Source: an uncultured archaeon (GTDB taxonomy: Archaea; Asgardarchaeota; Thorarchaeia; Thorarchaeales; Thorarchaeaceae). From it: a stretch of 64,000 nucleotides of DNA. The DNA is taken from NCBI GenBank assembly GCA_964473825.1, contig CAYYQL010000007.1, positions 30,768 through 94,767 on the forward strand, written 5' to 3'. Under the pieces are notes generated by a model. It made no database searches. It was not told where the DNA came from and saw nothing but the letters and a program-made list of their open reading frames with translations. Below, one piece after another: positions 1 through 64,000 of this stretch (position 1 is its first letter; the number at the start of each line of letters is the position of its first letter). The position numbers and the translations under genes are program-made.

Positions 1-1
1 C

Positions 2-2188
2 AACTTTGACGAGATATACCTCTACGGAACCAACTGCACCCTCATCGATACCGACGGGGACGGATTGTCGGACTATTACGAGATCTTCGTGAGTGAAACT
101 TCTTCAGTCAATGCTGATACGGACGGGGACGGCATTCCAGACTGGGAGGAGCTCTTCTACTACTTCAGCGATCCGCTCAAAGTGGATTCAGACGGGGATG
201 GGCTCACAGACTACGAAGAGGCCTTTGTCTACTACACTACACTCAACAACACCGATACCGACGGCGATGGGCTCAGTGACTACGATGAAATCAAGGTCTT
301 CGAAACCGACCCGTTAAACCCGGACACGGACGGAGACGGACTCACAGATTCCGAGGAGCTGAACATCTACAACACCGATCCTCTGAAAGCAGACACGGAC
401 GGGGACGGGCTGACTGACGCACAGGAAGTCGCCATCGGTACGAACCCCCGACTGCAAGACACCGATATGGATAAGCTCACCGATTTTGAAGAGAATAACG
501 TGACTCTGACTGACCCCCTCAAGTTCAGCACTCAGGACAACGGAGTTTCGGATGCAGACTGGGATATGGACAATGATATGCTCACCAACATACAAGAGCT
601 GAGACTGACCAAGACAGACCCCCAGAACAATGACACGAATGGCAACGGCATCATAGATGGTCTAGACGATGAGGACAGAGACCTGTTGACCAACTATGAG
701 GAATGTGTCCTAACAAAGACCGACCCCCGAAACAAGGACACAAATGGAAACGGAATCAGCGACTACAACGATGATGAAGACGGAGATGGCCTTAGCAACG
801 GAGATGAAATCAACATCTATGGTACGGATCCGTTATTGAAAGACACAGACGGGGACGGGGTATCTGACTATGATGAGGTCATGGAATACCATACCGACCC
901 CTTGAACGCCGATTCAGACGGCGACGGACTGGACGATGGAGCTGAGATTTTTGAATGTGGAACGAACCCTCTCTCCAATGACACCGATTCCGACCTGCTG
1001 TCTGACTACGAGGAGATCTTCCTGACCGACACCGACCCGACCACAAACATGACTTACCCGGGAATGCTCGACTCGGAATACGACTCTGACGGCGACGGGC
1101 TCTCCAACTTAGATGAGCTGCGAGTCTACGGCACTCATCCTCTTGACCCAGACTCTGATAACGACGACTTGCTTGACGGAAACGAGGTTGAGATCGGGAC
1201 CTCACCAACGGACCCAGACTCCGACTCTGATGATCTCCTGGACGGTCATGAAGTCCTCGTTCTGGGGACCAACCCGCTTTCAAACGATACCGACTTAGAT
1301 GGCTTGTCGGACTACGATGAGGTCATGGTGTACATGACCGACCCCACCTCAGCGGATACAGACAGAGATTGGCTGACAGATTACGATGAGATCCTCATAT
1401 ACGGAACCGATCCTCTTGATTCAGATAGCGATTCAGACGGAGTGACGGACTATGATGAAGTCATCACTCATGGAACCAACCCGTTCTCGGCTGACACTGA
1501 CGAAGATGGGCTCGACGACTACTTCGAGATAATGGTCTCTCTCACGGACCCGACTGATCCAGACACTGATGCCGATGGGATTGATGACGGTACGGAGTAC
1601 AATGTATACAAGACGGACCCAAATAACCCAGACTCTGACGGTGACGGCTGGACCGATTATGAGGAGATATTCGTGTACGGGACGGACCCGCTGGACCCAG
1701 ATATAGATGCTGATGGCATCCCCGACCCACAGGACTGGAACCCCCATCTCCACTGGGCATTCGAGGTGGCGGGTATATCGGGGTTGGCCATTCTTCTAGG
1801 AGTGGTATTCTTCAAGATACGGGAGAGATATGAGGAAACCGAGTACGTGACCGAGGCCGAGCCCTCAAGCATGGGTCTTGAACCGGGAATGGATGTTGCA
1901 GTGGAATACAAGATTCGCGAAGGGAAGGTGGTCTTCGGCGTCGTCATTCGGAACAACTCAAAGAAGCCCATGCAGAATGTGCACGTTGTCTTAGGAATCC
2001 CGGACCTCACCGACGTGATAAAGGGCGAGAACATAGGAGCTGTGGACGTAGGCAGTCTCTCGGTCACAGAGATAGAGTTTGAACTCGAGCCTGGAGCCGA
2101 GGGCGAGCTGGTTGGAATGGTAGAATACGATACCGTAGAAGGCGAGCATCGCATCGTGAATCTCCGCCCGGTCAAAATAGTAGCATGA
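2..2188 (+). CDS. Cell-surface protein with about 25 tandem thrombospondin type-3-like Ca-binding repeats, one C-terminal TM helix and a cytoplasmic tail. 5'-truncated by the window edge.
   Basis: The frame is open from nt 2, so the track start at TTG 65 is an artefact of the window edge. The motif DTDGDG[LI][ST]DxxE recurs every 23-29 aa. A hydrophobic segment AGISGLAILLGVVFFKI sits near residue 570, followed by a roughly 130-aa tail. Stop is TGA at 2186-2188. Confidence 0.8.
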   Translation, partial: NFDEIYLYGTNCTLIDTDGDGLSDYYEIFVSETSSVNADTDGDGIPDWEELFYYFSDPLKVDSDGDGLTDYEEAFVYYTTLNNTDTDGDGLSDYDEIKVFETDPLNPDTDGDGLTDSEELNIYNTDPLKADTDGDGLTDAQEVAIGTNPRLQDTDMDKLTDFEENNVTLTDPLKFSTQDNGVSDADWDMDNDMLTNIQELRLTKTDPQNNDTNGNGIIDGLDDEDRDLLTNYEECVLTKTDPRNKDTNGNGISDYNDDEDGDGLSNGDEINIYGTDPLLKDTDGDGVSDYDEVMEYHTDPLNADSDGDGLDDGAEIFECGTNPLSNDTDSDLLSDYEEIFLTDTDPTTNMTYPGMLDSEYDSDGDGLSNLDELRVYGTHPLDPDSDNDDLLDGNEVEIGTSPTDPDSDSDDLLDGHEVLVLGTNPLSNDTDLDGLSDYDEVMVYMTDPTSADTDRDWLTDYDEILIYGTDPLDSDSDSDGVTDYDEVITHGTNPFSADTDEDGLDDYFEIMVSLTDPTDPDTDADGIDDGTEYNVYKTDPNNPDSDGDGWTDYEEIFVYGTDPLDPDIDADGIPDPQDWNPHLHWAFEVAGISGLAILLGVVFFKIRERYEETEYVTEAEPSSMGLEPGMDVAVEYKIREGKVVFGVVIRNNSKKPMQNVHVVLGIPDLTDVIKGENIGAVDVGSLSVTEIEFELEPGAEGELVGMVEYDTVEGEHRIVNLRPVKIVA
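65..1745 (+). repeat. Coding tandem repeat array (about 70-85 nt per unit) encoding DxDxDGxxDxxE Ca-binding loops.
   Basis: Recurrent gacacggacggggacgg / gataccgacggcgatgg nucleotide motifs translate to DTDGDG. Confidence 0.7.
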
Positions 2189-2196
2189 GATAGTGA

Positions 2197-2233
2197 GATA
2201 GGGTCTAGATGTGGCCAAAAGCAGTCGACCCTA
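2197..2233 (+). terminator. Candidate hairpin 3' of the surface-protein gene (ATAGGGTC - 21-nt loop - GACCCTAT).
   Basis: A perfect 8-bp inverted repeat lies immediately after the stop. A TTAAAT TATA-like box follows at about 2238, some 35 nt before the next ATG. Confidence 0.25.
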
Positions 2234-2274
2234 TTACTTAAATCATTTAGTTCAGAATAACACAATGCCGCGAG

Positions 2275-3582
2275 ATGGGCAAAGCAGGCGGGGCTCCGAT
2301 GACAGATGAAGAGCTACTCCTTGACCTCCGGGAGAGATTAGACCAGCTGGGGATACAGGAGAGAGTTATCCCCGAGAAGATACGCCGACCCTTGGTCATG
2401 ACAAGAATGAGAAGACAGCTGGCCAACAGAGAGGAGGAGCTAGAACGGTCGTTGAGCGCTCTTCAAGACGATGAACTGCTTCCCGAACTCCTGTTCAGAC
2501 TGGGTAATCTGCATCTAGCAGAGGAAGACCTCTCCCGTGCAATCATGCTCTATGAGAAGAGCCTGGAAGATGATGACCGGCAAATCCAGGCATGGATAAA
2601 TCTGGGCCTGGCCAACCTTCTCGATGACCAGCCTCGAGAGGCAATCTCGTGCTTCGGCAGTGCCCTCGCTATCGAACCGGAAAACCCAGAGGCGCTCACC
2701 TACTTGGGTCTTGCGCACCTCGAGATTGGCGAATACGAGATGTGCAAAAGAAACCTGCGAAGTGCAGTTGAAGGCGCCCCGAACAGCGATCGCACCAACC
2801 TTGCGATGGGGTTATTGTTCAAGGAGGAGGGAAACCTCCACGCGGCCATCGGATGGCTAGAAAGGGCCGTCAAAGCAAATCCATCTTGTGTGGGGGCGCA
2901 CCTAGAGCTCGGCAGAGTCCATCTACAGCAGGGCAGCTTTGAGAGGGCGCTCCAGGCACTTGAAAAAGCGAGAAGAGAGGACCCTGAGCAGCATGACGTA
3001 CTCGAGGTCATGGGAGATCTATACTTCAAGATGAAAGACTACATGAAGGCTCTGGAGTACTACGACCTTGCCATCAATCTGAAGATGGACGACCCTGAGC
3101 TCTGGATCAAGAAGGGGGACACTCATGCTGAGAGCAGTTCCTATAGACAGGCATCTGAGGCCTATCTGAGGGCGATGAATGCAGACCCGGGAAGTGTTAT
3201 GGCATGGGTGAAAGCGGGACAGATGCAACTCTTGCTGGGGCATATGGGTGCTGCTCTTGAATACTTCAACACAGCCCTCACTCTGGATCCCAATAACTCA
3301 GACGTAGCCCATAGGAGAGGGCGGATCTATATGGCCATGGATCGATTGGAAGACGCCTTGTCAGATTTCGACCTCGCGTTCTCCACCGACCCGGGAAATC
3401 CGGAACATCTCTACTATCGAGCGCACGTTCTTGAGAAGCTTGAGCGTCTACCTGAGGCGCAGAGAACATGGGAAGTGGCTATGAATCTCTATGAGGAACT
3501 GGAGAAAGCAACACGGATTGCTGAGTGTGGGGCTCGAATCAGACGCATCAAGCGTAGAAGAGAAACAGAAGAATCCAACTAG
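2275..3582 (+). CDS. TPR-repeat protein.
   Basis: Multiple 34-aa units of the form W/LG-Y-A-F-A-P, e.g. AWINLGLANLLDDQPREAISCFGSALAIEPENPEALTYLGLAHLEIGEY. Confidence 0.8.
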   Translation: MGKAGGAPMTDEELLLDLRERLDQLGIQERVIPEKIRRPLVMTRMRRQLANREEELERSLSALQDDELLPELLFRLGNLHLAEEDLSRAIMLYEKSLEDDDRQIQAWINLGLANLLDDQPREAISCFGSALAIEPENPEALTYLGLAHLEIGEYEMCKRNLRSAVEGAPNSDRTNLAMGLLFKEEGNLHAAIGWLERAVKANPSCVGAHLELGRVHLQQGSFERALQALEKARREDPEQHDVLEVMGDLYFKMKDYMKALEYYDLAINLKMDDPELWIKKGDTHAESSSYRQASEAYLRAMNADPGSVMAWVKAGQMQLLLGHMGAALEYFNTALTLDPNNSDVAHRRGRIYMAMDRLEDALSDFDLAFSTDPGNPEHLYYRAHVLEKLERLPEAQRTWEVAMNLYEELEKATRIAECGARIRRIKRRRETEESN

Positions 3583-3595
3583 GCAGTGGATGCTA

Positions 3596-6500
3596 CTACT
3601 CAATACTGCTTGGCAGTGATTTCAACACCTCAACAGACTCAACGTTCGAAACCATCACAAGATAACAGGATAGGGATGTTCGCTCATCCGGAGAGAGAAC
3701 CCTTCTGTCAGCAATGCTGAAGGTCTGAGTCTTGCCGTTTGTGTTGAGTATTTCAAGAGTCCTTCGTGACTTGCATGTTGTGACGATACCCAGAATGGGG
3801 GCGTCAGCATTTTGTATAGCTGCCCAGCCCTCCTCAGGTTCGGGCGCCAGGGCCAACTCGTTCTCCGTCATCACTATCTCTGTCAAGCCGATGTGAAGAG
3901 GAAGCGATATTGCCCTCAGGGGCTTCCCCTGTGGTTCAGTTACACCACGGATACCAAGACTGAATTGGCGTGTCAATCCGCTGGTGTTGTGAGCCGTGAT
4001 CTGCACATGTATCAAGGGGGTGCCAGATAGGAGGAGGTATCTGAGTGTGAATGTCATACCGTGTAGTCCGGGACAATGCTTCAGCACGCTAGTCAATTCG
4101 TAACCGACCCAATGCCCCACCGTGATGTCAGTGATATCCCAGGACTCCTTGGGAACGGCGGACATCCAGTCCCACACACGATAACCAGCAAGCACTGGAG
4201 TGAGCCCTGAATGGAACTTGTCCCACCATATGAATGGCTTGGCATCGGGGAATGTATCATACAAGACCCCTCCTTCCCTGATGTGCTGATAGCGTACAAG
4301 ATTTCCACAGTAGTCGGAAGAAGCAGCAACCTCATACTCTCCTGCTCTGGTTGTCCGTAGTACTATGCCTTCGATGGACTGCTCTTCTCGAGTGATCTCC
4401 AAATCCGAATCGAAGACAACTGCAGTCAATGGTATCGATGCAACGCGATTGGGAAAAACAAGCTCGATTTTTCCGCCTTGGAGAAGCCACGCATCACTCT
4501 CTACGGTTAGAACGAGTGGAATGTGTAAGGGCTGGTCGATGCTCAAACTCATTCCCGGTAGATCGATTTCCTTTCGCTGGTCTATGAAGACACCATCAGG
4601 AGCGATCACCTTCAGGTCAACATTAATTTGGCTCTCGTGAATCACCCGTATCCTAAGCTCCATCTTGTTCTCGTGTGCACGGTCTAGGAATACAGGAGCA
4701 CCGGGAGCTACACGTTCCTGATCTGGGCGTAGGATTTCAACCTCCAAATCAGAACGCAGAAACACTGGAGAAGCCTGGCCAATTGTTGCACCTGTCAGTC
4801 TCCCCCACAGGTCTCGGACGTTCTCCCAGGTCCCCGGACTGAACATCAACCGCAACAGGGGGCTCTTGAAACTCTCATCCACCCCAAGGTCAGGGACCCG
4901 ATACTCGAATCGGGAGATACCCCAGGTGCGCCGCAGACGTGCATCTGCAATGGTATCTGCATCCCAGATGTAACCTAGAACTGCATCTGCACCTGTCCAG
5001 TTCAGAGCACACCAGGACTCTGTATACTCATCAGGATTCTTCGGCAGCTGTTTGATGCCGTTCCACTCGGGTGAGCTCAGACGATACACGTCATTACGAA
5101 GGGGGACGTACATATCGTTACATTCTATCTCGGCCCACCCTCTTATCAAGAGACCAAGATTATCAAGAGCTGCTGATCCCCTGTTTGTCATCTCCACCTC
5201 GATTCCGACGTGTTCGCTGTTTGAGGTCAAGCGATAGATGATTCTAAGATGCAGACCGGGACGATCATTAGATTCGGCCTCCAAGCTGATTTCAGCAACG
5301 TCACCCTGGTTTGTTAGGTGTACGTCAAATTCCTTCTTTTCCCACTCACTGCCGCCTGCAGAGAAGGGATAGCCTACGTCTGGAAGCAGTGCAGCCCACA
5401 TTGGCACCTCAATGGAGAGAGGTTTGTTTGTCAGAATCATAGCGCCCATCGGCGGCTTAGTGCTGATGCCATACCTGATTTGCCTATTTTCCAGAACGTA
5501 CAGGTTATCATGGCTCTCATAGGCATAGGCTCCTGTCTTACCAATCACTGGAATCCTCAGCTTCTTGCTGTTAGCGATTGTTTCTCCGTTACCCTCGTCA
5601 ATGGAGATGACCACTGGCAAAACCAGAAGAGTTTCTTCGACTGGAGCGCCCACATGAATCGTTCTTTCTGCTCTAGAGTCTGCGTCGAGTTTGAAATCAA
5701 ATGTGGAGGGTGAAAGTTCACTTGTGTCAATGAGGACGCGTCCTGCCAACTGCATGCGGGTATTATTCTTGAGACCCAGACCGATCTCTCGTGTTTCGTT
5801 GGGTGCCAAGGCGGGATAACGGGGACTCACGATGAGAGAAATCGCCTCCTGAGGCACTAGGCCATTGAAGAGGTCGATATCCTTCTCGTCGATTCTCACT
5901 TGCCATCGGACTTGAGTCTTCACCTTCACGTCTGGTGTCAGTTCTCTGTCCAAGTGCTTCGCCGCCTGTGACAGGGTATACCTTCCCTGAAGTATGACCT
6001 TGGAACCGTCCTCAACAATCTGTGGAGGTGATGAACTAATACTTGTTACAAGACCCCCGAAGTCCGTATGGTCTAGAGAGATGTTAATGGATGATCCGGT
6101 CTCGTTTCTGATATGTAGATGCCACATAACAGCCCCTAAACCTATGTATCCCACATGGTTCTCAGGTCTTACGTCGACTTCCAAAGTCCGTCCATTAATT
6201 GTCAAAGAGAATCCAGAGATGCCCTTTGCCTCTCGATCCACCGTTACATCCAATATGTCCCCTTCAGCCTCGAAATGATATCTGAAGACCCCAAAGCCGC
6301 CCTCCTTGGTGTCGTCTACCTCTTGACGAATGGTGCGCTTATAGGAGTCATACCAGTAATGGCGATCAAAGAACTCCCTGAACAGGTCGCATGACAGAAT
6401 ACCCGGGATATGGGATTCCATGAGAACCCTTGTACTAGGTACCCAGTTGTAGCCGGTCCGTTTGTATAGAGGTAATGCCTTGAGATTCCCACCCCAGGTG

Positions 6501-6889
6501 TGAAGATCAATCCGTCTCTTACCTTGCCTTGCAGCTGTTTCGGCCGCTTCAATCAGAAGAGCCCGACCAAAGCCCTGCCCTTGGTACTGTGGAGATACCC
6601 CTAGCAGACCAACATACACTGCTTCCTCGTCCAGTTCGCCTTTCGTCACGTTGCAGTGGCCCACTATCTTGCCGTCTTCATATGCCACGATTGTACGAAT
6701 ATCTCTGCTCTTGCTCTTGTCCTCTAGAATGCGCTCGGCGGTGTAGGGAACTCCATGAGTGAATCCTCCGGGCCAGCTGTCTGTGTCGTCAAAAGAGTTG
6801 AAACACTCGGCAAGGAGTGCAGCATCTTCTTCTGTCAATTCAAAGTCCCGCACCTTATCTTGTGTATACTTGGTTATCATATGAGTCAC
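3596..6889 (-). CDS. GNAT N-acetyltransferase domain (about 160 aa) fused to a roughly 930-aa uncharacterised C-terminal region.
   Basis: The N-terminus carries acetyl-CoA-binding motifs: VGLLGVSPQYQGQGFGRALL, and RRIDLHTWGGNLKALPLYKRTGY. The rest is beta-rich with no motif I recognise. Confidence 0.7.
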   Translation of the reverse strand: MTHMITKYTQDKVRDFELTEEDAALLAECFNSFDDTDSWPGGFTHGVPYTAERILEDKSKSRDIRTIVAYEDGKIVGHCNVTKGELDEEAVYVGLLGVSPQYQGQGFGRALLIEAAETAARQGKRRIDLHTWGGNLKALPLYKRTGYNWVPSTRVLMESHIPGILSCDLFREFFDRHYWYDSYKRTIRQEVDDTKEGGFGVFRYHFEAEGDILDVTVDREAKGISGFSLTINGRTLEVDVRPENHVGYIGLGAVMWHLHIRNETGSSINISLDHTDFGGLVTSISSSPPQIVEDGSKVILQGRYTLSQAAKHLDRELTPDVKVKTQVRWQVRIDEKDIDLFNGLVPQEAISLIVSPRYPALAPNETREIGLGLKNNTRMQLAGRVLIDTSELSPSTFDFKLDADSRAERTIHVGAPVEETLLVLPVVISIDEGNGETIANSKKLRIPVIGKTGAYAYESHDNLYVLENRQIRYGISTKPPMGAMILTNKPLSIEVPMWAALLPDVGYPFSAGGSEWEKKEFDVHLTNQGDVAEISLEAESNDRPGLHLRIIYRLTSNSEHVGIEVEMTNRGSAALDNLGLLIRGWAEIECNDMYVPLRNDVYRLSSPEWNGIKQLPKNPDEYTESWCALNWTGADAVLGYIWDADTIADARLRRTWGISRFEYRVPDLGVDESFKSPLLRLMFSPGTWENVRDLWGRLTGATIGQASPVFLRSDLEVEILRPDQERVAPGAPVFLDRAHENKMELRIRVIHESQINVDLKVIAPDGVFIDQRKEIDLPGMSLSIDQPLHIPLVLTVESDAWLLQGGKIELVFPNRVASIPLTAVVFDSDLEITREEQSIEGIVLRTTRAGEYEVAASSDYCGNLVRYQHIREGGVLYDTFPDAKPFIWWDKFHSGLTPVLAGYRVWDWMSAVPKESWDITDITVGHWVGYELTSVLKHCPGLHGMTFTLRYLLLSGTPLIHVQITAHNTSGLTRQFSLGIRGVTEPQGKPLRAISLPLHIGLTEIVMTENELALAPEPEEGWAAIQNADAPILGIVTTCKSRRTLEILNTNGKTQTFSIADRRVLSPDERTSLSCYLVMVSNVESVEVLKSLPSSIE

Positions 6890-7100
6890 TTCCTAGAAGA
6901 AGAGGCAATGAGGTGGGCCTGTAGTTTGAATAAAAGAATTCCGCCCCTAGCAAGCCAGAAGACGCAAGGTAGAGAGAGAACGATGAGGAGTTGAGGAAAT
7001 GTTAATCGATAGACAGAAGCACATGGAAACGTCAAGGCCAAAAGAGTCCGATCAACCTGAGAGATAGAAGGAGAGATGTGGTCTCTCCCCATCTCCTTGG

Positions 7101-7874
7101 TTAGGATACGTTCAGAACAGCGTCCACAGCACCAGTCACGGTGGTTACGGATATTGTAAGTGTCTGTAGCGCTGTGTCATAGTTGGGAGTTGCATAGGTA
7201 TTACCCTCAACCACGTCCCAACCGGTAGGAACAACTTCGACAGTTCCAAAAGTTGCAGATGCCGAGAACTGACCGCCAATTCCGCCGGGCAGCACGAGAA
7301 CAATCGAAATTGCCCCAACTCCTGTCTCTAGACTGAAAGAGGGACTCTCATAAAGATTGGTTGTTGAATCCATGCACAGCGAGATTGCGCCTGTTCCAGT
7401 CTTGAGCGATACGTCACCAACAGAGGCGGTTTCATTCAAGTTCACATTAATCGCACTCGTTCCTGTATCAACATCAATTCTGTAAGCACAACCAGTGCCC
7501 AGCGTAATATTGACACCGGCAGCATGATAGTTCAGAGTGATAGTGGTGGGTCCATAAGACACCACAGGCGCGCCGTGTTGCTGCACAGTATGATTGGGCG
7601 CTTGTGCTACGATTCGATATAATAACGAGGAATCGTTTTGGAATGAAATGGAAACTGCTCCTGCACCAATATCGATATCCAAGAGTACAACATCTGGCAT
7701 GGTCTCCTCAGACCTCTCGAAATTGTACTCGATAGTGTTGTTCCAGTCATGGTTTGTAGTCCAGTTGAAGTAGCTCGTGCCGTAATATGTCAGAAGACCA
7801 ACAGCAATTGCGCCAGCCACGATGACAGCTACGATACACATGACCACGCCCCTATTGCGCGTATAGTTACTCAT
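7101..7874 (-). CDS. N-terminally membrane-anchored DUF4097 'toastrack' (LiaF/PspC-like) domain protein.
   Basis: An N-terminal TM segment CIVAVIVAGAIAVGLL. Repeated beta units of the form TG[TV]GAIS and DVDTGTSAINVNL. Overlaps the upstream regulator by 4 nt. Confidence 0.6.
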   Translation of the reverse strand: MSNYTRNRGVVMCIVAVIVAGAIAVGLLTYYGTSYFNWTTNHDWNNTIEYNFERSEETMPDVVLLDIDIGAGAVSISFQNDSSLLYRIVAQAPNHTVQQHGAPVVSYGPTTITLNYHAAGVNITLGTGCAYRIDVDTGTSAINVNLNETASVGDVSLKTGTGAISLCMDSTTNLYESPSFSLETGVGAISIVLVLPGGIGGQFSASATFGTVEVVPTGWDVVEGNTYATPNYDTALQTLTISVTTVTGAVDAVLNVS

Positions 7875-8512
7875 TGTTCTTTCTTCTCCTTTTCATGGTC
7901 TTTCATAAACGAATGCCACTTCTGTTGGAGTTGTTGATACTCAGTGTCCCTCTCCAAGGCGTATCGCCTCATTATCCGCGATGCATCCTTCTGTACAGAT
8001 TCGGACAGTTGGCGGTATGCTTGCGGATCCTCTATCGGCAAGTTCGAACTAACCTTGTTTTCTCGCTCTATTAGTGGCTGAAGTATCGCAATTGCGTCGT
8101 CTACTTCTTCACCTGGAATCTTGATGCCATATACAGAGAGGCTCGATATCATCGACTCTAGGCGCTTTCGGGCGAACTGGGCCACACCATCATCAGCCTG
8201 CAGCATACCACTCAGCCCAAGACGATACTCTCTTGCCGTGGTGCGATAGTATCTCTGGACTATTCCCGTGACGGTCTGCTCAGTTCGCTCCTGGACAACC
8301 AGACCCGCCTTCTTCAACTTGTCAATATGGTGAAGGATAGTACCGGGATTTTTGTCGAGAGCATCAGCAAGCTGCTTCACCGTCATAGCACTGTTGACCA
8401 GATACTTGAACACTATTTCTGCACGGGTTGGCTCGAAGAGGACCTTGATAGTCTTCGGGTCGTCAATGATGCAGAGATCTTTCATCGTAGGGGGTGATTG
8501 ATTCTCGCCCAA
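7871..8512 (-). CDS. ArsR-family winged-helix transcriptional regulator with a C-terminal coiled-coil extension.
   Basis: The HTH region LFEPTRAEIVFKYLVNSAMTVKQLADALDKNPGTILHHIDKLKKAGLV matches the ArsR/SmtB HTH pattern. Confidence 0.7.
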   Translation of the reverse strand: MGENQSPPTMKDLCIIDDPKTIKVLFEPTRAEIVFKYLVNSAMTVKQLADALDKNPGTILHHIDKLKKAGLVVQERTEQTVTGIVQRYYRTTAREYRLGLSGMLQADDGVAQFARKRLESMISSLSVYGIKIPGEEVDDAIAILQPLIERENKVSSNLPIEDPQAYRQLSESVQKDASRIMRRYALERDTEYQQLQQKWHSFMKDHEKEKKEQ

Positions 8513-8514
8513 GA

Positions 8515-9426
8515 CTATGCACCTCCAATCATTCCGATATTGGGGTGTTCTTCGGCACGACCAGCATCATAATCACCGCTCAAAATCAAGTAGACGCGAG
8601 TCAGCGCAATCACCAGTGACGGCACGAATACAAACACCACAAAGATTCCCATAATTACGCCGTATGTTCCGATGAAGGCCATATTCAAGAAGGGAATCAA
8701 TGTGGAAAAGGCTGCAGCAGGGAGAAAGAGCGCAACAGCGATGAGAACATAGGCAATCCAGACCCCGAAGACACGGTCGAAGTACACTATGCTCATGGTC
8801 ACAGACTGTTTGTATGCTGTGAGTACCGGTACACCATCTATCACGGCGGGTATCATCATTGAAAGCAGGCCTGCGGAGATGATTAGCCACACTGCGCTAA
8901 AGACCGACAGCCCGACAAAGGGGAGGCCCGTGACCAGACCGCCGTATACAAATGCGATGGCAAGTGCAATCATGCCGGGCGGCCCCAGCAATGTCAAGAA
9001 CAGAAGCAGGCCGGCAGCTGCCAGAGGGGCAAACTTGGACCGATACCATGTGAAGACTCCCTCAGCAGTGGTACCCTCACTCTCAACAATCTCACGCCCC
9101 ATCCCAAAGAGTGCACCTATCGCTACGAAGAACGGACTCAGAATGGGAAACATTACCAGAGTACCGACACCCACAGCGCCGAGGGTGCCTGCAATTGTCC
9201 ATTCGGTCTCAACCATCGCGGCAAAGGTGGTAATAATCTCTAATCCATTTCCAAACACAAAGAGCGGGACGAAGACAATCACTGCAATTAACACAAGAAG
9301 TAGCCCAGACACAATAATAACACCGAGCATTCCCAAGAAGAAAGTGACTATGTTCTTTGTCGCGAAGCGGAAGCTCACCTTCAGATCGTGGAGGATTACA
9401 CCAAAATCCGTTTGCTTTTCAGACAT
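8515..9426 (-). CDS. Polytopic membrane protein, paralog A. Unknown family, roughly 6-8 TM helices.
   Basis: The track start at 9495 is probably too long. By alignment with paralog B (MSTTFGTIVDDMKQSLRIAKSNMLSFFLANLGM) the start is MSEKQTDFGVILHDLKVSFRFATKNIVTFFLGMLGV. Hydrophobic throughout. Confidence 0.65.
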   Translation of the reverse strand: MSEKQTDFGVILHDLKVSFRFATKNIVTFFLGMLGVIIVSGLLLVLIAVIVFVPLFVFGNGLEIITTFAAMVETEWTIAGTLGAVGVGTLVMFPILSPFFVAIGALFGMGREIVESEGTTAEGVFTWYRSKFAPLAAAGLLLFLTLLGPPGMIALAIAFVYGGLVTGLPFVGLSVFSAVWLIISAGLLSMMIPAVIDGVPVLTAYKQSVTMSIVYFDRVFGVWIAYVLIAVALFLPAAAFSTLIPFLNMAFIGTYGVIMGIFVVFVFVPSLVIALTRVYLILSGDYDAGRAEEHPNIGMIGGA

Positions 9427-9498
9427 CTTGATTTCACCACATAATAGGAGCAGAGGGCTCGAAGACCGGAGTCCACGACCCTCTACATGAACCACGTT

Positions 9499-10440
9499 TT
9501 AGACTATTGGTATGTTAGGCTCGACCTGCTCAGCAATCTTCCCACCTGTAAACTCTATGTAGAGCTTGGTGATAGCAATGACTGTCATCGGCATGAGTAG
9601 TAGGAGCCATAGTAGACCAGCTGTTACCGCCCATATCCCTATAACGGCGAGAACGGGATCGATGGTAACTGGAGGAGTCGTGGGCATTGGCATGAGCGGC
9701 CCGTACAGAACACCACCAATAATCATCGGGGCGAACGTTACAACTGCGAGAAGGATGATTGCAGTGATCAGACCGAAGACTCTGTCAAAGCGCTCAACGG
9801 AGAGCCTATACGACTCCTTGATTGCCTCCTGAACGCCTCTGCCTTTTGCTACTGCAGGAAAGGACATCACGAAGAGCCCGACTGTGATGTAGGTCCAGAC
9901 GGAGGTCACAATGGAGACAGCTATAGCAGGGATACCGGTGACTGTGCCACCCAACGCCAGTGAGGCCACACCCCATATGAGCAAAGATGGAAGGATGATG
10001 ATCACAGTCAGAACCGCTCCAAGGCCAGCAAAGCTGAGGAACTTGTGCCTGAAGTATGAAAAAGCAGACTCGGCATGGGTCTTGCCGGTCTCGACAGCCT
10101 CTGTGCTCATTCCGAACACTGAGCCCACTACTACAAGGAAGAGAGAGGCAATCGGAATAAAGATGAGTGTACCGACACCACCGACTAACCAGGGATTGTG
10201 CATTGCCCACGTATGCATGTTAACTCCAAAGTTGACCCAAAAGGTCGGGTCAACAGTAAAGGCAACTATCACGATAGGGATTACAAGGATTGCAAAGAGT
10301 ACGCCAATCAGAACAGCCATTCCGAGGTTCGCGAGAAAGAAACTCAGCATATTGCTCTTCGCGATGCGTAGACTCTGCTTCATATCATCGACGATTGTTC
10401 CAAATGTTGTAGACATCGTTTCATTCACCATGTATGTCAA
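9499..10440 (-). CDS. Polytopic membrane protein, paralog B (tandem duplicate of paralog A).
   Basis: Same N-terminal motif and TM pattern as 8515-9426. The true start is probably the internal ATG giving MSTTFG, near 10416. Confidence 0.65.
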   Translation of the reverse strand: MTYMVNETMSTTFGTIVDDMKQSLRIAKSNMLSFFLANLGMAVLIGVLFAILVIPIVIVAFTVDPTFWVNFGVNMHTWAMHNPWLVGGVGTLIFIPIASLFLVVVGSVFGMSTEAVETGKTHAESAFSYFRHKFLSFAGLGAVLTVIIILPSLLIWGVASLALGGTVTGIPAIAVSIVTSVWTYITVGLFVMSFPAVAKGRGVQEAIKESYRLSVERFDRVFGLITAIILLAVVTFAPMIIGGVLYGPLMPMPTTPPVTIDPVLAVIGIWAVTAGLLWLLLLMPMTVIAITKLYIEFTGGKIAEQVEPNIPIV

Positions 10441-10516
10441 ACGTCAAGCGTTTGATGTTTGTCAAACGTAGCACCGAATGTTTGCTTATAAATATTTTGA
10501 CGTTTGCCAAACGTTG
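10436..10516. promoter_or_regulatory. Cluster of CAAACG/CGTTTG half-sites including a perfect palindrome CAAACG-tcaag-CGTTTG, plus an AT-rich TATA-like tract TTATAAATATTTT at 10485-10497. This is the promoter region of the membrane/ArsR/toastrack operon.
   Basis: Seen directly: gtcaaacgtcaagcgtttgatgtttgtcaaacgtag at 10436-10471, and ttgacgtttgccaaacgttg at 10496-10516. Confidence 0.5.
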
Positions 10517-10905
10517 TTCAGTACACACGGAAACTGTCCCAGGAATCGTCCAATCAGTTTCAACCCACGAAACACGATGTACAAGATCCTCTATCCGCGG
10601 AATTCCAAAGCTGAAGCACAAAGCACATGATGACTCAAAGGCTCTTGTGACCAGTTGTTGGTTCACGCGAATATGTCCCAAGTCCGCTCATCCGAGGAGT
10701 CAGACAACCACTCACGGATTCTCATCCACAGTCCCACGAAGACCCACTCTCTGAGAGTATAAATCGAGATTCGGAAGAAAGGCTATGTGTTCAGCATCGT
10801 TGGATTGTGGCTCGGCGTCATGGTCATTGCCCTCCATCCGTGTCCTATCATGGTCACGATGTTTCCTGACATGGCCAGCAGTTCTGTCGCGCTCGCGGAC
10901 TGGAC

Positions 10906-12033
10906 CTAAATCTTGATCAAATCCCTGTCGAGTGCGATGTAAAGAAGCAAGCCGGCGATAAAACCAATGGCTATATTGAATGCCACAGAAAGCAGAGCTG
11001 CAAAGAGCATAACAGATACCTCTGTTTCTTCGATTTCCTTGAATGCAGTCTTACCCAGCTCAAGCGAGGTCAAGATGAGCATTATCCCTACGATGAACGC
11101 GGGATAAGATGTGAATATAGCCAAGAGACTCTCAGAAAAGAAGAGAGCAAGAGAAATCTCCATTAGGCCCTCCATCAACAATGCCCCGCCGGTTCTCGCT
11201 CCGAAGAGGTATTGACTCGCAAGCCCGCCAGCTCCGTGACAGAGGGGCATTCCACCTGCAAAAGGAGTCGTCACGTTGATAGCGCCCAGGTTGGCAATCA
11301 CATGCCTCGGAGTGATATCCGTCCTGTCGGGAAACAGATCATGGAGGAGGGCCACGGTGGCTATGACAGAGTTGGTCAGAGTAAGGAACAATTGTGCAAA
11401 CCCAGCATAGATGAAACCGTAGAACATGTCTTCTATCGAGAAGATATGCAGCTGAGGAAGTGAGAGACCTATACTGATGTCACCAATACTCAACAATCCG
11501 GTTATCAAGGCGTAGGCGAAACCAAAGAAGACAAGGAAGAGTGCAGCAGGCAAATACTTGTTGCGAAGTAACATGAATGCCATTATCATAAGCACCATTG
11601 AAATGAGAAGGTCCTGAGCTACAAGCTCGGCCCCAGCCAGCACCAGTGTGAAGGCCAGACCAAGCTGAATGCCTCGTACGACACTACTAGGTACTCGACG
11701 CAGAAGCGAATTGAGGCGCTTCGAGAAGGATAACAACACCCAGATCAAGCCCACTGAGAAGCCAGCCCCGAGGACTCTATGCACAGGCCATCTCTCGGCC
11801 AGAGACACGGCGCCGATGACTTTCTGAGGTTGAACTGTGAGAGGGAGTCTATAGATAAAAGCAAGAAACACGTTGGTGAATCCGATTCCCAACAGAACGC
11901 CAGTGGGACTGAAACCGCACAGAGTGATGTATCCGATAGTGAATGGGATCAAGGTGCCGAAGTCACCGAAGCTGCCGGCAAACTCTCGGATAGAAAACTC
12001 GAAGCCCCTAATCATAACCATCGGGTCAGTCAT
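10906..12033 (-). CDS. Membrane transporter, possibly a SulP/MOT1-like anion (molybdate/sulfate) permease.
   Basis: About 10 TM helices. The N-terminus FAGSFGDFGTLIPF resembles the SulP/MOT family start. The assignment is tentative. Confidence 0.45.
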   Translation of the reverse strand: MTDPMVMIRGFEFSIREFAGSFGDFGTLIPFTIGYITLCGFSPTGVLLGIGFTNVFLAFIYRLPLTVQPQKVIGAVSLAERWPVHRVLGAGFSVGLIWVLLSFSKRLNSLLRRVPSSVVRGIQLGLAFTLVLAGAELVAQDLLISMVLMIMAFMLLRNKYLPAALFLVFFGFAYALITGLLSIGDISIGLSLPQLHIFSIEDMFYGFIYAGFAQLFLTLTNSVIATVALLHDLFPDRTDITPRHVIANLGAINVTTPFAGGMPLCHGAGGLASQYLFGARTGGALLMEGLMEISLALFFSESLLAIFTSYPAFIVGIMLILTSLELGKTAFKEIEETEVSVMLFAALLSVAFNIAIGFIAGLLLYIALDRDLIKI

Positions 12034-12493
12034 CTCCTAACACTAGAGTCTCGGTTCCAGAAGTGTAGCGATGCGCCCAGAGCTTAGCTCTTGAGGTGTT
12101 CCTAAGCACAAACAAGACGCGGCTACTCCTCTTAACATCCCGCTCCCAATCAGCTACACTGCTCTCGTATACACGTCCAATAGTGCTGTTTTCGGGAGTT
12201 CTGGTAATAGACAGTTGCATTATTCGTTTCTTGCTGCTCATCTTCTTATCCACCTTTGCGGGTGTGTGACCTTCAGGTCGAATATCAGAGAGATTCTCGG
12301 AAATGAGGTCTAAGCCTGCACTCCTTACTTCCACGAGCAGTGTTCATCGGCGTTACCTTGCAGCACTCGTATCTCACCAAGCTGGCAGTTCAGTATTATT
12401 CGTTCTGGATATAAGAATAGCACGCACGAGAGTCGGTGACAGGTCACCATTTAATAGAAGCTGTGTTGAGAACCGGATTGGGTCGAATAGAGT

Positions 12494-13447
12494 ATGTCAG
12501 CCATAGAAACTGATAGTCTTACCAAGTACTACAATGGGCTCCTCGCTGTTGACAACATCTCCTTTGATGTCAAGAGGGGAGAGGTGTTCGGATTCCTCGG
12601 CCCGAATGGAGCAGGAAAGACATCAACGATACGGATGCTTGTGGGACTATCCCGGCCGAGTAATGGCACCGCGAAAGTGGCAGGCTACAGCATAACAGAC
12701 AATATTGTGGAGGTGAAACGTCGCGTAGGCCTAGTACCCGAAGTCTCGAATCTCTATGATGAACTCTCGGTATGGGAGAACCTTCTCTTCATGTCTCAGC
12801 TATATCACGTTCCAAGACACAAACGCGACTCACGAGTTGAGGAGTCCCTTCGTTCTCTTGATTTGATGCAAAGGAAGGAAACAAAATTCGGCAAGCTCTC
12901 TAAAGGTCTGAAGCGACGTGTTGTGATAGCAGCGTCATTGGTACATGAACCAGAGATTCTGTTTTTGGACGAGCCAACCGTTGGACTAGATGTGATGAGT
13001 GCCCATTCCCTGAGGGACTACATCGAACATCTTGGCTCCCAGCAAACTACTGTCTTCCTCACGACACACTATATTGAAGAGGCAGACCGCCTGTGCGATC
13101 GTATTGCTATTCTCGTTGAGGGACGAATTCAGGTCCTAGACACGCCCGAAAACATCAAGAAACGGATAAGAACCCAGTCCATCATCCGATCCGAGCTCTC
13201 CACAGAACCAAGCGAGGACCTGCTTCGCGGGCTTGGCACCTTGGGTCAGCTGCAGCAAAAGGGTCGGTTCCTAGATATTCGGGTCGAGAGGCTCGATACC
13301 TCCCTGAACACTTTCGTAAGTCTCGTGAAAACCCATGGACTATCTATAGAGACCTTAGAAGCAGACCGACCGTCACTCGAAGAGGCCTTCCTGGAGATCA
13401 CTGGATTATCGCCAGAAAGACTGAGAGCGGAGAAGGAGGGGGCGTAA
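12494..13447 (+). CDS. ABC transporter ATP-binding protein (ABC-2 exporter type).
   Basis: Walker A GPNGAGKTS, signature LSKGLKRRV, Walker B ILFLDEPTVGLD. Confidence 0.9.
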   Translation: MSAIETDSLTKYYNGLLAVDNISFDVKRGEVFGFLGPNGAGKTSTIRMLVGLSRPSNGTAKVAGYSITDNIVEVKRRVGLVPEVSNLYDELSVWENLLFMSQLYHVPRHKRDSRVEESLRSLDLMQRKETKFGKLSKGLKRRVVIAASLVHEPEILFLDEPTVGLDVMSAHSLRDYIEHLGSQQTTVFLTTHYIEEADRLCDRIAILVEGRIQVLDTPENIKKRIRTQSIIRSELSTEPSEDLLRGLGTLGQLQQKGRFLDIRVERLDTSLNTFVSLVKTHGLSIETLEADRPSLEEAFLEITGLSPERLRAEKEGA

Positions 13448-13449
13448 GA

Positions 13450-14187
13450 ATGAAACTAAGAGACGAACTCAGTGGAATGCTTTACATTCTTTGGAAGGAC
13501 CTGCGAGCATACTATTTCAAACCTCCCAATATCAGCTGGGGAATCTTCTTCCCGCTTGTACTAACTTTAGCATTCACCCTTCGTGACCCGACAGGTCTCA
13601 ACGATCTTGCTCCTGGTCTGATAGCAATGGCTGCAGTCTTCGGCACCACTAGCATGGAAGCAATAGTCATAACTTTCGAAAGGCGCCAAGGTGCTCTTGA
13701 GCGGCTGCTGCTCGCCCCCATATCTGTGAGAGCACTACTCTTTGGGAAGATTCTCGGAGGAGCAGTCTTTGGAGGAATGATATCTGGAGTCATGATATTC
13801 ATTGCCTCAGTCATGTTCGGCATGCAGATTGCAGATCCTGTTCTGTTCTTCGGCTCACTTGTTCTGACGCTATTGACACTCTCGGCCTTGGGAGCCCTGG
13901 TGGCAGTCTCTGTCAAGGAGGTGTTTGAGGCACAGACACTCTCCAACTTCTTCCGATTCCCGATGGTGTTTGTGTGCGGCGTGTTTATCCCAGTTGAAAC
14001 AATGCCGCTGGCACTCCAAGCAGTTGCCTATTTGCTCCCGCTCACATACTCAGTGAATGCACTCAGACTGGCGACATCACAGGAGTTGAGCACGGTGGGT
14101 CCTCTGGCAAATGTTGCAGCAATTGTCTTGTTCCTCATCCTCTTTCTTGTCGCCTGTGAATGGATACTGAAACGCAGTATGAAATGA
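13450..14187 (+). CDS. ABC-2 family transporter permease.
   Basis: Six predicted TM helices, 245 aa, immediately after the ATPase gene (2-nt gap). Confidence 0.8.
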   Translation: MKLRDELSGMLYILWKDLRAYYFKPPNISWGIFFPLVLTLAFTLRDPTGLNDLAPGLIAMAAVFGTTSMEAIVITFERRQGALERLLLAPISVRALLFGKILGGAVFGGMISGVMIFIASVMFGMQIADPVLFFGSLVLTLLTLSALGALVAVSVKEVFEAQTLSNFFRFPMVFVCGVFIPVETMPLALQAVAYLLPLTYSVNALRLATSQELSTVGPLANVAAIVLFLILFLVACEWILKRSMK

Positions 14188-14239
14188 ACGACAGAAGAGA
14201 GCAACAGATTCTTGACCATCGTTGTGTCCGGGAACCAAG

Positions 14240-15274
14240 ATGAACATCGAAGAGGCAATCCGCGCTCTGCCGAAAGCAGAGCTACACATTCATACCTTGG
14301 GCTCTATCAGACCCACAACGCTACTTGACATCATAAACGAGTCAGATAGCACCCGTTCCATGTCTGAAGAACAAATGAGCAAAATGTTCCAGTATGATGA
14401 CTTTCCCCATTTCATAGAGACCTATAAGACGATTATCAGGTATATCACACATGAGGAGTATTTTGAAAGGATTACCTTTGAGATGCTTGGGGATTGCAGC
14501 AAATCCAACATCAAATACGTTGAGGCAAGTCTGTCTCCAATAGACCATGTAGAGCAGGGTCTTGACTACTTCAAGATGATTCAAGCGGTGAGGAGAGGGC
14601 TTCGCCGAGGGGAGAAGGTGTTCGACATCGAGTCGGACATCAGAATCGATCTTGTAAGAGAACTAGATTCCCGGGCTGCAATGCAGGTGCTCGACTGGGT
14701 TGAAGAAGACATGGAGAAGATTGTTTCAGTGGACATCGGAGGAAGCGAGGACAGATTTCCACCCGCGCCCTTTGTAGATGTCTTTCAGAGGGCGAGAGAT
14801 ATGGGTCTCCATCTGATTGCTCATGCCGGTGAGGCTGCGGGGCCGCAGTCCATCTGGGATGCAATCAGGTTGCTGCAAGTGGAGCGCATTGGTCATGGAG
14901 TAAGCGCTCGAGAAGACCTCCGATTGATGGCTGAACTAAAGGAGAGAGGTATAGTCATCGAGGCTTGTCCTATCAGCAATGTACGTACTAAGGCTGTTTC
15001 CAGTATCGAGGATCACCCAGTCAGAGAATTCTATGACTATGGCCTCAATGTAACTGTGAATAGCGACGATCCGACGCTCTTCAACACAGATTTGAATAAT
15101 GAATATCTCCAGCTCCATAGACATCTCGGGTTCACCCTTCAGGAACTCGCTCAACTCTCCCTCAATGCAGTGGATGCAGCCTTCATCGTAGAGGGTGAAC
15201 GGTCCAAGCTTCGTTCTGCAGTCCTCGAAGAATACAAGAGAATTCGCGCCTCTTTGCGGGAAACGCCCATCTGA
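14240..15274 (+). CDS. Adenosine/AMP deaminase family amidohydrolase.
   Basis: Metal-binding motifs ELHIHTLGS, HAGE and NSDDPTLFNTDL match the ADA family. The likely start is the ATG giving MNIEEAIRALPK. The track start GTG at 14222 is upstream in the same frame. Confidence 0.75.
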   Translation: MNIEEAIRALPKAELHIHTLGSIRPTTLLDIINESDSTRSMSEEQMSKMFQYDDFPHFIETYKTIIRYITHEEYFERITFEMLGDCSKSNIKYVEASLSPIDHVEQGLDYFKMIQAVRRGLRRGEKVFDIESDIRIDLVRELDSRAAMQVLDWVEEDMEKIVSVDIGGSEDRFPPAPFVDVFQRARDMGLHLIAHAGEAAGPQSIWDAIRLLQVERIGHGVSAREDLRLMAELKERGIVIEACPISNVRTKAVSSIEDHPVREFYDYGLNVTVNSDDPTLFNTDLNNEYLQLHRHLGFTLQELAQLSLNAVDAAFIVEGERSKLRSAVLEEYKRIRASLRETPI

Positions 15275-15360
15275 GGGCGGGTGGACTTCTCGAAATGACG
15301 AATGGCCAAGAAGCGGTGTGCTTCATATAGAACCCACCGGATATACTCATTCCGCGTGGT

Positions 15361-15395
15361 ACAAACGTCAAGCGGTTGCTGTTGGTCAAACATTC
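15361..15395. promoter_or_regulatory. Second copy of the 35-nt CAAACGTCAAGCG(G/T)TTG element, about 29 of 35 positions identical to 10437-10471.
   Basis: acaaacgtcaagcggttgctgttggtcaaacattc, in the gap between the deaminase and the epimerase genes. Confidence 0.5.
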
Positions 15396-15563
15396 CATAG
15401 AAAGAACATAGATCTTCGTTTTTTCACCAGACTCTTACTCAAGCCCATAGACCTCTCTTATCGAAAATATCGTGAACGCTGACTCCTCAAGTGCAATCTC
15501 CGGATCCCATGTGTGGAGAAGGACGCTGAGAAAGGACAGGATGACTAGCAATGTAGAGGTAAC

Positions 15564-16577
15564 GTGAAATCCATGAAACAACTAAATAGGGAACGGCATT
15601 ACTTTCACACTATGCGAGTACTGCTGACTGGAGCCTTTGGAAACGTTGGAGAGAGCACGCTGATAGCCCTATTCGATAAGGGGTATGATGTCCGATGCTT
15701 TGATGTGCCTACAAAGAGTAATGAAAAGAAGCAACAGGAACTTCAAAGACTCGGAGGGTTTCAGACAGTCTGGGGAGATATCCGTGATGCTGATGCTGTA
15801 TCTATGGCAACTCGTGGTATGAATGCAATCATTCACCTAGCGGCCATCATTCCCCCAATGACTGAGAAGTACCCAGATATTGCTAAAGCCGTGAACGTAG
15901 TTGGCACAGCCAACCTGTTGGCTGCTGCAGAGGAAATGCACACCAATCCAAGATTCATCTATGCTAGCTCTGTGGCGACCTTTGGACAATGCAACGGTGA
16001 TGGCCCACCAAAGACTGCGGCAGATCCTGTATGCGCTACCGATACCTATACCACTCACAAGATCGAGTGCGAGAAGATGGTATGGGAGAGCGGATTACCA
16101 TGGGCAATACTCAGGTTTGGAGTTGTCACTCCTCTTGCTATTACTAGTGAGTTAGACCCAATAGTGTTCGAGATTCCTCTGGAACAGCGGATTGAGTTTG
16201 TTCATACTAGAGATATTGGTCTAGCATGTGCAAATGCTGTTGAGGCAGATTGTCTGGGGAAGGTGCTTCTTCTCGGGGGCGGGCCCTCATGTCAGATGAG
16301 GTATCGTGACCTCGTGCAGGGCATGCTCGATGCAATGGGAGTTGGTATGCTACCGGACAGCGCCTTCAAGCGGCCCACCTGTGAGGAAGAGTGGTATCAA
16401 ACTGACTGGATGGATACGGAAGAGGCTCAAAGAATTCTTGCGTTCCAGAAGCATGACTTCCAAGATTTCTTGAATGAGTACAAGAAACGCGCTGGAATGA
16501 GGCGACATATTGCGAGGCTTTTCAGACCCATAGTACGGCGAAAGCTGCTCTCGGCCTCACCGTACTACAAGGAGTAG
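15564..16577 (+). CDS. NAD-dependent epimerase/dehydratase family protein.
   Basis: Rossmann motif VLLTGAFGNVG near the N-terminus. The true start is possibly the ATG at 15612 giving MRVLLTG. Has the YxxxK-type SDR layout. Confidence 0.75.
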   Translation: MKSMKQLNRERHYFHTMRVLLTGAFGNVGESTLIALFDKGYDVRCFDVPTKSNEKKQQELQRLGGFQTVWGDIRDADAVSMATRGMNAIIHLAAIIPPMTEKYPDIAKAVNVVGTANLLAAAEEMHTNPRFIYASSVATFGQCNGDGPPKTAADPVCATDTYTTHKIECEKMVWESGLPWAILRFGVVTPLAITSELDPIVFEIPLEQRIEFVHTRDIGLACANAVEADCLGKVLLLGGGPSCQMRYRDLVQGMLDAMGVGMLPDSAFKRPTCEEEWYQTDWMDTEEAQRILAFQKHDFQDFLNEYKKRAGMRRHIARLFRPIVRRKLLSASPYYKE

Positions 16578-16742
16578 GTGGTCTGACAGGGATTGCCACT
16601 GCCCCGATATCGGCAACAAGCCATCTGTTGGTCGCGCAAACTACCGAGAGCACTATGAAGAGTCTGATGCCTTACCGGCTGGAGAACACCGCTAGAGCAT
16701 GAAATGGGGAAAGGGGATATCCCTATTTTGTGAATTGGTGTC

Positions 16743-17042
16743 TCACTCGTGCCACGGACTCTGAGGGGTTCTATGGTGCCTTCTTGAGGTGTAGTACGGA
16801 GTTTCACGCCCGGTACCATTGGTGAACCAGCTAGCGACCCATTTCCCCAAGTATCCGTTGACGATTGCCCCAATTGCCACTCTGATGATTGCAGCGATGT
16901 TGTAGAATGTGCTAGATGCAACGTTAAGCAGCAATCCGAAAAGCCAGAGGGGTATACCGGCAATCAGGAGTAGAATCAAGCATCCCGGCAAAACAGCCAG
17001 AACGAAAACGGTGGCCAGTGGTAACCGTCCTGCCCCTCTCAA
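16743..17042 (-). CDS. Small hypothetical membrane protein (two predicted TM helices).
   Basis: Only ORF-level support in an otherwise empty 730-nt gap. Hydrophobic segments LATVFVLAVLPGCLILLLIAGIPLWLFGLLL. Confidence 0.25.
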   Translation of the reverse strand: MRGAGRLPLATVFVLAVLPGCLILLLIAGIPLWLFGLLLNVASSTFYNIAAIIRVAIGAIVNGYLGKWVASWFTNGTGRETPYYTSRRHHRTPQSPWHE

Positions 17043-17310
17043 CTTGAATACACATGGAACAGTATGGCTATGAGCACTTATGAACGAAGATCTCTGCCAG
17101 ACAGCACAGTGTAGCGTTCCATAATCTCGGCTCCCGCGATCAGCATGATTGTTACGGAACTCACCACCGAACCCAACTGATGTGGGCCCGTGAGCAGTTC
17201 GAGTTAGGTATGTAGCAGAGGCAGATACCAGACACCAAACTAAGATTTAAGGGCAGAAACCTCTGAAAGAGGCCAATGGCAAACTCTTGATTTGAAGGAG
17301 GTTTCCGTCC

Positions 17311-18447
17311 GTGAATGATGTTGTCTTCGAGTGTGAGTTTCTTGGTCGAAACCATGGCAGCATAGAGGTGGATAGTGACGTTACGGAGATCAACCTTGTT
17401 GAGATGGACATTGTCAGCATCGATCTCAGTCCAATTGTCCGCTGTAGTAACCTCGAGCGCCTGACGCTGTCAGAAAACCCACTTCGTGACATTGACCTTA
17501 CACCGCTTGCTCAATGTAAGAAACTGCAGGAACTCTGCCTCCGTTGGAATCAGCTTGACCAAGTAGATTTGAAGCCCCTTGGTCACCTAGACAATATGAT
17601 CGAGATTGACATCTCATCAAATGGACTCAGAAGTGTTGACCTAGAACCCCTGAGAGGAAAGCATACGATTCGTGACCTGTACGTCTCTGCCAATGAGATA
17701 AATGAGATTGACCTTTCGCCTCTTGTCGATTGTAGGAGTCTTCGCTATCTTGGTCTGACTCATAACCTCCTAAAGGACGTGAGTTTGACAGCGTTGAGTC
17801 AGTGTCCAAACCTTCGCTATTTGGGCCTTACAAGCAACAGAATAGAGAGTATAGACTTGGGACCCCTTGAAAACTGCAGCAGACTCGAGAGAGTCGAACT
17901 AGAGCACAACGAGATTGAAGAGCTTGACTTGCGCGCATTGGATACGTGTCGAAGCCTCGAGTACCTCAATCTGAAATCAAATCGGTTGCAGAGTCTTGAC
18001 CTCGAACCGCTCAAGCGTTCCACACGACTCCGGTATCTGCTGCTCTCATCCAATTCACTAAAGACCATCGATTTGTCGCCGCTACAGAACTGCGAGAACT
18101 TAGAACAGCTGCTCCTCGACCACAACGAGTTGCAGCATATGGAGCTGGATCCTCTAAGCCAGATACCCAGCCTTCGCGAGCTGCGTTTGGGAGCGAATGC
18201 ATTGACAGAGATTGATCTCTCACCCGTCAAAGGCATGCGAAATCTAAGAACCCTTGATCTTTCAGACAACCCACTCGAGCCAGTGAATGTAACTCCCCTC
18301 TTCTTCTGTGAAGCACTAAGGAAATTCAATGTCGAGAGATCAACACCGGGTAGGGCGATCCGTTTGATGGCTGATGGGAATGAAAAGGGAAGGGAAAACT
18401 TACCGAGGGCTATAAGGGAGATAGAAGAACGGATTGAGTGGACCTAG
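17311..18447 (+). CDS. Leucine-rich-repeat (LRR) protein with about 13 repeats of 22-23 aa.
   Basis: Repeating LxxLxLxxNxLxxxDLxPLxxCxxL units, e.g. LERLTLSENPLRDIDLTPLAQCKKLQELCLRWNQLDQVDLKPL. Confidence 0.85.
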   Translation: MNDVVFECEFLGRNHGSIEVDSDVTEINLVEMDIVSIDLSPIVRCSNLERLTLSENPLRDIDLTPLAQCKKLQELCLRWNQLDQVDLKPLGHLDNMIEIDISSNGLRSVDLEPLRGKHTIRDLYVSANEINEIDLSPLVDCRSLRYLGLTHNLLKDVSLTALSQCPNLRYLGLTSNRIESIDLGPLENCSRLERVELEHNEIEELDLRALDTCRSLEYLNLKSNRLQSLDLEPLKRSTRLRYLLLSSNSLKTIDLSPLQNCENLEQLLLDHNELQHMELDPLSQIPSLRELRLGANALTEIDLSPVKGMRNLRTLDLSDNPLEPVNVTPLFFCEALRKFNVERSTPGRAIRLMADGNEKGRENLPRAIREIEERIEWT

Positions 18448-18477
18448 TACTTCTGAGTAAGCTTCAAGTGCCGCTGA

Positions 18478-19863
18478 GTGTATGACAGATACATGTGCGG
18501 GGATGTCAGCAGACTTCTCCATGAGGCTCGCCAGTGTTTAGACTCGGGAGAATATGAGTTGGCCACTAAGAAGATAGAGGCAATCCTAGCAGTGGTACCA
18601 GAGTCAGATGAGAGCCACGTAAAAGCCCTCGTCCACCTTGGAGAGATTCTCTGGCAACGCGGGAAATACGACGAGGCTCGTGATATCCTCAAGCGGGCCC
18701 AAGAACTCGGAGAGAAACAAGGATACGTCAGCCTCAGTGCCCGGGCTCAACGACTGACTGGTAATACCCTCATCGACCAGGGATTTGGCCAGCTGGCGGA
18801 GAGAGCCTATAGCGCAGCTCTGGAGATGTTTGAAAGCGTAGATGATGCTAGGGGAATTGCCCGATGCTACAACAACCTCGGTATCGTTAGTGTTGACAAG
18901 GGCAATTTCATTGATGCCTTGAGATACTACGAGCAGTCTCTTGATATGCATCGAAAACTTGGGGACGAAGTTGGAACTGGTATGTGCCTCAACAACATCG
19001 GAGAGATCCATCGATTCAAGGGGGAATACGAGCTAGCTGAGGAGTTGTACCAAGAATCACTGATAGGTGATACAGAAAGAGGGGATCGGTACGGACAAGC
19101 CATTTGCTGGGGCAATCTCGGTGCGGTATCGTATGGCCGGAAAGAATATGCAAAGGCAGAAGAACGCGTGCAGAGGGCGGTCGAGATATTCAACAAGCTG
19201 GGTATTCGTGACCTCGTTTATGTTGAGATTCGAGGACTTCTAGTAGGAATAATGGCTGCTACAAAGCGATTTGATGGTGGCCAAATCCATCTAGATGCTA
19301 TCTGGGATGCTGCGGAAACTCTGAACTCCGATGCCGCAGACATCATCTGCCACTTCTATGGTGGTTTGCTGGCACAGCGTCAATGGAACTTGTCCTTTGC
19401 CAGGAAGCACTATAACAACTGTCTTGAGCTCTCAAAGAGAGCACGGTCGTTCGAGTTCGTTCTCCTGTCGCTGATGCAGCTCGTTGAGATTGAGATGCTA
19501 CATTACAGAGTGACAGGAGAGGAGCAGTACCTAGAGGCGATGCAGAGAACACTACATCAGGCATTGAATCTCGCCGAGACTCACAATCTTCACGCACCGC
19601 TGGTAGAACTCATGGTCCTGAATGCCCTCTTTCATGTCGAGAGCCAGAATCCTGAGAGAGGTCTGGAATTGCTGAAAGAAGCAAAGGAGGTCTGCCATAA
19701 GAAGGGTTTCGAGTCTAGGGAGAAGACCATCGTGAGTCTTATGGAAGACATCCACATACGGCTTGAGTCCGATGCTACAAGTACAGAGACTGTAGAGGCG
19801 AAACTCAAACGTCTTCAGGAGTACATAGAGGACTGTCAGCGGGTTGTACTTGCCAGCAAGTAG
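18478..19863 (+). CDS. TPR-repeat protein.
   Basis: Repeated units of the form A-R-x-Y-N-N-L-G, e.g. ARCYNNLGIVSVDKGNFIDALRYYEQSL, and GMCLNNIGEIHRFKGEYELAEELYQESL. Confidence 0.8.
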   Translation: MYDRYMCGDVSRLLHEARQCLDSGEYELATKKIEAILAVVPESDESHVKALVHLGEILWQRGKYDEARDILKRAQELGEKQGYVSLSARAQRLTGNTLIDQGFGQLAERAYSAALEMFESVDDARGIARCYNNLGIVSVDKGNFIDALRYYEQSLDMHRKLGDEVGTGMCLNNIGEIHRFKGEYELAEELYQESLIGDTERGDRYGQAICWGNLGAVSYGRKEYAKAEERVQRAVEIFNKLGIRDLVYVEIRGLLVGIMAATKRFDGGQIHLDAIWDAAETLNSDAADIICHFYGGLLAQRQWNLSFARKHYNNCLELSKRARSFEFVLLSLMQLVEIEMLHYRVTGEEQYLEAMQRTLHQALNLAETHNLHAPLVELMVLNALFHVESQNPERGLELLKEAKEVCHKKGFESREKTIVSLMEDIHIRLESDATSTETVEAKLKRLQEYIEDCQRVVLASK

Positions 19864-19965
19864 ATTCGTCTCTCATCACACGAGTTTCTTTAATTGGTCC
19901 AAGAATCGTTCTGCCTGTTTTGAGCCCAGACTCCAGAAAGACGGATCGGATATATCGAAACGGAG

Positions 19966-20691
19966 ATGGCGAGTCAGTTATATGGTGTGCTCGGTTGTTT
20001 CCGGTTCATGAACCCGACACGATGCGACTTGCACATTCATACAGACTATTCTGACGCAGTCTGCACCGTTTCGGATGTAGTCCAGAAAGGCGCCCAGTTG
20101 AGGCTTCAAGCTATTGCAATCACGGACCATTTTTGGCCATCATTAGGTTCCAGGCAGAGAGGAAGAGGAATCATCAATCGTCGAAGGCAGGAGATAGAGG
20201 CCCTCAGATTGGAGCATCCCGAGATGGCCATCTTGGACGGAGCCGAGGTGGACATCAGCTTCGACGGCACTGTTGCACCCATTTCGGGAGGGCTCGAACA
20301 GTTTGATTTGGTCATCGGATCGTTCCATCGTGCATCTGATTCAGTGACTTGGTCAAGAGCTATAGACAGCGCCCTGAAGAAAACCAGTTTTGATATCTTG
20401 GGGCATTGGGACGGCTATCTAAGAGCGTACAGACAATCTGATGGCGAGTTCGTCGCACAGAAACTAGCAGAGCATAATGTGGCAATTGAACTTAGTACGC
20501 GGTATCCAGTGAAATATGCAGAGTTTCTTGAGGTTGCCCGTGAAAGTGGTTGTCTATTCACGTTAGGTAGCGATTCGCATAGAACAGAATCCATTGGAAA
20601 TCTGACTCGACCGAAGAAGCTAGCAGAGGCATACAATCTGCCCCTCTTGGACATTGAGAAGGCCGGGCTGGTCCCCCGATTACCGAGCTAG
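19966..20691 (+). CDS. PHP-domain (histidinol-phosphatase-like) metal-dependent phosphoesterase.
   Basis: CDLHIHTDYSDA and AITDH motifs. The true start is probably the ATG at about 20008 giving MNPTRCDLHIHT. Confidence 0.7.
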   Translation: MASQLYGVLGCFRFMNPTRCDLHIHTDYSDAVCTVSDVVQKGAQLRLQAIAITDHFWPSLGSRQRGRGIINRRRQEIEALRLEHPEMAILDGAEVDISFDGTVAPISGGLEQFDLVIGSFHRASDSVTWSRAIDSALKKTSFDILGHWDGYLRAYRQSDGEFVAQKLAEHNVAIELSTRYPVKYAEFLEVARESGCLFTLGSDSHRTESIGNLTRPKKLAEAYNLPLLDIEKAGLVPRLPS

Positions 20692-20704
20692 ATGTGGTTT
20701 GTTC

Positions 20705-22207
20705 TTACTTCAAATCCGACATCGAACCTATAATGGACTTCAGCAGGTCGTAGATAACACTGACATCTCGTATTCGCACCTTCTCATCCGGTGTGTGCGG
20801 GTTCTTGATTGTGGGGCCGAGAGAGACCATTTGCATTCCCTCAACTTGAGCACCAATGATTCCACACTCGAGGCCTGCATGGATTGCCTCCACCTCTACG
20901 ACATCATCTAGGACCTTCTTATAATGCCGCTTAACATATCGCAAAAACTCGCTCTTTGGCGCTGGCTTCCATCCGGGATACGCAGGAGTGAGAGTAACAC
21001 TCCAGCCGCCCAATTCGCCGAGGTCCCTCAGAGACCTACGGAATGACTCAAGCTCGGCATCATCGTTGCCCCGCGCAGAGATGTAGATATTCATCTCAGT
21101 TCCATCAGTTGACACGATGGCCATGTTGCACGAAGTCTCCACCAGATCAGGTACTTGTGGGGAGAATCTTCGAGGACCGTGCGGAATCGCATTTGCGGTC
21201 TTGATGATTCTATTGCTCTCAGAGATGGCGAAATAAGGTACAGGTTCTGTTGGGCTGAGTTGAATGGTGATGCTTGGTTCCAAGACCTCAGCATCCGGTG
21301 ATGCTTCATGATAGTAGGCCATGATAGCAGCCATTTCCTCATTCAATGCGTCATTCATCACAGAGACCTTATCGTTCCTTACCCCAAACACTGCCCTCGA
21401 ATCTCGCGTGATCGCGTTGTGCTTGGTCCCCCCGTTCCAAGATGCAAGAACAGGATGAGCAGAGGCGAGAATAGCAGAAAGCAGTCTGGCCACTAGTTTG
21501 TTCGCGTTAGCACGGGGTAGATGAATGTCAACACCAGAGTGACCTCCAAGAAGCCCTGAAACCTCCAAATTGAAGAACGTGAACTCATCTTTGGGTTCTT
21601 CCAGTTCCACCTCCTTACGGTACTCGACACCTCCTCCCCCTGCAGAACCAATCGTGATAACTCCCAAGTCCTCAGAGTCTAGATTGAGCAGATACTTGCT
21701 TCTTACTCCAAGACCTTCAACATCTAGCCCAAAAGCCCCAGTCAGGCCAGTTTCTTCGTCAACTGTGAAAAGCAGCTCCAAAGGACCGTGGCTGAGTTCC
21801 TTGTCCTGAATCGTTAGAAGCGCCAAGGCGAGAGCTATCGCAATGCCATTGTCCGCACCCAGTGTCGTCCCATCGGCATCTACCCACTCCTCGTTGTCCT
21901 GAATTCTAACAGGAATAGGCTCCTTCTCGAAATCAAACCCCTCCAATCGGTCTGATTCACATACCATATCCAGATGGCCCTGTATCATGAGCGGAGGAGC
22001 AGATTCCAGACTTTTGGTCGCAGGGACCCTGATGAGGATGTTACCGGTAGCATCTTCGAGAACCTCCACATTCACCCCCTGATCTTCGAGCCAAGCACGT
22101 ATTGCCTTACGAATCCCGACCTCATTCTTTGAGCATCGCGGAATCCTCGCTACTAGATTCTCAAATATTTCCCAAACATCTCCAGGCTGAAGATTCTCAA
22201 GAACCAT
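20705..22207 (-). CDS. pepD: Aminoacyl-histidine (Xaa-His) dipeptidase, M20C family.
   Basis: Colinear similarity to PepD: GNILIRVPAT, MIQGHLDMV, TTLGADNGIAIALAL, HGPLELLFTVDEETGLTGAFGL, IHAGLECGII and SLGPTIKNPHTPDE. Confidence 0.85.
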   Translation of the reverse strand: MVLENLQPGDVWEIFENLVARIPRCSKNEVGIRKAIRAWLEDQGVNVEVLEDATGNILIRVPATKSLESAPPLMIQGHLDMVCESDRLEGFDFEKEPIPVRIQDNEEWVDADGTTLGADNGIAIALALALLTIQDKELSHGPLELLFTVDEETGLTGAFGLDVEGLGVRSKYLLNLDSEDLGVITIGSAGGGGVEYRKEVELEEPKDEFTFFNLEVSGLLGGHSGVDIHLPRANANKLVARLLSAILASAHPVLASWNGGTKHNAITRDSRAVFGVRNDKVSVMNDALNEEMAAIMAYYHEASPDAEVLEPSITIQLSPTEPVPYFAISESNRIIKTANAIPHGPRRFSPQVPDLVETSCNMAIVSTDGTEMNIYISARGNDDAELESFRRSLRDLGELGGWSVTLTPAYPGWKPAPKSEFLRYVKRHYKKVLDDVVEVEAIHAGLECGIIGAQVEGMQMVSLGPTIKNPHTPDEKVRIRDVSVIYDLLKSIIGSMSDLK

Positions 22208-22314
22208 AGCGGGTCACAACCTAGCTGGAATGGTCTGGGACTTAAATCGTTTCTTAGTCAACGGGAGGATTTTTCAGTCACCAAGCTTATCCCTCGGTCC
22301 TAGGTGGTAGACAG

Positions 22315-23187
22315 TTGTTCTTCGATGCCGACCTCACACTCATATTCCGTGACGCCCTGCCATGGGCCGGGGGACTCTTCCAACTGATAACCGAGTTGGG
22401 ATCAGAGATCTTCTATGTCGTTGTTATCCTGGTAGGATACTGGGCCTATAAGAAACGAGGCTCGGTGATTCTCCTGGGAGTTCTTCTTGTCTCGCTTATC
22501 TCGAACTACTGGTTGAAATATATGATACAGAATCCAAGACCTGATGAAAGCTACTGGTATGAGGGAGTTGAGGGCACAAACTACAGCACACCTAGCGGAC
22601 ATGCACAGAACTCTGCAACTTTCTTCGGATGGCTTGGCGTGAAATCAAGAAACGTGGTCGTGTTCAGTTCATCGATAATCATTGCCCTTCTGATTGGTGC
22701 GTCCCGGGTATATCTCGGAGTCCACTATCTTGGGGACATTCTCATTGGATGGACAATTGGTTTTGCCACCGTAGCTGTACTATACTTTGCTCAAGAACCC
22801 CTTGAGAAGGTGCTCGCGCAATATAGTCTCGAGCAAAAATACGGGGCACTCTTCCTATTTGGTTTCGCGCTACTCCTGATTGGCTCACTTCTACCTCAGC
22901 CCCCTGATGACAACTTCGGATCACTGGCAGGTCTCGTGATGGGAGTGGCGATTGCATTTCCGCTCGAAGAGCGATATGTGAATTTCTCGGTAGAAGCCCC
23001 CCGGAATCAGAAATGGCGCCTAGTTCTGCGGGTCGTAATAGGACTCGTTCTAGCAATAGGAGTGATGTTCGGCCTCGCGTCATTGCTTCCCACAACGAAT
23101 CTCTGGCTGAGAGCACTGAGATATGGGCTTATTGCAGTCGTTGGTGGTTTGGTCTGGCCTGCCGTATTCACAAGAGTGGATCTATAA
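22315..23187 (+). CDS. PAP2-family membrane phosphatase.
   Basis: The three PAP2 motifs KYMIQNPRP, PSGH and SRVYLGVHYLGD, with 5-6 TM helices. Confidence 0.8.
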   Translation: MFFDADLTLIFRDALPWAGGLFQLITELGSEIFYVVVILVGYWAYKKRGSVILLGVLLVSLISNYWLKYMIQNPRPDESYWYEGVEGTNYSTPSGHAQNSATFFGWLGVKSRNVVVFSSSIIIALLIGASRVYLGVHYLGDILIGWTIGFATVAVLYFAQEPLEKVLAQYSLEQKYGALFLFGFALLLIGSLLPQPPDDNFGSLAGLVMGVAIAFPLEERYVNFSVEAPRNQKWRLVLRVVIGLVLAIGVMFGLASLLPTTNLWLRALRYGLIAVVGGLVWPAVFTRVDL

Positions 23188-24090
23188 GAGAAGATCTGTT
23201 TCATGCTGCAAAGAGAACTCGAAACCGATCTCGTCGGCATGTCTTAGAACCAGTGCATCCACCATTTTCGACACAAGGAATCTGGCAGCTGTTCTGTCAA
23301 TACCGGATAGGTTGATGATTTCGGCCACAGTGCTTGAACCGTCGAACCGTGAAAGCAGTCTGACGATTTCGGGGTACTGATGTGTGATTGCTTCAGTGGG
23401 CTCGCCCACCTTGATAAGAACACAGTCATCACTGACCTTTCGCTTGAGTTGTACGTGCCCATGATGAATGAGAATTGACAGAAGAGCAACGGACTCATCC
23501 TTGGGTAGAGGAACACTCTCGATGATCTTACGGATGTTACGTTTGCCATTGATGTATTTCTCAAGGACATCAAGGTGTGTGTCAATCTTTCCCACTCGAT
23601 AGTTGATTCTTCGCCCATCCGTAACGCACGGGATGAGTTCCGGGTCAACCTTGGTAAGTGGAAATGCAGTAACGATGTTCAACGCGAACTCACGGAAGAC
23701 CCTGATATCTCCCTCATAGTGTTCCAGAATATTAGAAAACCTTCCCTCAAATTCCGCAATCAGATTGACAAGTTTCTTTCGATATGGCTCTGGGGCAGTA
23801 ACTTCATTCAGGCCGATAACTGCAAGAACCTCTGCACCAATCTCGAAGATCACGCTGGAACGGCCCCACTGGACAGTTCTTAGTCCATTCTTGGCGACGG
23901 TCATTATTGCTTTGATCAGAGCCGCCAACAGATCTGGATCAACCTCTCTGCGGGAATCACTCGCAAGCTTGGAACTCACCGGTCCATCTGCATAGGAGAC
24001 CCGAACTAGCAGTTCACCGCTTATCAATCGGATTATCATGACATAGCTGATACTGGAATTGTCTGATTGCCCGTACATACACGCTCCCAA
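23182..24090 (-). CDS. Hypothetical protein. The N-terminal region is possibly Roadblock/LC7/longin-like.
   Basis: No definitive motif. The N-terminal alpha/beta segment VMIIRLISGELLVRVSYADG...LLAALIKAIMTV is only suggestive. Confidence 0.4.
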   Translation of the reverse strand: MGACMYGQSDNSSISYVMIIRLISGELLVRVSYADGPVSSKLASDSRREVDPDLLAALIKAIMTVAKNGLRTVQWGRSSVIFEIGAEVLAVIGLNEVTAPEPYRKKLVNLIAEFEGRFSNILEHYEGDIRVFREFALNIVTAFPLTKVDPELIPCVTDGRRINYRVGKIDTHLDVLEKYINGKRNIRKIIESVPLPKDESVALLSILIHHGHVQLKRKVSDDCVLIKVGEPTEAITHQYPEIVRLLSRFDGSSTVAEIINLSGIDRTAARFLVSKMVDALVLRHADEIGFEFSLQHETDLLL

Positions 24091-24165
24091 CTAAATTCGT
24101 TCCACCCAGAAGAAGAAAAATGCTTCGGTGGTCATCAGATCCCGAACAGACTCATGACCCCTGTG

Positions 24166-25875
24166 TCAGAGGTACTCAGATGCCTCTATCTGTGCCAGTT
24201 TCACACCAGCACTTCGCGAATAGTGCTTCATTATCTGCCAACATACGATACCGTAGACCGGCAATACAATATATGAAAACGGTACACCAATGGATATCCC
24301 AAGCATGATCATCGAGAATGTTCCCAGATACCCCACAACGTTGGGTAAGAGCTGAGCACGAAGTATAGACCAGCCTCGAATCGGCATCTGAACAGAAGAA
24401 CCCCTCTGTCTGGTCACCATCCGTTCAGCCTTGAAATCACCGCCAAGAGCAGCTGCATTGGCTGCAACTCCCCCCGAAGCCAGATTCGTGAACACTGCCG
24501 CAGCAACGACCATGGGGATATAGAACCAGAAGGATGGGTACACTACTAGGATAAGTACTCCTACGAGGATGCTTGCAGCCACCGTGAAGGGTACTGCGGA
24601 ATAGACTTTCCCGCGTACGTAGTCTTCCATATTGGCAGCAGCAAGTTGCAGGTTCTGGAGATTCTTACCCTCGTAGACGGTCTCATAGCCAGCAAAGTAG
24701 AGTCCGTAGGACGTTGAAAAGGGAATGAGAGCTGCAATCATGAGGAATGGTGCGAAAAAGCCCATCCCTTCTGGATTGGTCAGGATAGGAATAAAGAAGA
24801 ATATGACAAACTGAAGCGGCCCCATCAGATACCGCGCAAATACTCGAGATTCGCGGCGGATGTTCGTGATATTGTACCAGATAGAGGTGCTAATGGTCTT
24901 GTTGAACTTGATGCCCGGTATGGGTTGCGGGTCCCATGGCTTGTGTTCTATGATCTTCTCTTCTTTCGAGCTGCGTTTCGACCCGCTCATGAGCCAGCCG
25001 CTGTAGTGGGCTTTCTCACTGACTATGGCGTTGAGATAGACGAGGCTGCCACCAAGCACAATATAGAAAATCGTCGATGCAATCTCATAAGACCCGAACT
25101 CTGCCCCCACTAGAAGGCCGAGCGTGATCACGCTCACTGTATACCCCGGCGTCAGGTCCGAGGCTAGACCGATTTGTTGAGCTAGCTCGAACAACCAGTC
25201 AAACACAAACGAGTTATTGGAGGAATAGAGAAAGTAGTACCATACAACGGTGAAGATAATCGCCATGGTGCTCATAAGGAAGTACCCCACCTGACGGAGT
25301 TTCCGCCGACCTGCAACAACCCGTGAGAATAACAGACCTAGAAGACCACCAAACGAAACACCAATCGTAACCAGCACTAGAACGAGAACCAGATATGAAA
25401 GCACTGCAACAAAGGCCAAGGGGAGAGGGGACACGATACTCAGACCAATGATGATTGGAGAGCCGATCACCAGCCAGAGAAGTGAGCTGTAGACGATGAT
25501 GATAATCGTCTTCTCTAAGAACAGTGTCCGAAGAGAGATTGGCATCGTCATGAGATACTCCATCCTCTTGCTATTGGCAACAGTAGTGGCTGACACCATG
25601 ATTGAACCTATGAACGAAAATAGCACTATGACGTTAAACAATGTAGATCCGACGGCCAGATTCTCGAGAATGAGACTAGCAATCATGTTCCAGCCAAAGA
25701 GAGGTACAATCCAGACTACAGCCAGAACAATGGCAACGGCTACAGCCACGGCGATAATGGGACCGAGAAACCTCCGAAGAGCACTCTTCTGCTCAGAACG
25801 CCGACCTGTGCCTCCCAGTCGGAAGGTCTGATTAAGGTCCTGCCTGAGCAAAATCATCAGATCTCTAAGGCTCAA
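24166..25875 (-). CDS. Large (569 aa) ABC exporter permease, at least 10 TM.
   Basis: Highly hydrophobic. Overlaps the downstream end of the ABC ATPase gene by 4 nt. Confidence 0.65.
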   Translation of the reverse strand: MSLRDLMILLRQDLNQTFRLGGTGRRSEQKSALRRFLGPIIAVAVAVAIVLAVVWIVPLFGWNMIASLILENLAVGSTLFNVIVLFSFIGSIMVSATTVANSKRMEYLMTMPISLRTLFLEKTIIIIVYSSLLWLVIGSPIIIGLSIVSPLPLAFVAVLSYLVLVLVLVTIGVSFGGLLGLLFSRVVAGRRKLRQVGYFLMSTMAIIFTVVWYYFLYSSNNSFVFDWLFELAQQIGLASDLTPGYTVSVITLGLLVGAEFGSYEIASTIFYIVLGGSLVYLNAIVSEKAHYSGWLMSGSKRSSKEEKIIEHKPWDPQPIPGIKFNKTISTSIWYNITNIRRESRVFARYLMGPLQFVIFFFIPILTNPEGMGFFAPFLMIAALIPFSTSYGLYFAGYETVYEGKNLQNLQLAAANMEDYVRGKVYSAVPFTVAASILVGVLILVVYPSFWFYIPMVVAAAVFTNLASGGVAANAAALGGDFKAERMVTRQRGSSVQMPIRGWSILRAQLLPNVVGYLGTFSMIMLGISIGVPFSYIVLPVYGIVCWQIMKHYSRSAGVKLAQIEASEYL

Positions 25876-26741
25876 CCTTCTTCACCTGTGTCACCCAGAT
25901 ACTGAGCAATAAGCTGCATGTCTGGCCCACCAGTTAGGTCCAGGAATATCTCCTCAAGACTGGCCTGACCCCTGGCCTTCTGCTTCAGTTCATCCATCGT
26001 ACCCTCCGCTACCATGTGACCATCCTGAATAATGCCGATACGGTCAGCCATCTGCTCGGCTATCTCCAGAATATGTGTTGACATGAGCACAGTTGCTCCG
26101 CGAGAACTGAGACCATTGAGAATCTCCTTTATCGTGGCAGCACCGCGGGGGTCAATGCCCGCCTGGAACTCATCGAGTACAAGCACCCTCGGTCTGTGTA
26201 TCAGAGCCGCGATGAGGCTGGTTTTGCGCGACATACCCTTGGAATAGGTCTCTATCAGGTCATCACTGGCATCTCTGATATCGAGAAGGGTAAGAAGCTC
26301 GTCTATCTCTTCTTCGCGTTCTTCACCACGCTCAACTCCCCAGATATCAGCGACGTAGTTCACATACTCCCACCCGGTGAGACGTTCGGGCAAGACAGGC
26401 TCCTCCGGAACATAACCCATTACTCGCTTCGCTGTGACAATCTCCTTGCGGATGTCATAACCAGAGATTCTGGCGGTTCCCTCGGTGGGACGCAACAATC
26501 CAAGAAGCATGCGCATAGTTGTTGACTTTCCCGACCCATTGGGCCCTAACAGTGCATAGGTTTCACCAGATGCAACTGTGAAGCTCAGAGTATCAACTGC
26601 AGTGAATTCATTGAACCTCTTGGTGAGTTCTATAGCCTCAATCATCAGAACCACTCTGTCAGAAGGATGAGGAGATATATCCTTTAGGTTAGGTGTATCC
26701 GGATTCCGCGGAGGGGGAACTGCAAGAGGTTGTCGTGCCAT
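25872..26741 (-). CDS. ABC transporter ATP-binding protein.
   Basis: Walker A GPNGSGKST, signature YSKGMSRK, Walker B VLVLDEFQAGID. Confidence 0.9.
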   Translation of the reverse strand: MARQPLAVPPPRNPDTPNLKDISPHPSDRVVLMIEAIELTKRFNEFTAVDTLSFTVASGETYALLGPNGSGKSTTMRMLLGLLRPTEGTARISGYDIRKEIVTAKRVMGYVPEEPVLPERLTGWEYVNYVADIWGVERGEEREEEIDELLTLLDIRDASDDLIETYSKGMSRKTSLIAALIHRPRVLVLDEFQAGIDPRGAATIKEILNGLSSRGATVLMSTHILEIAEQMADRIGIIQDGHMVAEGTMDELKQKARGQASLEEIFLDLTGGPDMQLIAQYLGDTGEEG

Positions 26742-26852
26742 TTGCCAGTCGATAGATTCAGACGAAATATTCAGAACAACAACTCATTGTTACATAACTC
26801 GGAGGAGCGTCCCATTTAGAAATCGTAATAAACTTAGGACCGTCCGCAGAGG

Positions 26853-27998
26853 TTGGCAGTGAACCCCATGAAGGCCCCCCCTGAATCATCCGTTGCTGAG
26901 AAGCGAATCCTTGGAGAGTCGCCCGACTTTCTTAGAACGAGCCTTGCTGCCGCAATTACCATGGATATGGTCCCCGGCCGATTCTATCGTGATGCCAAAC
27001 TCTACTGCGTGAATCTCCTGTTGACCTACAACGAGGGCTGTCATGCCAAGTGTGCGTACTGTGGACTGTCGGGTTCGCGTGAAACGGATACTGAATGGGA
27101 TGAGAATAGTTTCATCAGAGTTGACTGGCCAGTCTTTTCCCTCAAGGATATCAAGATCGCACTTGCTGACGGCACTTGCGATCATGTTGAACGAGTATGC
27201 ATTTCGATGATCACTCTAGGAAGAGCTAGGGAGGATTGTGTCACCGTTATAGAAGAGCTAAGCGAGGTCATTCCAAGAATATCAGTTCTCATGACACCCA
27301 CTATCATTAACCGCAAATGGCTACATCAGATTAAGGACGCTGGAACAGACATGGTGGGAATTGCCATTGATGCTGCCACACCCGAGCTATTCGACGACCT
27401 ACGGGGCAACGGCGTGCGGGGACCTCACAAGTGGGAGAAATACTGGGACACAGTTCGACAATCACTAGAGGTGTTCGGCAAAGGAAACGTCGGAATACAT
27501 CTCATAGTGGGGGTCGGCGAAACCGAACAGGAGATAATCAAGACCATTCAAGATGCACAGGACCTCGGAGCAGATACACACCTCTTCTCGTTCTTTCCGG
27601 AGGAGGGTTCATCAATGGAAAATACGCCACAACCTCCTATCGGGGCATACAGGCGGGTGCAATTTGCCCGCTATATCATAAACTACAACCATGGCACGTA
27701 TGAGAATATGCAATTCAATGAGAGAGGTCAAGTGATTGATTTCGGAATCGAGAGAGATGTCTACGAGTCCCTCTTACAAGCTGGAAATGCCTTCATGACG
27801 TCTGGTTGCAAGGGAGAAACTATGCAGAATGCCTGTAACCGGCCCTTTGGCAACTGTACGCCCTATCAGGCGTCAATCGGGCATTGGAGAAACTTCCCAA
27901 TCAGGCCCAATGAAGAGGATATTTCAAAGATCCGGGAGCAACTGAAGGACTATTCCCTGACATATGACATGGATGGCTTCGATTTTTATGACGAATGA
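26853..27998 (+). CDS. Radical SAM protein of the biotin-synthase/LipS type. By context probably component 1 (LipS1-like) of the archaeal two-protein lipoyl synthase.
   Basis: CxxxCxxC motif CHAKCAYC, and a GG glycine-rich SAM motif. Sits in a cluster with LplA paralogs. Confidence 0.6.
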   Translation: MAVNPMKAPPESSVAEKRILGESPDFLRTSLAAAITMDMVPGRFYRDAKLYCVNLLLTYNEGCHAKCAYCGLSGSRETDTEWDENSFIRVDWPVFSLKDIKIALADGTCDHVERVCISMITLGRAREDCVTVIEELSEVIPRISVLMTPTIINRKWLHQIKDAGTDMVGIAIDAATPELFDDLRGNGVRGPHKWEKYWDTVRQSLEVFGKGNVGIHLIVGVGETEQEIIKTIQDAQDLGADTHLFSFFPEEGSSMENTPQPPIGAYRRVQFARYIINYNHGTYENMQFNERGQVIDFGIERDVYESLLQAGNAFMTSGCKGETMQNACNRPFGNCTPYQASIGHWRNFPIRPNEEDISKIREQLKDYSLTYDMDGFDFYDE

Positions 27999-29004
27999 TG
28001 ACATAGTTGAGAGATGCTTCGCATCTCCTAACGAAGGGCTCTCATCCCTCTCACAGGCGGGCTTTGAAGCCTCTAGAAGGGCACTGGGAAACACGATGCG
28101 TTTCTATGTCCCGGGGATGGTACACTACGAAACCGAATACCACAGTATGTCGAATAAGCTACGATTCCCCGGTCTTTCAACTACTGGTAGGGCCTGTGCA
28201 TTGAACTGTGACCATTGCAGTGGTCAGCTTCTGATCTCGATGCATCCTACAACGAGCCCCGAAGCACTCTGGAAACATGGACTAAAGGTCTACAAACATG
28301 GTGGGTCGGGTATTTTGGTTAGTGGAGGATCTACACATCTGGGAAACACCCCGTTACTCCCCTTCATCCCCGTTCTGAAACGTATCAAGCAGGACTTGGG
28401 TCTGCATATTGTGGTACATACTGGCCTCGTGCTACCAGAGATTGCCGAAGCCTTAGGGGAGGTCGGAATAGATGGTGCAATGCTTGACATCATAGGATCA
28501 GACGACACGCTTCGGGAGGTATACCACCTCGATATGTCCACCGATGTTTTTGACGAATCTATGAGCCTACTGGAAGAGAACAACATCCCATTCATGCCTC
28601 ATGTAATTGCTGGACTTCACTACGGCAGACTCGAGGGGGAGATTCGTGCAATCAGAATGATTGCAAAACACAATCCCGAAGTAGTCGTGGTTGTTGCATT
28701 CATGCCGCTGGATAACACTCCGATGGAACACGTTGCCCCATCAACACCCGAAGACATCACAAGGGTCATACTCGCTGCCCGCCTTGCCATGCCTCGAATT
28801 CCACTTACCCTCGGTTGTGCACGACCACTAGGAAATCATCGGAGAACAACAGACCGGCTGGCTATCGACTCGGGCGTAAACGGAATTGCGTATCCAACCC
28901 CAGAAACGCACGAATATGCGGTAGAAAAAGGACTAGATGTCATCTATGAAGACGAATGCTGTTCCTTGATTGGGCGAGCATTCCACTTGGAGACTAACAG
29001 ATGA
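27964..29004 (+). CDS. Radical SAM protein. By context probably the LipS2-like lipoyl synthase component.
   Basis: CxxxCxxC motif CALNCDHC. Overlaps the upstream gene by 35 nt and the downstream lplA by 4 nt, so these are likely co-translated. Confidence 0.6.
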   Translation: MTWMASIFMTNDDIVERCFASPNEGLSSLSQAGFEASRRALGNTMRFYVPGMVHYETEYHSMSNKLRFPGLSTTGRACALNCDHCSGQLLISMHPTTSPEALWKHGLKVYKHGGSGILVSGGSTHLGNTPLLPFIPVLKRIKQDLGLHIVVHTGLVLPEIAEALGEVGIDGAMLDIIGSDDTLREVYHLDMSTDVFDESMSLLEENNIPFMPHVIAGLHYGRLEGEIRAIRMIAKHNPEVVVVVAFMPLDNTPMEHVAPSTPEDITRVILAARLAMPRIPLTLGCARPLGNHRRTTDRLAIDSGVNGIAYPTPETHEYAVEKGLDVIYEDECCSLIGRAFHLETNR

Positions 29005-30599
29005 ATGACTGGCGACTACTAGACACGGGTGTCCTTACTGGCGCCGAGAATATGGCGCTAGATGACGTAATGCTCGAGTGTCGTTCCGAGAAGGAAACCC
29101 CAAACACAATAAGATTCCTCCAATTCAACCCCTCTGCCGTTCTTGTTGGCTACCATCAATCAGTGGAACAGGAGGTTCGCACCATATTCTGCCAAGAGAA
29201 AGGGATTGACATCAATCGCAGAATAACTGGAGGTGGTACCATCCTCTTCACGCCTTCATGCCTCGGATGGGAAGTTTTTGCAGACAAGTCCACTCCCCGG
29301 ATTCAGGATTTGAGAAAGGATCTCGATCGACTGGCAGGCATTGTCTGCAAGGGTACCATAGCAGGCCTGAAGGAGCTTGGTATTGATGCGGAGTTTAGAC
29401 CCAAGAATGATATTGAGGTCAAGGGCCGCAAGATTTCTGGCACAGGAGGTACGCAACGAGGAGATTCGTTCATGTATCAGGGAACCCTCCTCGTTGATTT
29501 TGACGTTGAACTCATGCTTAGGGCCCTTCGAATACCTGTTGAAAAGCTGAAAGACAAGGAGATTGAAAGCGTCAAGGAGCGCGTCACATGTCTGAAATGG
29601 GAGATGGGTCATGTACCGCCAATGGATGAGATAAAATCTGCTTTGTCAGCAGGCTTTGAAGAAGTGCTAGATATGTCCCTTGAGCCGCATGGATTGTATC
29701 CGTGCGAAGAAACGCTGTATCAGGAGCGTCAGCGCTACTACCAATCGGATGAATGGGTGTATCTGGTCCGTCGGCCTGCTGAAACTGGGGGACATGTCAA
29801 TGCCATGCGGAAGACCCCAGGTGGCCTCGTGAGGGTGTCCGCCAGTATTGATGTTCTTGGAGGATTCATTGTGAGTTGTTTCATCACAGGAGATTTCCAG
29901 GCCTTTCCGCAACGCGCCATTATGGATTTGGAGGCCAGACTCAAGAACGTGTCCACTGACGAGGAAACTATCCGCAATATCATCCTCTCGTTCTTTGAAG
30001 ATTCTGGAGCAAACATTGTTGGAGTCGAGCCGGAGGATATTGTCCAGCTGATCCTTGAAAGCGTGAAGAAAACTGCATTCACGAAGTACGGAGTAACTCT
30101 TGATCAGACAAACTATCTCATGCCGGTCAATTTTATGCCTGACGAGCTAGAGGATCAGATCTTCGACTATGTCCTCTTGCCCTATTGTGCCAAACGCGTG
30201 GGTTGTGAACACCGCTGGACCGAGGGCTGTGACACTTGTGGTGCCTGCACGATCAGCCCTGTCTACGAACTAATTCAGGAGCTGGGTGTTGCCGTTCGGA
30301 CAATACAAAGCTACGAGGATCTTATCGAAACCATTGATGAGTTCAAGGAGAAGGGAGCCAGAGGATACATCGGTTCTTGTTGCGACGCCTTTCGAAGCAA
30401 GCATTACTACGATTTCGTTGAAACGGGTGTGCCTGCTTTACTCCTCGACGTGGAGGACTCTACATGCTACGATCTAGGGAAGGAACAGGACGCATATGCT
30501 GGGAAGTTCGAAGGGCAGACTACATTGATGATCGAGCTAGTCAGCCATATGATCAGAGAGATGTGGAAAAGAGGAATTCTCCGCGCAGAGGTGAAGTAG
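29001..30599 (+). CDS. lplA: Lipoate-protein ligase A (full N- and C-domains) fused to a roughly 160-aa C-terminal cysteine-rich domain.
   Basis: LplA motifs RRITGGGTI and KGRKISGTGG (lipoyl-AMP-binding Lys). The C-terminus is CAKRVGCEHRWTEGCDTCGAC...GSCCDAF, absent from canonical LplA, which is about 330 aa. Confidence 0.75.
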   Translation: MNDWRLLDTGVLTGAENMALDDVMLECRSEKETPNTIRFLQFNPSAVLVGYHQSVEQEVRTIFCQEKGIDINRRITGGGTILFTPSCLGWEVFADKSTPRIQDLRKDLDRLAGIVCKGTIAGLKELGIDAEFRPKNDIEVKGRKISGTGGTQRGDSFMYQGTLLVDFDVELMLRALRIPVEKLKDKEIESVKERVTCLKWEMGHVPPMDEIKSALSAGFEEVLDMSLEPHGLYPCEETLYQERQRYYQSDEWVYLVRRPAETGGHVNAMRKTPGGLVRVSASIDVLGGFIVSCFITGDFQAFPQRAIMDLEARLKNVSTDEETIRNIILSFFEDSGANIVGVEPEDIVQLILESVKKTAFTKYGVTLDQTNYLMPVNFMPDELEDQIFDYVLLPYCAKRVGCEHRWTEGCDTCGACTISPVYELIQELGVAVRTIQSYEDLIETIDEFKEKGARGYIGSCCDAFRSKHYYDFVETGVPALLLDVEDSTCYDLGKEQDAYAGKFEGQTTLMIELVSHMIREMWKRGILRAEVK

Positions 30600-30723
30600 C
30601 CTGCAACACAATGATGTCATTATAGTTGGAGGAGGACCCGCCGGGGCGGCAAGTGCTATCCTCTGCGCAAGAGAGGGGCTTGATGTCTGTCTGCTCGAAA
30701 AGAAAGGCAAGAACAGGCACAAG

Positions 30724-31656
30724 GTGTGCGGAGGAGTCCTGCCAGCTGTTGCTCCAAGTGCAATAGAGGATATCTTGGATGTGTCACTGCCAAATCATGT
30801 TATGGCAAACCCGTCACAACTCGGGCTGTACTACATACCTCCAAGCGGCCGGGAAAATGGCGTTGTTATTGAGGGATACAAGATATACAATGTCAACCGT
30901 GACAGGTTCGACCAGTGGCTTCGTGATACGGCTGAAAAGAACGGCGTCAGCATCCAGTACAAGACAGAGTGCATTGGGTTCGAGTATGATAGGGAATTCT
31001 CCGTCCAAGTTGAGGGTCCTAGTGGACGGTGTCTGTATTCCTCGGAGTATCTCATTGGAGCTGACGGTGTTAGGTCTTACACGCGCCGTAAACTCATGCC
31101 AAATGAAGATACCCCTGTTATGCTAGTCGCTCAGGAGGAACTGAATGCAGAGGGCGATTTTGGAGAGTACTTCTATGGATTCTTTCGCGAGGACATCTCC
31201 AAAGCCTACGCGTATGTCATCCCGAAGTCCAATAGACTGTTCCTGGGTCTGGGTACAACCCCGCACACGAAGCCCAATCTCCATCAACTGATGATTCGTT
31301 TCAAGAAATGGCTAGGAACCGAGTTTGCATTCAATGAACTGAGTCTTGTTAGACGGGAAACATGGGCAATACCGTTCGGGTATTTCCATCTTGGTGTCGG
31401 TAACGCTCTTCTTGTTGGAGACGCTGCAGGGCTGTGCAACCCGCTATCGGGTGAAGGTATCAGACCCGCCATCGAAAGCGCAGAGGCTGCGGCGGCGGCA
31501 ATAACTACGACGGGTGATTCGTCCCTCGTTAACCGCTATGCACGCAACGTGGAGGGGCTAGTATTCATGCTGAAGGACCTCAACCGCTTTGTGCGAAGTA
31601 TGGATAATGCAGCCATGGAGGAGTTCATTCACCAAGAGGCAAAGAGACAACTCTAA
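30724..31656 (+). CDS. Geranylgeranyl-reductase-family FAD-dependent oxidoreductase. The start is unresolved. The FAD-binding N-terminus is encoded in frame upstream of the first canonical start.
   Basis: In frame upstream, from about 30601, reads NDVIIVGGGPAGAASAILCAREGLDVCLLEKKG, a GxGxxG motif. There is no ATG/GTG/TTG in that stretch. An ATGATG sits in the +1 frame at 30611-30616. Confidence 0.65.
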   Translation: MCGGVLPAVAPSAIEDILDVSLPNHVMANPSQLGLYYIPPSGRENGVVIEGYKIYNVNRDRFDQWLRDTAEKNGVSIQYKTECIGFEYDREFSVQVEGPSGRCLYSSEYLIGADGVRSYTRRKLMPNEDTPVMLVAQEELNAEGDFGEYFYGFFREDISKAYAYVIPKSNRLFLGLGTTPHTKPNLHQLMIRFKKWLGTEFAFNELSLVRRETWAIPFGYFHLGVGNALLVGDAAGLCNPLSGEGIRPAIESAEAAAAAITTTGDSSLVNRYARNVEGLVFMLKDLNRFVRSMDNAAMEEFIHQEAKRQL

Positions 31657-31693
31657 CATCACAATTAAGTGTCAACGAGTATAGACTCGTGCC

Positions 31694-32791
31694 ATGCCTA
31701 TCGAGACTTGGCGACTATTGGACTTGGGACCCATTGATCCCCTCGAAACCCAGACAATATATGACATGGTGGCACAGGCCATCACCGAGGATGAAGCAGA
31801 GAACACGCTCATCATATGCTGGCCAAGTGACCCTCTCGTATCGCTGGGATACTTCCAAGAAGCCGAAAAGGACATTGACCTAGAGTACTGTCGAGAGAAC
31901 GATGTTCTAGTTGTGCGAAGAGTCATCGGTGGGGGTGGTGTCTACCTTGATGAGGGTCAGCTCTTCTACCAGATAATCGGCCGAGTTGACAGTCCAACCA
32001 CACCCAAGAGCATAGATGCTTACTATCGCAAGTTTCTAGATGCGCCTGTGCAGACCTATCGTAACCTAGGAATTGATGCAGAGTTCAGACCAGTAAATGA
32101 TATTCAAGTGAGTGGGAAGAAGATCTCGGGAAATGGAGCAGGAGACGTAGGAGATGCCAGAATACTCACCGGAAATCTGATCTTTGATTTTGATTTTGAT
32201 TCAATGGTTCACGTACTCAGAGTTCCAAGTGAGAAGTTTCGAGATAAGATATTCAAGAGTCTCAAAGAGCGAATGACCACCATAGAGGGAGAGCTGGGTG
32301 CACTACCCGACCGTAACACCGTGAAAGAAGACCTTCTTAGATTATATGAGAAGACCCTCGATATTGACCTTGAGCGGGGAGACCTCTCGTCCTGGGAGAG
32401 AAACAAGATGAAGGAGCTCCGTGACAAGTATCTCTCGAGGGACTGGCTATTCTGGAGGAAGGGACGGAAATTCGATGTTGCTCATCAGGTGAAAATATCA
32501 GCCACGGCATCTGTTGGCACTGCGAACTTCAAGGCTGAAGGAGGGCTCATCAGGGTGACCGCAGAGGTGGTGGAAGGAACGATAGAGGAGATTGTCGTGA
32601 GTGGTGACTTTTTCATGATTCCCTCTCTCGGAATCGAACTTGTTGAAGGGGCACTTACAGGCGTCAGGGCAGAGAAAGAGGAGATTCTGCGTCGAATCGA
32701 GCAGCTTTATTCGGACAAGGGGCTCCAGTCACCGGGCGTTAGACCCGAGGATATTGCCGAAGCCGTGAATCTGGCCGTACAGGAGACTTAG
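31694..32791 (+). CDS. lplA: Lipoate-protein ligase A family protein (second paralog).
   Basis: RRVIGGGGVYLD and SGKKISGNGAG motifs. 365 aa, canonical length. Confidence 0.8.
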   Translation: MPIETWRLLDLGPIDPLETQTIYDMVAQAITEDEAENTLIICWPSDPLVSLGYFQEAEKDIDLEYCRENDVLVVRRVIGGGGVYLDEGQLFYQIIGRVDSPTTPKSIDAYYRKFLDAPVQTYRNLGIDAEFRPVNDIQVSGKKISGNGAGDVGDARILTGNLIFDFDFDSMVHVLRVPSEKFRDKIFKSLKERMTTIEGELGALPDRNTVKEDLLRLYEKTLDIDLERGDLSSWERNKMKELRDKYLSRDWLFWRKGRKFDVAHQVKISATASVGTANFKAEGGLIRVTAEVVEGTIEEIVVSGDFFMIPSLGIELVEGALTGVRAEKEEILRRIEQLYSDKGLQSPGVRPEDIAEAVNLAVQET

Positions 32792-32903
32792 GAGCACCTA
32801 GATAGGACTCAAAAGTAGAACGATAGTTGATGTGCCACCTTTTCACCAAGGGAAAGAGGCATGCTTTTCTTCTTGCGCTCCTCAGTGAGAATGCAAAGCA
32901 CAG

Positions 32904-34001
32904 GTGGTTGCTCTGACGATTACCAATCAGTTCAAGATCACGACCCCGGGAAGACTGTGCCTCTTTGGAGAGCATAGCGACTATCTAGGCCTAGATGTCA
33001 TTTCTGCGGCCCTAGACAGATATATCGAACTGAAGGTCAGCCCACGTCAAGATGATGTAATCACTGTTCTCTACAGAGACTTGGAAGAAGAGGAGCGCTT
33101 CTCAGCGGAATCTGAGGCCCCTTATCTCAAGAAACGTGATTATGTTAGAAGTGCGTTCAACGTTGTGAGGCGGCGGAGCCCTCAACGCATGGCAGGTGCA
33201 GATATCACCGTTACAGGGAACATCCCGATTGGGGCGGGCCTATCAAGTTCGAGTGCTCTGACAGTTGGAGCAGTCGTTGCATTCTCAAGACTGGCAGGCC
33301 TTGATCTCTCCAGCGACTATATCGCTAGAGCAGCCTTTCAGGCAGAGGTGGTCGAGTTTGGCGAGAGTGGGGGAAAACAGGATCACTTCGCTATTGCGTA
33401 TGGAGGGATAGTCCATCTTGATTTGGGAGAGGACTATCTTGTGACTAGGCTCCCGGCGAAGCTCTCAGGACTGGTCATCGGAGATTCGAGAGAGCAGAAG
33501 GAAGATACCGTGGGAGACCTCGCGCATCTACGGGAGACAATTCTCAATGAATATGACAAGATCAGAGCATCTATTGGGGAGTTCGAACCCCGAAGCACAG
33601 AGCTGAGAAAAGTGCATGACCTCTCAAGAAGAAGACCTACGAACGCAAGGCTCATGGCCGAGGCTACTCTCAGAAACCGTGACCTCACTGCTCGTGCACG
33701 AAAATTGCTGGGCGAGAAGGATCCAGATGTTAAACTTCTGGGGAGGCTGATCGATGAGCATCATGAGATACTACGTGACAGCCTGCATAGGTCTACGGAC
33801 AAAATCGAGCGGCTGATAGAGGCAGCCAAATCCTCAGGGGCTCTGGGATGCAAGGTGAACGGAAGCGGAGGGGGAGGCACGATGCTTGCTTATGCACCGA
33901 ACAGAGAAAGCGAAGTCATGGATGCGATAGATGCCGCCGGAGGTACTGCATTTGAAGTCGAAGCGGGCCAGGGAGTCTCCCTGACCGCGAAGAAAGTGTG
34001 A
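32904..34001 (+). CDS. GHMP-family kinase (galactokinase/mevalonate-kinase-like sugar or acid kinase).
   Basis: N-terminal PGRLCLFGEHSDYLG (galactokinase-like GRxNLIGEHxDY), and the GHMP ATP motif PIGAGLSSSSAL. Confidence 0.7.
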   Translation: MVALTITNQFKITTPGRLCLFGEHSDYLGLDVISAALDRYIELKVSPRQDDVITVLYRDLEEEERFSAESEAPYLKKRDYVRSAFNVVRRRSPQRMAGADITVTGNIPIGAGLSSSSALTVGAVVAFSRLAGLDLSSDYIARAAFQAEVVEFGESGGKQDHFAIAYGGIVHLDLGEDYLVTRLPAKLSGLVIGDSREQKEDTVGDLAHLRETILNEYDKIRASIGEFEPRSTELRKVHDLSRRRPTNARLMAEATLRNRDLTARARKLLGEKDPDVKLLGRLIDEHHEILRDSLHRSTDKIERLIEAAKSSGALGCKVNGSGGGGTMLAYAPNRESEVMDAIDAAGGTAFEVEAGQGVSLTAKKV

Positions 34002-34002
34002 A

Positions 34003-35562
34003 TCAGTCTTCTTCAAGTTCCTTCATCCGCTGTTCAACGATATGAAGAATATCTTCTTTCATCTTCTTGCCCTCAGAGATGATACGTTCGACTTCTTCTC
34101 CAGTCTTTTTCACGAAGTCTTTGTCGCGGATGTTTCCCAGATTGATGCGGACATTGAGAGCCGCCCCCTCTATTGCTGCCATGAGGGCATGTGCTGCGAC
34201 TCCAGCATCAGTGATTGCGTTGATGTTTCCCTTGTCCGCGGCGACCTTGGTATGCTCTAGGGCGTTGAAAGAGTGACGCATTGTCTCGAGCGGTACCTCG
34301 GCAGCATGTATCGTCGCGGATTCAACTGCTTTCTCCTTTGCCTCCTTCTCCTTCGCTGTGTCTTCTGACATCTTGTATGCGGTCATGACTCGGTCAAAGG
34401 CTTCCGAGTCTTTCTCAACAAGGCCCATGAGAACCCCTCGATCATTCTCGCAGGCATGACGATGCTCTAGCATCTCCTCCCGAATTGCCGCGAATTTCCG
34501 GCCAGAAAGTGACAGTCCAGTGACCATGCAGACAAGTGCACCACCAAGAGAACCCATTGCTGCAGCGACACTGCCGCCTCCAGGTGTTGCTCTGGCTCGA
34601 CGAACTTGATCTCCGAACTCGATGAGTGACATCTCGCTGAAGCTCTTCTCAGTTGGATCCTGCGCACCTCCCAAGTAGTAGAGGTCGAGAATCATCTCCT
34701 GTTCGAGTTTCTCCGGCTGTACGTAGTATTTGAATGCATCAAGTATGGCGAACAAAGGAATCATTCCCACTATCTCGGTCTCTACAACTGTTGCTCCGAA
34801 ACGTCGTGCCTCGTTGCGGACCACCTCAAGCACTTGATGAATCTTCGTTCGTTTAGGATGAATCAGGTTAAGGGAGACCTGGGTCATGCCTTTCTCAGGG
34901 AGGTCAAGACCTATTCCTTGAACGTATACAAAACCACCAGTTGTCGCTCGTACAGCATTGGCACATGTCTTTGCAACTTCAACATCTGTTGTGTTCAGAT
35001 TACAGTTGAAAGCTATGAGGAAATGTCGAGCGCCTGTGGCCGTAGCCCCTGCTGTCGGATGGATCTTCTTCGGGCCATAGTCAGGGTCTTTCTCAGCTTC
35101 TACTCCAATCATTTCACTGAGACCTTCAAATTCGCCCTGTCGAATATTGGGAAGCTCTCTGCGGTCAACCCGAGTGGCAGACTCTGCATAAAGATAGACA
35201 GGCACATCATGCTTTGAGGAGTACTCCTCTGCAAACTGCTTGGACAGCTCGATGCATTCGCCTATTGTAGTACCATGGAGAGGTATAAACGGAACGACAT
35301 CGACTGCACCCATCCGAGGATGGGCGCCCTGATGCTTAGTCAAGTCAATATTCTCAACAGCAACATCAGCAGCCTTCAGTGCTGCATCTTTGACTCTCTG
35401 GGGTTCACCGATGAATGTGAAGACAGACCGGTTGTGATCCGGGTCATACTCGACGTCCAGAAGCCTAACACCTTCAATGCTCTTTATGGCATCTGCAAGC
35501 GCGTCAATGACCTCTTTGCGTCGCCCTTCTGAGAAATTGGGTACGCATTCAACGATTTTCAT
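34003..35562 (-). CDS. Bifunctional glutamate formiminotransferase-cyclodeaminase (FTCD-like).
   Basis: N-terminal MKIVECVPNFSEGR (formiminotransferase domain). C-terminal ATPGGGSVAAAMGSLGGALVCMVTGLS (cyclodeaminase domain). 519 aa. Confidence 0.8.
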   Translation of the reverse strand: MKIVECVPNFSEGRRKEVIDALADAIKSIEGVRLLDVEYDPDHNRSVFTFIGEPQRVKDAALKAADVAVENIDLTKHQGAHPRMGAVDVVPFIPLHGTTIGECIELSKQFAEEYSSKHDVPVYLYAESATRVDRRELPNIRQGEFEGLSEMIGVEAEKDPDYGPKKIHPTAGATATGARHFLIAFNCNLNTTDVEVAKTCANAVRATTGGFVYVQGIGLDLPEKGMTQVSLNLIHPKRTKIHQVLEVVRNEARRFGATVVETEIVGMIPLFAILDAFKYYVQPEKLEQEMILDLYYLGGAQDPTEKSFSEMSLIEFGDQVRRARATPGGGSVAAAMGSLGGALVCMVTGLSLSGRKFAAIREEMLEHRHACENDRGVLMGLVEKDSEAFDRVMTAYKMSEDTAKEKEAKEKAVESATIHAAEVPLETMRHSFNALEHTKVAADKGNINAITDAGVAAHALMAAIEGAALNVRINLGNIRDKDFVKKTGEEVERIISEGKKMKEDILHIVEQRMKELEED

Positions 35563-35728
35563 TCTTTGTCACTGCGGCCGCACTTCACAACCATCTAGAA
35601 AAGCGTTTGGGCCTGACATTGGGGAGACTGCCTACCCCTCAGTCAGAGTATATACTCGAGAATCTGCAAGGTGCCTTACAGAAACGAGGCGGCAGCTAAC
35701 TGCGAGCTCTCACATCTCGTGTACGAAA

Positions 35729-36658
35729 CTAGCTGACGTACGATCCGTAATCGATAGCAACTGTCGTGAGGACGTTTGTCTGAGCCTGCTGGAAGGAGTA
35801 AGCAGCTAGAACGTTCTTGAGAAGCATCGCAATGGTCATGGGGCCAACTCCCCCTGGCACTGGAGTTATGTAGGATGCGATCTCTTTGACTTCGTCAAAG
35901 TCCACATCGCCATTGGGGGTAGCAACATCGATGACTATGGCGCCCTTCTTCACCATGTCCGCGGTAATGAAGTAGGGATCATCATCTCCTTGACGTCGAC
36001 CCACTGCGGTAACGAGTATGTCAGCCTGTTTCGTCATGGAAGGCAAGTCGCGGGTATGTGAATGGCAAACGGTGACCGTGGTGTTCCGATTCAGGAGTAG
36101 GAAGACTAGGGGTTTACCCACGATAGTTGATCTGTTGACAATGACAGCGTACATTCCATCCAAGTCAACACCCAGTAAATCCAGCATCGTCACAATTCCT
36201 TGTGGTGTGGCGGAGCAGAGCATCTCACCACCATAGAAGAGACGATAGATGTTCCGTGGAGAGAAGCCGTCAACATCCTTACTCGGGTCGATAGCGCTGA
36301 TGATGGTCTCTTCATCAATGTGCCTTGGCAACGGAAGCTGAACCAGAATACCGTGAACACTCACATCTCGATTAAGCCTCTCAATCAGTCCCATCAGATC
36401 TTCTTCGCTCGTGTCACTCGGTAACGAATGGCCATCAGAGATTATGCCCGCTTTCTTGCACGCACGATGTTTCATCCGAACATACATCTTGGAACCCGGG
36501 TCTTCTCCAACTATCACAGTTGTCAGCTTCGGGGCGATTCCGTGTAGCTCTGTCAGGCGCTCTACTTCAGATGCAATCTGGGAGCGAATCCTCTTGCTCA
36601 GTTTCTTTCCATCGATGACATTACCTTCGATGAAATCTTCAGGCTTGATTCGTTTCAC
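35729..36658 (-). CDS. folD: Bifunctional 5,10-methylene-THF dehydrogenase / 5,10-methenyl-THF cyclohydrolase.
   Basis: Typical FolD layout and motifs: KMYVRMKHRACKKAGI, GRRQGDDDPYFITADMVKKGAIVIDVA and PGGVGPMTIAMLL. Confidence 0.85.
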   Translation of the reverse strand: MKRIKPEDFIEGNVIDGKKLSKRIRSQIASEVERLTELHGIAPKLTTVIVGEDPGSKMYVRMKHRACKKAGIISDGHSLPSDTSEEDLMGLIERLNRDVSVHGILVQLPLPRHIDEETIISAIDPSKDVDGFSPRNIYRLFYGGEMLCSATPQGIVTMLDLLGVDLDGMYAVIVNRSTIVGKPLVFLLLNRNTTVTVCHSHTRDLPSMTKQADILVTAVGRRQGDDDPYFITADMVKKGAIVIDVATPNGDVDFDEVKEIASYITPVPGGVGPMTIAMLLKNVLAAYSFQQAQTNVLTTVAIDYGSYVS

Positions 36659-36670
36659 TGTACAATCCTC

Positions 36671-38365
36671 CTAGAAGACTCCGTAGATATCACCATCATC
36701 ATCTAGACCCATTCCAACGGCAGCAGGTTCCTTGGGTAAGCCGGGCATCAGCATAACATCGCCCATGTACACAATCACGAATCCAGCACCAGCACTGACG
36801 TCAACACCTCGTACAAAGACTTCAAAGCCGGTCGGGCGTCCTTTAAGTCGCGGATTGTCAGAGATACTGAACTGCGTCTTGGCAACACAGATGGGCAACT
36901 CGCCGTAGCCCCGCCGCTCCAATGAGCGTATCGGACCGCGTGCATTGTCCGAGAAGATCACCCCATCTGCCCCATACACCTTCTTGGATAGCTTCTGGAT
37001 CTTCGTCTTCAAGTCATCTTTGAGATCATATGTAGGGATCACCTTGGCATCTGCATCGACCGCATCCAATACGGCGGAGGCAAAATCCTCTCCACCCTTG
37101 CTTCCTTCTGCAAATACATCAGAGACCTCCATCGACCAACCTTGCTCATCACAGAATGAACGGAGAGTATCTATCTCCGAATCCGTATCATCCGGAAACC
37201 TGTTCAGTGCAATCACTGCAGGCAATCCGAAGTCGTGGATATTCTCGACATGTTTCTGTAGATTCGGAAAGCCTTTCGCGAGTTCACCGTCGCCGTGCTC
37301 TTTCAGTGCACGGATTGATGTGACAATGACTACAGCATTGACATCGAATTCTCCTGCCCGAGTGACTATGTTAAGGAACTTCTCTGCACCAAGGTCAGCA
37401 CCAAAACCTGCCTCAATGACCACATAGTCAAAGAGCCTTAATGCGATATCAGTAGCTATGACCGAGTTCGTCCCATGTGCGATGTTGGCAAAGGGTCCTG
37501 TGTGAATGATGGCGGGTGTTCCCTCACTGGTCTGTACAAGATTCGGTTTCAGAGCATCTTTGAGAAGCACACTCATCGCCCCCTCAGCCTTGAGGTCACC
37601 CGCATGCACCTCTTTCAAGTTCATATCCCGTGAGAGAAGAATCCGTGAAAGGCGCTTCTGCAAGTCATCGTAGTCTTTAGCCAGAGCAAGGATTGCCATG
37701 ATCTCGGAAGCAGCCGTGATGACGAATCTGTCTTCTCGTGGGAATCCGTTGGACTTGCCACCTAGGCCCACCATGACCTCTCTGAGGGCACGGTCGTTCA
37801 TGTCTATGGCGCGGGGCCAATAGACTCTTCTGACATCAATGCCAAGCTCGTTGTCTTGGTGAACATGATTATCCATCATCGCTGAAAGGAGATTGTGTGC
37901 TGCAGTAATTGCTGGGAAATCCGCGGTGAACATCAGATTGATGCGATCAGAAGGCAGTACCTTAGACTTGCCACCACCGGTTGCTCCACCCTTGATGCCG
38001 AATACAGGACCAAGAGAGGGTTCTCGAAGAGTCACAACAGCGTTATGACCCATTGCATTGAGAGCCATTGAAAGCCCAATCGAGGTGGTCGTCTTCCCCT
38101 CTCCAGCCGGGGTAGGCGTTGTCGCCGTGACAAGTATCAATTTGCCCTTTCTCTTACCGAGCTTTCTCCGTATATCTAAGTCGATCTTCGCCATGTATTT
38201 TCCATACGGTTCAAGGAATTCTTCTGAGATGCCAGCCTTTTCAGCCACTTCGGTTATGTGAATCATCATTCTACACCAATCTGATAAACAGGGGGGCTTT
38301 TGACTCATAGTGTCAAGAAGCTTTCCCTTTATGTTGTTGAATCCTATCTCTGAACGCCGCTCCAA
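36671..38365 (-). CDS. fhs: Formate-tetrahydrofolate ligase.
   Basis: Signature TPTPAGEGKTTTSIGL, and about 560 aa colinear with Fhs. Confidence 0.9.
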   Translation of the reverse strand: MERRSEIGFNNIKGKLLDTMSQKPPCLSDWCRMMIHITEVAEKAGISEEFLEPYGKYMAKIDLDIRRKLGKRKGKLILVTATTPTPAGEGKTTTSIGLSMALNAMGHNAVVTLREPSLGPVFGIKGGATGGGKSKVLPSDRINLMFTADFPAITAAHNLLSAMMDNHVHQDNELGIDVRRVYWPRAIDMNDRALREVMVGLGGKSNGFPREDRFVITAASEIMAILALAKDYDDLQKRLSRILLSRDMNLKEVHAGDLKAEGAMSVLLKDALKPNLVQTSEGTPAIIHTGPFANIAHGTNSVIATDIALRLFDYVVIEAGFGADLGAEKFLNIVTRAGEFDVNAVVIVTSIRALKEHGDGELAKGFPNLQKHVENIHDFGLPAVIALNRFPDDTDSEIDTLRSFCDEQGWSMEVSDVFAEGSKGGEDFASAVLDAVDADAKVIPTYDLKDDLKTKIQKLSKKVYGADGVIFSDNARGPIRSLERRGYGELPICVAKTQFSISDNPRLKGRPTGFEVFVRGVDVSAGAGFVIVYMGDVMLMPGLPKEPAAVGMGLDDDGDIYGVF

Positions 38366-38410
38366 AAGAACATAAGCCCTATTGTACAGACAAAGAACGG
38401 GCTGATTGAA

Positions 38411-39712
38411 ATGGAGAAGATTCCCCTCGAAGCACTACCTGATGCATTACCGGACGGCATAGACATAGAGAATTATGTGATATGCACCTACTATGTGGGT
38501 CTTCCCCCCTTTATGGATGCAAGACAAGTTGCACATGCTGCGGCAGTTGAGCAGAGCACAGGAACTTGGACAATGGTGCCAGGCGAGACCTTGGAAGTGC
38601 GGAAGCGTCATGTGGCCAAAGTGGTTGGCATCTATGAGGTGCCGCAATACGAATACAGCACCCCCAAAGATATCGAGCGGCGGCAGTACATCATACAAGT
38701 GGCATATCCATGGGAAAACTTCGGCAGACAGATTCCAATGCTACTGAGTACGGTTATTGGGAACATATCGCTTGGAGGGCGCATCAAGTGTTTAGACATG
38801 CGCTTTCCAAAGGAATGGTTGAAGGGCTTCAAAGGACCGAAGTTTGGAATCAAGGGCCTTCGGAAGCTTCTTGGTGTTAAGAAACGTCCACTCCTGAACA
38901 ATATGATCAAACCGTGTGTCTATACATCAGCCAAGATGGGAGCAGATTTGGCATACCAAGCTGCTGTTGGGGGAGCTGACATTATCAAGGATGATGAGCT
39001 CCTTGCCAACCCAGAGTTCAATACGCTTGAAGAGAGGATACCCCTGTTCATGGAGGCGCTGGATAAAGCAGATGCAGAGAAAGGAGAGAAGACACTATTC
39101 ACGGTGAATATCACAGACAGCGTCCCCAAACTGTTTGAGAACGCCGATAGAGCAATCGAGCTGGGTGCCAATGCACTCATGATAAACTTCCTTGCTGTGG
39201 GGTATTCTGCCTTCAGACATGCGTGTGAAATGAGTGAGGTTCCAGTTCTTGCACACATGGATATTGCCGGGGCTCTATCGTACTCACCCATAACCGGCAT
39301 CGGAACAAACATCGTGATCGGAAAGCTCCCCAGGATTTGTGGGTCAGACATAACCGTCTTCCCTGCCCCCTACGGGAAAGCCCCTCTACTGAAGGAACGC
39401 TTTCTAGCCATGGCACATCACATGGTCATGCCTCTCAGAAACATCAACCCCAGTATGCCCATGCCCAGCGGAGGAATATCTCAAGGCATGGTGGAGGAGG
39501 CGGTGGATGATCTGGGACCAGACATCGTGATTGGGTCGGGTGGAGCGATACACGCCCATCCAGATGGCCCAACAGCTGGAGCAAAGGCATTTCGGCAGGC
39601 CATTGAGGCCAAGATGAAAGGGGTCCACGTCAGTGTCTATGCCAAGGAACACGAGGAGCTGAAGAAAGCAATGGACTCATGGGGCTCGGGTCGGACTGGA
39701 TTCGACCTGTAA
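38411..39712 (+). CDS. RuBisCO large-subunit superfamily protein. Either a form III carboxylase or, more likely, a RuBisCO-like protein (RLP).
   Basis: Carbamylation/metal motif GGADIIKDDE is present, as are the GKL, SGG and GSGG-x5-HPDG loops. By eye-alignment, the KPK motif is KPC, the H-R pair is H-M, and the H327-equivalent looks substituted (spinach numbering). Confidence 0.7.
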   Translation: MEKIPLEALPDALPDGIDIENYVICTYYVGLPPFMDARQVAHAAAVEQSTGTWTMVPGETLEVRKRHVAKVVGIYEVPQYEYSTPKDIERRQYIIQVAYPWENFGRQIPMLLSTVIGNISLGGRIKCLDMRFPKEWLKGFKGPKFGIKGLRKLLGVKKRPLLNNMIKPCVYTSAKMGADLAYQAAVGGADIIKDDELLANPEFNTLEERIPLFMEALDKADAEKGEKTLFTVNITDSVPKLFENADRAIELGANALMINFLAVGYSAFRHACEMSEVPVLAHMDIAGALSYSPITGIGTNIVIGKLPRICGSDITVFPAPYGKAPLLKERFLAMAHHMVMPLRNINPSMPMPSGGISQGMVEEAVDDLGPDIVIGSGGAIHAHPDGPTAGAKAFRQAIEAKMKGVHVSVYAKEHEELKKAMDSWGSGRTGFDL

Positions 39713-39745
39713 TGCTGAGAGACTGGTAGTAGAGAAACATGAAGG

Positions 39746-41329
39746 TCAATGAGCCTCTTCATTCATCTTCTTCCAGAGGGCCTTATTCCTCTTGTAGTAC
39801 TTCTTCATGATCTCAGAGAGCCGCTCATAGGTCTCAAAGGTGTCAGCGTTGGGCTCGAAGACATGATCAACCTTTATCTTGTTTCCAACCTGATTGAAAT
39901 CCTTGAGTTCGCCTAGACCCACAAATGCAACCATCGACACTCCTATGCTTCCTGCTGCCTGTGGATGCCGCATCCTGTGTATTGGCTTCTGAAGGACGTC
40001 AGCAAATATCTGGGGCCAGAGATCAGACTTAGCGCATCCACCAATCATGTTGATCTTCGGTACCTTCCCCAGCATCTTTCGTTTCTCGACCCCTTCCATC
40101 ATCCAGCGCGTATGAAGAGCAACACCCTCTAGTACGGAACGCACCATATGCTTCTTCGAATGAGCCAGTGATAGATTGAAGTAACCGCCGCGTACATTGT
40201 GGTCATCAAGTGGGCTGCGCTCTCCAAACATCCAAGGTGCAAAGAGTAGATTATCAGAACCCGGCTCAGACTCAGCGGCAATCTTGTCTATGACTGAAAA
40301 TGGGTTTCGTTCTCCAGTCTCGCAGGATAAACACTCCTCGGCTGCAAGGGGACGTATGTTTTCGCAAAGATCACAGTGCCATTCTTCACGTAGATGCTTC
40401 AGGCATGCGCCCGCGGACTCTTGTTCAGCCACCATGAAATACTTGCCCGGAATGGCACTGCGTATTGAACCTGTGAAGGAGCTGATGTCTAGCTTCCTGT
40501 CTTCAACATGAGCCCCTAGCCAAGCACTTGACCCTGCGTAGAGATGGCATTCCTTTTCACGCACAGCCCCCGAACCAACTCCCGCAGCAGTCATATCTCC
40601 GCTCCCGTTCACGACCATGGTCTCGGTAGTGAGCCCTAGCTCTTTTGCAGCGTCAGATGTCAATGACCCCACAACTTCTGTGGAAGGTGCCAGCCGGGGG
40701 AGCTTTTCAATGTCAAGGTTCATCCATCCCAGAATGGTTTCGGACCATTCATTGTTTCCCTTGCGTGTGTTCATGAACCACGTGAGGTTCCCGCAGTCCC
40801 AGGAGGTCACATACTCGCCCGTGGTACGAAATATCAAGTAGTCCTTACAATCCAAGAATTTACAGGTCTTCTCATACACCTCCGGGCGCTCCTCCATGAC
40901 CCAGAGAATCTTCCCGATGATGTCCTTTCCTGAGGGCAGTCCACCCGTGATTCGTAACATCCTGAGCATTCTGATTGGATTCGAGATGATTTTCTTATTC
41001 TGCCGAGCCGCCCTTGAATCCATCCAGGTCATGCAATTCATCAGTGGTCTTCCTACTCTATTGACAGGGATTGTACCCATCATTTGAGTCGAGAATGTGA
41101 GGGCAATCACATCTCTGGGAGATAGTTTGGACTTCGATATCACTTTACGTGATGTTTCCCGGATAGCATTCCACCAGTGCTGCTCCGGGTCTTGTTCAGC
41201 CCAGTTGACTTGGGGATAGAGGACAGGGTAGCTCTTTTCTGCAGAGGCCAAAATCTCACCATCGATACTGACAAGAGATGCCTTGTTTCCGCCGGTTCCT
41301 ACATCGTGTGCTAGGACATACCCCGTCAT
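39746..41329 (-). CDS. FGGY-family carbohydrate kinase (xylulokinase/glycerol-kinase-like).
   Basis: N-terminal YVLAHDVGTGGNKASLV, and the two-domain FGGY length of 527 aa. Confidence 0.75.
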   Translation of the reverse strand: MTGYVLAHDVGTGGNKASLVSIDGEILASAEKSYPVLYPQVNWAEQDPEQHWWNAIRETSRKVISKSKLSPRDVIALTFSTQMMGTIPVNRVGRPLMNCMTWMDSRAARQNKKIISNPIRMLRMLRITGGLPSGKDIIGKILWVMEERPEVYEKTCKFLDCKDYLIFRTTGEYVTSWDCGNLTWFMNTRKGNNEWSETILGWMNLDIEKLPRLAPSTEVVGSLTSDAAKELGLTTETMVVNGSGDMTAAGVGSGAVREKECHLYAGSSAWLGAHVEDRKLDISSFTGSIRSAIPGKYFMVAEQESAGACLKHLREEWHCDLCENIRPLAAEECLSCETGERNPFSVIDKIAAESEPGSDNLLFAPWMFGERSPLDDHNVRGGYFNLSLAHSKKHMVRSVLEGVALHTRWMMEGVEKRKMLGKVPKINMIGGCAKSDLWPQIFADVLQKPIHRMRHPQAAGSIGVSMVAFVGLGELKDFNQVGNKIKVDHVFEPNADTFETYERLSEIMKKYYKRNKALWKKMNEEAH

Positions 41330-41424
41330 GATTTAGCCACACTTCAACTGACAAGAGTGTACTTGGCGTGCAAAATAGATTTCGATTGTCTTTCTGACGC
41401 AGCAATGGCATATATCGATGCCAG

Positions 41425-42640
41425 TTACAGGGCTATTCGCTCGAGATTCCCCTCATGATTAATGGATTCGATAATCAATGGAGAACCCTCTCCTGTTACA
41501 TCATCTAGTTTCAGATATTCCTGCATGAGCCCAAGGAACTCAAGAGGATTGATAGATGCCTCCGGAGGTAGAACTCCTTTACCCTCCACTTTACCTCTCT
41601 GCATGAGGAGAGCTCCAATAGCAGCTGGAATGCCGGTCCCCTCCCCCATAGACTGCCCCTCGGAAGCAAGAGAGAAGTCGAACTGGTGGGGCTTGCCCTC
41701 AACAGCACCCTTCATCGTGATCTTGAGACAACCTCGCTGTGTTCCGAAATTGGTGGCTTCCAGAATCTCGTCTCTCCGCGAGATGATATAGGCGATAGTG
41801 AATTCTCTCGGAACGACTTCCTGCCCCTTGACATTGATTGGCTCCTCCTCCACAATACCGAGCCTAACGATTTCCCTTATCAGATCGTAATACTCTGTCG
41901 GAATCACACACCCGAGATTCGTCACTCGCTGGCAATCAATGTAGTTGGGTAAGGTTATGGTCTCGGGGTGAGGATAAGGGTAGCAACGATATGTTCCAAC
42001 GCAGTGGAATTCAACATCCTCTTCAAGGGCTTGCCCACTCTCTTCGAAGTATTTCACAGTGGTAAAACCGCCATCGAGGTACATCGGAATATCAGCCAGC
42101 ATGCTGTGAATCCTGTGTGCAACAACAGCCGGACCCTCATTAGGTTCACCCCCGTGTGCATGAAGAATGTCAATTGAGTCCACCTCATCGAGCATGTGAT
42201 CTGCACAGAACTTGGCGAGAAGATTGGCAACACCAGGCGAGCTACCCATTCCTGTTAGGGCTGTGACATCAGCTTCCTTCGCTACTGTGTCCATATCCAG
42301 TAGTTTCTTTGTGGCGTCAAAGTCGTCACAGACATCAACATAGTTGACTCCAGCCTCGATAACAGCTTTGAGTACTATTGGCCCATACTTGTAAAATGGT
42401 CCACAGCAATTCAGAACCACGTCTGCATTCTTGATGGCATTCTTGATGCTCCCAGCATTCCCGGCATCAACTGCAAGAGCCGAACAACTATCAGATCCCA
42501 TCTCTGCAGCTCGTTCATGCGCCCCCTCTTCATTGATGTCAGCAATGACAATCTCATCGAAATCATCGAATGAGGCAAGTGCTCGTACAGCGATACTTCC
42601 AACAATGCCGCAACCTCCAATGACCACAACTCTTGGCATG
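41425..42640 (-). CDS. Saccharopine-dehydrogenase-family NAD(P)-binding oxidoreductase.
   Basis: Rossmann motif MPRVVVIGGCGIVGS, the probable true start. The track start at 42834 adds about 65 aa that are unlikely to be real. Confidence 0.6.
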
Positions 42641-42867
42641 GCTATCATGAAGGGAGCTGCCGACATATAGATATGTCGAGCTGAGCTATTAGCCCATCCG
42701 TAAGGGGTGTGCTTCAATCCTTTGCACAAAAGATACTTGGACAGGATAACTGAGAACTCATGATGGATGGCTAGATATCCTACATGATTCCTTGTGCCAC
42801 CATAATATTTCCATATACCGCCTCCGGATATCACAATGGCAGAACAAGAAGTGCCTCTCTCATAAAG

Positions 42868-43617
42868 TCAGAGAATAGATACACGGTCGCCGGGTTGAAG
42901 GTCAATTCTGTCGATAGCCCGTGCATTCCGTCGGCAGATCTCCAGAGTGCCTGCGCTACCCGTTACGATGAAGAGCTCATCGTCGGGACCTTCGCCATAC
43001 GTAGAATGGCATCTCAGGGGCATCTTCAGTTTGTCGTTCATAAGACAGACTTTGTCTTTGGCCAGAGGGGGGAGATTGGTGATTATGTTGCCAAAGCGGT
43101 CTATCCGGACCACCTGACCTTCTCGCCCATCACGATGAAACGTCAGAGGTACCTGAAGCGATTCTCTGTATTCGCCCAGCCGCTTCCCCGCAACACCCTT
43201 CTCAAGATAGGCAGCCATGCGGGCAAATACGTCGCGGCCGTGGAATGTTTTTGCATCCTCTTCCTCAACAGCAATCGTGAATATCTTTTCTACTCCATCA
43301 TTCTGAACAGTGGGATAGAGAACACCATTGTCGGGTCCAATGAAGCTGAAATTACGGGTTGTTACCAAGACAGCATCGCGTTCTGTACCAACCCCGGGAT
43401 CCACCACAACCACAAAGGTTGTTCGTCGTGGAAAGTAAGAGTAGCTCTTGAGAAGGATCCAGGCACCTTCGATTATTGATTGGGGACTCACAGAATGTGT
43501 GAGGTCAATGATACGAGCCTTGTCGCAGATAGAGTATATCATACCTTTCATCATACCTACATACTCGGACTCGCCGAAATCTGTTAACAGAACTATCATG
43601 AGAAAGCCTCTATTCAC
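42868..43617 (-). CDS. SAM hydroxide adenosyltransferase family (DUF62; fluorinase/chlorinase superfamily).
   Basis: N-terminal LLTDFGESEYVGMMKGMI, and 249 aa, typical of DUF62. Confidence 0.65.
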   Translation of the reverse strand: MNRGFLMIVLLTDFGESEYVGMMKGMIYSICDKARIIDLTHSVSPQSIIEGAWILLKSYSYFPRRTTFVVVVDPGVGTERDAVLVTTRNFSFIGPDNGVLYPTVQNDGVEKIFTIAVEEEDAKTFHGRDVFARMAAYLEKGVAGKRLGEYRESLQVPLTFHRDGREGQVVRIDRFGNIITNLPPLAKDKVCLMNDKLKMPLRCHSTYGEGPDDELFIVTGSAGTLEICRRNARAIDRIDLQPGDRVSIL

Positions 43618-43632
43618 CTATGTATAATTGCG

Positions 43633-44766
43633 TTATTCTACCTTTACCAATCGTATCTCGTTGTAGTCACTGATGACCCGTATGTAGCCTTGAAGCATTT
43701 CATCAACAGCAGAATCGCCTGTATCAACCTTTAGTGTTTCTCCTTCAATGCCCTTTAGTTTCGAAGGTGTTGACAAAACCTTGATGTGATCTCGGCCTAC
43801 ACGTTTGATTATCTCGGGACTGATCTGCTGGTTTCCTCGTCCAAACAGCATACCCTGGTGTCCGATAGGCGACACGATAATCCACGCTTTCTCGAAATCA
43901 TCCACTAACTCTAGAATCTGTGATTCATTCACATCATTATGGACCTTGCCACTGTGATAGAGGTCCACCCCAAGTGTGGTCTTCTTAATTTCAAGGAGGT
44001 CTGTTACACTCTCTACTGTCGTTCCGGGTCCCAGGATGTAGTAGCCGTCATTCTCCATACGTTCGACAATATGACGAGCTATCGCCTCCTGTGCCTCTTG
44101 TTCATTGACAGTTTCAGGACTTGCCTGCTTGGCCCCCTGAAATCTTGCAGGAACCGAGGGTCCTTGAAGATAACCATAGAGTCTAATGCTAAAGTTGTCT
44201 TCGCGGAAGGCCTCTTCGTCCGCATCCATTATCTCGAATTTCGATGGCTGCGCGGAGCCCTCAAGTACGAGGCGGACTACCTCCGCAGCATCTCTCGGGT
44301 TTATCACAAAGATGCCGCTGTACATCTTTACTCCAGATGGGACGCCCAATACGACCAGTTCATCCAGCGAGTTCTCTTTTACAGAGTCAAGGATATCACG
44401 GGCAGTACCGTCCCCACCCACAAATGCGAGCAGTCTCACTCCTGCATCATAAAGCGCCTTCACACAGACTCGTGTATCGTGGGAAGTCGTTACCTCACCA
44501 ACATCAACATCTACCACTGTGTGACCTATCCCCAAGCCATTCAGGATGCCGTCACCCATCGGTTCTGGACATGAATAGAACTCAATGTCAAATCGCTCGT
44601 CATCTAATATGCTAGATTGTAGAGCCTCAAGAAACTCCTTTGCTCTTCCCGGAGCCACGGGCTTGGCCCCTCTTCTGCGGGCCTCCTCTACAACCCCGTC
44701 AGTCCCCTTGAGACCCACTCGTCCACCCATTCCTGCAATCGGATTGATCAAGAAACCCAGTTTCAT
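43633..44766 (-). CDS. ATP-NAD kinase family protein.
   Basis: GGDGT motif LAFVGGDGTARDIL, and an N-terminal Gly-rich segment. Confidence 0.65.
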   Translation of the reverse strand: MKLGFLINPIAGMGGRVGLKGTDGVVEEARRRGAKPVAPGRAKEFLEALQSSILDDERFDIEFYSCPEPMGDGILNGLGIGHTVVDVDVGEVTTSHDTRVCVKALYDAGVRLLAFVGGDGTARDILDSVKENSLDELVVLGVPSGVKMYSGIFVINPRDAAEVVRLVLEGSAQPSKFEIMDADEEAFREDNFSIRLYGYLQGPSVPARFQGAKQASPETVNEQEAQEAIARHIVERMENDGYYILGPGTTVESVTDLLEIKKTTLGVDLYHSGKVHNDVNESQILELVDDFEKAWIIVSPIGHQGMLFGRGNQQISPEIIKRVGRDHIKVLSTPSKLKGIEGETLKVDTGDSAVDEMLQGYIRVISDYNEIRLVKVE

Positions 44767-44907
44767 GTGAACCTCGCCTATTGATAATCGGATTCTCTTA
44801 CTCTTTAGAGATTTGGTTGGGTAAGGTCATTCGATCGAATTATTGAGTGATATTCAGAAGATATTCTGCATGAATATCGATTCTTCATAACTGAAGAGAT
44901 GCATCTG

Positions 44908-46080
44908 TCAACTGACTCTCCTTAGAACGTCAGTCACCATGAATTCCTTGTCCTTTCGCCATTGGGAGGCTTCTTCATCAAAAGCATCAGCCCAGGGCCC
45001 GTAAACCTGGCTTCTGTGATAGTCCAGCATTGTCACAACGAAGTTACGACTGATGCTATGCATCCGTCCGAGCAGAGCAGAAAGGTGGCTAGGCGGTAGC
45101 TGAAGATACCAGAAGAGGTAGTTGTCATTTCTTTTCAGTGTAGAACGAAATGGTATCGGATGTGCAGTCATTCTCGACTGTAGGTGGTAGATTTGGTCTG
45201 CGTCGCAAGTTGCTGTCAGGATGACATTACTGTACAGGTCGAAAGCTGTCGGTTCGACAAAGACGTGATATCCAGTAATGAACCGGTCTTCTATCCGCTT
45301 GAGTCGACGAGAGAAGTCTTGAGAAGTGAAATCGATACCGTCTTGGCTCAGGGCCTGAATCATGGCTTTCTGTTTTCTTCTGGCCCCATGGTTCAACTGG
45401 CAGATGATATGGAGGTCCTTCTTGGTTAGTTGGGTGAGGAATGATTCGCCCCCCTTCTTCTGAGGAATAACAGTATCAACCTCTTTCTCGAACCAACGGT
45501 CCCAGTCGAATTTCCACGTGAATGTTTGGGGATTCCAGTTGGCCACCTTGGAAGTCGAGAATATCGGCGGATGTTCACTTGTTGGTAGAATCGAAAACGA
45601 GTCCAGGTGACCAGCAGACTTCACCCGTCCGAGAAGGTCCGTGATCATTGGCTGCATTCCAGTGGGAATTCTGAACTGCACGAAAAGCCCAGAATGAGCT
45701 CCATAGCATCTGGCTCGATACTTTGTGTAGGGATGCTCATCACAGAGTCGCTCCATCCGTTCCAGATCCACGAGATTTGAGGTCATGATGAAGCAGTCGG
45801 TCGTATTCAAACCAAGAGCTACTTCATCAAGCTGAGGAATGACTCGAAATAGACGGTCGGCATAATCCTTGCCTTTACTACTCATCTTACGGAGGTATTC
45901 AGAGACTGTTGTTCTCGAGAAAGTGACACGATTGGCGAGCTCTTGGACAGTGTTCATCGGTCCTTCCTGTAGAGCAACAAGCAGGCTCAGCTGCTTACCT
46001 GTGAGTCCGTCTTTGTTCAAGCCTTCGCCCTCTGATGTAGTTCTATTCCTCTTGTGTTCCTCTTCGATTTCTACCAGCAC
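44908..46080 (-). CDS. Hypothetical protein with an N-terminal winged-helix-like segment.
   Basis: NTVQELANRVTFSRTTVSEYLRKM is HTH-like. The remainder is unrecognised. Confidence 0.45.
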   Translation of the reverse strand: MLVEIEEEHKRNRTTSEGEGLNKDGLTGKQLSLLVALQEGPMNTVQELANRVTFSRTTVSEYLRKMSSKGKDYADRLFRVIPQLDEVALGLNTTDCFIMTSNLVDLERMERLCDEHPYTKYRARCYGAHSGLFVQFRIPTGMQPMITDLLGRVKSAGHLDSFSILPTSEHPPIFSTSKVANWNPQTFTWKFDWDRWFEKEVDTVIPQKKGGESFLTQLTKKDLHIICQLNHGARRKQKAMIQALSQDGIDFTSQDFSRRLKRIEDRFITGYHVFVEPTAFDLYSNVILTATCDADQIYHLQSRMTAHPIPFRSTLKRNDNYLFWYLQLPPSHLSALLGRMHSISRNFVVTMLDYHRSQVYGPWADAFDEEASQWRKDKEFMVTDVLRRVS

Positions 46081-46556
46081 ATGACCTCTATGTGAGGATC
46101 ACCGACACCTGAACCTGTAGGAGGATCGAAGATATGAGAGGTTTCAGTGTAACCAAGCACCGATCCGCCGTAGGCGATTGCAGTAATGTCAAGATTGTAC
46201 CAGCCCGACTCCCATGCGGAATCATACCAGAAGATTCTCATGCGAATCTCAGAGAATCTTCCGATCAGCTGTATTAGGCCGTAATGCTCGAACCCTGATG
46301 GCAATCTCAAGACAAGATAGTACTCGGAGTACCGAGGGCAGGGAGCGTGTGGAGGCACTGTCAAAGTCAAATCTATCAGAACATCATCTTCGATTCCATC
46401 GGAATCGAGATCTGCATAGGTAGCGTAGTCTACAGTCACTTCCAATCTGCTTGTGGATGCAGACACTCGAGGTGCTGACATTAACACGAGAACCAAAGTC
46501 ACGAGGGCAATCAGACCATGTCGCTTTGTCAGTCTCATGAAGTGTGGATTATGCAA
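46071..46556 (-). CDS. Small secreted protein of unknown function.
   Basis: Signal-peptide-like N-terminus LIALVTLVLVLMSAPRVSAS. Downstream of the subtilisin gene. Confidence 0.45.
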   Translation of the reverse strand: MHNPHFMRLTKRHGLIALVTLVLVLMSAPRVSASTSRLEVTVDYATYADLDSDGIEDDVLIDLTLTVPPHAPCPRYSEYYLVLRLPSGFEHYGLIQLIGRFSEIRMRIFWYDSAWESGWYNLDITAIAYGGSVLGYTETSHIFDPPTGSGVGDPHIEVMCW

Positions 46557-46586
46557 GTCAACTTATATACATTCTTGAATAATTCC

Positions 46587-46616
46587 CAAAAAAAGAAGGT
46601 GGGGGGCAGAGCCCCC
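46587..46616 (-). terminator. Intrinsic-terminator-like hairpin (GGGGGC-tct-GCCCCC) followed by a T7 tract, 3' of the subtilisin gene.
   Basis: Minus strand reads taacGGGGGCtctGCCCCCcaccttcTTTTTTTggg immediately after the stop. Confidence 0.55.
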
Positions 46617-46620
46617 GTTA

Positions 46621-48576
46621 CTATATACTGAATGTCTTGGAGGTTTCGACATTTGCTGAGGAGTCGTATGTATAACTCGAATGTGTGACTCCCGTTACCG
46701 TTACTGTGTACGAGCCCTTGGCGGTCTTGCCTAGGTCAAACACAGCCACGCCATCACTTCCTGTGGTGGTGGTGAAGGTACTCACCGATCCACTCGGATA
46801 CTGAACGTCAATAGTGACGGTGGCTCCGCTCACAGGGTTGCCGTTTTGGTCAACTATGGACACATAGATGGTCAGCCAGGCGTTAGGACCTCGATAGGTG
46901 GCTTGGTAGGTGATACTGGATACATGCATGTAATCATCAGTAGAACCTCCACCATTATCGACAGTTACGCCATTGCTGTCCGAAGCTATCTGGGAATTGG
47001 TGTCTGTAGCACGAGCTGAAACAGTATGACTGCCGTCAGAGTAGGCAGTTGTGTCCCAATCGTAGTAGTAGTAATCACCATCGATATTGTTGGTGATGTC
47101 TACCCAGCTTCCAGAGTCAATCCGAACCTCTACTTTCGAAACGCCATTGTCGTCGGCAGCATTCACATAGACCCGATAGACACCGCTGATTGTTTCACCT
47201 TCGGCTGGTGCAACAATCGAGCATGACGGAGGATTGTCAGTAGTGCCGCCGCCACCTGTGACATAGTCGAGTGCATCTTTTGCCTGAGCGATACCGTATC
47301 CGTACGTGTTGTCAGGACCTTCCTCGCCCTTATCAAGAGCTGTGGTTGTCAGGACATTCTTTACGTCGAAAGAGCTGAGAGTGTTGTCAGCCTGACGTAT
47401 CAATGCACCAATGCCTGCCGCCATAGGCGTCGCCATTGATGTACCACTGTATGTCACATATCCATTTCCGCTGTTGGCCTCTGCAGCGGTGATTGATGAT
47501 CCTGCAGCACATATCTCTGGCTTCAGCCGGCCATCACCAGTTGGCCCCTCATTGCTGAAACTCGAATGAGAGCCATCGTCATTCACCGAACCAACGGTGA
47601 TTGCGTAACGGGAAGCGGCCGGGCAACCAATGGTGTTGTAGCCGTACAGCATCTCAGGACGACCGTGATTTCCAGCGGCCACGAACAGGGCAACATTGGA
47701 CTCCATTATGGAGTCGGCCATGAGACAAATCTCGTCAGTTCCATCACATGAAGAGGACGGGTTAGTTCCAAGGCTCATTGAGGCGATGTCAATACTGTAG
47801 GTGGTTCTGTAATCAATGACCCATTGCATTCCAGCAAGTACGCCCTCCAATGAGCCGCCACCACCAGAATCTAGCACTTTAACACCCACCAGCTGTGCAG
47901 CATATGCTACACCGCGGTATCGTGAGTCGGCCTCACCAGTCCCTGCTGCGATGCTGGCACAATGCGTTCCATGTCCATTATCGTCGTAAGCAGAAACAGG
48001 AGCCGATAGGTCATCTTGCCCGTTTACAAAGTCTTTGAATGCAATGACCTTGTAGTTGTTGTAGGCGTCATTGTCATCAAGGTCAACGTGTGAGTTGTCA
48101 ATTCCGGTGTCGATAATCGCAATCACCATGCCCTCTCCGCGATACGGATACGACTGATACGCCTCAGGTATCTGAACAACAGGGGTGCCGCTATCTAATG
48201 TAGCACGGACCTCAGTTTCCGCATCAGATATTCGAATGACATCAGTCATCTTTGTCAATAGAGGTACATTCCGGACAGGAATGGATATCGACATGGCTCC
48301 TATTGCATCATAGCGATACCGAACGGTTGCATCCAATCCAGCCAACATATCCTCCAGGCTTGGACTGGCGGTTACGATGACTGACACATATTCATTTCTT
48401 TCAAGACTAGCAAGCTTGCTCTCGAAGCTGTCAACAATCTTGTTACCGTTCATGTCCCAGGCAGTGACCTGGACTGAGTCAGTTCCGACTTCGATACTCA
48501 GTAGACCAGCAACAGTTGTCGCAGCAAAGAGAAAAGTGAAGACAAAAGCAGCAATCTTGAGACTCTTCTTATTCAA
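46621..48576 (-). CDS. Secreted subtilisin-like serine protease (S8) with C-terminal beta-sandwich/Ig-like domains.
   Basis: Catalytic triad motifs AIIDTGID, HGTHCAS and GTSMATPMAAG, with an N-terminal signal peptide. Confidence 0.9.
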   Translation of the reverse strand: MNKKSLKIAAFVFTFLFAATTVAGLLSIEVGTDSVQVTAWDMNGNKIVDSFESKLASLERNEYVSVIVTASPSLEDMLAGLDATVRYRYDAIGAMSISIPVRNVPLLTKMTDVIRISDAETEVRATLDSGTPVVQIPEAYQSYPYRGEGMVIAIIDTGIDNSHVDLDDNDAYNNYKVIAFKDFVNGQDDLSAPVSAYDDNGHGTHCASIAAGTGEADSRYRGVAYAAQLVGVKVLDSGGGGSLEGVLAGMQWVIDYRTTYSIDIASMSLGTNPSSSCDGTDEICLMADSIMESNVALFVAAGNHGRPEMLYGYNTIGCPAASRYAITVGSVNDDGSHSSFSNEGPTGDGRLKPEICAAGSSITAAEANSGNGYVTYSGTSMATPMAAGIGALIRQADNTLSSFDVKNVLTTTALDKGEEGPDNTYGYGIAQAKDALDYVTGGGGTTDNPPSCSIVAPAEGETISGVYRVYVNAADDNGVSKVEVRIDSGSWVDITNNIDGDYYYYDWDTTAYSDGSHTVSARATDTNSQIASDSNGVTVDNGGGSTDDYMHVSSITYQATYRGPNAWLTIYVSIVDQNGNPVSGATVTIDVQYPSGSVSTFTTTTGSDGVAVFDLGKTAKGSYTVTVTGVTHSSYTYDSSANVETSKTFSI

Positions 48577-48894
48577 ATCATCTCTCTCCCAAGTGATGCA
48601 CAGAAGTGCCCACTCTTAGCTTGCGGATTATGCAACTTGCTTTATATTTCTACCGAAAATTTCCGCACAGCCTCGGATCTAACTAGCGTTGGTCATTTAG
48701 ATTGGCAGCGAGGATGCGCTGGCCGCAACTCAGGAGTGCGCTGACTGACTGCTAAGTATACACTGGAGTCCTCCGAGAAACAACGAACGGTGGGAGAAAT
48801 CCATTGATGTGCTGCTTCGTAGTGCAGACCCCCTTGGCCCAGAGTCCGCAACAGTGATATAAGACAGCACGAGTCCCTTTGAGGAAGGGACTGA

Positions 48895-50715
48895 ATGCCG
48901 ATGAGAATACCACAGATCTCAGATGTGTTTGATGTTGCCGACTTGGAATTGGTTGAGCTATCTCATGACTGTCGGTTTCTCCTGGTCATGAGCAATAAGG
49001 AGAATGTACATCACGTCTATCAAGTCCCCATATCAAATACCAACATATGGACTGATCTTACGCCGGGAGAAGATAGGGTCATCACGGGAAGTCTGTCATC
49101 CGATGACTCTCGCCTTCTGTTCTGGAGAGAGACTGCAGGAGATGAGAAGTACAACCTCTATGTCACAGACCTCGAGTCGCATGAACCATCTCTTCTGCTA
49201 GACCTAGATTCCATACGGGTCCAAAAGGCTGACTGGACGCCAGATGACAGTGGCGTGCTGTTTCATGGTTCATCGGCTTCAGAGATGGCTCTTAGATTCT
49301 TCAGTCTGTCAGAAAGGGAAGTAGTCACTATCTATGAAACTGAACTGATGGCGTCAATGGGTTTTGTCAATCCCGAGAAACCACTGGTGACATACAACGA
49401 ACGGACGCCTGATCATCCGACAGCCATGGACACTAAGATAATCGACTACGCAGAAGGGGAGGTCGTAGACACAATCTCCGAGGGCGAAAACAGCAGAGAC
49501 TATGACTTAGGATAGAACGCTGATGGATCCAAGCTTCTGATCTGGACTAACGCGCCTGGGGCGCCAACGATTGCCATCTGGGATATGGAGTCATCAGAGA
49601 GTATTCACTCTCGCGCAACAGAACTCGGACTGGGGATTGACTACGAAGTCGCCAAATGGATACCCGAAACAGACGACATCCTCTATGCTGCCAAACTGAA
49701 TGGAGAAACCAGACTCTTCAGAGAGAATGTCTTAGACTCCGAGGACCCCGTCGAGTTACCCCTTCCTAGAGGATGGATCAGTGCGCTGAAGGTCGACAAG
49801 AACAATCCAGACACGGTCTTCCTGGCATGGTCTAACTCGGCCAGCCCCACGAGAATATGTGGGTACAATATGAAATCGGGCAACCTTGAAACCCTACTGG
49901 ACTCCAAGCCCACAGACCTCAATGCCAAACTGGCACAGGGGGCGTTTCTCCGATATCCAACCTTCGATGACTCGAAGATACCATCTTTTGAAATTCCACC
50001 CAGTCCGGATGCACCGAAGCTGAAGGGAGAACCAATCATTATCCTTGTTCACGGAGGACCGTGGTGGGAGTTTTCAAACAGCTGGTCGGCTATGGGACTA
50101 GTCATCCAAGCGTACAGCACAGCAGGTTTCCGGGTCTTTTGTCCCAATATTCGCGGTAGCACTGGATACGGCGATGAGTTCATGTTCTGTAATATCGGCG
50201 ACCTCGGCGGCGACGACCTCAAGGATGTTCTCTACGCAAGAAAGTTTCTGGAACAGAAGTATCCTAAGACCAAAAAGTTCTTCCTTACTGGAGCAAGCTA
50301 TGGTGGGTTCATGACCTTCCTGACCTTGACCAAGCACCCAGGAGCCTTCGATGCCGGTGCTGCTGTGGTTGGTGTTACTGACTGGGTAGCGATGCACCGA
50401 CTCGGTGATGCTATATTCAAACGATTCACTGAGAACTTTTTCGAAGGCCCTCCAGAGAGCAATATCGAGCTGTACAAAGACAGGTCCGCCATCAATTTCG
50501 TGGAGAATCTAGAAGACCCGCTTTTGATAGTCCACCGAGCCAATGACTCGAGGTGCCCTGTGGAGCCCATCTACACCTTCACAGGAAAGGCCATCTCGCT
50601 CGGTAAGCCTGTTGAGATCTATGTGGAGAGAGAGGCCGGGCATGGAACGCAGAGGATGGACCACCTTCGTCAGCAATATGGCCGCGTAATCGAGTTCTTC
50701 CGCACGCGACTCTAG
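48895..50715 (+). pseudogene. S9-family prolyl oligopeptidase / dipeptidyl-peptidase-like serine hydrolase interrupted by an in-frame TAG at 49513-49515.
   Basis: The ORFs 48895-49515 and 49585-50715 are in the same frame. The N-terminal half is propeller-like (DDSRLLFW, DGSKLLIW across the stop). The C-terminal half has the nucleophile GASYGG plus DSRCP and GHG. Confidence 0.6.
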
Positions 50716-50733
50716 CCGCTGTGCTTGAGAGCG

Positions 50734-51318
50734 TCAGCTACGAAGTGCGCCAACGGTAGCCGCTGTCTGAAACCAGAACGAAACGCGTACTAGGAGTTCT
50801 TCGAGAAACGCGGCTCTTCTGTCTGGCTTAAGGTCCTCCGGCCAGCCTTCGCTACGGTACTCGTTGAACTTCTCGAAAGTCTTGCCGTACTGTGTAGTCA
50901 GAGGAGTCTCAACCACCCTATCACACACAGTCACAAGAGCTCTCACGAAGAGAACAAAATCGAGGTCTAGTTTGAGAATCCATCTTGTGAACAGCTTGAA
51001 GAACTTCCGGTTGTTGATATGACTCCAGTCAATAGTCTTCAGGCCTTCTCTATCCGACCCCTCAATTCTCTCACTGTTGAAATCGCAGTCGCGCTTGAAG
51101 GTGCAACGACCGCGAGCATAGACTTGCCGGTCAGATATCCAGATGAGAATTTCGTGTGGGCCCTTAGAACGCATCATCTCTTTGTGTTCACCGGAGGGGA
51201 ACATGAGCTCGACAACACGTGATTGCTTGAATGGCCCGCCCTTCTTGAAATAGAGATGCAGTGCTAAGGTTACGGGCGGTAGAGTGTTGACCGGGTAATA
51301 TTCATCAGGGTCGGGCAT
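50734..51318 (-). CDS. Hypothetical protein (194 aa) immediately downstream of the small GTPase gene.
   Basis: ORF only, with no motif recognised. Confidence 0.4.
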   Translation of the reverse strand: MPDPDEYYPVNTLPPVTLALHLYFKKGGPFKQSRVVELMFPSGEHKEMMRSKGPHEILIWISDRQVYARGRCTFKRDCDFNSERIEGSDREGLKTIDWSHINNRKFFKLFTRWILKLDLDFVLFVRALVTVCDRVVETPLTTQYGKTFEKFNEYRSEGWPEDLKPDRRAAFLEELLVRVSFWFQTAATVGALRS

Positions 51319-51417
51319 TGTCAGTAGAACTCAGTGTCAATCCCCTGATATGCCTTCTCCTTTTCCAAGTTAAAAAGAACCATGCAATTCAGGAGTCTTA
51401 TCCGGACGAGTTCAATC

Positions 51418-51966
51418 TCAACCCGAACCGGACTCTCTGTTATGAACAAGGGTTGTTCCTAGCTGTTCGAATACATCAAGAATCCCCTCTCCGGTCTTGG
51501 CTGAAGATTCAACGTAAGGCATTCCGTGAGCGTCTGCGAACTCTCTGCCTTCAGATGGAGCAACGACCCTATCAGGAAGGTCGGTCTTATTTGCCACTAG
51601 AACTAAGGGAATCTCCTTGCCGATTGCGGTTCTAAGTTCGTCGAGCCACTCCTCGAGTACGATAAATGTTCTGCGTCGGCTAACATCGTAGACCAGCAGT
51701 CCACCACTTGAACCTCGATAATACATCGGGCGAAGAATCTGAAAGCGGCTTTGTCCCGCCACGTCCCAGATCTGCAATTTCACAGTGAGTGGATTACCAT
51801 GAATAGATGGAATCTCTATATTCTTGACTGCAAACTGACTTCCGATTGTTGTCTTGTAGTCAGTTCGAAAGAAACCATGAGAAAACCTAGTGACGATTGC
51901 AGTCTTTCCAACTGCTCCCTCACCGAGAACAACAACCTTGAACAGATAGTCATACGAGCTACTCAT
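51418..51966 (-). CDS. Ras-superfamily small GTPase (Rab/Ras-like).
   Basis: G1 GEGAVGKT, G3 WDVAGQ, G4 NKTD and G5 SAK motifs, with a C-terminal flexible tail. Confidence 0.9.
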   Translation of the reverse strand: MSSSYDYLFKVVVLGEGAVGKTAIVTRFSHGFFRTDYKTTIGSQFAVKNIEIPSIHGNPLTVKLQIWDVAGQSRFQILRPMYYRGSSGGLLVYDVSRRRTFIVLEEWLDELRTAIGKEIPLVLVANKTDLPDRVVAPSEGREFADAHGMPYVESSAKTGEGILDVFEQLGTTLVHNRESGSG

Positions 51967-52130
51967 CTAAGAGACCCCATTTCTGATTCTAATCTCATAC
52001 CCGATACATAGCGTCTTCACCAGACGTAGGCAATTCTGGTTTGAGCTTCTAGACCCGATAGAACTTTCGCCGGCTAATAAGGTTTCGTCGGGCCAGCATG
52101 ACCAAGACCAGAGAGGACTAAAGTGAAACG

Positions 52131-52991
52131 TCAGGTGGAGTTCTCAACCCATGTCAAGAACTTGCCAAGAAGCGGGTTGAAGACGTTAGGCATGTCTACC
52201 ATGGGAGAGTGGTCCCCCTTCTTGATCATTGCGATATCCGAACGGGGTAGAAGTCTGTTCAACCTCTGTCCAACGCCGGGCCGAAAGACATCATCATCCT
52301 CTCCGCAGATGACAAACGTAGGGATCTGGATATCACCCAGTCTTGGTGTGATGTCAAACCTATCGCAGGCCTTCAAATCCCTGCGCACTACTTCAGACTC
52401 GCTTTTCCCCAAGCTTCCTTCTCTCATACGAATTCGGTAGATGTTGGAGTGAACACTCGTCAGATGAGATGTTACAATGCTTAGATAACTCTCAAACGAC
52501 TCTATCGCAAGACCAGGCAGTATTCTTGAGGTTTCAAGGTCGGGGGAGGTGGAAACGAGAGCAATTGCACGCGGTTGGCGCAACTGCTCGTTGAGAACAT
52601 AGGCCATGACAATGGCTCCCCCCATGGAGTGACCAACAAACACAAAGTCCTTCAGGTCAAGATGTTCCACAACCGCTGCAAGCTCGTAGACATATCCATT
52701 CTCTATGTCAGCTTCATCAGAAATATCATCAGAGAGACCATGACCCAACAGGTCGGGAACAATGACTCTGTGAGTCTTGACAAACTCATCTATCTGCATG
52801 CTCCAGATGAGGTGAGAAGTCCCGGCTCCGTGCAGAAAGACAACTGGGAAGCCGTTGGAGGGGTCGTCCCTCTCGTCAATGTCCAAGTAATGCATCCTGT
52901 GCCCGTGGTGGTTGAGAAAAGGCATGATGTCCTCCTCATTCCATGTTACCGCACAGCGGACATATAGGTCTATGTCGCTTGGTCGAATCAA
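52131..52991 (-). CDS. Alpha/beta-fold hydrolase.
   Basis: Nucleophile elbow GHSMGG, oxyanion HGAG. 286 aa. Confidence 0.75.
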   Translation of the reverse strand: MIRPSDIDLYVRCAVTWNEEDIMPFLNHHGHRMHYLDIDERDDPSNGFPVVFLHGAGTSHLIWSMQIDEFVKTHRVIVPDLLGHGLSDDISDEADIENGYVYELAAVVEHLDLKDFVFVGHSMGGAIVMAYVLNEQLRQPRAIALVSTSPDLETSRILPGLAIESFESYLSIVTSHLTSVHSNIYRIRMREGSLGKSESEVVRRDLKACDRFDITPRLGDIQIPTFVICGEDDDVFRPGVGQRLNRLLPRSDIAMIKKGDHSPMVDMPNVFNPLLGKFLTWVENST

Positions 52992-53038
52992 CGGTACCTT
53001 TTTCTCTGAGTGAGTGCAGCATCAGGCCGGTGGCTCAT

Positions 53039-54418
53039 ATGTCTGACAGGCTCTTTGGAACTACGGGCGTGCGGAAGGTCTACGGTGACGAGTTCTCCCT
53101 TGACATGGCTCTTGACCTTGGTCGGGCACTTGGTACATATCTGAAGAGAGGCGACGTGCTTCTTGCACGAGATGCAAGGACCACCGGCTCCATGGTTGAA
53201 GATGCATTCTCAGCGGGCGTACTTTCAACAGGGGTCAACGTCGTGCGAGCCGGAGTGATTCCAACACCGACTCTGGCGTTTCTTACAAGCTATCTGGATA
53301 TGGACACCGGAGTCATGGTCACAGCATCTCATAACCCCCCCGAGTACACGGGTATCAAGTTCTGGGGTTCGGACAGCATGGGCTATACACCTGATATCGA
53401 AAGACGCCTCGAAGAGATATACCATTCTCGCGACTTCACAGCAGCAGCATGGGACAGACTGGGAGAGGAAGAATATCTCGATGCGCCCGAGTGGACACAC
53501 ATCGATGCGATTGTGAAACGGACAGATGTTGCGGCCATCCATGAGAAACGATTCAAAGTGGTTGTGGACCCAGGGAATGGAGCGGCTTGTGTACTCACAC
53601 CCTATCTCATGAGAGAGTTGGGTTGCAGCGTCATCACACTCAACGGCCAACTCGATGGACACTTCCCCGGTCGAGAGAGCGAACCGGATGAAACAACCCT
53701 TGTTGACCTGGCCAACATGGTCAAGTCATCGGGAGCCAATCTCGGCATCGCTCATGATGGGGATGGAGACAGGGTGGTGTTCGTCACTGAAAACGGAGAA
53801 ATCGTCAGAGGAGACCGAACGATTGCGCTTCTTGCTCAAGATTTTCTCCAGAGAGAGCAGGGCGGAGTCATCGTCACCACTGTTGACAGCTCAAAGGTCG
53901 TGGATGAGACTGTTGAACAGGCAGGAGGTCGCATAATCAGGACGCCTGTCGGCGATATACAAGTCGCAGTCAAGATGAAGGAAGAGAAAGGCTTGTTCGG
54001 AGGAGAGGCATGCGGGGTCTTCATCCATCCAGACTTTCATCTGGCACCAGAGCCCTTTCTCACTTCATGCCGTATTCTTGAGATGATGGCATCACACGGA
54101 AAGGGTTTCGGAGAGCTGATCTCAGAGATACCTGTATATCCCCTCAAGAAGGCGAAACTGGAATGCCCCAACAACAGGAAACCAGCAGTGATGGATAGAC
54201 TTGCCGAAGTTCTACCAGATGAAATGGAGGAGATTACGGATATATTGACTGTGGACGGGCTTGGCATATCTCTCAAAGGGGGGTGGGTCCTTGTCAGACC
54301 GTCAGGTACCGAACCAGTCATCAGAATAACATGCGAAGCCCAGTCTGAAGAGGCCGTTCAGAAGATTCTTGACAGAACGAGAAGTATCATCAGCAACACG
54401 ATTGCGACGACTAATTGA
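53039..54418 (+). CDS. Phosphoglucomutase/phosphomannomutase (alpha-D-phosphohexomutase family).
   Basis: Active-site TASHNPPEYTG and Mg loop AHDGDGDRVVF. The start is taken at MSDRLFGTTGVRK. The track start at 52943 is upstream. Confidence 0.85.
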   Translation: MSDRLFGTTGVRKVYGDEFSLDMALDLGRALGTYLKRGDVLLARDARTTGSMVEDAFSAGVLSTGVNVVRAGVIPTPTLAFLTSYLDMDTGVMVTASHNPPEYTGIKFWGSDSMGYTPDIERRLEEIYHSRDFTAAAWDRLGEEEYLDAPEWTHIDAIVKRTDVAAIHEKRFKVVVDPGNGAACVLTPYLMRELGCSVITLNGQLDGHFPGRESEPDETTLVDLANMVKSSGANLGIAHDGDGDRVVFVTENGEIVRGDRTIALLAQDFLQREQGGVIVTTVDSSKVVDETVEQAGGRIIRTPVGDIQVAVKMKEEKGLFGGEACGVFIHPDFHLAPEPFLTSCRILEMMASHGKGFGELISEIPVYPLKKAKLECPNNRKPAVMDRLAEVLPDEMEEITDILTVDGLGISLKGGWVLVRPSGTEPVIRITCEAQSEEAVQKILDRTRSIISNTIATTN

Positions 54419-54488
54419 ACACCGAGGATGTAGAGAGCAAATCAGCAAATGCAGACAAGCTTTATAGCACAACAGGGTCTCAAACACC

Positions 54489-54920
54489 TTGAAAACGAGG
54501 TCTCATATCATGAGTAATGGCGATGATGATTTCATCAAATCAGAGTTTGAATGGGCTCTGAAGGACCCTACCGAAGAGAAGCTACGAGGCCTCGGTGAGA
54601 TTGTTGATACTATCACTAAAAGGCTCGTTGGAGCAATAACTGAGCTTCAGAGCGACCTCTACGAGCTCCAGACTGCCGTACAGAGTATGGAGTCGAAACT
54701 GAACTCGCTGGACTCCCGGGTGGCATCTGGAGGGGTTGCACCATCAGCTGCAGCCTCTGCATCCTCAACACCTTCCGCCGCAGGAGCTCCGGATGAACCC
54801 ATGGCTAAAGCACCCACGCCCAAGCCGGCTCCGGCTGCAGGCCCGGGTGGCATGATGTCTGAACTGAAACAGCTCCTTGCTGCAAGGAGAAGAAAGGCTG
54901 AGGGCGGAGGCGGGGAATAG
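54489..54920 (+). CDS. Small coiled-coil protein with an Ala/Pro/Ser-rich low-complexity linker and a basic C-terminal helix.
   Basis: ITELQSDLYELQTAVQSMESKLNSLDSR, then PSAAASASSTPSAAGAP...PKPAPAAGPGG, then MMSELKQLLAARRRK. Confidence 0.45.
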   Translation: MKTRSHIMSNGDDDFIKSEFEWALKDPTEEKLRGLGEIVDTITKRLVGAITELQSDLYELQTAVQSMESKLNSLDSRVASGGVAPSAAASASSTPSAAGAPDEPMAKAPTPKPAPAAGPGGMMSELKQLLAARRRKAEGGGGE

Positions 54921-54925
54921 CCCGC

Positions 54926-55636
54926 TCATATCAAGCGTCGGACATGATTTCTCGGATAGAACGGGCCGGCGTGTTTCAATAGAGAACTGGAGAATGCTTC
55001 AGCCCTCTCGCAGTCCGATTGGACTCCTCTCAACCGGGTTCGTACATCGTAGAATCTCTCGTAGTAACCGTCTGCCTTGCTAGTCTGGCTCTTGTGACAG
55101 CGTAATCCCTCCAGTGCGGTATCATAGCTCTCAGTGACATTGACCATCACGTTAGGTCGTGAGAGAAGGGTGTTGACTTCCATATGGTAGATACAACTGA
55201 CTCGATGGGCTCTCTCGAACTGAGTCGCATGTGATGCCCATTCAGCTGCATCAGCAACAATCTTCGCACATGCTACATGGTTGTTATTGTAGTCCTGCTC
55301 GGAGTGGGTGATAATGATCTCCGGATGCCATTCGAGGATTGCCTCAATGATTCGCTTCTCCACACCCCTGTCAACAGCAAAGTCTTCCCGCTCTTCCGTC
55401 AGAAGATGACGGACACCAAGTATCTTGCTGGCCTCCTTCAGCTCTCTGTTTCGAGCTGGACTTCCCGTGAGGCACATCAGATCCACGTCTACTCCCTGAC
55501 TGGTATGAAACGCTATCGTCCCACCGGCACCCAAGCATTCGTCATCGGGATGCGCAGTAACAACGAGAATAGAGCCATCGTCAAAGGAATTCATGGTCAT
55601 CCCAGACCCAGTTTTACTAATCAAGCTTTGGCCCAA
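54926..55636 (-). CDS. bshB: PIG-L/LmbE-family N-acetylglucosaminyl deacetylase. By context a BshB-like deacetylase.
   Basis: Metal-binding motif VVTAHPDDECLGAGG. Divergent from the adjacent BshA-like gene. The symbol is assigned by context only. Confidence 0.6.
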   Translation of the reverse strand: MGQSLISKTGSGMTMNSFDDGSILVVTAHPDDECLGAGGTIAFHTSQGVDVDLMCLTGSPARNRELKEASKILGVRHLLTEEREDFAVDRGVEKRIIEAILEWHPEIIITHSEQDYNNNHVACAKIVADAAEWASHATQFERAHRVSCIYHMEVNTLLSRPNVMVNVTESYDTALEGLRCHKSQTSKADGYYERFYDVRTRLRGVQSDCERAEAFSSSLLKHAGPFYPRNHVRRLI

Positions 55637-55683
55637 CCATTCGTCTTAAAACCCACCGTTTGCTGTTCAGTACTGTGACCAAC

Positions 55684-56844
55684 ATGAGGATAGGAGTCAA
55701 TCTATATGCCTCAGTGGGTGGCTCAGGCTACCTCGCGACGCGCTTGGGACAGCACCTTGCCGACCGGGGGCACGAGATTCATTTCATCACCTACCAGAGG
55801 CCGTTTAGCCTAATGTGGGAGCAATCACGAGGAGTCTATGTTGATCTCGTGGATAGTTTTGATTATCCGCTCTTCAAGTCAACTGGAACGCCCTACACCA
55901 TGACTCTTACATCAAAGATAGTGAAAGTGGCTACCGACTCCAAGCTCAATCTCATCCACTCGCACTATGCAATCCCTCACGCTATGTCAGCATACATGGC
56001 AAGAGAGATCATTGGTATCCCCTATGTGGTCACACTACACGGTTCAGATGTCCACACTCTTGGACTCGATCCTGCATATCGCCCCGTTGTTAAGCACACG
56101 GTAGAAGAGGCAGATGGTGTCACAGCAGTTTCAGAGTTCCTCCAGAAGAAGGCCTATGAGGAACTCGGCATCGAGAGAGATATTCATGTCATCCCCAACT
56201 TCATCGATGTTCAAAGATTCACCCCTATCGAAGGAGTCCGACTCACCGTGGAGAGCGGCTGTGTTTCTCTTCGCAAATCAGAGGAGCCCGAAGATCTTCA
56301 TCCAGATGAGATGGTGCTGTTGCATGCGTCGAACTTCCGCCAAGTGAAGAGAGTAGTCGAGCTCGTAGAGATCATGAGAATCGTTGTCGACCACTATCCT
56401 GATACGCGCCTAGTGATTGCAGGGGATGGACCCACCCGCATGCATGTTGAGCGACGAATAGAGGCCCTTGACCTCTGCCAGAATGTGCATCTCTTAGGAG
56501 TGAAGAGCAACATGAGAGAAATCATGTGTTCAGCAGACATCTTTCTGCTCAATTCTACCTTAGAGGGGATGCCACTGGTCCTTTTGGAGGCTATGGCATC
56601 CGAACTCCCAGTTATCACGACACCCGCAGGAGGCATACCAGAGCTTGTACGTCCAGGGAAGGACGGTATTGTCACGAAGGGCTTCGAAAAGGAAGAGTTT
56701 GCAGGTGCAGTCCTAGAGTTAATAGAACATGATGCCCGAAGGAAGGAGTTGGGCAAGGCGGGACGAAAAAGAGTGGCTGAGGATTACTCAGCTGACAAGG
56801 TTGTCCCCATGTATGAGGGAGTCTTTAATCGAGCACTGGAATGA
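55684..56844 (+). CDS. bshA: GT4 glycosyltransferase closely resembling N-acetyl-alpha-D-glucosaminyl L-malate synthase (BshA).
   Basis: The N-terminus [36 protein letters not shown] matches the BshA N-terminus ([35 protein letters not shown]). The C-terminal [12 protein letters not shown] motif is a GT4 motif. Confidence 0.7.
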   Translation: [386 protein letters not shown]

Positions 56845-58580
56845 TAAAACGGAGATGCCAACTTTTGAGAGAGAGCGTAGCTGAAGTATATGAGGACTAC
56901 ATCTGGAAGGAGGAAATGCAGGACGCCGCCCAGTATCTCTATAATTCCCCTCCAATCTATTTCGGCGGCCTTAAGGAGAGGGTAGGAAGACTTCGAGAGG
57001 CATATACAGAGACGCAGTGGTTCACTGACGAACGAATGGAGATACTTGAGAAGGCCCTGGAAAGGATAAATCGCGAGCTGGGCGCTCTCACACCAGCAGT
57101 TAGAGAGGAAATCTCAGAGCTTCGGCAGGGAGCCATAGAAGGAGCACACCAGAGCATCGTCTTTGGCGGCCCATGCTATGTTCTGAACAAGGCCGCAACA
57201 GCATCGATACTTGCAGATATCACATCTGACGATGATAGTCCCGTAGCCGCATATTACTTCGTTGCAGACTATGATGAGGTTCAGGCTGAACTGACCAACA
57301 CCAGAACACCACTGCTGGGATCTTCAGGCAATCTGCTCAGTATTCCGGTTCCCAAGGAGTTCAAGCATTCGCCCGTAAGTGTTCTACCCCTTCCCGAGTA
57401 TACCTGGTACGCAGAAGTAGAAGAGAGTATCCGCATGGGATACAGACCGATGATCAAAGACCTCGACAACAGGGCACGTATCATATACGAAGAGAGACTT
57501 GAGCAGATTCTCTCCATAACAAGATGGGGTTTCGTGAACTCAGATACACTGGGGGAATGGGCTCGACGAGTCCTTGCCCGTCTGTTCAATGTCGAGGGAA
57601 ACTTGGGAATACCAATTGTCGCATATTCAGACCCTCAGATACGGAAGCTGGCAACTCTTGGAATGGAGTTCCTTCTGAAGAGAGAGAACCGAGAGAGATT
57701 CTTGAAGGCCCAAGATCAAGCAACCGACAGGATCATCGAACTCGGTCTAGAGCCCGGCTCCGGTAGAAGAGACCGCTCCTACGTTCCGTTTCTATACGAG
57801 TGTCCTGAGAAAGGCTGCAACAGGAGTAGATTCGAACTGCAGTATTATACTAGGGAAGACACTGCGACGCTGTCAGGTAGGTGCCCATCATGCCATCAGT
57901 ACTTCACAATCGAGGTCTCAGCAGACAACCCTGACTTGAGTGACCATGCCGACTACCTATCGCCCCGTGTAGATTCACGGCAGTTTATCGTGGACATGAT
58001 GATTCCCACTGTGTGTCATATTGGGGGGCCAGGTGAGACCGCTTATTATGCCCAGGTGATACCCGTGGCCGACGCTCTAGACATTCCGTTCCCAGAATTT
58101 GTGAAGTATCCACGGCTCTTCTTCAACACACCATGGAGTGAGGCTCTTGCAAACCAGTTGGACAAGAGGGGTGAACCGGTTCTACATGGTCGTACACTCT
58201 TCAAACTGCTAGGAGAGTCAAGTGCAGCCAGAAGAAAAGAGAACTATGATGAGATGAATTCTGCCATTCAGAGACTGGGCGATCACATCAGAGACCAGCA
58301 TGATGTCATAGTGAAGAGGGTGGAAGGGATAGAGAAGCAGAGAAAGAACTCAAGCGGCGAAGAAGATGAGGAGCTTCAAGGCATCAAGTTTGACCTCGAA
58401 ATGTATCTCAGCTGGACATATGGGCGATATTCGGCCGAGAAGTCCGTGCAGGAGGCCTCTTGGTCCTGGATAGAGTGGGCAATAAACTCTGGACTGGCGG
58501 ACCTGTTCGGTCCATACGAGAGAAGCTATGTTGAGCAGCTTAAGAATGGAGCCACGATGTGGATAAACTTCATGATATAG
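56841..58580 (+). CDS. bshC: BshC-like protein (bacillithiol biosynthesis cysteine-adding enzyme family, YllA/DUF2317).
   Basis: AAYYFVADYDEV matches the BshC FWVAGEDHD region, and VCHIGGPGETAYYAQVIPV matches BshC IAGPGEINYW. Length 579 aa against about 540. Overlaps the bshA-like stop by 4 nt. Confidence 0.6.
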   Translation: MIKRRCQLLRESVAEVYEDYIWKEEMQDAAQYLYNSPPIYFGGLKERVGRLREAYTETQWFTDERMEILEKALERINRELGALTPAVREEISELRQGAIEGAHQSIVFGGPCYVLNKAATASILADITSDDDSPVAAYYFVADYDEVQAELTNTRTPLLGSSGNLLSIPVPKEFKHSPVSVLPLPEYTWYAEVEESIRMGYRPMIKDLDNRARIIYEERLEQILSITRWGFVNSDTLGEWARRVLARLFNVEGNLGIPIVAYSDPQIRKLATLGMEFLLKRENRERFLKAQDQATDRIIELGLEPGSGRRDRSYVPFLYECPEKGCNRSRFELQYYTREDTATLSGRCPSCHQYFTIEVSADNPDLSDHADYLSPRVDSRQFIVDMMIPTVCHIGGPGETAYYAQVIPVADALDIPFPEFVKYPRLFFNTPWSEALANQLDKRGEPVLHGRTLFKLLGESSAARRKENYDEMNSAIQRLGDHIRDQHDVIVKRVEGIEKQRKNSSGEEDEELQGIKFDLEMYLSWTYGRYSAEKSVQEASWSWIEWAINSGLADLFGPYERSYVEQLKNGATMWINFMI

Positions 58581-58625
58581 AAAGACAGAAGCCCCGGCTT
58601 CAACCGGGGCGAAGACACGCATAAC

Positions 58626-59894
58626 CTAGAGTTCTTTCGAGAGTAGTTCTCCGAGTCGGGAAATCCCCTCAGAGATGATCTCGGGCGTTGCATAACAGAA
58701 CCCGAGCCGCATAGTATTGGGCTGGGGTACAGATGGTTTCAAGTCGTTGCCATTGTCAGTCAGATAATAGCCATTGATTGGATAGAAGGGACCTCCAGGC
58801 ACATAGAGAACATCATTTGGCAATGCAACTTCCTCCATGAACCTGCTGCTGTTGAAGTCTTTCTTTTCGCTCTCCCACCAGATGAAGAAGCCTCCGGTCG
58901 GGTCAGTCCTCTTGCCAGCAGGGAATGACTCATCCATGGCCTTTGCCATCGCTACGTACCGCTCCTTATACTTGGGAACGATTTCCTTCATCGCCACATC
59001 AATGTAGTTCTTGTAGTATTCGTCTAGGATACGCTGTATCAGTGTTGATGTACAGAGGTCTAAGTAGCCCTTGTCTTTGAGAACCTGTTCACGCAGATTT
59101 GGAGGCATGATGGAATAGCCAACTCGCAGAACCGCAGCCTCTTTGCTCGTAGTTCCAAGATAAGCAACACGACGGTTCTCTTTGTCAAGGGTCTTTATCG
59201 GGGGTGGGTTCTTCTTGAACTGAATTTCCGCGTATGCAGAGTCCTCAACAAGAAGAGTATTGTGGTTCTCACATATATCAAAGAGGGCCTGACGCCGTTT
59301 CATGGGGAGAGTAGTTCCCTTTGGGTTATCAGAGTCTGGCACCACGTAGACAATGTCAGGCAACTTGCCAAACTTCATCTTAGACACATGGATCGCCTTC
59401 TCCACATACTCTGGAATGATTCCATCAAGATCCGTTGGCACAGTTATGACCCTAGCTCCGAGCTTGACCGCAGGGACAAGAAAGCCGAGATATGCGGGCG
59501 AGGTGGTTATGATGACATCACCGGGGTCAATCATCGTATCAAGAATTGCGTAGATGGCCTGTTGGGAACCATTTGTCACTGACACACATTCATACTGCTC
59601 CTCGCAGTCTATCGGTATATTCCGGACATCGTGCAGGCGCTTGGCCAGAGTCTTAAGAAACCAAGGCTGGCCGCCTGTAGGCCCATAGTTGAAATCTTCC
59701 AGTGCAAGCTTGGGATCCTCTTTGTAGAGCTCAGAAAGATCGGCCATAATCTTCGCGAAAATTTCTGTCGGGATGATACCCGGCTTACCGCCTGCGAAGT
59801 AGTATGGAACGCTATACTTCAACAGGGTACGAATCTGAGACTCCTCAATGAAAGAGGTCCAGGCTGCAAAATTATACCCGTCTGAATCGGTCAT
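58626..59894 (-). CDS. PLP-dependent aminotransferase (fold type I, class I/II).
   Basis: PLP-lysine region LGTTSKEAAVLRVGY. About 420 aa. Confidence 0.7.
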   Translation of the reverse strand: MTDSDGYNFAAWTSFIEESQIRTLLKYSVPYYFAGGKPGIIPTEIFAKIMADLSELYKEDPKLALEDFNYGPTGGQPWFLKTLAKRLHDVRNIPIDCEEQYECVSVTNGSQQAIYAILDTMIDPGDVIITTSPAYLGFLVPAVKLGARVITVPTDLDGIIPEYVEKAIHVSKMKFGKLPDIVYVVPDSDNPKGTTLPMKRRQALFDICENHNTLLVEDSAYAEIQFKKNPPPIKTLDKENRRVAYLGTTSKEAAVLRVGYSIMPPNLREQVLKDKGYLDLCTSTLIQRILDEYYKNYIDVAMKEIVPKYKERYVAMAKAMDESFPAGKRTDPTGGFFIWWESEKKDFNSSRFMEEVALPNDVLYVPGGPFYPINGYYLTDNGNDLKPSVPQPNTMRLGFCYATPEIISEGISRLGELLSKEL

Positions 59895-60092
59895 TCATAT
59901 TCCTCCAAGAGACAGATTGGTGGTCTGTAGCAAACAGCCATCAGCGTCATGTACAACTCTGTACATTTGCAGGAGTATCATAACACAGTTCGCACTTATC
60001 TGTTTCTTTCATTTCACTCGTTTGGATGCTCGAAATAGTTCGACGGTGTACAATATTGTGCACAGCAGCCAAAGGATTCGTGTCTTCGTTAA

Positions 60093-60878
60093 TCAGTACG
60101 TCTCATCAGCAAGATTTCTGGCGGCCGAACGAGGATTCTCAGCATCGCAAATAGAACGGGCAACAATCACATAGGAGGCACCTGCGTCTATTGCATCTCG
60201 AGCCCTTCCACCCTGAGCACCAACGCCAGGACTCAATATGGGGACGTCTGGGCCCAACAGGTCGCGAACTTCCCGAATCTTGTTGGGGTACGTTGCACCG
60301 ACGATGACTGCATCAGCGTCCCAGGATTGTGCTCTCTGAGCGAATGTCATGTACAAAGGCTCGTGCCTCTTCTTCTTCTCATCTGTTGCCACATAGAGAC
60401 CATAGCCCTCGTCCGCAGCAGGATGAGACATGTAACAGAGTGTTATGACCGCCCTCTTTCGCTCGCGTGCCAACTTAAACACGGTATCCAATCCGCCCTC
60501 CCAACCTACTAGAGGGTTGGCAATGACTGCATCAAATCCCGCATCGAAATAGTACCGTGTGATCCAACCGTTCGTGTTTCCGATGTCGTTTATCTTGCAG
60601 TCCATGATTGCCAACAGGCCCTCTCTGTGAATACTCTCAACGAGGCGTCTTATACCATCGAAGAGACCTAGAGGCAGGACCAGTTGCCGATTGAACTTGT
60701 AACCGACCACAGACTCCGAAGTCTGCTGGATGATGTCTTTGGCACGAGTCTCCAACTCTGATCGCGTAGCTGCGAGCCGACCCTCAATGAGCTGTGGAGT
60801 ATCAGCCGTGAGGTCGAGTCCCACTATGAGGCGGGTCTTTCTGACGAAAGCAGCTGCGGATAATTTGCTCTTGAGCAA
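60093..60878 (-). CDS. pyrF: Orotidine-5'-phosphate decarboxylase (type 2).
   Basis: LIVGLD, and DCKINDIGNT matching the DxKxxDIxNT active-site motif. Confidence 0.8.
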   Translation of the reverse strand: MLKSKLSAAAFVRKTRLIVGLDLTADTPQLIEGRLAATRSELETRAKDIIQQTSESVVGYKFNRQLVLPLGLFDGIRRLVESIHREGLLAIMDCKINDIGNTNGWITRYYFDAGFDAVIANPLVGWEGGLDTVFKLARERKRAVITLCYMSHPAADEGYGLYVATDEKKKRHEPLYMTFAQRAQSWDADAVIVGATYPNKIREVRDLLGPDVPILSPGVGAQGGRARDAIDAGASYVIVARSICDAENPRSAARNLADETY

Positions 60879-60952
60879 TCTGCTACCTCTCCCAACTTCT
60901 TCTTCTAAGGACGGGTCACGTATGCTTATATTACATTTGGAGTCTGGAGTGT

Positions 60953-62011
60953 GTGGGAGCGGCGTCCTTGAAACCAGATTGGCTCATGACACGATTTGTT
61001 GTCGTCCTGATTGCAGTCTTCTCTCCAGTGTACTTCTTCATTCTTGTGTTTCTGCTTCCCTTCCAGATGACCCCCTTTCAGAATAGTCTGCATAATCTTC
61101 TGTTCCAGTATCTAGTGGTCCCTTCAGTCTTCTCGGCCACCTGGGTCCTGCTGATATACTTCCACAGATACCGACTGGCAAACACGGTTCATCTCATGCA
61201 GGAGTCTACGACTGCTGTTCCGCTACGATGGAGAGTGTTCTACGGGATGAATGCCGCCTTTGTCCTGATGTTCTTCATCTTACCCATGGTTACAGCCCCA
61301 TTAGCCATCATAGGAGGATTCATTGTCGCTGGAAACGTCTTCTATAACGCCGCGCTGGGAAGACTTGGAAGAAGTAAGATTGCCACCCTCTTTGCAGTCC
61401 TCATTGCAATCGCTCTCTGCATTCTACCATTCCTCATAATGGTTGAGTTTGTCCCGAACTATCTAGATGTTTGGGATAGCATACTCTCATCATGGACCGG
61501 CCTCGGTTTCATGATTGTGTATGGAATAGCTCAATGCCTTGTGAATGCTCTAAGTTTCGGTGCACCTGTGCACTTTGTCTACTATGCCGCTGAGGAGTAT
61601 GATAGAGGACTCTATGGTCAGGTGTATACAAAGACTCCATCCAACATGATTCGTGTTGGTCAAGCATTGTTATTTCTCATCTTCACAGTTCTATATTTGC
61701 CGCCTATACAGACACCTTTTGGCATCATCCCATTTGCAGATATGTCGTGGCTGTTCATGGACTACATCAACTGGATATCGCTCGGTATCGTCACAATCAT
61801 GATCCTTGTGAGAAGATACTTCCAAGTCGAGGGAGATACAACGCTGGGGAGTACCTCAAACATAGTTGTTGTTGCCCTGTTCCTGATAGTTGAGATCTTC
61901 TTCAAGACGGACCTTCTCATCGTCACGATAGTCATTTGGCTGGCATTCTTTCTGTTTGCAGGAGTCATCATTGCTAACTACCTACGAGCATCATCTCGGG
62001 AGATGTATTAA
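60953..62011 (+). CDS. Polytopic membrane protein of unknown function (about 9 TM).
   Basis: Hydrophobic profile only. Confidence 0.5.
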   Translation: MGAASLKPDWLMTRFVVVLIAVFSPVYFFILVFLLPFQMTPFQNSLHNLLFQYLVVPSVFSATWVLLIYFHRYRLANTVHLMQESTTAVPLRWRVFYGMNAAFVLMFFILPMVTAPLAIIGGFIVAGNVFYNAALGRLGRSKIATLFAVLIAIALCILPFLIMVEFVPNYLDVWDSILSSWTGLGFMIVYGIAQCLVNALSFGAPVHFVYYAAEEYDRGLYGQVYTKTPSNMIRVGQALLFLIFTVLYLPPIQTPFGIIPFADMSWLFMDYINWISLGIVTIMILVRRYFQVEGDTTLGSTSNIVVVALFLIVEIFFKTDLLIVTIVIWLAFFLFAGVIIANYLRASSREMY

Positions 62012-62012
62012 C

Positions 62013-62453
62013 ATGTACAAGAATCCAGTTCCTACCGTGGATGCCATCATCTATGACAGCGGGAACATCGTACTCATCAGAAGAGGCCAAGAACCCTTCA
62101 AGGGAAAATGGGCGCTTCCAGGAGGATTCGTGGAGTATGGAGAAACAGTGGAACAGGCAGCAATCAGAGAGATGAAAGAAGAGACCTATCTCGATGTAAG
62201 GCTCATTGAACTTCTGGGAGTATATAGCGCTCCAGACCGTGATCCACGAAAGCACACCATCTCAACAGTCTTCGTAGCCCAGCCCACTAAAGGGGAACTC
62301 AAGGGAGGCGATGACGCCTCGGAAGCCGCTTGGTTTTCGCTAGAAACACTCGATCTATCATCGCTGGCCTTTGACCACTCACAGATAGTTCGGGATATGA
62401 TTGCCTGGACTGAACACCACGGGACCTTCTGGTCCACCAAACAGGGAAACTAG
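62013..62453 (+). CDS. Nudix hydrolase.
   Basis: Nudix box GGFVEYGETVEQAAIREMKEETYL. The start is taken at the ATG (MYKNPVPTVD) just after the upstream stop. Confidence 0.8.
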   Translation: MYKNPVPTVDAIIYDSGNIVLIRRGQEPFKGKWALPGGFVEYGETVEQAAIREMKEETYLDVRLIELLGVYSAPDRDPRKHTISTVFVAQPTKGELKGGDDASEAAWFSLETLDLSSLAFDHSQIVRDMIAWTEHHGTFWSTKQGN

Positions 62454-62806
62454 AAGTCCAGTATCTCAAGCTTCTCAGTAAGACGAATCACCGGGAGATG
62501 AACAATCATTGGTTCGGACTCGATGGCCTTTACGAAGCTCACAGACTCCTTCGGTCTGGACTTGTAGGCCATGAAACTGCCTTCAGGTGGGCCATCTCCT
62601 TCTGTATATACCCAGAGAGGGAGGCCGTAATGCTCATAGTAGCCGTGATTGGAAATCAATGTGCCGTAGATGTGTTGGCCATTGTGCTCAAAATAGATCA
62701 TACTTGCGGGGCGGTCACGTTGAGACCAGGACACCAGCATTCTTGCAAGATCAACCATACTTGAGATATGCATGTTTACAGGCGGGCGAAGATCTTCTTT
62801 GCTCAT
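62450..62806 (-). CDS. Hypothetical protein (118 aa).
   Basis: ORF only. Tightly follows the upstream ATPase-like gene. Confidence 0.35.
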   Translation of the reverse strand: MSKEDLRPPVNMHISSMVDLARMLVSWSQRDRPASMIYFEHNGQHIYGTLISNHGYYEHYGLPLWVYTEGDGPPEGSFMAYKSRPKESVSFVKAIESEPMIVHLPVIRLTEKLEILDF

Positions 62807-62857
62807 CGGGTCACACCGTTGGCTTCTCTTTGCCTTTCCTGCTTATAAGCCATAGTA

Positions 62858-64000
62858 TCAGTATGATATGGTCTTTGCGAACGCTCGGATCGAATTGGCC
62901 AGAGAGGACACTTGACCCTGCTTCTCAGCCGTCACCACGACAGAAACACATGTGCGTCCCTCGCTTGTGCCTCCAGCCAGACAAGCGCGGGTCGATTTGC
63001 CCGTGAAGCGAAGGAACGAAAGATCATCCTGGTCTTTCATCGAATCGAATTTCAGTCCTGACGCCAGCAAGGCGACTACTGCCCTCTTCACCATAGACAT
63101 GGGTTCTGAGCCATCCTCACAGAGACTGATCTGGTCACGTTCAACCGCGTTACTGTGGAAAAGGAATCGGTGGGACACACGTGAATAGAGTACCTTTCGT
63201 ACCATGGCTCTTTCGAGAAGACCCGGTGAAACATCACCAAAAATTCGCGTCTTGGCCTGGGATAGATTAATACCAGAGTCTTCCAGCGAAACTTCGGGAG
63301 CTGCTACTTCGGTGACCTCAGTCTTGCTCGGCTCCTCAGCAAGAGGGTGCCTTGGTGCAGGGTCATCGGTTATGGAATACTCTTGCTTCTGGCGACTGAA
63401 TAGCACTTTCGCATATTCACGAATCCACTCATCGAGCGCCTCCCAATCCTCACGGCTCATCTTCACCGGAGGCTTTGGAACCTCAGGAAGATAGTCCAGT
63501 TCACTCGCTTCATCACCGGGAGTTGAAGCGGACTCGGTTTCCTCCGCGGTATCTTCAGGCTCGTCCACCTCGAACGACTCCGAAGGCATCAGTTTTGCTG
63601 CTTCGAAGAGACTTGATAGTCTGTCCGTACCCCCATGTTTCGACAGTCGAGGGCGGACCTGCATCAGAAAGCCACGGCGATTCTCGGTAGTCTGATCAAA
63701 TGCCAGGGCAACACCGCGAGGGAGACTACTGATGAAGGCCTTGTCGCGAAACACCTCAGGCATGACAGCGGGAGCTCGCTGTTGGAGTGCCTTGATGTCC
63801 CCATCATGTGACAGCGAATGAGAAAGGATTATGTCGGCCTGTGATATCGCATCATCAGACACTGCAGACGGTTGCTGTGTGCAGAGAACCAGACTGCAAC
63901 CAAAACGACGACCCAGCTTGGCATAGCTGATGATTGCATCCTTTGCAGGTGTTGTCCCTGTTCTTGGTACAAGAGTGTGAGCCTCATCAATGACCAGCCA
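62858..64000 (-). CDS. HerA/DUF87-like P-loop ATPase C-terminal region with a long acidic C-terminal extension. 5'-partial, running past the window end.
   Basis: The frame is open to the window edge. Walker B LVIDEAHTLVP, and then GRRFGCSLVLCTQQPS, which resembles the HerA/FtsK-type motif RKYGVGLxLASQRPS. A roughly 330-aa tail follows, rich in E/D. Confidence 0.55.
   Translation of the reverse strand, partial: WLVIDEAHTLVPRTGTTPAKDAIISYAKLGRRFGCSLVLCTQQPSAVSDDAISQADIILSHSLSHDGDIKALQQRAPAVMPEVFRDKAFISSLPRGVALAFDQTTENRRGFLMQVRPRLSKHGGTDRLSSLFEAAKLMPSESFEVDEPEDTAEETESASTPGDEASELDYLPEVPKPPVKMSREDWEALDEWIREYAKVLFSRQKQEYSITDDPAPRHPLAEEPSKTEVTEVAAPEVSLEDSGINLSQAKTRIFGDVSPGLLERAMVRKVLYSRVSHRFLFHSNAVERDQISLCEDGSEPMSMVKRAVVALLASGLKFDSMKDQDDLSFLRFTGKSTRACLAGGTSEGRTCVSVVVTAEKQGQVSSLANSIRAFAKTISY

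Follow-up and report, generated by a model that had tools for sequence, protein, structure and literature searches.

A candidate autoregulatory operator array around the TATA box of a Thorarchaeota operon encoding a PH1932-type ArsR-family regulator and membrane proteins

Binding sites have been described for two ArsR-type regulators of Pyrococcus furiosus. The heat-shock repressor Phr (PF1790) binds a 29-bp site that overlaps the transcription start and represses (PMC6316755). The sites of SurR (PF0095) are short inverted repeats of the type GTT...AAC, and this regulator activates some target genes and represses others (PMC6316755). The structure of PH1932 from Pyrococcus horikoshii has been solved (PDB 1ULY/2CWE) and, like that of Phr (PDB 2P4W), comprises an ArsR-type winged helix-turn-helix (wHTH) and a C-terminal helical domain; no operator or regulon of the PH1932 family was found in the searchable literature. 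Work by Ellermeier et al. in 2006 is said to have found that SdpR, an ArsR-family autorepressor of Bacillus subtilis, is sequestered by the co-encoded polytopic membrane protein SdpI. For the bacterial Toastrack/LiaF-PspC wHTH modules, which are HAAS-PadR-like, envelope-stress signaling without a histidine kinase has been proposed (PMC11237479). A literature search on Toastrack together with ArsR, on ArsR operators of Asgard archaea, and on the motif reported here returned no prior description.

The analyzed stretch of DNA (64 kb, hereafter the window) comes from a Thorarchaeota (Asgard) archaeon; homologs of the regulator described below are 58%–95% identical and originate nearly all from Thorarchaeota and other Asgard MAGs. 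Its promoters are archaeal, so TATA/BRE logic applies and sigma-70 logic does not. The minus strand carries an operon of four genes (7101–10416). The first gene (9499–10416, minus strand; homologs in 76 of the 80 loci compared below) encodes a polytopic membrane protein. The second (8515–9426, minus strand) is a paralog of the first (33% identity) and encodes a polytopic membrane protein as well; neither product yielded a family in NCBIfam or Pfam. The third gene (7871–8485, minus strand) encodes a 204-aa winged-helix regulator of the ArsR family and PH1932 type, which is the candidate binder of the operators O1 and O2. The product of the fourth gene (7101–7874, minus strand; homologs in 60 of the 80 loci) has one N-terminal hydrophobic segment and a LiaF-C/Toastrack-like domain that remains below threshold, with 25.3 bits against PF09922 (cut-off 29, E 1.5e-5, covering positions 13–113 of 114) and 30.4 bits against NF040535 (cut-off 57). 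HAAS, PspC, and LiaI-LiaF-TM domains were not detected in the operon proteins. The probable true start of the first gene is the ATG at 10414–10416 (minus strand), preceded by the Shine-Dalgarno sequence GGTGA (10425–10429, minus strand). GGTG followed by ATG 7–9 nt further on is kept in the orthologs, and the upstream ATG at 10431 is not. The gene calls of the original prediction, a membrane/ArsR/Toastrack operon, thus stand, with a paralogous membrane pair, an HTH_5 regulator, and a sub-threshold Toastrack match.

The operon shares with the bacterial Toastrack modules the theme of a wHTH protein encoded with multi-TM proteins and a membrane-anchored Toastrack-like protein. It differs from them in that the regulator is of the ArsR/PH1932 type and not PadR, the Toastrack match is sub-threshold, and the lineage is archaeal (Asgard). 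With SdpR/SdpI it has in common that an ArsR-family regulator and one or more polytopic membrane proteins are encoded in the same operon, which makes that pair a plausible model for derepression by a membrane signal. However, the regulator is no member of the SdpR family (NF033789, 35.7 bits; cut-off 100) and the likeness is one of logic only. The membrane proteins of the operon are unrelated to known families, and sequestration by them would be hypothetical.

The assignment of the regulator to the ArsR family follows from its matches to HTH_5 (PF01022; 43.8 bits, cut-off 22) and HTH_20 (38.3 bits, cut-off 27). A profile search against the PDB revealed homology to PH1932 (1ULY) over the full length, including the C-terminal helical domain (E 1.1e-24; profile positions 11–204 aligned with chain residues 3–191). 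The HTH and wing are nearly invariant in the Asgard homologs, with NPGTILHHIxKLKxxG in the recognition helix and TGIVQRYYR, and the recognition helix of PH1932 is very similar (T-I-x-H-H-I-x-K-L-K-x-A-G-L-V). The likeness to PH1932 does not extend to the genes around it. In Thermococcales, the operon of the PH1932 orthologs consists of the regulator, a DUF211 gene, and a second wHTH gene, without membrane or Toastrack genes, and their promoters, judged from three sequences only, show two ACGTTYAAA boxes instead of the GTTTGR-N6-YCAAAC operator described below; ACGTTT is common to these boxes and the Asgard half-site. An operon and operator common to the Thorarchaeota regulator and the Thermococcales PH1932 orthologs was therefore rejected on account of the other neighborhood and the different-looking motif. 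The relation to Phr is weak at the sequence level (E 1.2e-4 to 2P4W; 18.6 bits against NF053602, cut-off 320), and the motif of Phr is a different one. The SurR motif, GTTn3AAC, is also distinct from the GTTTG-N8-CAAAC found here, and in the alignment the window protein shows no conserved redox CxxC switch. The ligand sites of metalloregulators (alpha3N Cys motif or alpha5 Asp/His/Glu) were not found in the regulator, which scored 37.6 bits against NF033788 (cut-off 55). No Cys is conserved in an alignment of 27 regulator sequences, where the single Cys5 of the window protein has no conserved counterpart. PADLOC, when applied to the window, returned a generic wHTH similarity to Csa3/CasR and nothing more.

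Upstream of the operon, the intergenic region contains CAAACGTCAAGCGTTTG, a perfect CAAACG-N5-CGTTTG palindrome (6-5-6) at 10438–10454. Additional CAAACG/CGTTTG hexamers are found at 10463, 10501, and 10508. As a result, five of the 27 half-site hexamers of the window fall within 76 bp (10438–10513), and no other 100-nt stretch contains three or more. The bare 6-5-6 pattern was not significantly enriched in the window when up to two mismatches were allowed (4 found, 1.6 expected). The significance of the region therefore derives from the clustering of half-sites and from a long colinear match elsewhere in the window (see below), and not from the 6-5-6 pattern as such. The palindrome and the three further hexamers are as the original prediction had described them. 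It had also taken the 6-5-6 palindrome as the unit, and in this respect the comparison of orthologs led to a different picture.

The conserved unit is an 18-bp palindrome, GTTTGR-N6-YCAAAC (5-8-5), which is present twice per promoter, once on each side of the TATA box. Archaeal TATA boxes have the consensus TTTAWATA. Here, the TATA box was read from the sequence as TTTATAA (10486–10492, minus strand), and it occupies a fixed place between the two operators in the orthologs. The first operator, O1 (10495–10512), reads GTTTGG-caaacg-TCAAAA on the minus strand, has one mismatch, and is followed after 2 nt by the TATA box, which puts it at the position of the BRE. The second, O2 (10450–10467), is the perfect palindrome GTTTGA-tgtttg-TCAAAC with no mismatches, 18 nt downstream of the TATA box in the direction of the operon. 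It would lie over the transcription start, because the distance from TATA box to start is usually ~25 nt in archaea. An auxiliary half-site, GTCAAACG (10436–10443), forms the 6-5-6 palindrome together with the distal arm of O2. Nearly every orthologous promoter has further half-sites past O2, in variable arrangement. The 6-5-6 arrangement is restricted to the closest relatives, and most species have a loop-less CAAACGTTTG instead.

A TATA-anchored profile of 42 orthologous promoters reads aCGTTTGgCGttyAyCAAAcaA-TTTATAA-N14-GTTTGaTATgtgtCAAACGTT. The arm positions are kept in 35–41 of the 42 promoters, with the reservation that conservation of the right arm of O1 is partly circular, since the anchoring demanded CAAA just upstream of the TATA box; the left arm of O1 and the whole of O2 were not used for anchoring. 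TATA positions are kept in 33–42 of the 42, the spacer is variable, and the flanks contain ~0.1–0.3 bits. Relative to the TATA box, the consensus positions are -20 to -3 for O1 and +21 to +38 for O2, which begins 14 nt past the box, and the box itself is located 60–90 nt upstream of the Shine-Dalgarno sequence and ATG. Most species have a start-to-start distance of 41 nt between O1 and O2. This distance is 45 nt in the window and its two closest relatives, where O2 lies 4–5 nt farther from the TATA box than in the consensus, so helical phasing is not strictly kept. When the window was compared with the relatives L002 and L083, the O1-TATA segment (30 nt) and the segment from O2 to the ATG (54 nt) were invariant and O2 was 100% identical, in a setting where 8 of the 19 columns of the TATA-O2 spacer and about one third of the columns in the upstream region vary. 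Accordingly, the arms of the inverted repeat are conserved across species and its spacer varies, and it is located at the promoter of the operon that encodes the regulator, as expected of an autoregulatory operator.

The same data bear on whether the palindrome might function in the mRNA leader instead, as a hairpin controlling translation or stability of the operon transcript. The 6-5-6 palindrome would indeed fold, with a minimum free energy of -9.6 kcal/mol, but this is no better than expected from shuffled sequences (z -1.64; 15 of 200 shuffles fold as well). Moreover, O1 would not be transcribed from its place before the TATA box, the arms are invariant and show no covariation, and a hairpin would have no loop in the many species with CAAACGTTTG in place of the 6-5-6 arrangement. 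No Rfam family matched in the window at the gathering thresholds. The leader hairpin is very improbable and was rejected on the basis of the fold statistics, the untranscribed O1, and the missing covariation. A tRNA scan of the window also returned no hit.

For the comparison across species, 80 Thorarchaeota/Asgard loci (1.17 Mb in total) were fetched from species-representative genomes via the regulator alignment. Half-sites cluster at the promoter of the orthologous operon, which sits two genes of ~310 aa upstream of the regulator gene. Between 2.2 and 1.8 kb upstream of the latter, two 200-nt bins contain 9.4 and 4.1 hexamers per kb compared to ~0.3 elsewhere, an enrichment of ~20- to 30-fold. 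Conservation in related MAGs, which the original prediction had named as a check, is therefore evident. With the 5-8-5 pattern and up to one mismatch, 161 sites were found within 10 kb of the regulator gene in the 80 loci compared to ~38 in shuffled sequences, and 119 of the 161 lie in operon-promoter zones. Sufficient upstream sequence was available for 69 loci, 56 of which have a site and 45 at least two. The 13 loci without a site comprise 11 operons of a paralogous type, one truncated at the end of its contig, and one true exception (L030), a complete Thorarchaeota genome in which the operon is present without a recognizable motif. Among the type-A operons whose contig includes the promoter, 56 of 57 carry the motif. 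Within the window, the only 5-8-5 matches with up to one mismatch are O2, O1, and the second copy described below. Apart from the sites at one further promoter (see below), the remaining matches in these loci do not exceed what chance would give or reflect a coding coincidence (LFGNEQT in a GNAT-domain protein). In addition, a metagenome-wide scan with GTTTG-N8-CAAAC-NN-TTTATAA gave at least 120 listed matches, including three true Thorarchaeota promoters (L110, L160, and L197). The other matches listed were chance occurrences in unrelated DNA without O2, and there were no new regulon members among the matches listed.

Outside the operon promoter, six of the seven perfect sites share one orthologous place, the divergent promoter between a flavodoxin gene and a radical-SAM gene of ~400 aa, where half-sites abut the TATA box in both directions. 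In seven other species, the same radical-SAM gene (66%–76% identical) opens the operon, behind O1, TATA box, and O2. Where it is located outside the operon, it is 7–9 kb away, behind its own O1-like site and TATA box, and divergent from the flavodoxin gene. The presence of the same operator on this gene inside or outside the operon is a classical sign of a regulon. We propose from these sequence comparisons that in other Thorarchaeota the GTTTGR-N6-YCAAAC operator may also control the radical-SAM enzyme and the flavodoxin.

We interpret the region 10436–10512 as a promoter/operator array in which a dimer of the operon-encoded PH1932-type ArsR regulator would occupy O1 and O2, and through which the operon would repress itself until a signal arrives. 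We assign this reading a probability of roughly 0.7. The two operator centers are about four helical turns apart. O1 overlaps the BRE, the binding place of TFB, and O2 lies where RNA polymerase should start; bound homodimers might thus block the recruitment of TFB/TBP or of the polymerase, resulting in negative autoregulation by promoter occlusion. Repression at the start site, as by Phr, is the logic proposed for O2, whereas the second operator at the BRE and the auxiliary half-sites set the window operon apart from Phr. Release of the regulator by a signal would turn the operon on, possibly via sequestration of the repressor. This signal probably comes from the membrane or envelope, because the regulator is constantly encoded together with the polytopic membrane pair and the Toastrack-like protein. 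By analogy with the systems mentioned at the outset, we hypothesize that such a membrane signal relieves the repression. The core of the original prediction, which had suggested operators of a dimeric winged-helix regulator, with the ArsR protein of the operon as an obvious and possibly autoregulatory candidate, is supported by the promoter-specific conservation in the type-A operons. Its dyad unit, its view of a repeat family, and its second copy as a clear operator are not.

O1 is situated mostly upstream of the TATA box, which was counted against a model based on occlusion only. Some archaeal factors activate from a position upstream of the TATA box. The sites could accordingly be real operators of a regulator that activates or is dual, with O1 recruiting TFB/TBP and with O2 and the leader half-sites repressing only at high occupancy, in the manner of SurR, which activates or represses by target gene (PMC6316755). 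This would agree with the position of O1 at about -50 to -33 from the expected start, where only a few bases of the BRE are overlapped, and with the divergent radical-SAM/flavodoxin promoter, which has clear sites between its two TATA boxes and no good O2. On the other hand, the conservation of O2 equals that of O1 and its position coincides with the expected start, and the half-sites that abut the TATA boxes of the divergent promoter suggest occlusion there as well. Activation or dual control is, therefore, rather unlikely.

The identity of the binder is derived from co-occurrence, and the operon-encoded regulator is the probable candidate because the operator is co-inherited with it (in ~56 species) and because recognition helix and operator layout change together, in line with the homology to PH1932 and Phr. 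The latter change is seen in the paralogous operons, which encode a 600-aa protein, a 302-aa protein, and a regulator with the altered recognition helix NPGN(V/I)LRHI. Their operator layout is altered as well, to CAAACGTTTG-N9-CAAACG-TATA-CAAACG. If a transcription factor from another locus bound the motif, and the ArsR protein of the operon had different targets, neither the co-inheritance nor this joint change would be expected, nor would the motif be at chance level outside these promoters in the 1.17 Mb. The 5-8-5 scan spans 10 kb around the regulator gene, and a genome-wide regulon would point to such a global factor. We consider another factor distinctly unlikely and retain the operon-encoded regulator as the candidate binder.

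The long colinear match of the first array is located 4924 nt away on the plus strand (15362–15402), where an O2 paralog with an auxiliary half-site is identical in 33 of 41 nt (80%). A 30-nt core is matched at 15362–15391 with three mismatches, with 0.00 such matches expected in shuffles. This copy is intergenic, between an adenosine deaminase gene (14222–15274) and an SDR epimerase gene (15612–16577). The colinear copy upstream of the epimerase gene that the original prediction had reported is thus real; its reading as a second operator fares less well. In the 5-8-5 core (15374–15391), one arm is changed from CAAAC to CAACC, at a position that is kept in 40–41 of 42 operators. Neither a TATA box nor O1 was found beside the copy. 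The epimerase gene has its own TATA-like box, AACTAAATAG (15580–15589), 27 nt before the ATG and conserved between the window and L003, and the copy is located ~190 nt upstream of this box. The copy and the epimerase gene are part of a lineage-specific 1.77-kb segment (15195–16963, plus strand). In the closest relative L002 (95% identical), which is colinear with the window on both sides of this segment, the copy is absent along with the whole segment, and 614 unrelated nt are found in its place.

The origin of the second copy is suggested by L003 and L082 (85% identical). In both, the orthologous epimerase gene lies between a MOT1 transporter gene and the operon, from which it diverges, and the epimerase-operon intergenic region of 122–160 nt holds O1 and O2. 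The epimerase of the window is 75.6% identical over 959 nt to the operon-adjacent epimerase of L082. Most simply, the second copy would be a degenerate, promoter-less fragment of the control region that was duplicated or carried along when the epimerase gene moved from its ancestral place next to the operon. It is doubtful as a functional second operator; the regulator may still bind it usefully, with the odds some way against it. The two copies had been predicted to be a repeated 35-nt element, and two colinear copies 4.9 kb apart, one within a lineage-specific segment, could in principle be a dispersed repeat or mobile-element remnant (REP- or MITE-like) that has no regulatory role and was duplicated by chance. 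However, the 64 kb contain only two copies, and the first is fixed in register with the TATA box at the orthologous promoter in dozens of species whose regulators are only 52%–70% identical. What is found is a promoter architecture and no repeat family. The dispersed-repeat reading is extremely improbable and was rejected because of the copy number of two and the fixed orthologous position.

At archaeal promoters, an ArsR-family repressor that controls its own operon through palindromic operators is a system of known type, and its mechanism would be conventional. What is new is that a switch of this kind has not yet been described in the Thorarchaeota lineage; the motif is real, well defined, and functional-looking. 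To our knowledge, transcriptional regulation in Asgard archaea is almost unexplored, as few members have been cultured. The present finding supplies the consensus GTTTGR-N6-YCAAAC for the operator, places it on both sides of the TATA box, and names a candidate regulator with a solved homolog. It also supplies a minimal candidate regulon, which consists of the membrane proteins, the Toastrack-like protein, the radical-SAM enzyme, and the flavodoxin. Operator, placement, regulator, and regulon are testable with recombinant protein and synthetic DNA, with no need for a culture. The PH1932 family, whose structure is solved, gains its first candidate DNA target. A possible, if speculative, extension is an Asgard-wide module that works without a kinase, in which a PH1932-type ArsR repressor flanking the TATA box would be sequestered, by a logic like that of SdpR/SdpI or HAAS-PadR, once the membrane pair and the Toastrack-like protein sense a perturbation of the membrane or envelope. 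This would induce the operon together with the radical-SAM enzyme and flavodoxin (ancestrally the SDR epimerase), which may modify an envelope or lipid component. If this is true, the archaeal lineage closest to eukaryotes would have in this kinase-free module its first defined stress regulon for which the operator is known.

The operator, a GTTTGR-N6-YCAAAC (5-8-5) palindrome, had a second conserved target, a promoter from which genes for a flavodoxin (~164 aa) and a radical-SAM protein (~400 aa) diverge; it lay 7–9 kb from the regulator. Operator sites at this promoter were located in the relatives' loci L036 (19135–19152), L044 (8905), L048 (14290), L056 (9374), L061 (18923) and L063 (18204). 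The same radical-SAM gene stood first in the operon in L005, L018, L020, L022, L024, L029 and L031. The sole exception among the type-A operons (two membrane proteins, ArsR-type regulator and Toastrack-like protein) was L030, a closed Thorarchaeota genome (CP070658.1). It has the membrane-membrane-regulator-Toastrack operon, but the CAAACG/CGTTTG hexamer did not occur in the 4.5 kb upstream of it, and a 5-8-5 site was absent as well.

In L033, L043, L045, L050, L052, L053 and L065, about 2.8 kb upstream of where the regulator matched, a paralogous operon type was found, in which the regulator is encoded with one protein of ~600 aa and one of 302 aa. The recognition helix of its regulator reads NPGN(V/I)LRHI, and its operator layout differs from that of type A, being CAAACGTTTG-N9-CAAACG-TTTTTAATA-N3-5-CAAACG. 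In several genomes, the two types of operon are both present.

The SDR epimerase gene and the degenerate second copy of the motif upstream of it are carried on a 1.77-kb segment (15195–16963), as delimited by comparison with L002, a 95%-identical relative, and L082, an 85% relative. In L002, its place is taken by 614 nt with homology to a gene of 154 aa in L082. The neighbours of the epimerase in the window, a leucine-rich-repeat protein (17311–18447) and a TPR protein (18478–19863), are both kept in L002. Because the epimerase adjoins the operon in divergent orientation in L003 (the other 85% relative) and L082, the sequence comparison indicates that it was relocated in the lineage of the window and lost in L002.

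Two proteins are encoded downstream of the operon: one of 1097 aa (3596–6889, minus strand), which carries a GNAT acetyltransferase domain at its N-terminus, and another TPR protein (2275–3582). They have homologues in 37 and 43 of the 80 loci, respectively. Chance 5-8-5 matches arise from LFGNEQT, a conserved coding motif of the GNAT protein. A large plus-strand ORF (65–2188), which may extend past the start of the window, contains an array of 69-nt-period units (46–1672) encoding Asp-rich DxDxDG-type repeats that resemble calcium-binding thrombospondin type-3 repeats. An unusually long stretch free of gene calls (10517–10905, ~390 nt) separates O1, the operator upstream of the TATA box, from the MOT1 transporter gene. 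ORF, Rfam and protein-family signals were all absent from this stretch, and among close relatives it diverges faster than the operator blocks.

The PH1932 orthologues of Thermococcales (L084–L086) are the first genes of regulator-DUF211-second-wHTH operons. In the 200 nt upstream of position 5001, inspected in these three sequences only, TTATAT is followed by two ACGTTYAAA boxes ~20 nt apart. These boxes share ACGTTT with the Asgard half-site.

Follow-up and report, generated by a model that had tools for sequence, protein, structure and literature searches.

To our knowledge, reactions have been assigned to only a handful of RuBisCO-like proteins (RLPs), and every such assignment has brought to light chemistry new to the superfamily. 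In RuBisCO, the E60-K334 pair, N123, K175 and H294 handle CO2 addition and the carboxylated intermediate. YkrW/MtnW (Bacillus, Geobacillus; PDB 2OEK, 2ZVI) is the 2,3-diketo-5-methylthiopentyl-1-phosphate (DK-MTP-1-P) enolase of methionine salvage, which in its canonical form needs O2 at MtnD. The general base of this enolase is the Lys at position 123 (Lys98 in G. kaustophilus), reportedly described by Imker et al. in 2007. In the tetritol and pentitol routes (erythritol EryA/EryB with isomerases; threitol in M. smegmatis), a keto group is made, an FGGY kinase phosphorylates and the carbonyl is shifted via an enediolate; the isomerases are TpiA, RpiB or EryC-type, not RLPs, and the dehydrogenases come from other families. 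The genes of OiaX-type RLPs (3-oxo-isoapionate-4-phosphate decarboxylases) lie directly beside that of the kinase making their monophosphate substrate. The DeepYkr RLP of R. rubrum and R. palustris (RLP1), a 5-methylthioribulose-1-phosphate 1,3-isomerase, isomerises a ketose monophosphate by enolisation (PMC5893883). A published tree (10.1101/385732) assigns Thorarchaeia sequences to type IV, and "Type IV RuBisCO" in Thorarchaeota has already been reported.

A RuBisCO-like gene and its neighbours in the window

The window, the whole 64-kb stretch of DNA analysed, comes from a Thorarchaeota MAG. It encodes a full-length member of the RuBisCO superfamily (Table 1) scoring above the Pfam cutoffs for both RuBisCO_large (PF00016; E 3e-48, 165 bits) and RuBisCO_large_N (PF02788; 49.5 bits). 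Its AF2 model (pLDDT 89.8) has TM scores of 0.82-0.92 to solved RLPs and form III enzymes; in the fold search, Photo, YkrW and form III structures all scored ~0.85, which does not discriminate among RLP clades. The divergent intergenic region upstream, presumed to contain the putative RLP promoter, ends at an FTHFS gene whose start probably lies at ~38272 (MMIHITEV; the ORF measures 564 aa, against 531-536 aa for the orthologues).

As first proposed, an FGGY-family kinase lies convergently downstream, with the two stop codons 33 bp apart. It matches FGGY_N (157.5 bits) and FGGY_C (101.7 bits) and carries the DxGTxxxK (DVGTGGNK at 9-16) and GSGD (at 242) motifs. Its score with the XylB model TIGR01312 (273.5) is below the equivalog cutoff of 380.25, and it is taken to be xylulokinase-like; all five RLP-linked kinase groups share this XylB-like profile, with scores of 262-322. 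FGGY gluconate kinases are both its best solved relatives and its second-best NCBIfam model. Beyond a 95-bp spacer and in the same direction as the kinase is a gene for a saccharopine-dehydrogenase-like (SacDH-like) oxidoreductase (Sacchrp_dh_NADP, 70.1 bits; Sacchrp_dh_C, 43.3 bits), with the GxGxxG motif present as GCGIVG. The ORF extends to 42834, and the probable start (MPRVVVIGGCG) is taken from orthologue lengths of 398-421 aa. The protein matches no NCBIfam equivalog, its best PDB match reaches only 75 bits, and its role as an oxidoreductase is suggested by family membership.

A Pfam search of all larger ORFs in the 64 kb found no AMP phosphorylase, IF-2B-type isomerase, MtnK, class-II aldolase, ARD or PRK, in agreement with the original prediction that neither AMP phosphorylase nor ribose-1,5-bisphosphate (R15P) isomerase is nearby. 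The window also contains a SAM hydrolase-like gene, 1.5 kb farther on.

Table 1. Features of the RLP locus (positions in the window).
Feature	Position	Strand	Basis
Divergent intergenic region, FTHFS start to RLP start	38273..38410	.	~138 bp, read from sequence
RuBisCO-like protein (form IV)	38411..39712	+	433 aa; PF00016 + PF02788, residue table against spinach RbcL
Convergent junction, RLP stop to kinase stop	39713..39745	.	33 bp, read from sequence
FGGY-family carbohydrate kinase, xylulokinase-like	39746..41329	-	527 aa; Pfam FGGY_N + FGGY_C
Saccharopine-dehydrogenase-family NAD(P) oxidoreductase	41425..42639	-	Pfam Sacchrp_dh_NADP + Sacchrp_dh_C

Active-site residues and relation to characterised families

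Residues were compared in a MAFFT alignment of 120 superfamily members, numbered by spinach RbcL (identical to PDB 8RUC/1IR1 at 475/475 residues). The RLP keeps E60 (E47 in its own numbering), T65 (T52), W66 (W53), N123 (N118), K175 (K167), H294 (H282), K334 (K323), S379/G380/G381 (S353/G354/G355) and G403/G404 (G377/G378). The KDDE carbamylation/metal motif is intact, as had been read from the sequence, with K193-D194-D195-E196 supplying K201, D203 and E204 (K193, D195 and E196). By contrast, K177 is replaced by C169, R295 by M283, H298 by A286 and H327 by V316. The alignment thus bears out the three substitutions called by eye (K177 to Cys, R295 to Met, H327 to a residue other than His). The glycine loops are also kept as described, but their assignment to the P2 phosphate needs correcting: in spinach RuBisCO-CABP structures, the loops with G381, G403 and G404 hold the proximal phosphate (P1) rather than P2. 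The residues that are lost (R295, H298, H327) make up the P2 site.

The KDDE motif and the substituted residues are invariant across 42 aligned clade members, and throughout the clade, down to 55-59% identity, the metal/carbamate site is retained and the P2 site lost. Homologues number in the hundreds (58-97% identity), which together with this invariance excludes chance. The clade signature is E60 N123 K175 C177 KDDE H294 M295 V327 K334 S379. In a neighbour-joining (NJ) tree the clade is monophyletic and archaeal (bootstrap 0.96), spanning Asgard lineages, Bathyarchaeia, Hadarchaeales, Theionarchaea and Methanofastidiosa. This support applies to the tree built without partial and chimeric representatives and disappears when they are included; as the deep nodes lack resolution, no sister group is claimed. 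The RLP is therefore a member of a distinct archaea-wide form IV clade, form IV being recognised by a RuBisCO fold in which catalytic or RuBP-binding residues have been substituted. The IV-Photo/NonPhoto signature (E123, N177, F295, R334) differs at every position from that of the RLP (N123, C177, M295, K334), and the Photo representatives (P0177, matching 1TEL/1YKW/2QYG) group separately.

Several NCBI records and Asgard metabolism reviews treat the protein as a bona fide form III carboxylase of AMP/nucleoside salvage. Like form III RuBisCO (T. kodakarensis, PDB 1GEH/3A12), it has an archaeal host, the full RuBisCO fold (TM ~0.85) and many catalytic residues (E60, N123, K175, K201, D203, E204, H294, K334, S379). 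However, the two share only ~30% identity, and K177C, R295M, H298A and H327V remove the distal-phosphate site required for ribulose 1,5-bisphosphate. The complete catalytic set (K175, K177, K201, D203, E204, H294, R295, H327, K334, S379), whose conservation would have marked a true carboxylase, is broken at K177, R295 and H327. The rubisco_III model TIGR03326 gives 259.6 bits against a cutoff of 497.45, representatives with the full signature fall elsewhere in the tree, and the window lacks the AMP phosphorylase and R15P isomerase genes. Residues, score and genomic context thus rule out a form III carboxylase, a reading that retains next to no probability, and the original assignment to form IV stands.

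The best-scoring characterised relative is YkrW/MtnW (35-37% identity), and JGI annotates the clade as a DK-MTP-1-P enolase of this type. MtnW provides the best matches in both NCBIfam and the PDB (348 and 276 bits), and common to both proteins are the fold, KDDE, K175, H294, the P1 glycine loops, the loss of the P2 site and the loop-6 motif FPxPYG. Nevertheless, the scores are below both equivalog cutoffs (NF007095, 348.4 against 409; TIGR03332, 307.7 against 513.6). Position 123 is Asn (Asn118), whereas all 16 YkrW-type sequences, three named MtnW among them, have the catalytic Lys; further differences are E60 (Gly in YkrW/MtnW), K334 (Ser) and C177 (Met/Val). The YkrW clade is itself monophyletic (bootstrap 0.99) and excludes the RLP. 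The canonical Priestia locus carries mtnA, mtnK, mtnB, mtnX and mtnD, but in 1.4 Mb of flanks around 89 clade members no mtn neighbour appears save one class-II aldolase, in the sister-clade locus L083; the RLP instead has FGGY and SacDH-like partners. The hosts are anaerobes, and an O2-dependent step would not suit them. Because Lys123 is Asn, the equivalog cutoffs are not reached and the flanks lack mtn genes, the RLP is not an MtnW/YkrW enolase; residue 123, cutoffs, tree and context largely refute this very improbable reading.

OiaX-type RLPs resemble the protein in K175, KDDE, H294 and K334, and suggest an alternative, C-C chemistry in which a phosphorylated oxo-acid sugar or ketose monophosphate would undergo decarboxylation, transcarboxylation or carboxylation, with CO2 lost or gained at the enediolate. 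The clade keeps E60, N123, K175 and K334, whereas the enolase clade has G60, K123 and S334, and K334 is also kept by OiaX and an Azospirillum acid-sugar RLP. The adjacency of RLP and kinase mirrors that of OiaX and its four-carbon acid-sugar kinase, and the gluconate kinases to which the FGGY protein is related act on acid sugars. On the other hand, OiaX is only ~28% identical and scores far apart (model NF042437, 198 against a cutoff of 700). It keeps R295, which is Met in the clade, and has G123, A177 and Q327; loop-6 FPxPYG is common to enolases, not OiaX. The OiaX kinase belongs to DUF1537, not FGGY, and no DUF1537 homologue occurs in any of the 1.4 Mb of flanks around the 89 members. C-C chemistry of the OiaX kind is accordingly rather unlikely.

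The active site is mixed, combining RuBisCO-like residues (E60, N123, K334) with an enolase-like loop 6. Simple enolisation does not require E60, N123 or K334, and their retention may point to a different chemistry.

Conservation of the gene neighbourhood

A comparison across genomes, which the original prediction had called for, shows that the FGGY partner recurs and reveals the SacDH-like gene, absent from that prediction, as the third conserved member of the module. Xylulokinase-like FGGY genes of the same subfamily adjoin clade RLPs in at least five separate lineages, in varied orders and orientations; in Thor, Loki, Jord, Hadarchaeales, Bathyarchaeia and L083, the RLP has an orthologue or paralogue of the kinase as its neighbour. 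The complete trio is found in the window itself, in 21-28 of the 46 Thor loci and in two tight operons elsewhere: SacDH-RLP-FGGY in Hadarchaeales (gaps of 10-39 bp) and SacDH-FGGY-RLP in Bathyarchaeia (4-bp overlap), the latter found by a search starting from the kinase. Each of the three proteins has orthologues across the three phyla (RLP, 55-60% identity; SacDH, 47-53%, which is also the identity of the window protein to those of the two operons; FGGY, 41-44%). In other lineages a class-III aminotransferase takes the place of SacDH. Next to the RLP, it accompanies FGGY in Loki, Jord, Hel and the 48%-identical sister clade L083, where the order is RLP-FGGY-class II aldolase-Rrf2-aminotransferase. 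These aminotransferases do not form one HemL-like group; they fall into two subfamilies with 23-35% mutual identity.

At least one partner lies within 6 kb of the RLP at 44 of the 87 loci, and flanks are truncated in 28 of the remaining 43. In Theionarchaea, in Methanofastidiosa and at many Loki loci whose flanks are complete, no kinase adjoins the RLP. The kinase and SacDH might therefore be neighbours by inherited gene order only, without functional coupling to the RLP. The loci lacking these neighbours are compatible with this, as is the synteny of the whole Thor region; since that synteny includes unrelated C1-folate genes, the Thor counts alone prove little. However, the trio recurs across three phyla, its genes arranged in three different orders and spaced as in an operon, and the reciprocal search from the kinase recovers the RLP. 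Furthermore, two kinase paralogues (39% identical) alternate in one Thor slot, in a pattern unrelated to RLP or SacDH phylogeny. Mere inheritance of gene order is accordingly a distinctly improbable explanation.

Several other associations were set aside. A Desulfosporosinus locus, with the RLP between glpA and glpB and FGGY nearby, was considered as offering a third carbonyl-generating partner and then dropped as a parallel, because NCBIfam shows bona fide GlpA, GlpC and GlpK. Other Thor neighbours (OYE, a PNPOx-like protein, an unassigned 332-aa protein) and a 115-aa protein in Theionarchaea loci are lineage-specific, absent from the window and outside the module.

The class-II aldolase (Ald2/MtnB/FucA family) beside RLP-FGGY in L083 and the SAM hydrolase-like gene in the window raise the possibility of SAM by-product salvage. 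Here FGGY would phosphorylate 5-methylthio- or 5-deoxy-ribulose and the RLP would isomerise the 1-phosphate, as DeepYkr of R. rubrum does (PMC5893883), with the M295/A298/V327 pocket holding the methylthio or methyl tail. An uncharged distal pocket with an intact P1 site would suit a ketose 1-phosphate with an apolar tail, and isomerisation of a ketose monophosphate is the kind of reaction favoured here too. Against this, the partners of DeepYkr are MtnP, MtnA and a cupin, whereas no homologue of MtnA, MtnK, MtnP-type, MtnX or MtnD occurs in the 1.4 Mb of flanks around the 89 clade members, and the SacDH and aminotransferase partners would have no role. The DeepYkr-like group, judged from PDB 3QFW, which we infer to be of this type, is also distant: it has ~375 aa, K-D-H in place of K-D-D-E, P295 and R334, and 3QFW matches the RLP with 123 bits, against 276 for MtnW. 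SAM salvage is thus an improbable function.

Candidate chemistry and implications

We give about an even chance to the reading that the RLP acts in a three-gene module alongside the FGGY kinase and the SacDH-like oxidoreductase, its own step being to enolise or isomerise a keto-sugar monophosphate. In this scheme, the oxidoreductase (or, in other lineages, the class-III aminotransferase) would create or remove a carbonyl or amine on a sugar-like substrate. The kinase would then add one phosphate, and it likely produces the phosphorylated substrate of the RLP. The RLP would bind this monophosphate via the conserved proximal phosphate site (T65, W66, G381, G403, G404), while an uncharged pocket (M295, A298, V327) would take the place of RuBisCO's distal phosphate site. 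Proton abstraction next to the carbonyl would fall to the carbamylated Lys201-Mg2+ centre (KDDE, H294, K175), and the resulting enediolate would be reprotonated to an isomer or tautomer destined for central metabolism, with the invariant Cys177 as a candidate acid/base. The fold, residue pattern, clade and gene linkage are shown directly, whereas the chemistry, step order and monophosphate substrate are inferred. The same three-function logic operates in the tetritol and pentitol routes. Adjacency in at least five lineages and the tight operons also support the original idea that the RLP and kinase may serve an uncharacterised sugar-phosphate or oxo-acid-phosphate pathway.

The clade might also stand, in function, between form III RuBisCO and enolase-type RLPs, catalysing carboxylation, decarboxylation or C-C cleavage of a sugar monophosphate supplied by FGGY. 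As the E60-K334 pair, N123, K175 and H294 are kept and only the distal pocket is remodelled, such chemistry is conceivable, but we regard an intermediate of this kind as quite unlikely.

Members of the clade are frequent in Asgard archaea, Bathyarchaeia, Hadarchaeales and related sediment lineages, and public records name them "ribulose 1,5-bisphosphate carboxylase" or "DK-MTP-1-P enolase". Reviews take the gene as evidence of nucleoside or methionine salvage. Residue and context evidence contradicts both readings, so that metabolic reconstructions in which the gene stands for CO2 incorporation or for methionine salvage should be revised. A literature search for RLPs together with FGGY or saccharopine dehydrogenase returned nothing relevant, and the clade signature and the three-gene module are apparently undescribed. 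The association of an RLP with a sugar kinase and a dehydrogenase in three archaeal phyla points to an undescribed three-enzyme sugar-phosphate pathway, and the compact oxidoreductase/kinase/RLP operon offers a directly testable route to its substrate. The mixed active site, with E60/N123/K334 set against loop 6, is relevant to the divergence of RLPs from carboxylases. Should the protein perform C-C chemistry, RuBisCO-type catalysis would extend to a new substrate and be widespread among anaerobic sediment archaea, the closest relatives of eukaryotes among them.

Active-site signature and family placement

Residues were assigned in a MAFFT alignment of 120 sequences, numbered by a spinach RbcL reference that is identical to PDB 8RUC/1IR1 (475/475) and correct at all landmark residues. 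The RuBisCO-like protein (RLP) keeps E60, T65, W66, N123, K175, K201, D203, E204, H294 and K334, as well as S379, G380, G381, G403 and G404, and carries the substitutions K177→C, R295→M, H298→A and H327→V. The assignments made by eye in the original prediction (K177 as Cys, R295 as Met, H327 as a non-His residue) are therefore right, and the KDDE carbamylation/metal motif is kept as claimed (K201, D203, E204). The glycine loops are likewise retained, but their description as P2-binding was mistaken: together with T65 they form the proximal (P1) phosphate site of RuBisCO-CABP structures, the distal (P2) site being R295, H298 and H327. Judged from the alignment, the RLP retains the P1 site and has exchanged the P2 site for a pocket without charge, suggesting that its substrate is a monophosphate. 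The signature, including C169, M283, D284 and K323 (query numbering), is invariant in 42 aligned relatives down to 57% identity, and the orthologues from Hadarchaeales and Bathyarchaeia carry it unchanged. The Cys that always stands in place of K177 may act as an acid/base.

Replacement of K177, R295 and H327, and a rubisco_III score far under its NCBIfam cutoff (260 vs. 497), bear out the proposed form IV rather than form III identity. MtnW enolase models top the NCBIfam ranking yet fall under their cutoffs (348 vs. 409; 308 vs. 513.6), and the best solved relatives are the MtnW proteins of Geobacillus and Bacillus. The query clade and YkrW are related, since both carry the loop-6 motif FPxPYG. 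The N123 position is Lys in every YkrW-type sequence, including three named MtnW, and Asn in the query clade; this Lys is the enolase's base (Lys98 in G. kaustophilus), and the difference is decisive. Moreover, YkrW has G60 and S334, whereas the query retains the RuBisCO residues E60 and K334. In a neighbor-joining tree of a cleaned set (99 sequences, 300 bootstraps, without IV-AMC, IV-GOS and A. fulgidus references), the query-signature clade (bootstrap 0.96) and the YkrW clade (0.99) are each monophyletic; the tree resolves these two clades, not deeper nodes. MtnW enolase identity was rejected on the residue at position 123, the sub-cutoff scores, the separate clade and the gene context. The signature also differs from those of the Photo/NonPhoto group (identified through 1TEL, 1YKW and 2QYG), the OiaX-type group and a short K-D-H group that matches 3QFW and is taken to be DeepYkr-like. 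The AF2 model is confident (pLDDT 89.8) and superposes over its whole length both on RLPs and on form III enzymes (TM 0.82-0.92), which confirms the predicted fold and does not discriminate among clades. In the public records for the proteins compared (P0001-P0120), the clade is named 'ribulose 1,5-bisphosphate carboxylase' by NCBI and '2,3-diketo-5-methylthiopentyl-1-phosphate enolase' by JGI; the residue analysis contradicts both names.

By its named members, the clade includes Thor-, Loki-, Hel-, Jord-, Hod- and Hermodarchaeota among the Asgard archaea, and Bathyarchaeota, Hadarchaeales, Theionarchaea and Methanofastidiosa. Its nearest outgroups (41-48% identity, with N123, K175, C177 and K334) include Anaerofustis, Desulfosporosinus and Eubacteriaceae. 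The Desulfosporosinus RLP (48% identity, C177, K334) lies between bona fide glpA and glpB/glpC inside an anaerobic glycerol operon; downstream come pyruvate kinase, enolase, glpK and a MIP channel.

Gene neighbourhood of the RLP

The predicted RLP and convergent FGGY kinase ORFs are present exactly where placed, with agreeing Pfam domains and 33 bp between their stop codons. The mechanically called FTHFS and saccharopine-dehydrogenase-like (SacDH) ORFs are both too long at the 5' end. The nearest public loci come from Thorarchaeota MAGs (97% and 94% identity), which assigns the window to an Asgard archaeon; a sequence identical to the kinase is present in the public collection.

Features of the window and of compared loci (L-handles)
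Feature	Location	Strand	Remarks
FTCD, FolD, formate-THF ligase (FTHFS)	window 34003-38365	-	C1-folate block, divergent from RLP; syntenic in all Thor loci
RLP, 433 aa	window 38411-39712	+	Pfam RuBisCO_large_N, RuBisCO_large
FGGY kinase, 527 aa	window 39746-41329	-	Pfam FGGY_N, FGGY_C
Saccharopine-dehydrogenase-family oxidoreductase	window 41425-42834 (ORF)	-	next on kinase strand; start probably 42639
SAM hydroxide adenosyltransferase/(R)-SAM hydrolase-like and NAD-kinase-like genes	window 42868-44766	-	after SacDH, same strand; pair syntenic in many Thor loci
Adenosine-deaminase-family gene	window 14222-15274
Radical-SAM/LplA block	window 26853-32791
Ras-family small GTPase	window 51418-51966	-	162 bits
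PIG-L deacetylase, GT4 glycosyltransferase, BshC-like Rossmann protein	window 54926-58580	-, +, +	adjacent; BshC-like: PF10079, 62 bits
HGD-D/activase cluster	L086:3329-7687, L088:2357-6733, L047:6375-9538, L050:14529-17728		Hadarchaeales and Jordarchaeia
332-aa protein	L006:11552-12550		Thor; example of 27 loci
~115-aa protein	L085:10319-10675, L087:9322-9678, L083:8538-8885		31-34% identity
Glycerol operon with outgroup RLP	L084:7245-12770		Desulfosporosinus

The clustering took in every ORF up to 8 kb from the RLP in 80 loci and the window, with context read at contig level. Among Thor relatives, FTCD-FolD-FTHFS lies divergently upstream and FGGY-SacDH-SAM_HAT-NADK downstream on the other strand; such synteny is weak evidence by itself. 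Strong evidence for the linkage of RLP, kinase and SacDH comes from distant lineages. The order is SacDH→RLP→FGGY on two Hadarchaeales contigs (gaps of 20-39 and 10 bp) and SacDH→FGGY→RLP in Bathyarchaeia (4-bp overlap, 52-bp gap; search begun from a kinase homologue). The predicted tie between kinase and RLP thus recurs, with SacDH, in tight gene runs. Each of the three proteins is orthologous between these phyla, with cross-phylum identities of 55-60% (RLP), 47-53% (SacDH) and 41-44% (FGGY). The RLP is found with a class-III aminotransferase in the lineages Loki, Hel and Jord, in three genomes of Thor and on the sister-clade contig L083 (RLP→FGGY, class-II aldolase, Rrf2, aminotransferase); an FGGY kinase is mostly present as well (exceptions: Hel and the three Thor loci); these enzymes form two subfamilies, ArgD/GABA-AT-like and HemL-like, each in several lineages. 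At least one partner lies within 6 kb of the RLP in 44 of 87 loci, and 28 of the other 43 have incomplete flanks. No kinase, SacDH or aminotransferase neighbours were found in Theionarchaea, Methanofastidiosa and several full-flank Loki loci; in Theionarchaea, the homologue of the kinase is located at another place in the genome, 7 kb away from a SacDH gene.

The RLP-linked kinases all fit a single profile: XylB ranks first and FGGY gluconokinase second, and each kinase scores below the XylB cutoff. Identity is 34-46% among them and 23-26% to a bona fide GlpK. The Thor slot between RLP and SacDH (L001-L044) holds either of two paralogues (39% identical), type A as in the window or type B, common to Thor and Loki; in the Loki locus L046, type B occurs as a tandem pair. 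The pattern is independent of how the RLPs or SacDH proteins are related (RLP identity is 0.81 both within the two sets and between them). This indicates that, under pressure to retain a kinase at this site, one paralogue was replaced in situ by the other or a duplicated pair underwent reciprocal loss.

Several further genes were observed. Two HGD-D (2-hydroxyacyl-CoA dehydratase/benzoyl-CoA reductase-like) subunits cluster with BcrAD-type activases, two in Hadarchaeales, where the cluster directly and divergently adjoins the SacDH-RLP-FGGY operon, and one found in Jordarchaeia, where it follows FGGY and aminotransferase on the same strand; the cluster may be part of the RLP pathway. The 332-aa protein, with no Pfam/NCBIfam match, lies directly downstream of the RLP on its strand, often with an OYE-type flavin oxidoreductase before it and a PNPOx-like protein after it; all three are lineage-specific Thor insertions missing from the window. 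The ~115-aa protein (weak HMG-CoA_red_N/CGDB matches) is a neighbour of the RLP on the sister-clade contig and in both Theionarchaea and Methanofastidiosa, and is present in no Asgard locus compared. Elsewhere in the window, an unusual lipoylation-related block comprises two radical-SAM genes and, after them, an LplA catalytic domain-DUF116 fusion (532 aa), a FAD-binding protein and a second LplA-type ligase. The Ras-family GTPase is a eukaryote-like signature protein of Asgard archaea. The PIG-L/GT4/BshC-like trio resembles the bshB/bshA/bshC cluster for a bacillithiol-type low-molecular-weight thiol; an Asgard archaeon would not be expected to carry one.

Proposed chemistry and relation to published work

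The carbamate-metal site and the P1 site are intact, as are K175 and H294. This indicates that the RLP would start as the superfamily generally does, by taking a proton from beside a carbonyl of a phosphorylated substrate and forming an enediolate stabilised by the metal. The tight RLP-kinase pairing mirrors that of OiaX with a four-carbon-acid-sugar kinase and, by this analogy, argues that the RLP would act on the product of the kinase. SacDH-like enzymes and class-III aminotransferases alike interconvert amines with carbonyls, suggesting either an amino- or secondary-amine-bearing sugar-like substrate, its carbonyl unmasked ahead of the RLP step, or an aldehyde product aminated after it; possibly, the SacDH-like protein is a plain polyol dehydrogenase. 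We favour an isomerase or tautomerase outcome, at roughly even chances. Retention of E60, N123 and K334 as in carboxylases, with K334 also found in OiaX-type decarboxylases, makes C-C chemistry a serious, if rather unlikely, alternative.

[quoted passage not shown] The flanks of 89 loci (1.4 Mb) were searched with the Priestia mtn genes and a DUF1537 kinase as probes. No MtnA, MtnK, MtnX, MtnD or DUF1537 homologue turned up; the only matches were class-I aminotransferases of a generic kind and the one aldolase of L083. Judged by the window and these flanks, AMP and methionine salvage pathways are excluded for the RLP. Reviews ascribe the Thorarchaeia type IV sequences to nucleoside or methionine salvage (PMC6646929, PMC7495880). 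Published trees already place them in "type IV" (10.1101/385732), so the class assignment is known. Literature searches found no paper tying an RLP to FGGY or saccharopine-dehydrogenase genes; three findings appear to be undescribed, namely the distinct signature of the clade, the fact that the MtnW label fails, and the conservation of the three-gene module.

Follow-up and report, generated by a model that had tools for sequence, protein, structure and literature searches.

The window, a 64-kb stretch of DNA from a member of the Thorarchaeota (Thor), carries three ORFs side by side, which encode proteins of 236, 394 and 579 a.a. The first ORF (54926..55636, minus strand) encodes a BshB-like N-deacetylase of the LmbE/PIG-L family, as judged from PF02585, TIGR04001 and an alignment with 2ixd. 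It diverges from the second (55660..56844, plus strand), whose product is BshA, a GT4 (GT-B) UDP-GlcNAc:L-malate N-acetylglucosaminyltransferase, assigned by TIGR03999, PDB matches and motifs. The third (56841..58580, plus strand) encodes an Asgard-type BshC-like protein, a putative cysteine-adding enzyme, identified with PF10079, TIGR03998, an AlphaFold (AF2) model, Foldseek and hhalign. A first-pass annotation had proposed these three adjacent genes, with the deacetylase gene divergently next to the GT4 gene, and both the coordinates and the order proved correct. Its description of the surroundings as Asgard-type was also borne out by a Ras-family GTPase gene (51418-51966), by an archaeal phosphoglucosamine mutase (GlmM) gene (52943..54418, plus strand; TIGR03990 Arch_GlmM, 521.7 bits, cut-off 439; start probably nearer 53039) and by collinearity with Thorarchaeota MAGs.

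The TTG starts given by the ORF finder for the divergent pair lie 23 bp apart. ATG codons are the more plausible starts, probably at 55600 or 55594 (minus strand) for the BshB-like gene, giving about 222-224 a.a. instead of 236, and at 55685 (plus strand; MRIGV) for BshA. The short divergent intergenic region between these likely starts, about 84 bp long on direct reading (55601..55684), presumably holds both archaeal promoters, in the form of the A/T-rich TTTTACTAA and CTTAAAA elements; a sigma-70 scan, which does not apply to archaea, was at chance level. The BshA stop and the BshC-like ATG overlap as ATGA (56841-56844), and the two genes are certainly tightly packed and co-directional. The proposed translational coupling holds to this extent, but strict coupling is not certain, because the BshC-like protein of the closest relative (P0001, 92% identical) starts where an in-frame TTG (56865) lies here, and because a 6-bp gap separates the two genes in a 51%-identical Thor locus. 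A GC-rich, terminator-like hairpin, GCCCCGG-n6-CCGGGGC (58591..58610; 8 pairs, 7 of them G-C), sits between the convergent BshC-like and aminotransferase genes, with a T-rich tail on the minus strand. The region contains 6 terminator-like sites versus 3.9 +/- 2.4 in shuffled sequences, a total not above expectation.

BshA is, from its sequence, the most canonical of the three enzymes. It passed the NCBI curated thiol_BshA equivalog model TIGR03999 (367.4 bits, cut-off 273.7), whereas the MshA model gave 60 bits against a cut-off of 462.5 and other GT4 models were also far off; the protein thus groups with BshA and not with MshA or generic GT4 enzymes. Its PDB matches were the BshA structures 3mbo, 2jjm and 5d00 (E about 1e-69), and the motifs VGGSG, HxHYAxPHA, TLHG[ST]D, NFID and EX7E are kept. 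The N-terminus had been described as resembling BshA, and the identity to B. anthracis BshA is indeed 43% in the N-domain versus 33% in the C-domain. Since BshA is the acceptor-selecting enzyme, and its acceptor-side N-domain is the best conserved part of this most canonical member, we see no sign in the sequence of an acceptor other than malate, and nothing supports the earlier suggestion of one.

The deacetylase was assigned at the family level. It scored 70 bits on PF02585 (GA 28.2), and its top NCBIfam match was BshB1 (TIGR04001; 85.4 bits), below the cut-off of 182.5; the MshB and Mca models gave weak matches to the N-terminal motif. The top PDB match was 2ixd, an LmbE-related protein of B. 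cereus (E 1.3e-13), with His29, Asp31, Asp32 and His120 aligned to His12, Asp14, Asp15 and His113, respectively. The AHPDDE motif is kept in the Thor, Kari/Heimdall and L083 homologues.

The third ORF is a real and full-length homologue of BshC, and does not fall outside that family. It scored 62.1 bits on PF10079 (GA 27), and its top curated match was still the BshC family model TIGR03998, although the 66.9 bits lie far under the cut-off of 265.8. An hhalign comparison of the Asgard-type with the bacterial BshC profile gave 99.95% probability (E 6.7e-38) over residues 10-557 and 491 columns, and 4WBD (B. subtilis BshC) was the sole PDB match of the Asgard profile (E 2e-22). The AF2 model (pLDDT 87.9, pTM 0.89) consists of a class I aminoacyl-tRNA synthetase (aaRS)-like Rossmann domain, a Cys-rich beta insert and a C-terminal helical domain, and retrieved 4WBD as the top Foldseek match over its full length (E 3.7e-18, TM 0.66/0.70). 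The next matches were the Rossmann domains of class I aaRS, namely LysRS-I (1irx; E 4e-7) and, weakly, others such as MetRS, GluRS and CysRS. This kinship is at the fold level only: the Asgard BshC profile had no sequence-level match to any aaRS, and the HIGH and KMSKS motifs were not located in the BshC-like protein.

Three core motifs connect the Asgard-type and bacterial proteins. Motif 1, E100-x-A-H-Q104...G109-G110-P...N116-K117 (57138..57191, plus strand), corresponds to the bacterial GQQxGLxxGPLYxxxK, and its Gln104, Gly109, Gly110 and Lys117 do not vary among 29 Asgard-type sequences, which is also true of the bacterial counterparts. The other two are the hallmark segments that the first-pass annotation had recognized, both confirmed by alignment with 4WBD. 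In motif 2, A-D143-Y-D145-x-x-Q-x-E150 (57264..57290, plus strand), the counterpart of FWVAGEDHDxxE, YFVADYDEVQAE pairs with FWVAGEDHDLDE of B. subtilis BshC, and Asp145 and Glu150 are invariant in the Asgard and bacterial sets alike. In motif 3, H393-x-G-G-P-G-E399-x-A-Y-Y-A-Q405 (58017..58055, plus strand), IGGPGETAYY pairs with IAGPGEINYW; the Asgard type keeps Gly396, Gly398, Glu399 and Tyr402 without variation, and the bacterial Gly, Glu and Tyr counterparts are likewise invariant.

The Cys-rich insert is a predicted zinc-ribbon-like beta-hairpin with the pattern C321-x4-C326-x21-C348-x2-C351 (57801..57893, plus strand), modeled by AF2 as beta strands with pLDDT 93-97. All four Cys are kept without exception in 24 Thor sequences. 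Among 37 Asgard-type BshC sequences (35 Thor or mid-tier ones plus the remote P0228 and P0260), 28 have the 4-Cys pattern and 8 more a 3-Cys pattern, versus 0 of the 73 bacterial representatives. The insert probably binds zinc. In several class I aaRS the connective peptides contain Cys-rich zinc knuckles, and zinc takes part in the recognition of cysteine by CysRS and MshC, an analogy that makes the Asgard Cys cluster suggestive.

Each protein matches its own Bsh family best among the curated models, and the genes are neighbours again in about 60 other genomes, so the Bsh identity of the trio is far beyond chance. The core of the earlier reading, a BshB/BshA/BshC-type low-molecular-weight-thiol cluster in an Asgard archaeon, therefore stands, with HMM searches placing BshA at the equivalog level and the BshB-like and BshC-like proteins at the family level only. 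The latter two share only about 17-22% identity with the bacterial proteins and lie far under the equivalog cut-offs, whereas five bacterial control BshCs scored 420-491 bits on the BshC model; their function is therefore not guaranteed to be identical to that of the bacterial enzymes.

Compared with the bacillithiol (BSH) pathway of B. subtilis, B. anthracis and S. aureus, the locus employs the same three families of enzymes in an identical logical sequence: BshA is at the equivalog level, BshB is an LmbE-fold enzyme that keeps the metal and base residues, and BshC, whose gene is physically linked to bshA, agrees in overall fold, order of domains and invariant core motifs. Unlike the bacterial system, however, the Thor trio is all clustered, while B. 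subtilis keeps bshC at a locus of its own (PMC5790435), and BshB and BshC are deeply divergent. The Asgard BshC also differs by its Cys insert, by conserved positions (Asn116 for Tyr, Arg376-x-Asp378 and His393) and by a C-terminal domain unrecognised by the coiled-coil model PF24850, which matched no Asgard-type BshC protein. The host is an archaeon, and no Brx, Bdr or Bst genes lie nearby. The actinobacterial mycothiol pathway (MshA/MshB/MshC/MshD) shares this chemical logic, in that a GT4 adds GlcNAc to an acceptor, an LmbE enzyme deacetylates and cysteine is ligated to the amine. Membership in that system was rejected on present evidence, given the MshA score, a ligase that is a BshC homologue and not, like MshC, a CysRS paralogue, and no linked MshD-type acetyltransferase.

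Collinearity of the trio and the genes around it extends over about 60 Thor species genomes. A ten-gene order that includes the Ras GTPase and GlmM genes recurs in about 70 Thor species representatives, and the closed 3.16-Mb chromosome CP070761.1 is among them. The trio is also adjacent in a Kari/Heimdall contig, in an arrangement different from that of Thor, and in L083, whose cluster encloses a thioredoxin-fold gene and two DinB_2 genes (thiol S-transferase superfamily); the GT4 proteins of both loci exceed the BshA cut-off as well. The same BshC type is carried by the Heimdall/Kari, Hod, Odin and Ran lineages, although in an Odin contig the BshC-like gene is found by itself, a point against the pathway reading. 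BshC identity is at least 48% in Thor and at most 25% in the best bacteria; the intermediate tier consists of Asgard lineages only, and no named bacterial sequence falls in the Asgard-type tier. A phylogeny had been called for to test for a bacterial origin, and the BshC tree placed the Asgard type outside the bacteria, in a bipartition with 100/100 bootstrap support versus 73 bacterial representatives (Thor, 99/100). The GC content is flat across the locus, without a compositional anomaly. The BshB and BshC partners are best explained as Asgard-specific, highly divergent subfamilies. The Thor synteny, the spread of the BshC type across Asgard lineages, its separation from bacteria and the flat GC content together favour an old cluster with long vertical inheritance in Asgard over a recent transfer. 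Such inheritance was omitted when lateral acquisition and an undescribed thiol were offered as the only choices.

We consider it likely that the locus directs the three-step synthesis of a protective thiol of the bacillithiol type, either Cys-GlcN-malate or a derivative very close to it, and that it has long been inherited in Asgard. BshA, a retaining GT4, would move GlcNAc from UDP-GlcNAc onto L-malate, as its equivalog-level match suggests. The LmbE-family enzyme, with its intact metal and base residues, would then deacetylate the product to GlcN-malate using a metal ion bound by His-Asp-His. Finally, the BshC-like protein may join cysteine to the free amine, a role consistent with its homology, fold and gene linkage. 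This reading is supported because the BshC-like gene keeps its linkage to a BshA of equivalog level through three different arrangements, and gene linkage was the criterion originally used to identify BshC (PMC5790435). GlmM, collinear in every Thor locus that extends that far, could provide the GlcN-1-P from which the BshA donor UDP-GlcNAc is made, and may thus contribute to the sugar nucleotide; its conservation as a neighbour is limited to Thor, and it is not adjacent in the Kari/Heimdall and L083 clusters.

The divergence of the deacetylase and BshC, together with the Asgard-specific insert, would also fit a related but chemically different thiol, in which BshC adds a group other than plain L-cysteine to the GlcN-malate scaffold or the product is further modified (N-methylated or acylated), as with N-methyl-BSH in bacteria (PMC12719100). 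In that case the archaeon would make a thiol that has not been described. We regard this as rather unlikely: the invariant BshC core residues are common to both types, BshA is fully canonical, and no methyltransferase or acyltransferase linked to the cluster was found in the window or the other contexts. Less probable still is that no thiol is made, and that BshA and the deacetylase yield GlcN-malate or another GlcN-glycoside (a solute, or an envelope or glycoconjugate precursor) with a non-ligase BshC-like protein. Reconstitution of BshC activity in vitro has been achieved for no organism, and its reaction is biochemically undefined, bacteria included (PMC5790435); the Asgard type is under the curated cut-off, the window contains no bacillithiol-using enzyme (Bst/DinB, bacilliredoxin, YpdA-type reductase or FosB), and Thorarchaeota have no evident BSSB reductase (PMC7278568). 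Against this, the protein shares the full-length homology and fold of BshC and stays linked to BshA in all three arrangements, the L083 cluster embeds thioredoxin-fold and DinB_2 genes, and loss of bshC in B. subtilis abolishes BSH while GlcN-malate accumulates (PMC5790435). Recent bacterial import or a contaminant in the assembly, which might be suspected because bacillithiol is elsewhere a trait of bacteria, BshA shares 33-43% identity with the Bacillus enzyme and a RefSeq-based survey found the pathway in no archaeon (PMC12719100), is extremely improbable and effectively refuted by the Thor collinearity, the identity gradient, the Asgard clade and the normal composition, and that survey left out MAGs and required >25% identity, which the Asgard-type family would fail.

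The favoured reading, a bacillithiol-type pathway, has a precedent in a 2020 review by Rawat and Maupin-Furlow describing the same phenomenon, in which BshA and BshC each had 39 archaeal InterPro matches, most of them from Asgard, and YpdA had hardly any homologues in archaea (PMC7278568). Those authors proposed that archaea may make BSH, which has never been detected in any archaeon (PMC7278568). The novelty of the cluster is therefore limited, all the more as NCBI already labels these Asgard proteins BshC. The review is silent on BshB, the clustering, the Asgard BshC divergence, the Cys insert and the spread among Asgard classes (PMC7278568), and what is probably new is a very divergent, Asgard-only and probably zinc-binding BshC branch, for which we found no description in the literature. 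The earlier view of bacillithiol as known mainly from Firmicutes, Deinococcus and Chlorobi has been superseded, as current predictions extend it to thousands of bacterial species, Bacteroidota above all (PMC12719100).

The three genes of the proposed bacillithiol (BSH) cluster lie where the first-pass annotation had placed them, with an LmbE-type deacetylase gene on the minus strand (54926-55636), a GT4 glycosyltransferase gene on the plus strand (55660-56844) and a 579-aa ORF following it on the plus strand (56841-58580). The LmbE-type and GT4 genes are divergent, as claimed, and from their likely ATG starts (55600 or 55594 on the minus strand, and 55685 on the plus strand, MRIGV) they are separated by a gap of ~84 bp. 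The GT4 gene and the 579-aa ORF had been described as translationally coupled. Their ATGA stop/start overlap confirmed a tight, operon-like packing, but strict coupling was not accepted, because the corresponding protein of the closest relative starts where the window has an in-frame TTG, 24 nt past the ATG, and because another Thorarchaeota locus has a 6-bp gap between the two genes. Downstream, an 8-bp GC-rich hairpin (58591-58610) with a T-rich tail on the minus strand lies between the convergent 579-aa and aminotransferase genes; it is terminator-like, and the count of such sites across the region is not above chance. A sigma-70 promoter scan, which applies a bacterial model that is not meaningful for archaea, gave chance-level results, and a tRNA scan detected no tRNA genes.

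The GT4 protein was proposed to be BshA, and this assignment was borne out at the equivalog level. It scored 367.4 bits against the NCBIfam BshA model (cut-off 273.7), with the next model at 144.7 and MshA at 60.1, and matched crystallised BshA proteins with E ~1e-69 in a PDB sequence search. The two-domain GT-B/GT4 architecture (Pfam Glyco_transf_4 and Glycos_transf_1) is intact, the donor motif EX7E is present as E-G-M-P-L-V-L-L-E, and the VGGSG, HxHYAxPHA, TLHG[ST]D and NFID motifs are common to the window protein and Bacillus anthracis BshA. The suggestion that the enzyme might use an acceptor other than malate found no support, because BshA, which selects the acceptor, is the most canonical of the three enzymes, its diagnostic motifs are intact, and its acceptor-side N-domain is better conserved relative to B. 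anthracis BshA (43% identity) than its donor-side C-domain (33%), a comparison that serves as a domain-level proxy for the malate site. The pairwise identities of the Thorarchaeota BshA to five sequences from outside the phylum revealed no Asgard BshA clade: 32% to the Kari/Heimdall protein, 41% to that of a Bathyarchaeota-labelled locus (L083), 34% to Acidaminobacter, and 33-43%, depending on the domain, to Bacillus.

The divergent gene encodes a PIG-L/LmbE-domain protein (PF02585, 70.1 bits; gathering threshold 28.2). Its proposed identity as BshB held as far as the family, since the best curated matches were BshB1 (TIGR04001) and BshB2 (TIGR04000), but both scores fell below the equivalog cut-offs (85.4 versus 182.5 bits and 62.6 versus 195.25 bits, respectively). 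In an alignment with the B. cereus LmbE-related protein (PDB 2ixd), His29, Asp31, Asp32 and His120 pair with His12, Asp14, Asp15 and His113, and all four residues are kept in the homologues from Thorarchaeota, Kari/Heimdall and L083. We take the His-x-Asp-Asp motif and the distal His to be the metal ligands and the catalytic Asp of the LmbE family. The BshB-like proteins of the Kari/Heimdall (L082) and L083 clusters were also sub-threshold on the BshB models (58-73 bits).

The 579-aa protein is the least canonical of the three, and we evaluated it by several methods. Its membership in the BshC family, as proposed, was confirmed by PF10079, the BshC N-terminal domain (62.1 bits over residues 41-420; gathering threshold 27), and the two hallmark segments are the aligned counterparts of FWVAGEDHD and IAGPGEINYW in the B. 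subtilis enzyme. The score against the BshC equivalog model TIGR03998 was below the cut-off (66.9 versus 265.8 bits), and by plain sequence search the match to the B. subtilis BshC structure (PDB 4WBD) reached only E 9e-5. A profile-profile alignment (hhalign) with 25 bacterial BshC sequences gave 99.95% probability and E 6.7e-38 over 491 columns (residues 10-557, 22% identity), and a profile of the Asgard-type proteins, the divergent BshC branch of the Thor, Heimdall/Kari, Hod, Odin and Ran lineages, matched 4WBD as its sole PDB hit (E 2e-22). An AlphaFold2 model built from 24 homologues (pLDDT 87.9, pTM 0.89) retrieved 4WBD as the first Foldseek match over its full length (E 3.7e-18, TM 0.66/0.70, 595 columns); class I aminoacyl-tRNA synthetases followed, with the next match, 1irx, at 4e-7. 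PF24850, the model of the C-terminal coiled-coil dimerisation domain of BshC, was undetected in every Asgard-type protein tested, as compared with 60-90 bits in bacterial controls. The hhalign alignment extends through the C-terminal region to residue 557, and the model places long helices at 451-527. On TIGR03998, the six tested Asgard-type proteins of named lineage scored 35-75 bits, and five bacterial controls from the same search scored 420-491 bits and matched both PF10079 and PF24850.

The window protein keeps Gln104, Gly109, Gly110, Lys117, Asp145, Glu150, Arg380, Gly396, Gly398, Glu399 and Tyr402, nearly all of which are invariant in both Asgard-type and bacterial BshC (xQQ/xHQ, GGP...K, D..E, R, GPGE.Y). 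Positions specific to the Asgard type are Asn116 (Tyr in bacteria), Arg376-x-Asp378 and His393. Taken together, the profile, profile-profile, fold and core-residue tests agree, and therefore the 579-aa protein is a true, full-length and very divergent BshC homologue, although it misses the curated same-function threshold. Since the two types share only ~17-22% identity and yet keep this small invariant core, the candidate catalytic residues of BshC are narrowed. An exact-match look-up of the window protein found no identical record, the closest being the 92% identical protein of L003. Two remote Asgard-type proteins, P0228 (588 aa) and P0260 (584 aa), keep the AHQ motif and a Cys cluster and lack the GPGE motif. 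They barely match PF10079, or do so at the N-terminus only; P0260 scored 31 bits on TIGR03998 and P0228 did not match it. They may represent a further, functionally different branch of the BshC family.

The Asgard-type BshC contains a Cys cluster, C321-x4-C326-x21-C348-x2-C351 in the window protein, whose four Cys residues are invariant in 24/24 Thorarchaeota sequences. Across 37 Asgard-type sequences (35 from Thorarchaeota and the middle identity tier described below, plus P0228 and P0260), the four-Cys pattern C-x1-4-C...C-x2-C was present in 28, and eight others, Heimdall/Kari-like, carry a three-Cys pattern, most with Asp at the second Cys position. The cluster was found in none of the 73 bacterial BshC representatives. 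In the model, the Cys residues lie on confidently predicted beta-hairpins (pLDDT 93-97), as expected of a zinc ribbon, suggesting that the Asgard BshC type is probably zinc-binding. The cluster may also have a catalytic role. A zinc site takes part in cysteine handling in cysteinyl-tRNA synthetase (CysRS) and in the mycothiol ligase MshC. Kinship of the Cys region with TRIM zinc fingers was discarded, as the PDB match was not significant (E 0.82).

The first-pass annotation had considered lateral acquisition of the cluster from bacteria. Some 70 species-representative genomes of Thorarchaeota are collinear with the window, among them the closed chromosome CP070761.1; the window's closest relative is the uncultured archaeon MAG carrying locus L003 (92% protein identity). 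In every Thorarchaeota locus that is long enough, the gene order is constant: Ras, abhydrolase, GlmM, a 143-aa ORF, BshB (minus), BshA, BshC, aminotransferase (minus), OMP decarboxylase (minus) and a 352-aa membrane protein. Within Thorarchaeota, the identities are highest for BshA (67-96%), followed by BshB (52-86%) and BshC (48-92%). The window belongs to Thorarchaeota, and its genes include a Ras-family GTPase, an archaeal GlmM, a tetrahydrofolate (THF)-linked C1 pathway and a RuBisCO-like gene. An exhaustive search for BshC-like proteins over 1.84 billion representatives yielded three tiers: Thorarchaeota proteins above 50% identity, ~35 full-length clusters at 25-37% identity (150-350 bits), and canonical bacterial BshC at 62 bits or less. 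The named members of the middle tier are all Asgard (Odinarchaeota, Hodarchaeales, Kariarchaeum/Heimdallarchaeota, Ranarchaeia and Promethearchaeota), with the exception of one Bathyarchaeota-labelled cluster. In a distance tree, the Asgard-type BshC was split from 73 bacterial representatives in 100/100 bootstraps, and Thorarchaeota were recovered in 99/100. GC content stays flat throughout the locus. The Thorarchaeota synteny, the BshC tree and the composition thus exclude, for practical purposes, both contamination and a recent import from bacteria. The cluster is most likely an Asgard variant, of ancient standing, of a pathway known from bacteria.

Several observations accompany this block. 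The ten genes (51418-62011) remain collinear even where the identity of the Thorarchaeota BshC falls to ~50%, the last gene encoding the 352-aa protein, which is multi-pass; the class I/II aminotransferase is unusually conserved (69-93%). The 143-aa ORF (54489-54920, plus strand), with a coiled-coil-like N-terminal half and a basic, Ala/Pro-rich C-terminal tail, had no significant family match in NCBIfam and Pfam profile searches, and is kept between GlmM and BshB in all Thorarchaeota loci at 39-92% identity. The locus L059 (JBHLLF010000117.1, 2.7 kb), binned as 'Candidatus Hermodarchaeota', encodes BshA and BshC that are 76% and 50% identical to those of the window; these identities are like those of typical Thorarchaeota loci, and L059 may be a mis-binned Thorarchaeota contig.

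Since the Thorarchaeota block is wholly syntenic, adjacency within it could reflect inertia, and the arrangements outside Thorarchaeota are therefore the informative ones. The BshC-like gene adjoins an equivalog-level BshA gene in ~60 Thorarchaeota loci, in a Kari/Heimdall contig and in L083. Co-occurrence or co-localisation with bshA was the criterion by which BshC was originally discovered (PMC5790435). The order in the Kari/Heimdall contig is BshC (plus), GT4 (minus) and PIG-L (plus), and that in L083 is PIG-L, amidohydrolase, BshC, a thioredoxin-fold gene, GT4, two DinB_2 genes and a MerR regulator. The GT4 proteins of the two contigs exceed the BshA cut-off (316.8 and 384.3 bits), and their PIG-L and BshC partners are sub-threshold. 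The pattern that recurs is a canonical BshA combined with Asgard-specific BshB and BshC. In one Odinarchaeota contig, the BshC-like gene stands alone, with no BshA neighbour. GlmM and the aminotransferase were also considered as pathway members. They are linked to the cluster in Thorarchaeota only and are absent beside the Kari/Heimdall and L083 clusters, and we did not count them as core, because their linkage is limited to the syntenic block.

These results support the core reading of the locus as a BshB/BshA/BshC-type thiol cluster in an Asgard archaeon. By homology, BshA would make GlcNAc-malate from UDP-GlcNAc and L-malate, the LmbE enzyme would deacetylate it to GlcN-malate, and the BshC-like enzyme would add cysteine; we infer all three activities from the family and fold assignments, which are what the analysis itself establishes. 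A mycothiol system was rejected, with low scores for MshA (60 versus 462.5 bits) and MshB (31.7 versus 224 bits) and a ligase that is not CysRS-like: MshC is a CysRS paralogue, whereas the window ligase is a BshC homologue.

DinB-fold proteins include bacillithiol and mycothiol S-transferases. In a Pfam survey of the 64-kb window, none of Brx, Bdr (YpdA), Bst/DinB and FosB was found, unlike in L083, where DinB_2 and thioredoxin-fold genes lie within the homologous cluster. The L083 segment 5291-11518 encodes a Thioredoxin_9 protein, two DinB_2 proteins (one with a weak mycothiol-transferase match), an Amidohydro_2 protein and a MerR/GyrI-like regulator, and looks like an island for the biosynthesis and use of a thiol. 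YpdA homologues are nearly absent from archaea, and bacillithiol has never been reported for any archaeon (PMC7278568). These absences, like the undefined chemistry of BshC, speak against a fully bacillithiol-like system.

The existence of the cluster is already on record in databases and one review. In NCBI, the title 'bacillithiol biosynthesis BshC [Candidatus Thorarchaeota archaeon]' is given to hundreds of such proteins, and Rawat and Maupin-Furlow (2020) listed 39 archaeal InterPro matches each for BshA and BshC, mostly from Asgard, and put forward that archaea may make BSH (PMC7278568). A 2025 RefSeq-based survey concluded that no archaeon has the pathway (PMC12719100), probably because MAGs lie outside RefSeq and because its identity threshold of >25% excludes a divergent family; with this basis and threshold, the Asgard types of BshB and BshC would be overlooked. 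The published record on archaeal bacillithiol genes is thus inconsistent (PMC7278568 versus PMC12719100) and could be corrected. Our literature search found no paper on the clustering of the three genes, on a BshC clade specific to Asgard or on the Cys insert, and nothing relevant beyond the 2020 review on bacillithiol in the Thor-, Heimdall-, Loki- and Promethearchae- lineages. What is added here is the divergent, probably zinc-binding BshC type that Asgard lineages have in common.

The chemistry of BshC is undefined even in bacteria, and its reaction has never been reconstituted (PMC5790435). The divergent Asgard type could help to resolve it, with the Cys cluster as a testable handle. If Asgard archaea make bacillithiol or a close relative, a thiol regarded as 'bacterial' would have a place in the redox biology of the archaea that stand closest to eukaryotes, which would bear on the timing and cause of the glutathione takeover. 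A bolder scenario, which we regard as unlikely, is that a bacillithiol-type thiol has a long history of use in Asgard archaea, among them the Hodarchaeales/Heimdall lineages that are nearest to eukaryotes, and is made there by an ancient BshC branch of their own that keeps a zinc-binding module lost in bacteria. Were that the case, this branch might reveal how BshC is related to class I aminoacyl-tRNA synthetases and by what means it activates cysteine, and the zinc site might join in cysteine handling, or the pathway might yield an archaeal thiol that has yet to be described.

Elsewhere in the window, the THF-linked C1 genes encode formiminotransferase-cyclodeaminase, FolD and formate-THF ligase (752 bits) and are followed by the RuBisCO-large-subunit-like gene (34003-39712), and this gene set fits the published metabolism of Thorarchaeota. 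The segment 65-6889 encodes a 707-aa protein built from TSP3 repeats of bacterial type (238 bits) and a TPR protein, as well as one of 1097 aa in which only a GNAT acetyltransferase domain, at the N-terminus, is recognisable. At 26853-32791, two radical-SAM genes precede a pair of lipoate-protein-ligase paralogues, of which one is fused to DUF116, and a gene for an FAD-binding protein; together they may form a cluster for the assembly or salvage of the lipoyl cofactor.
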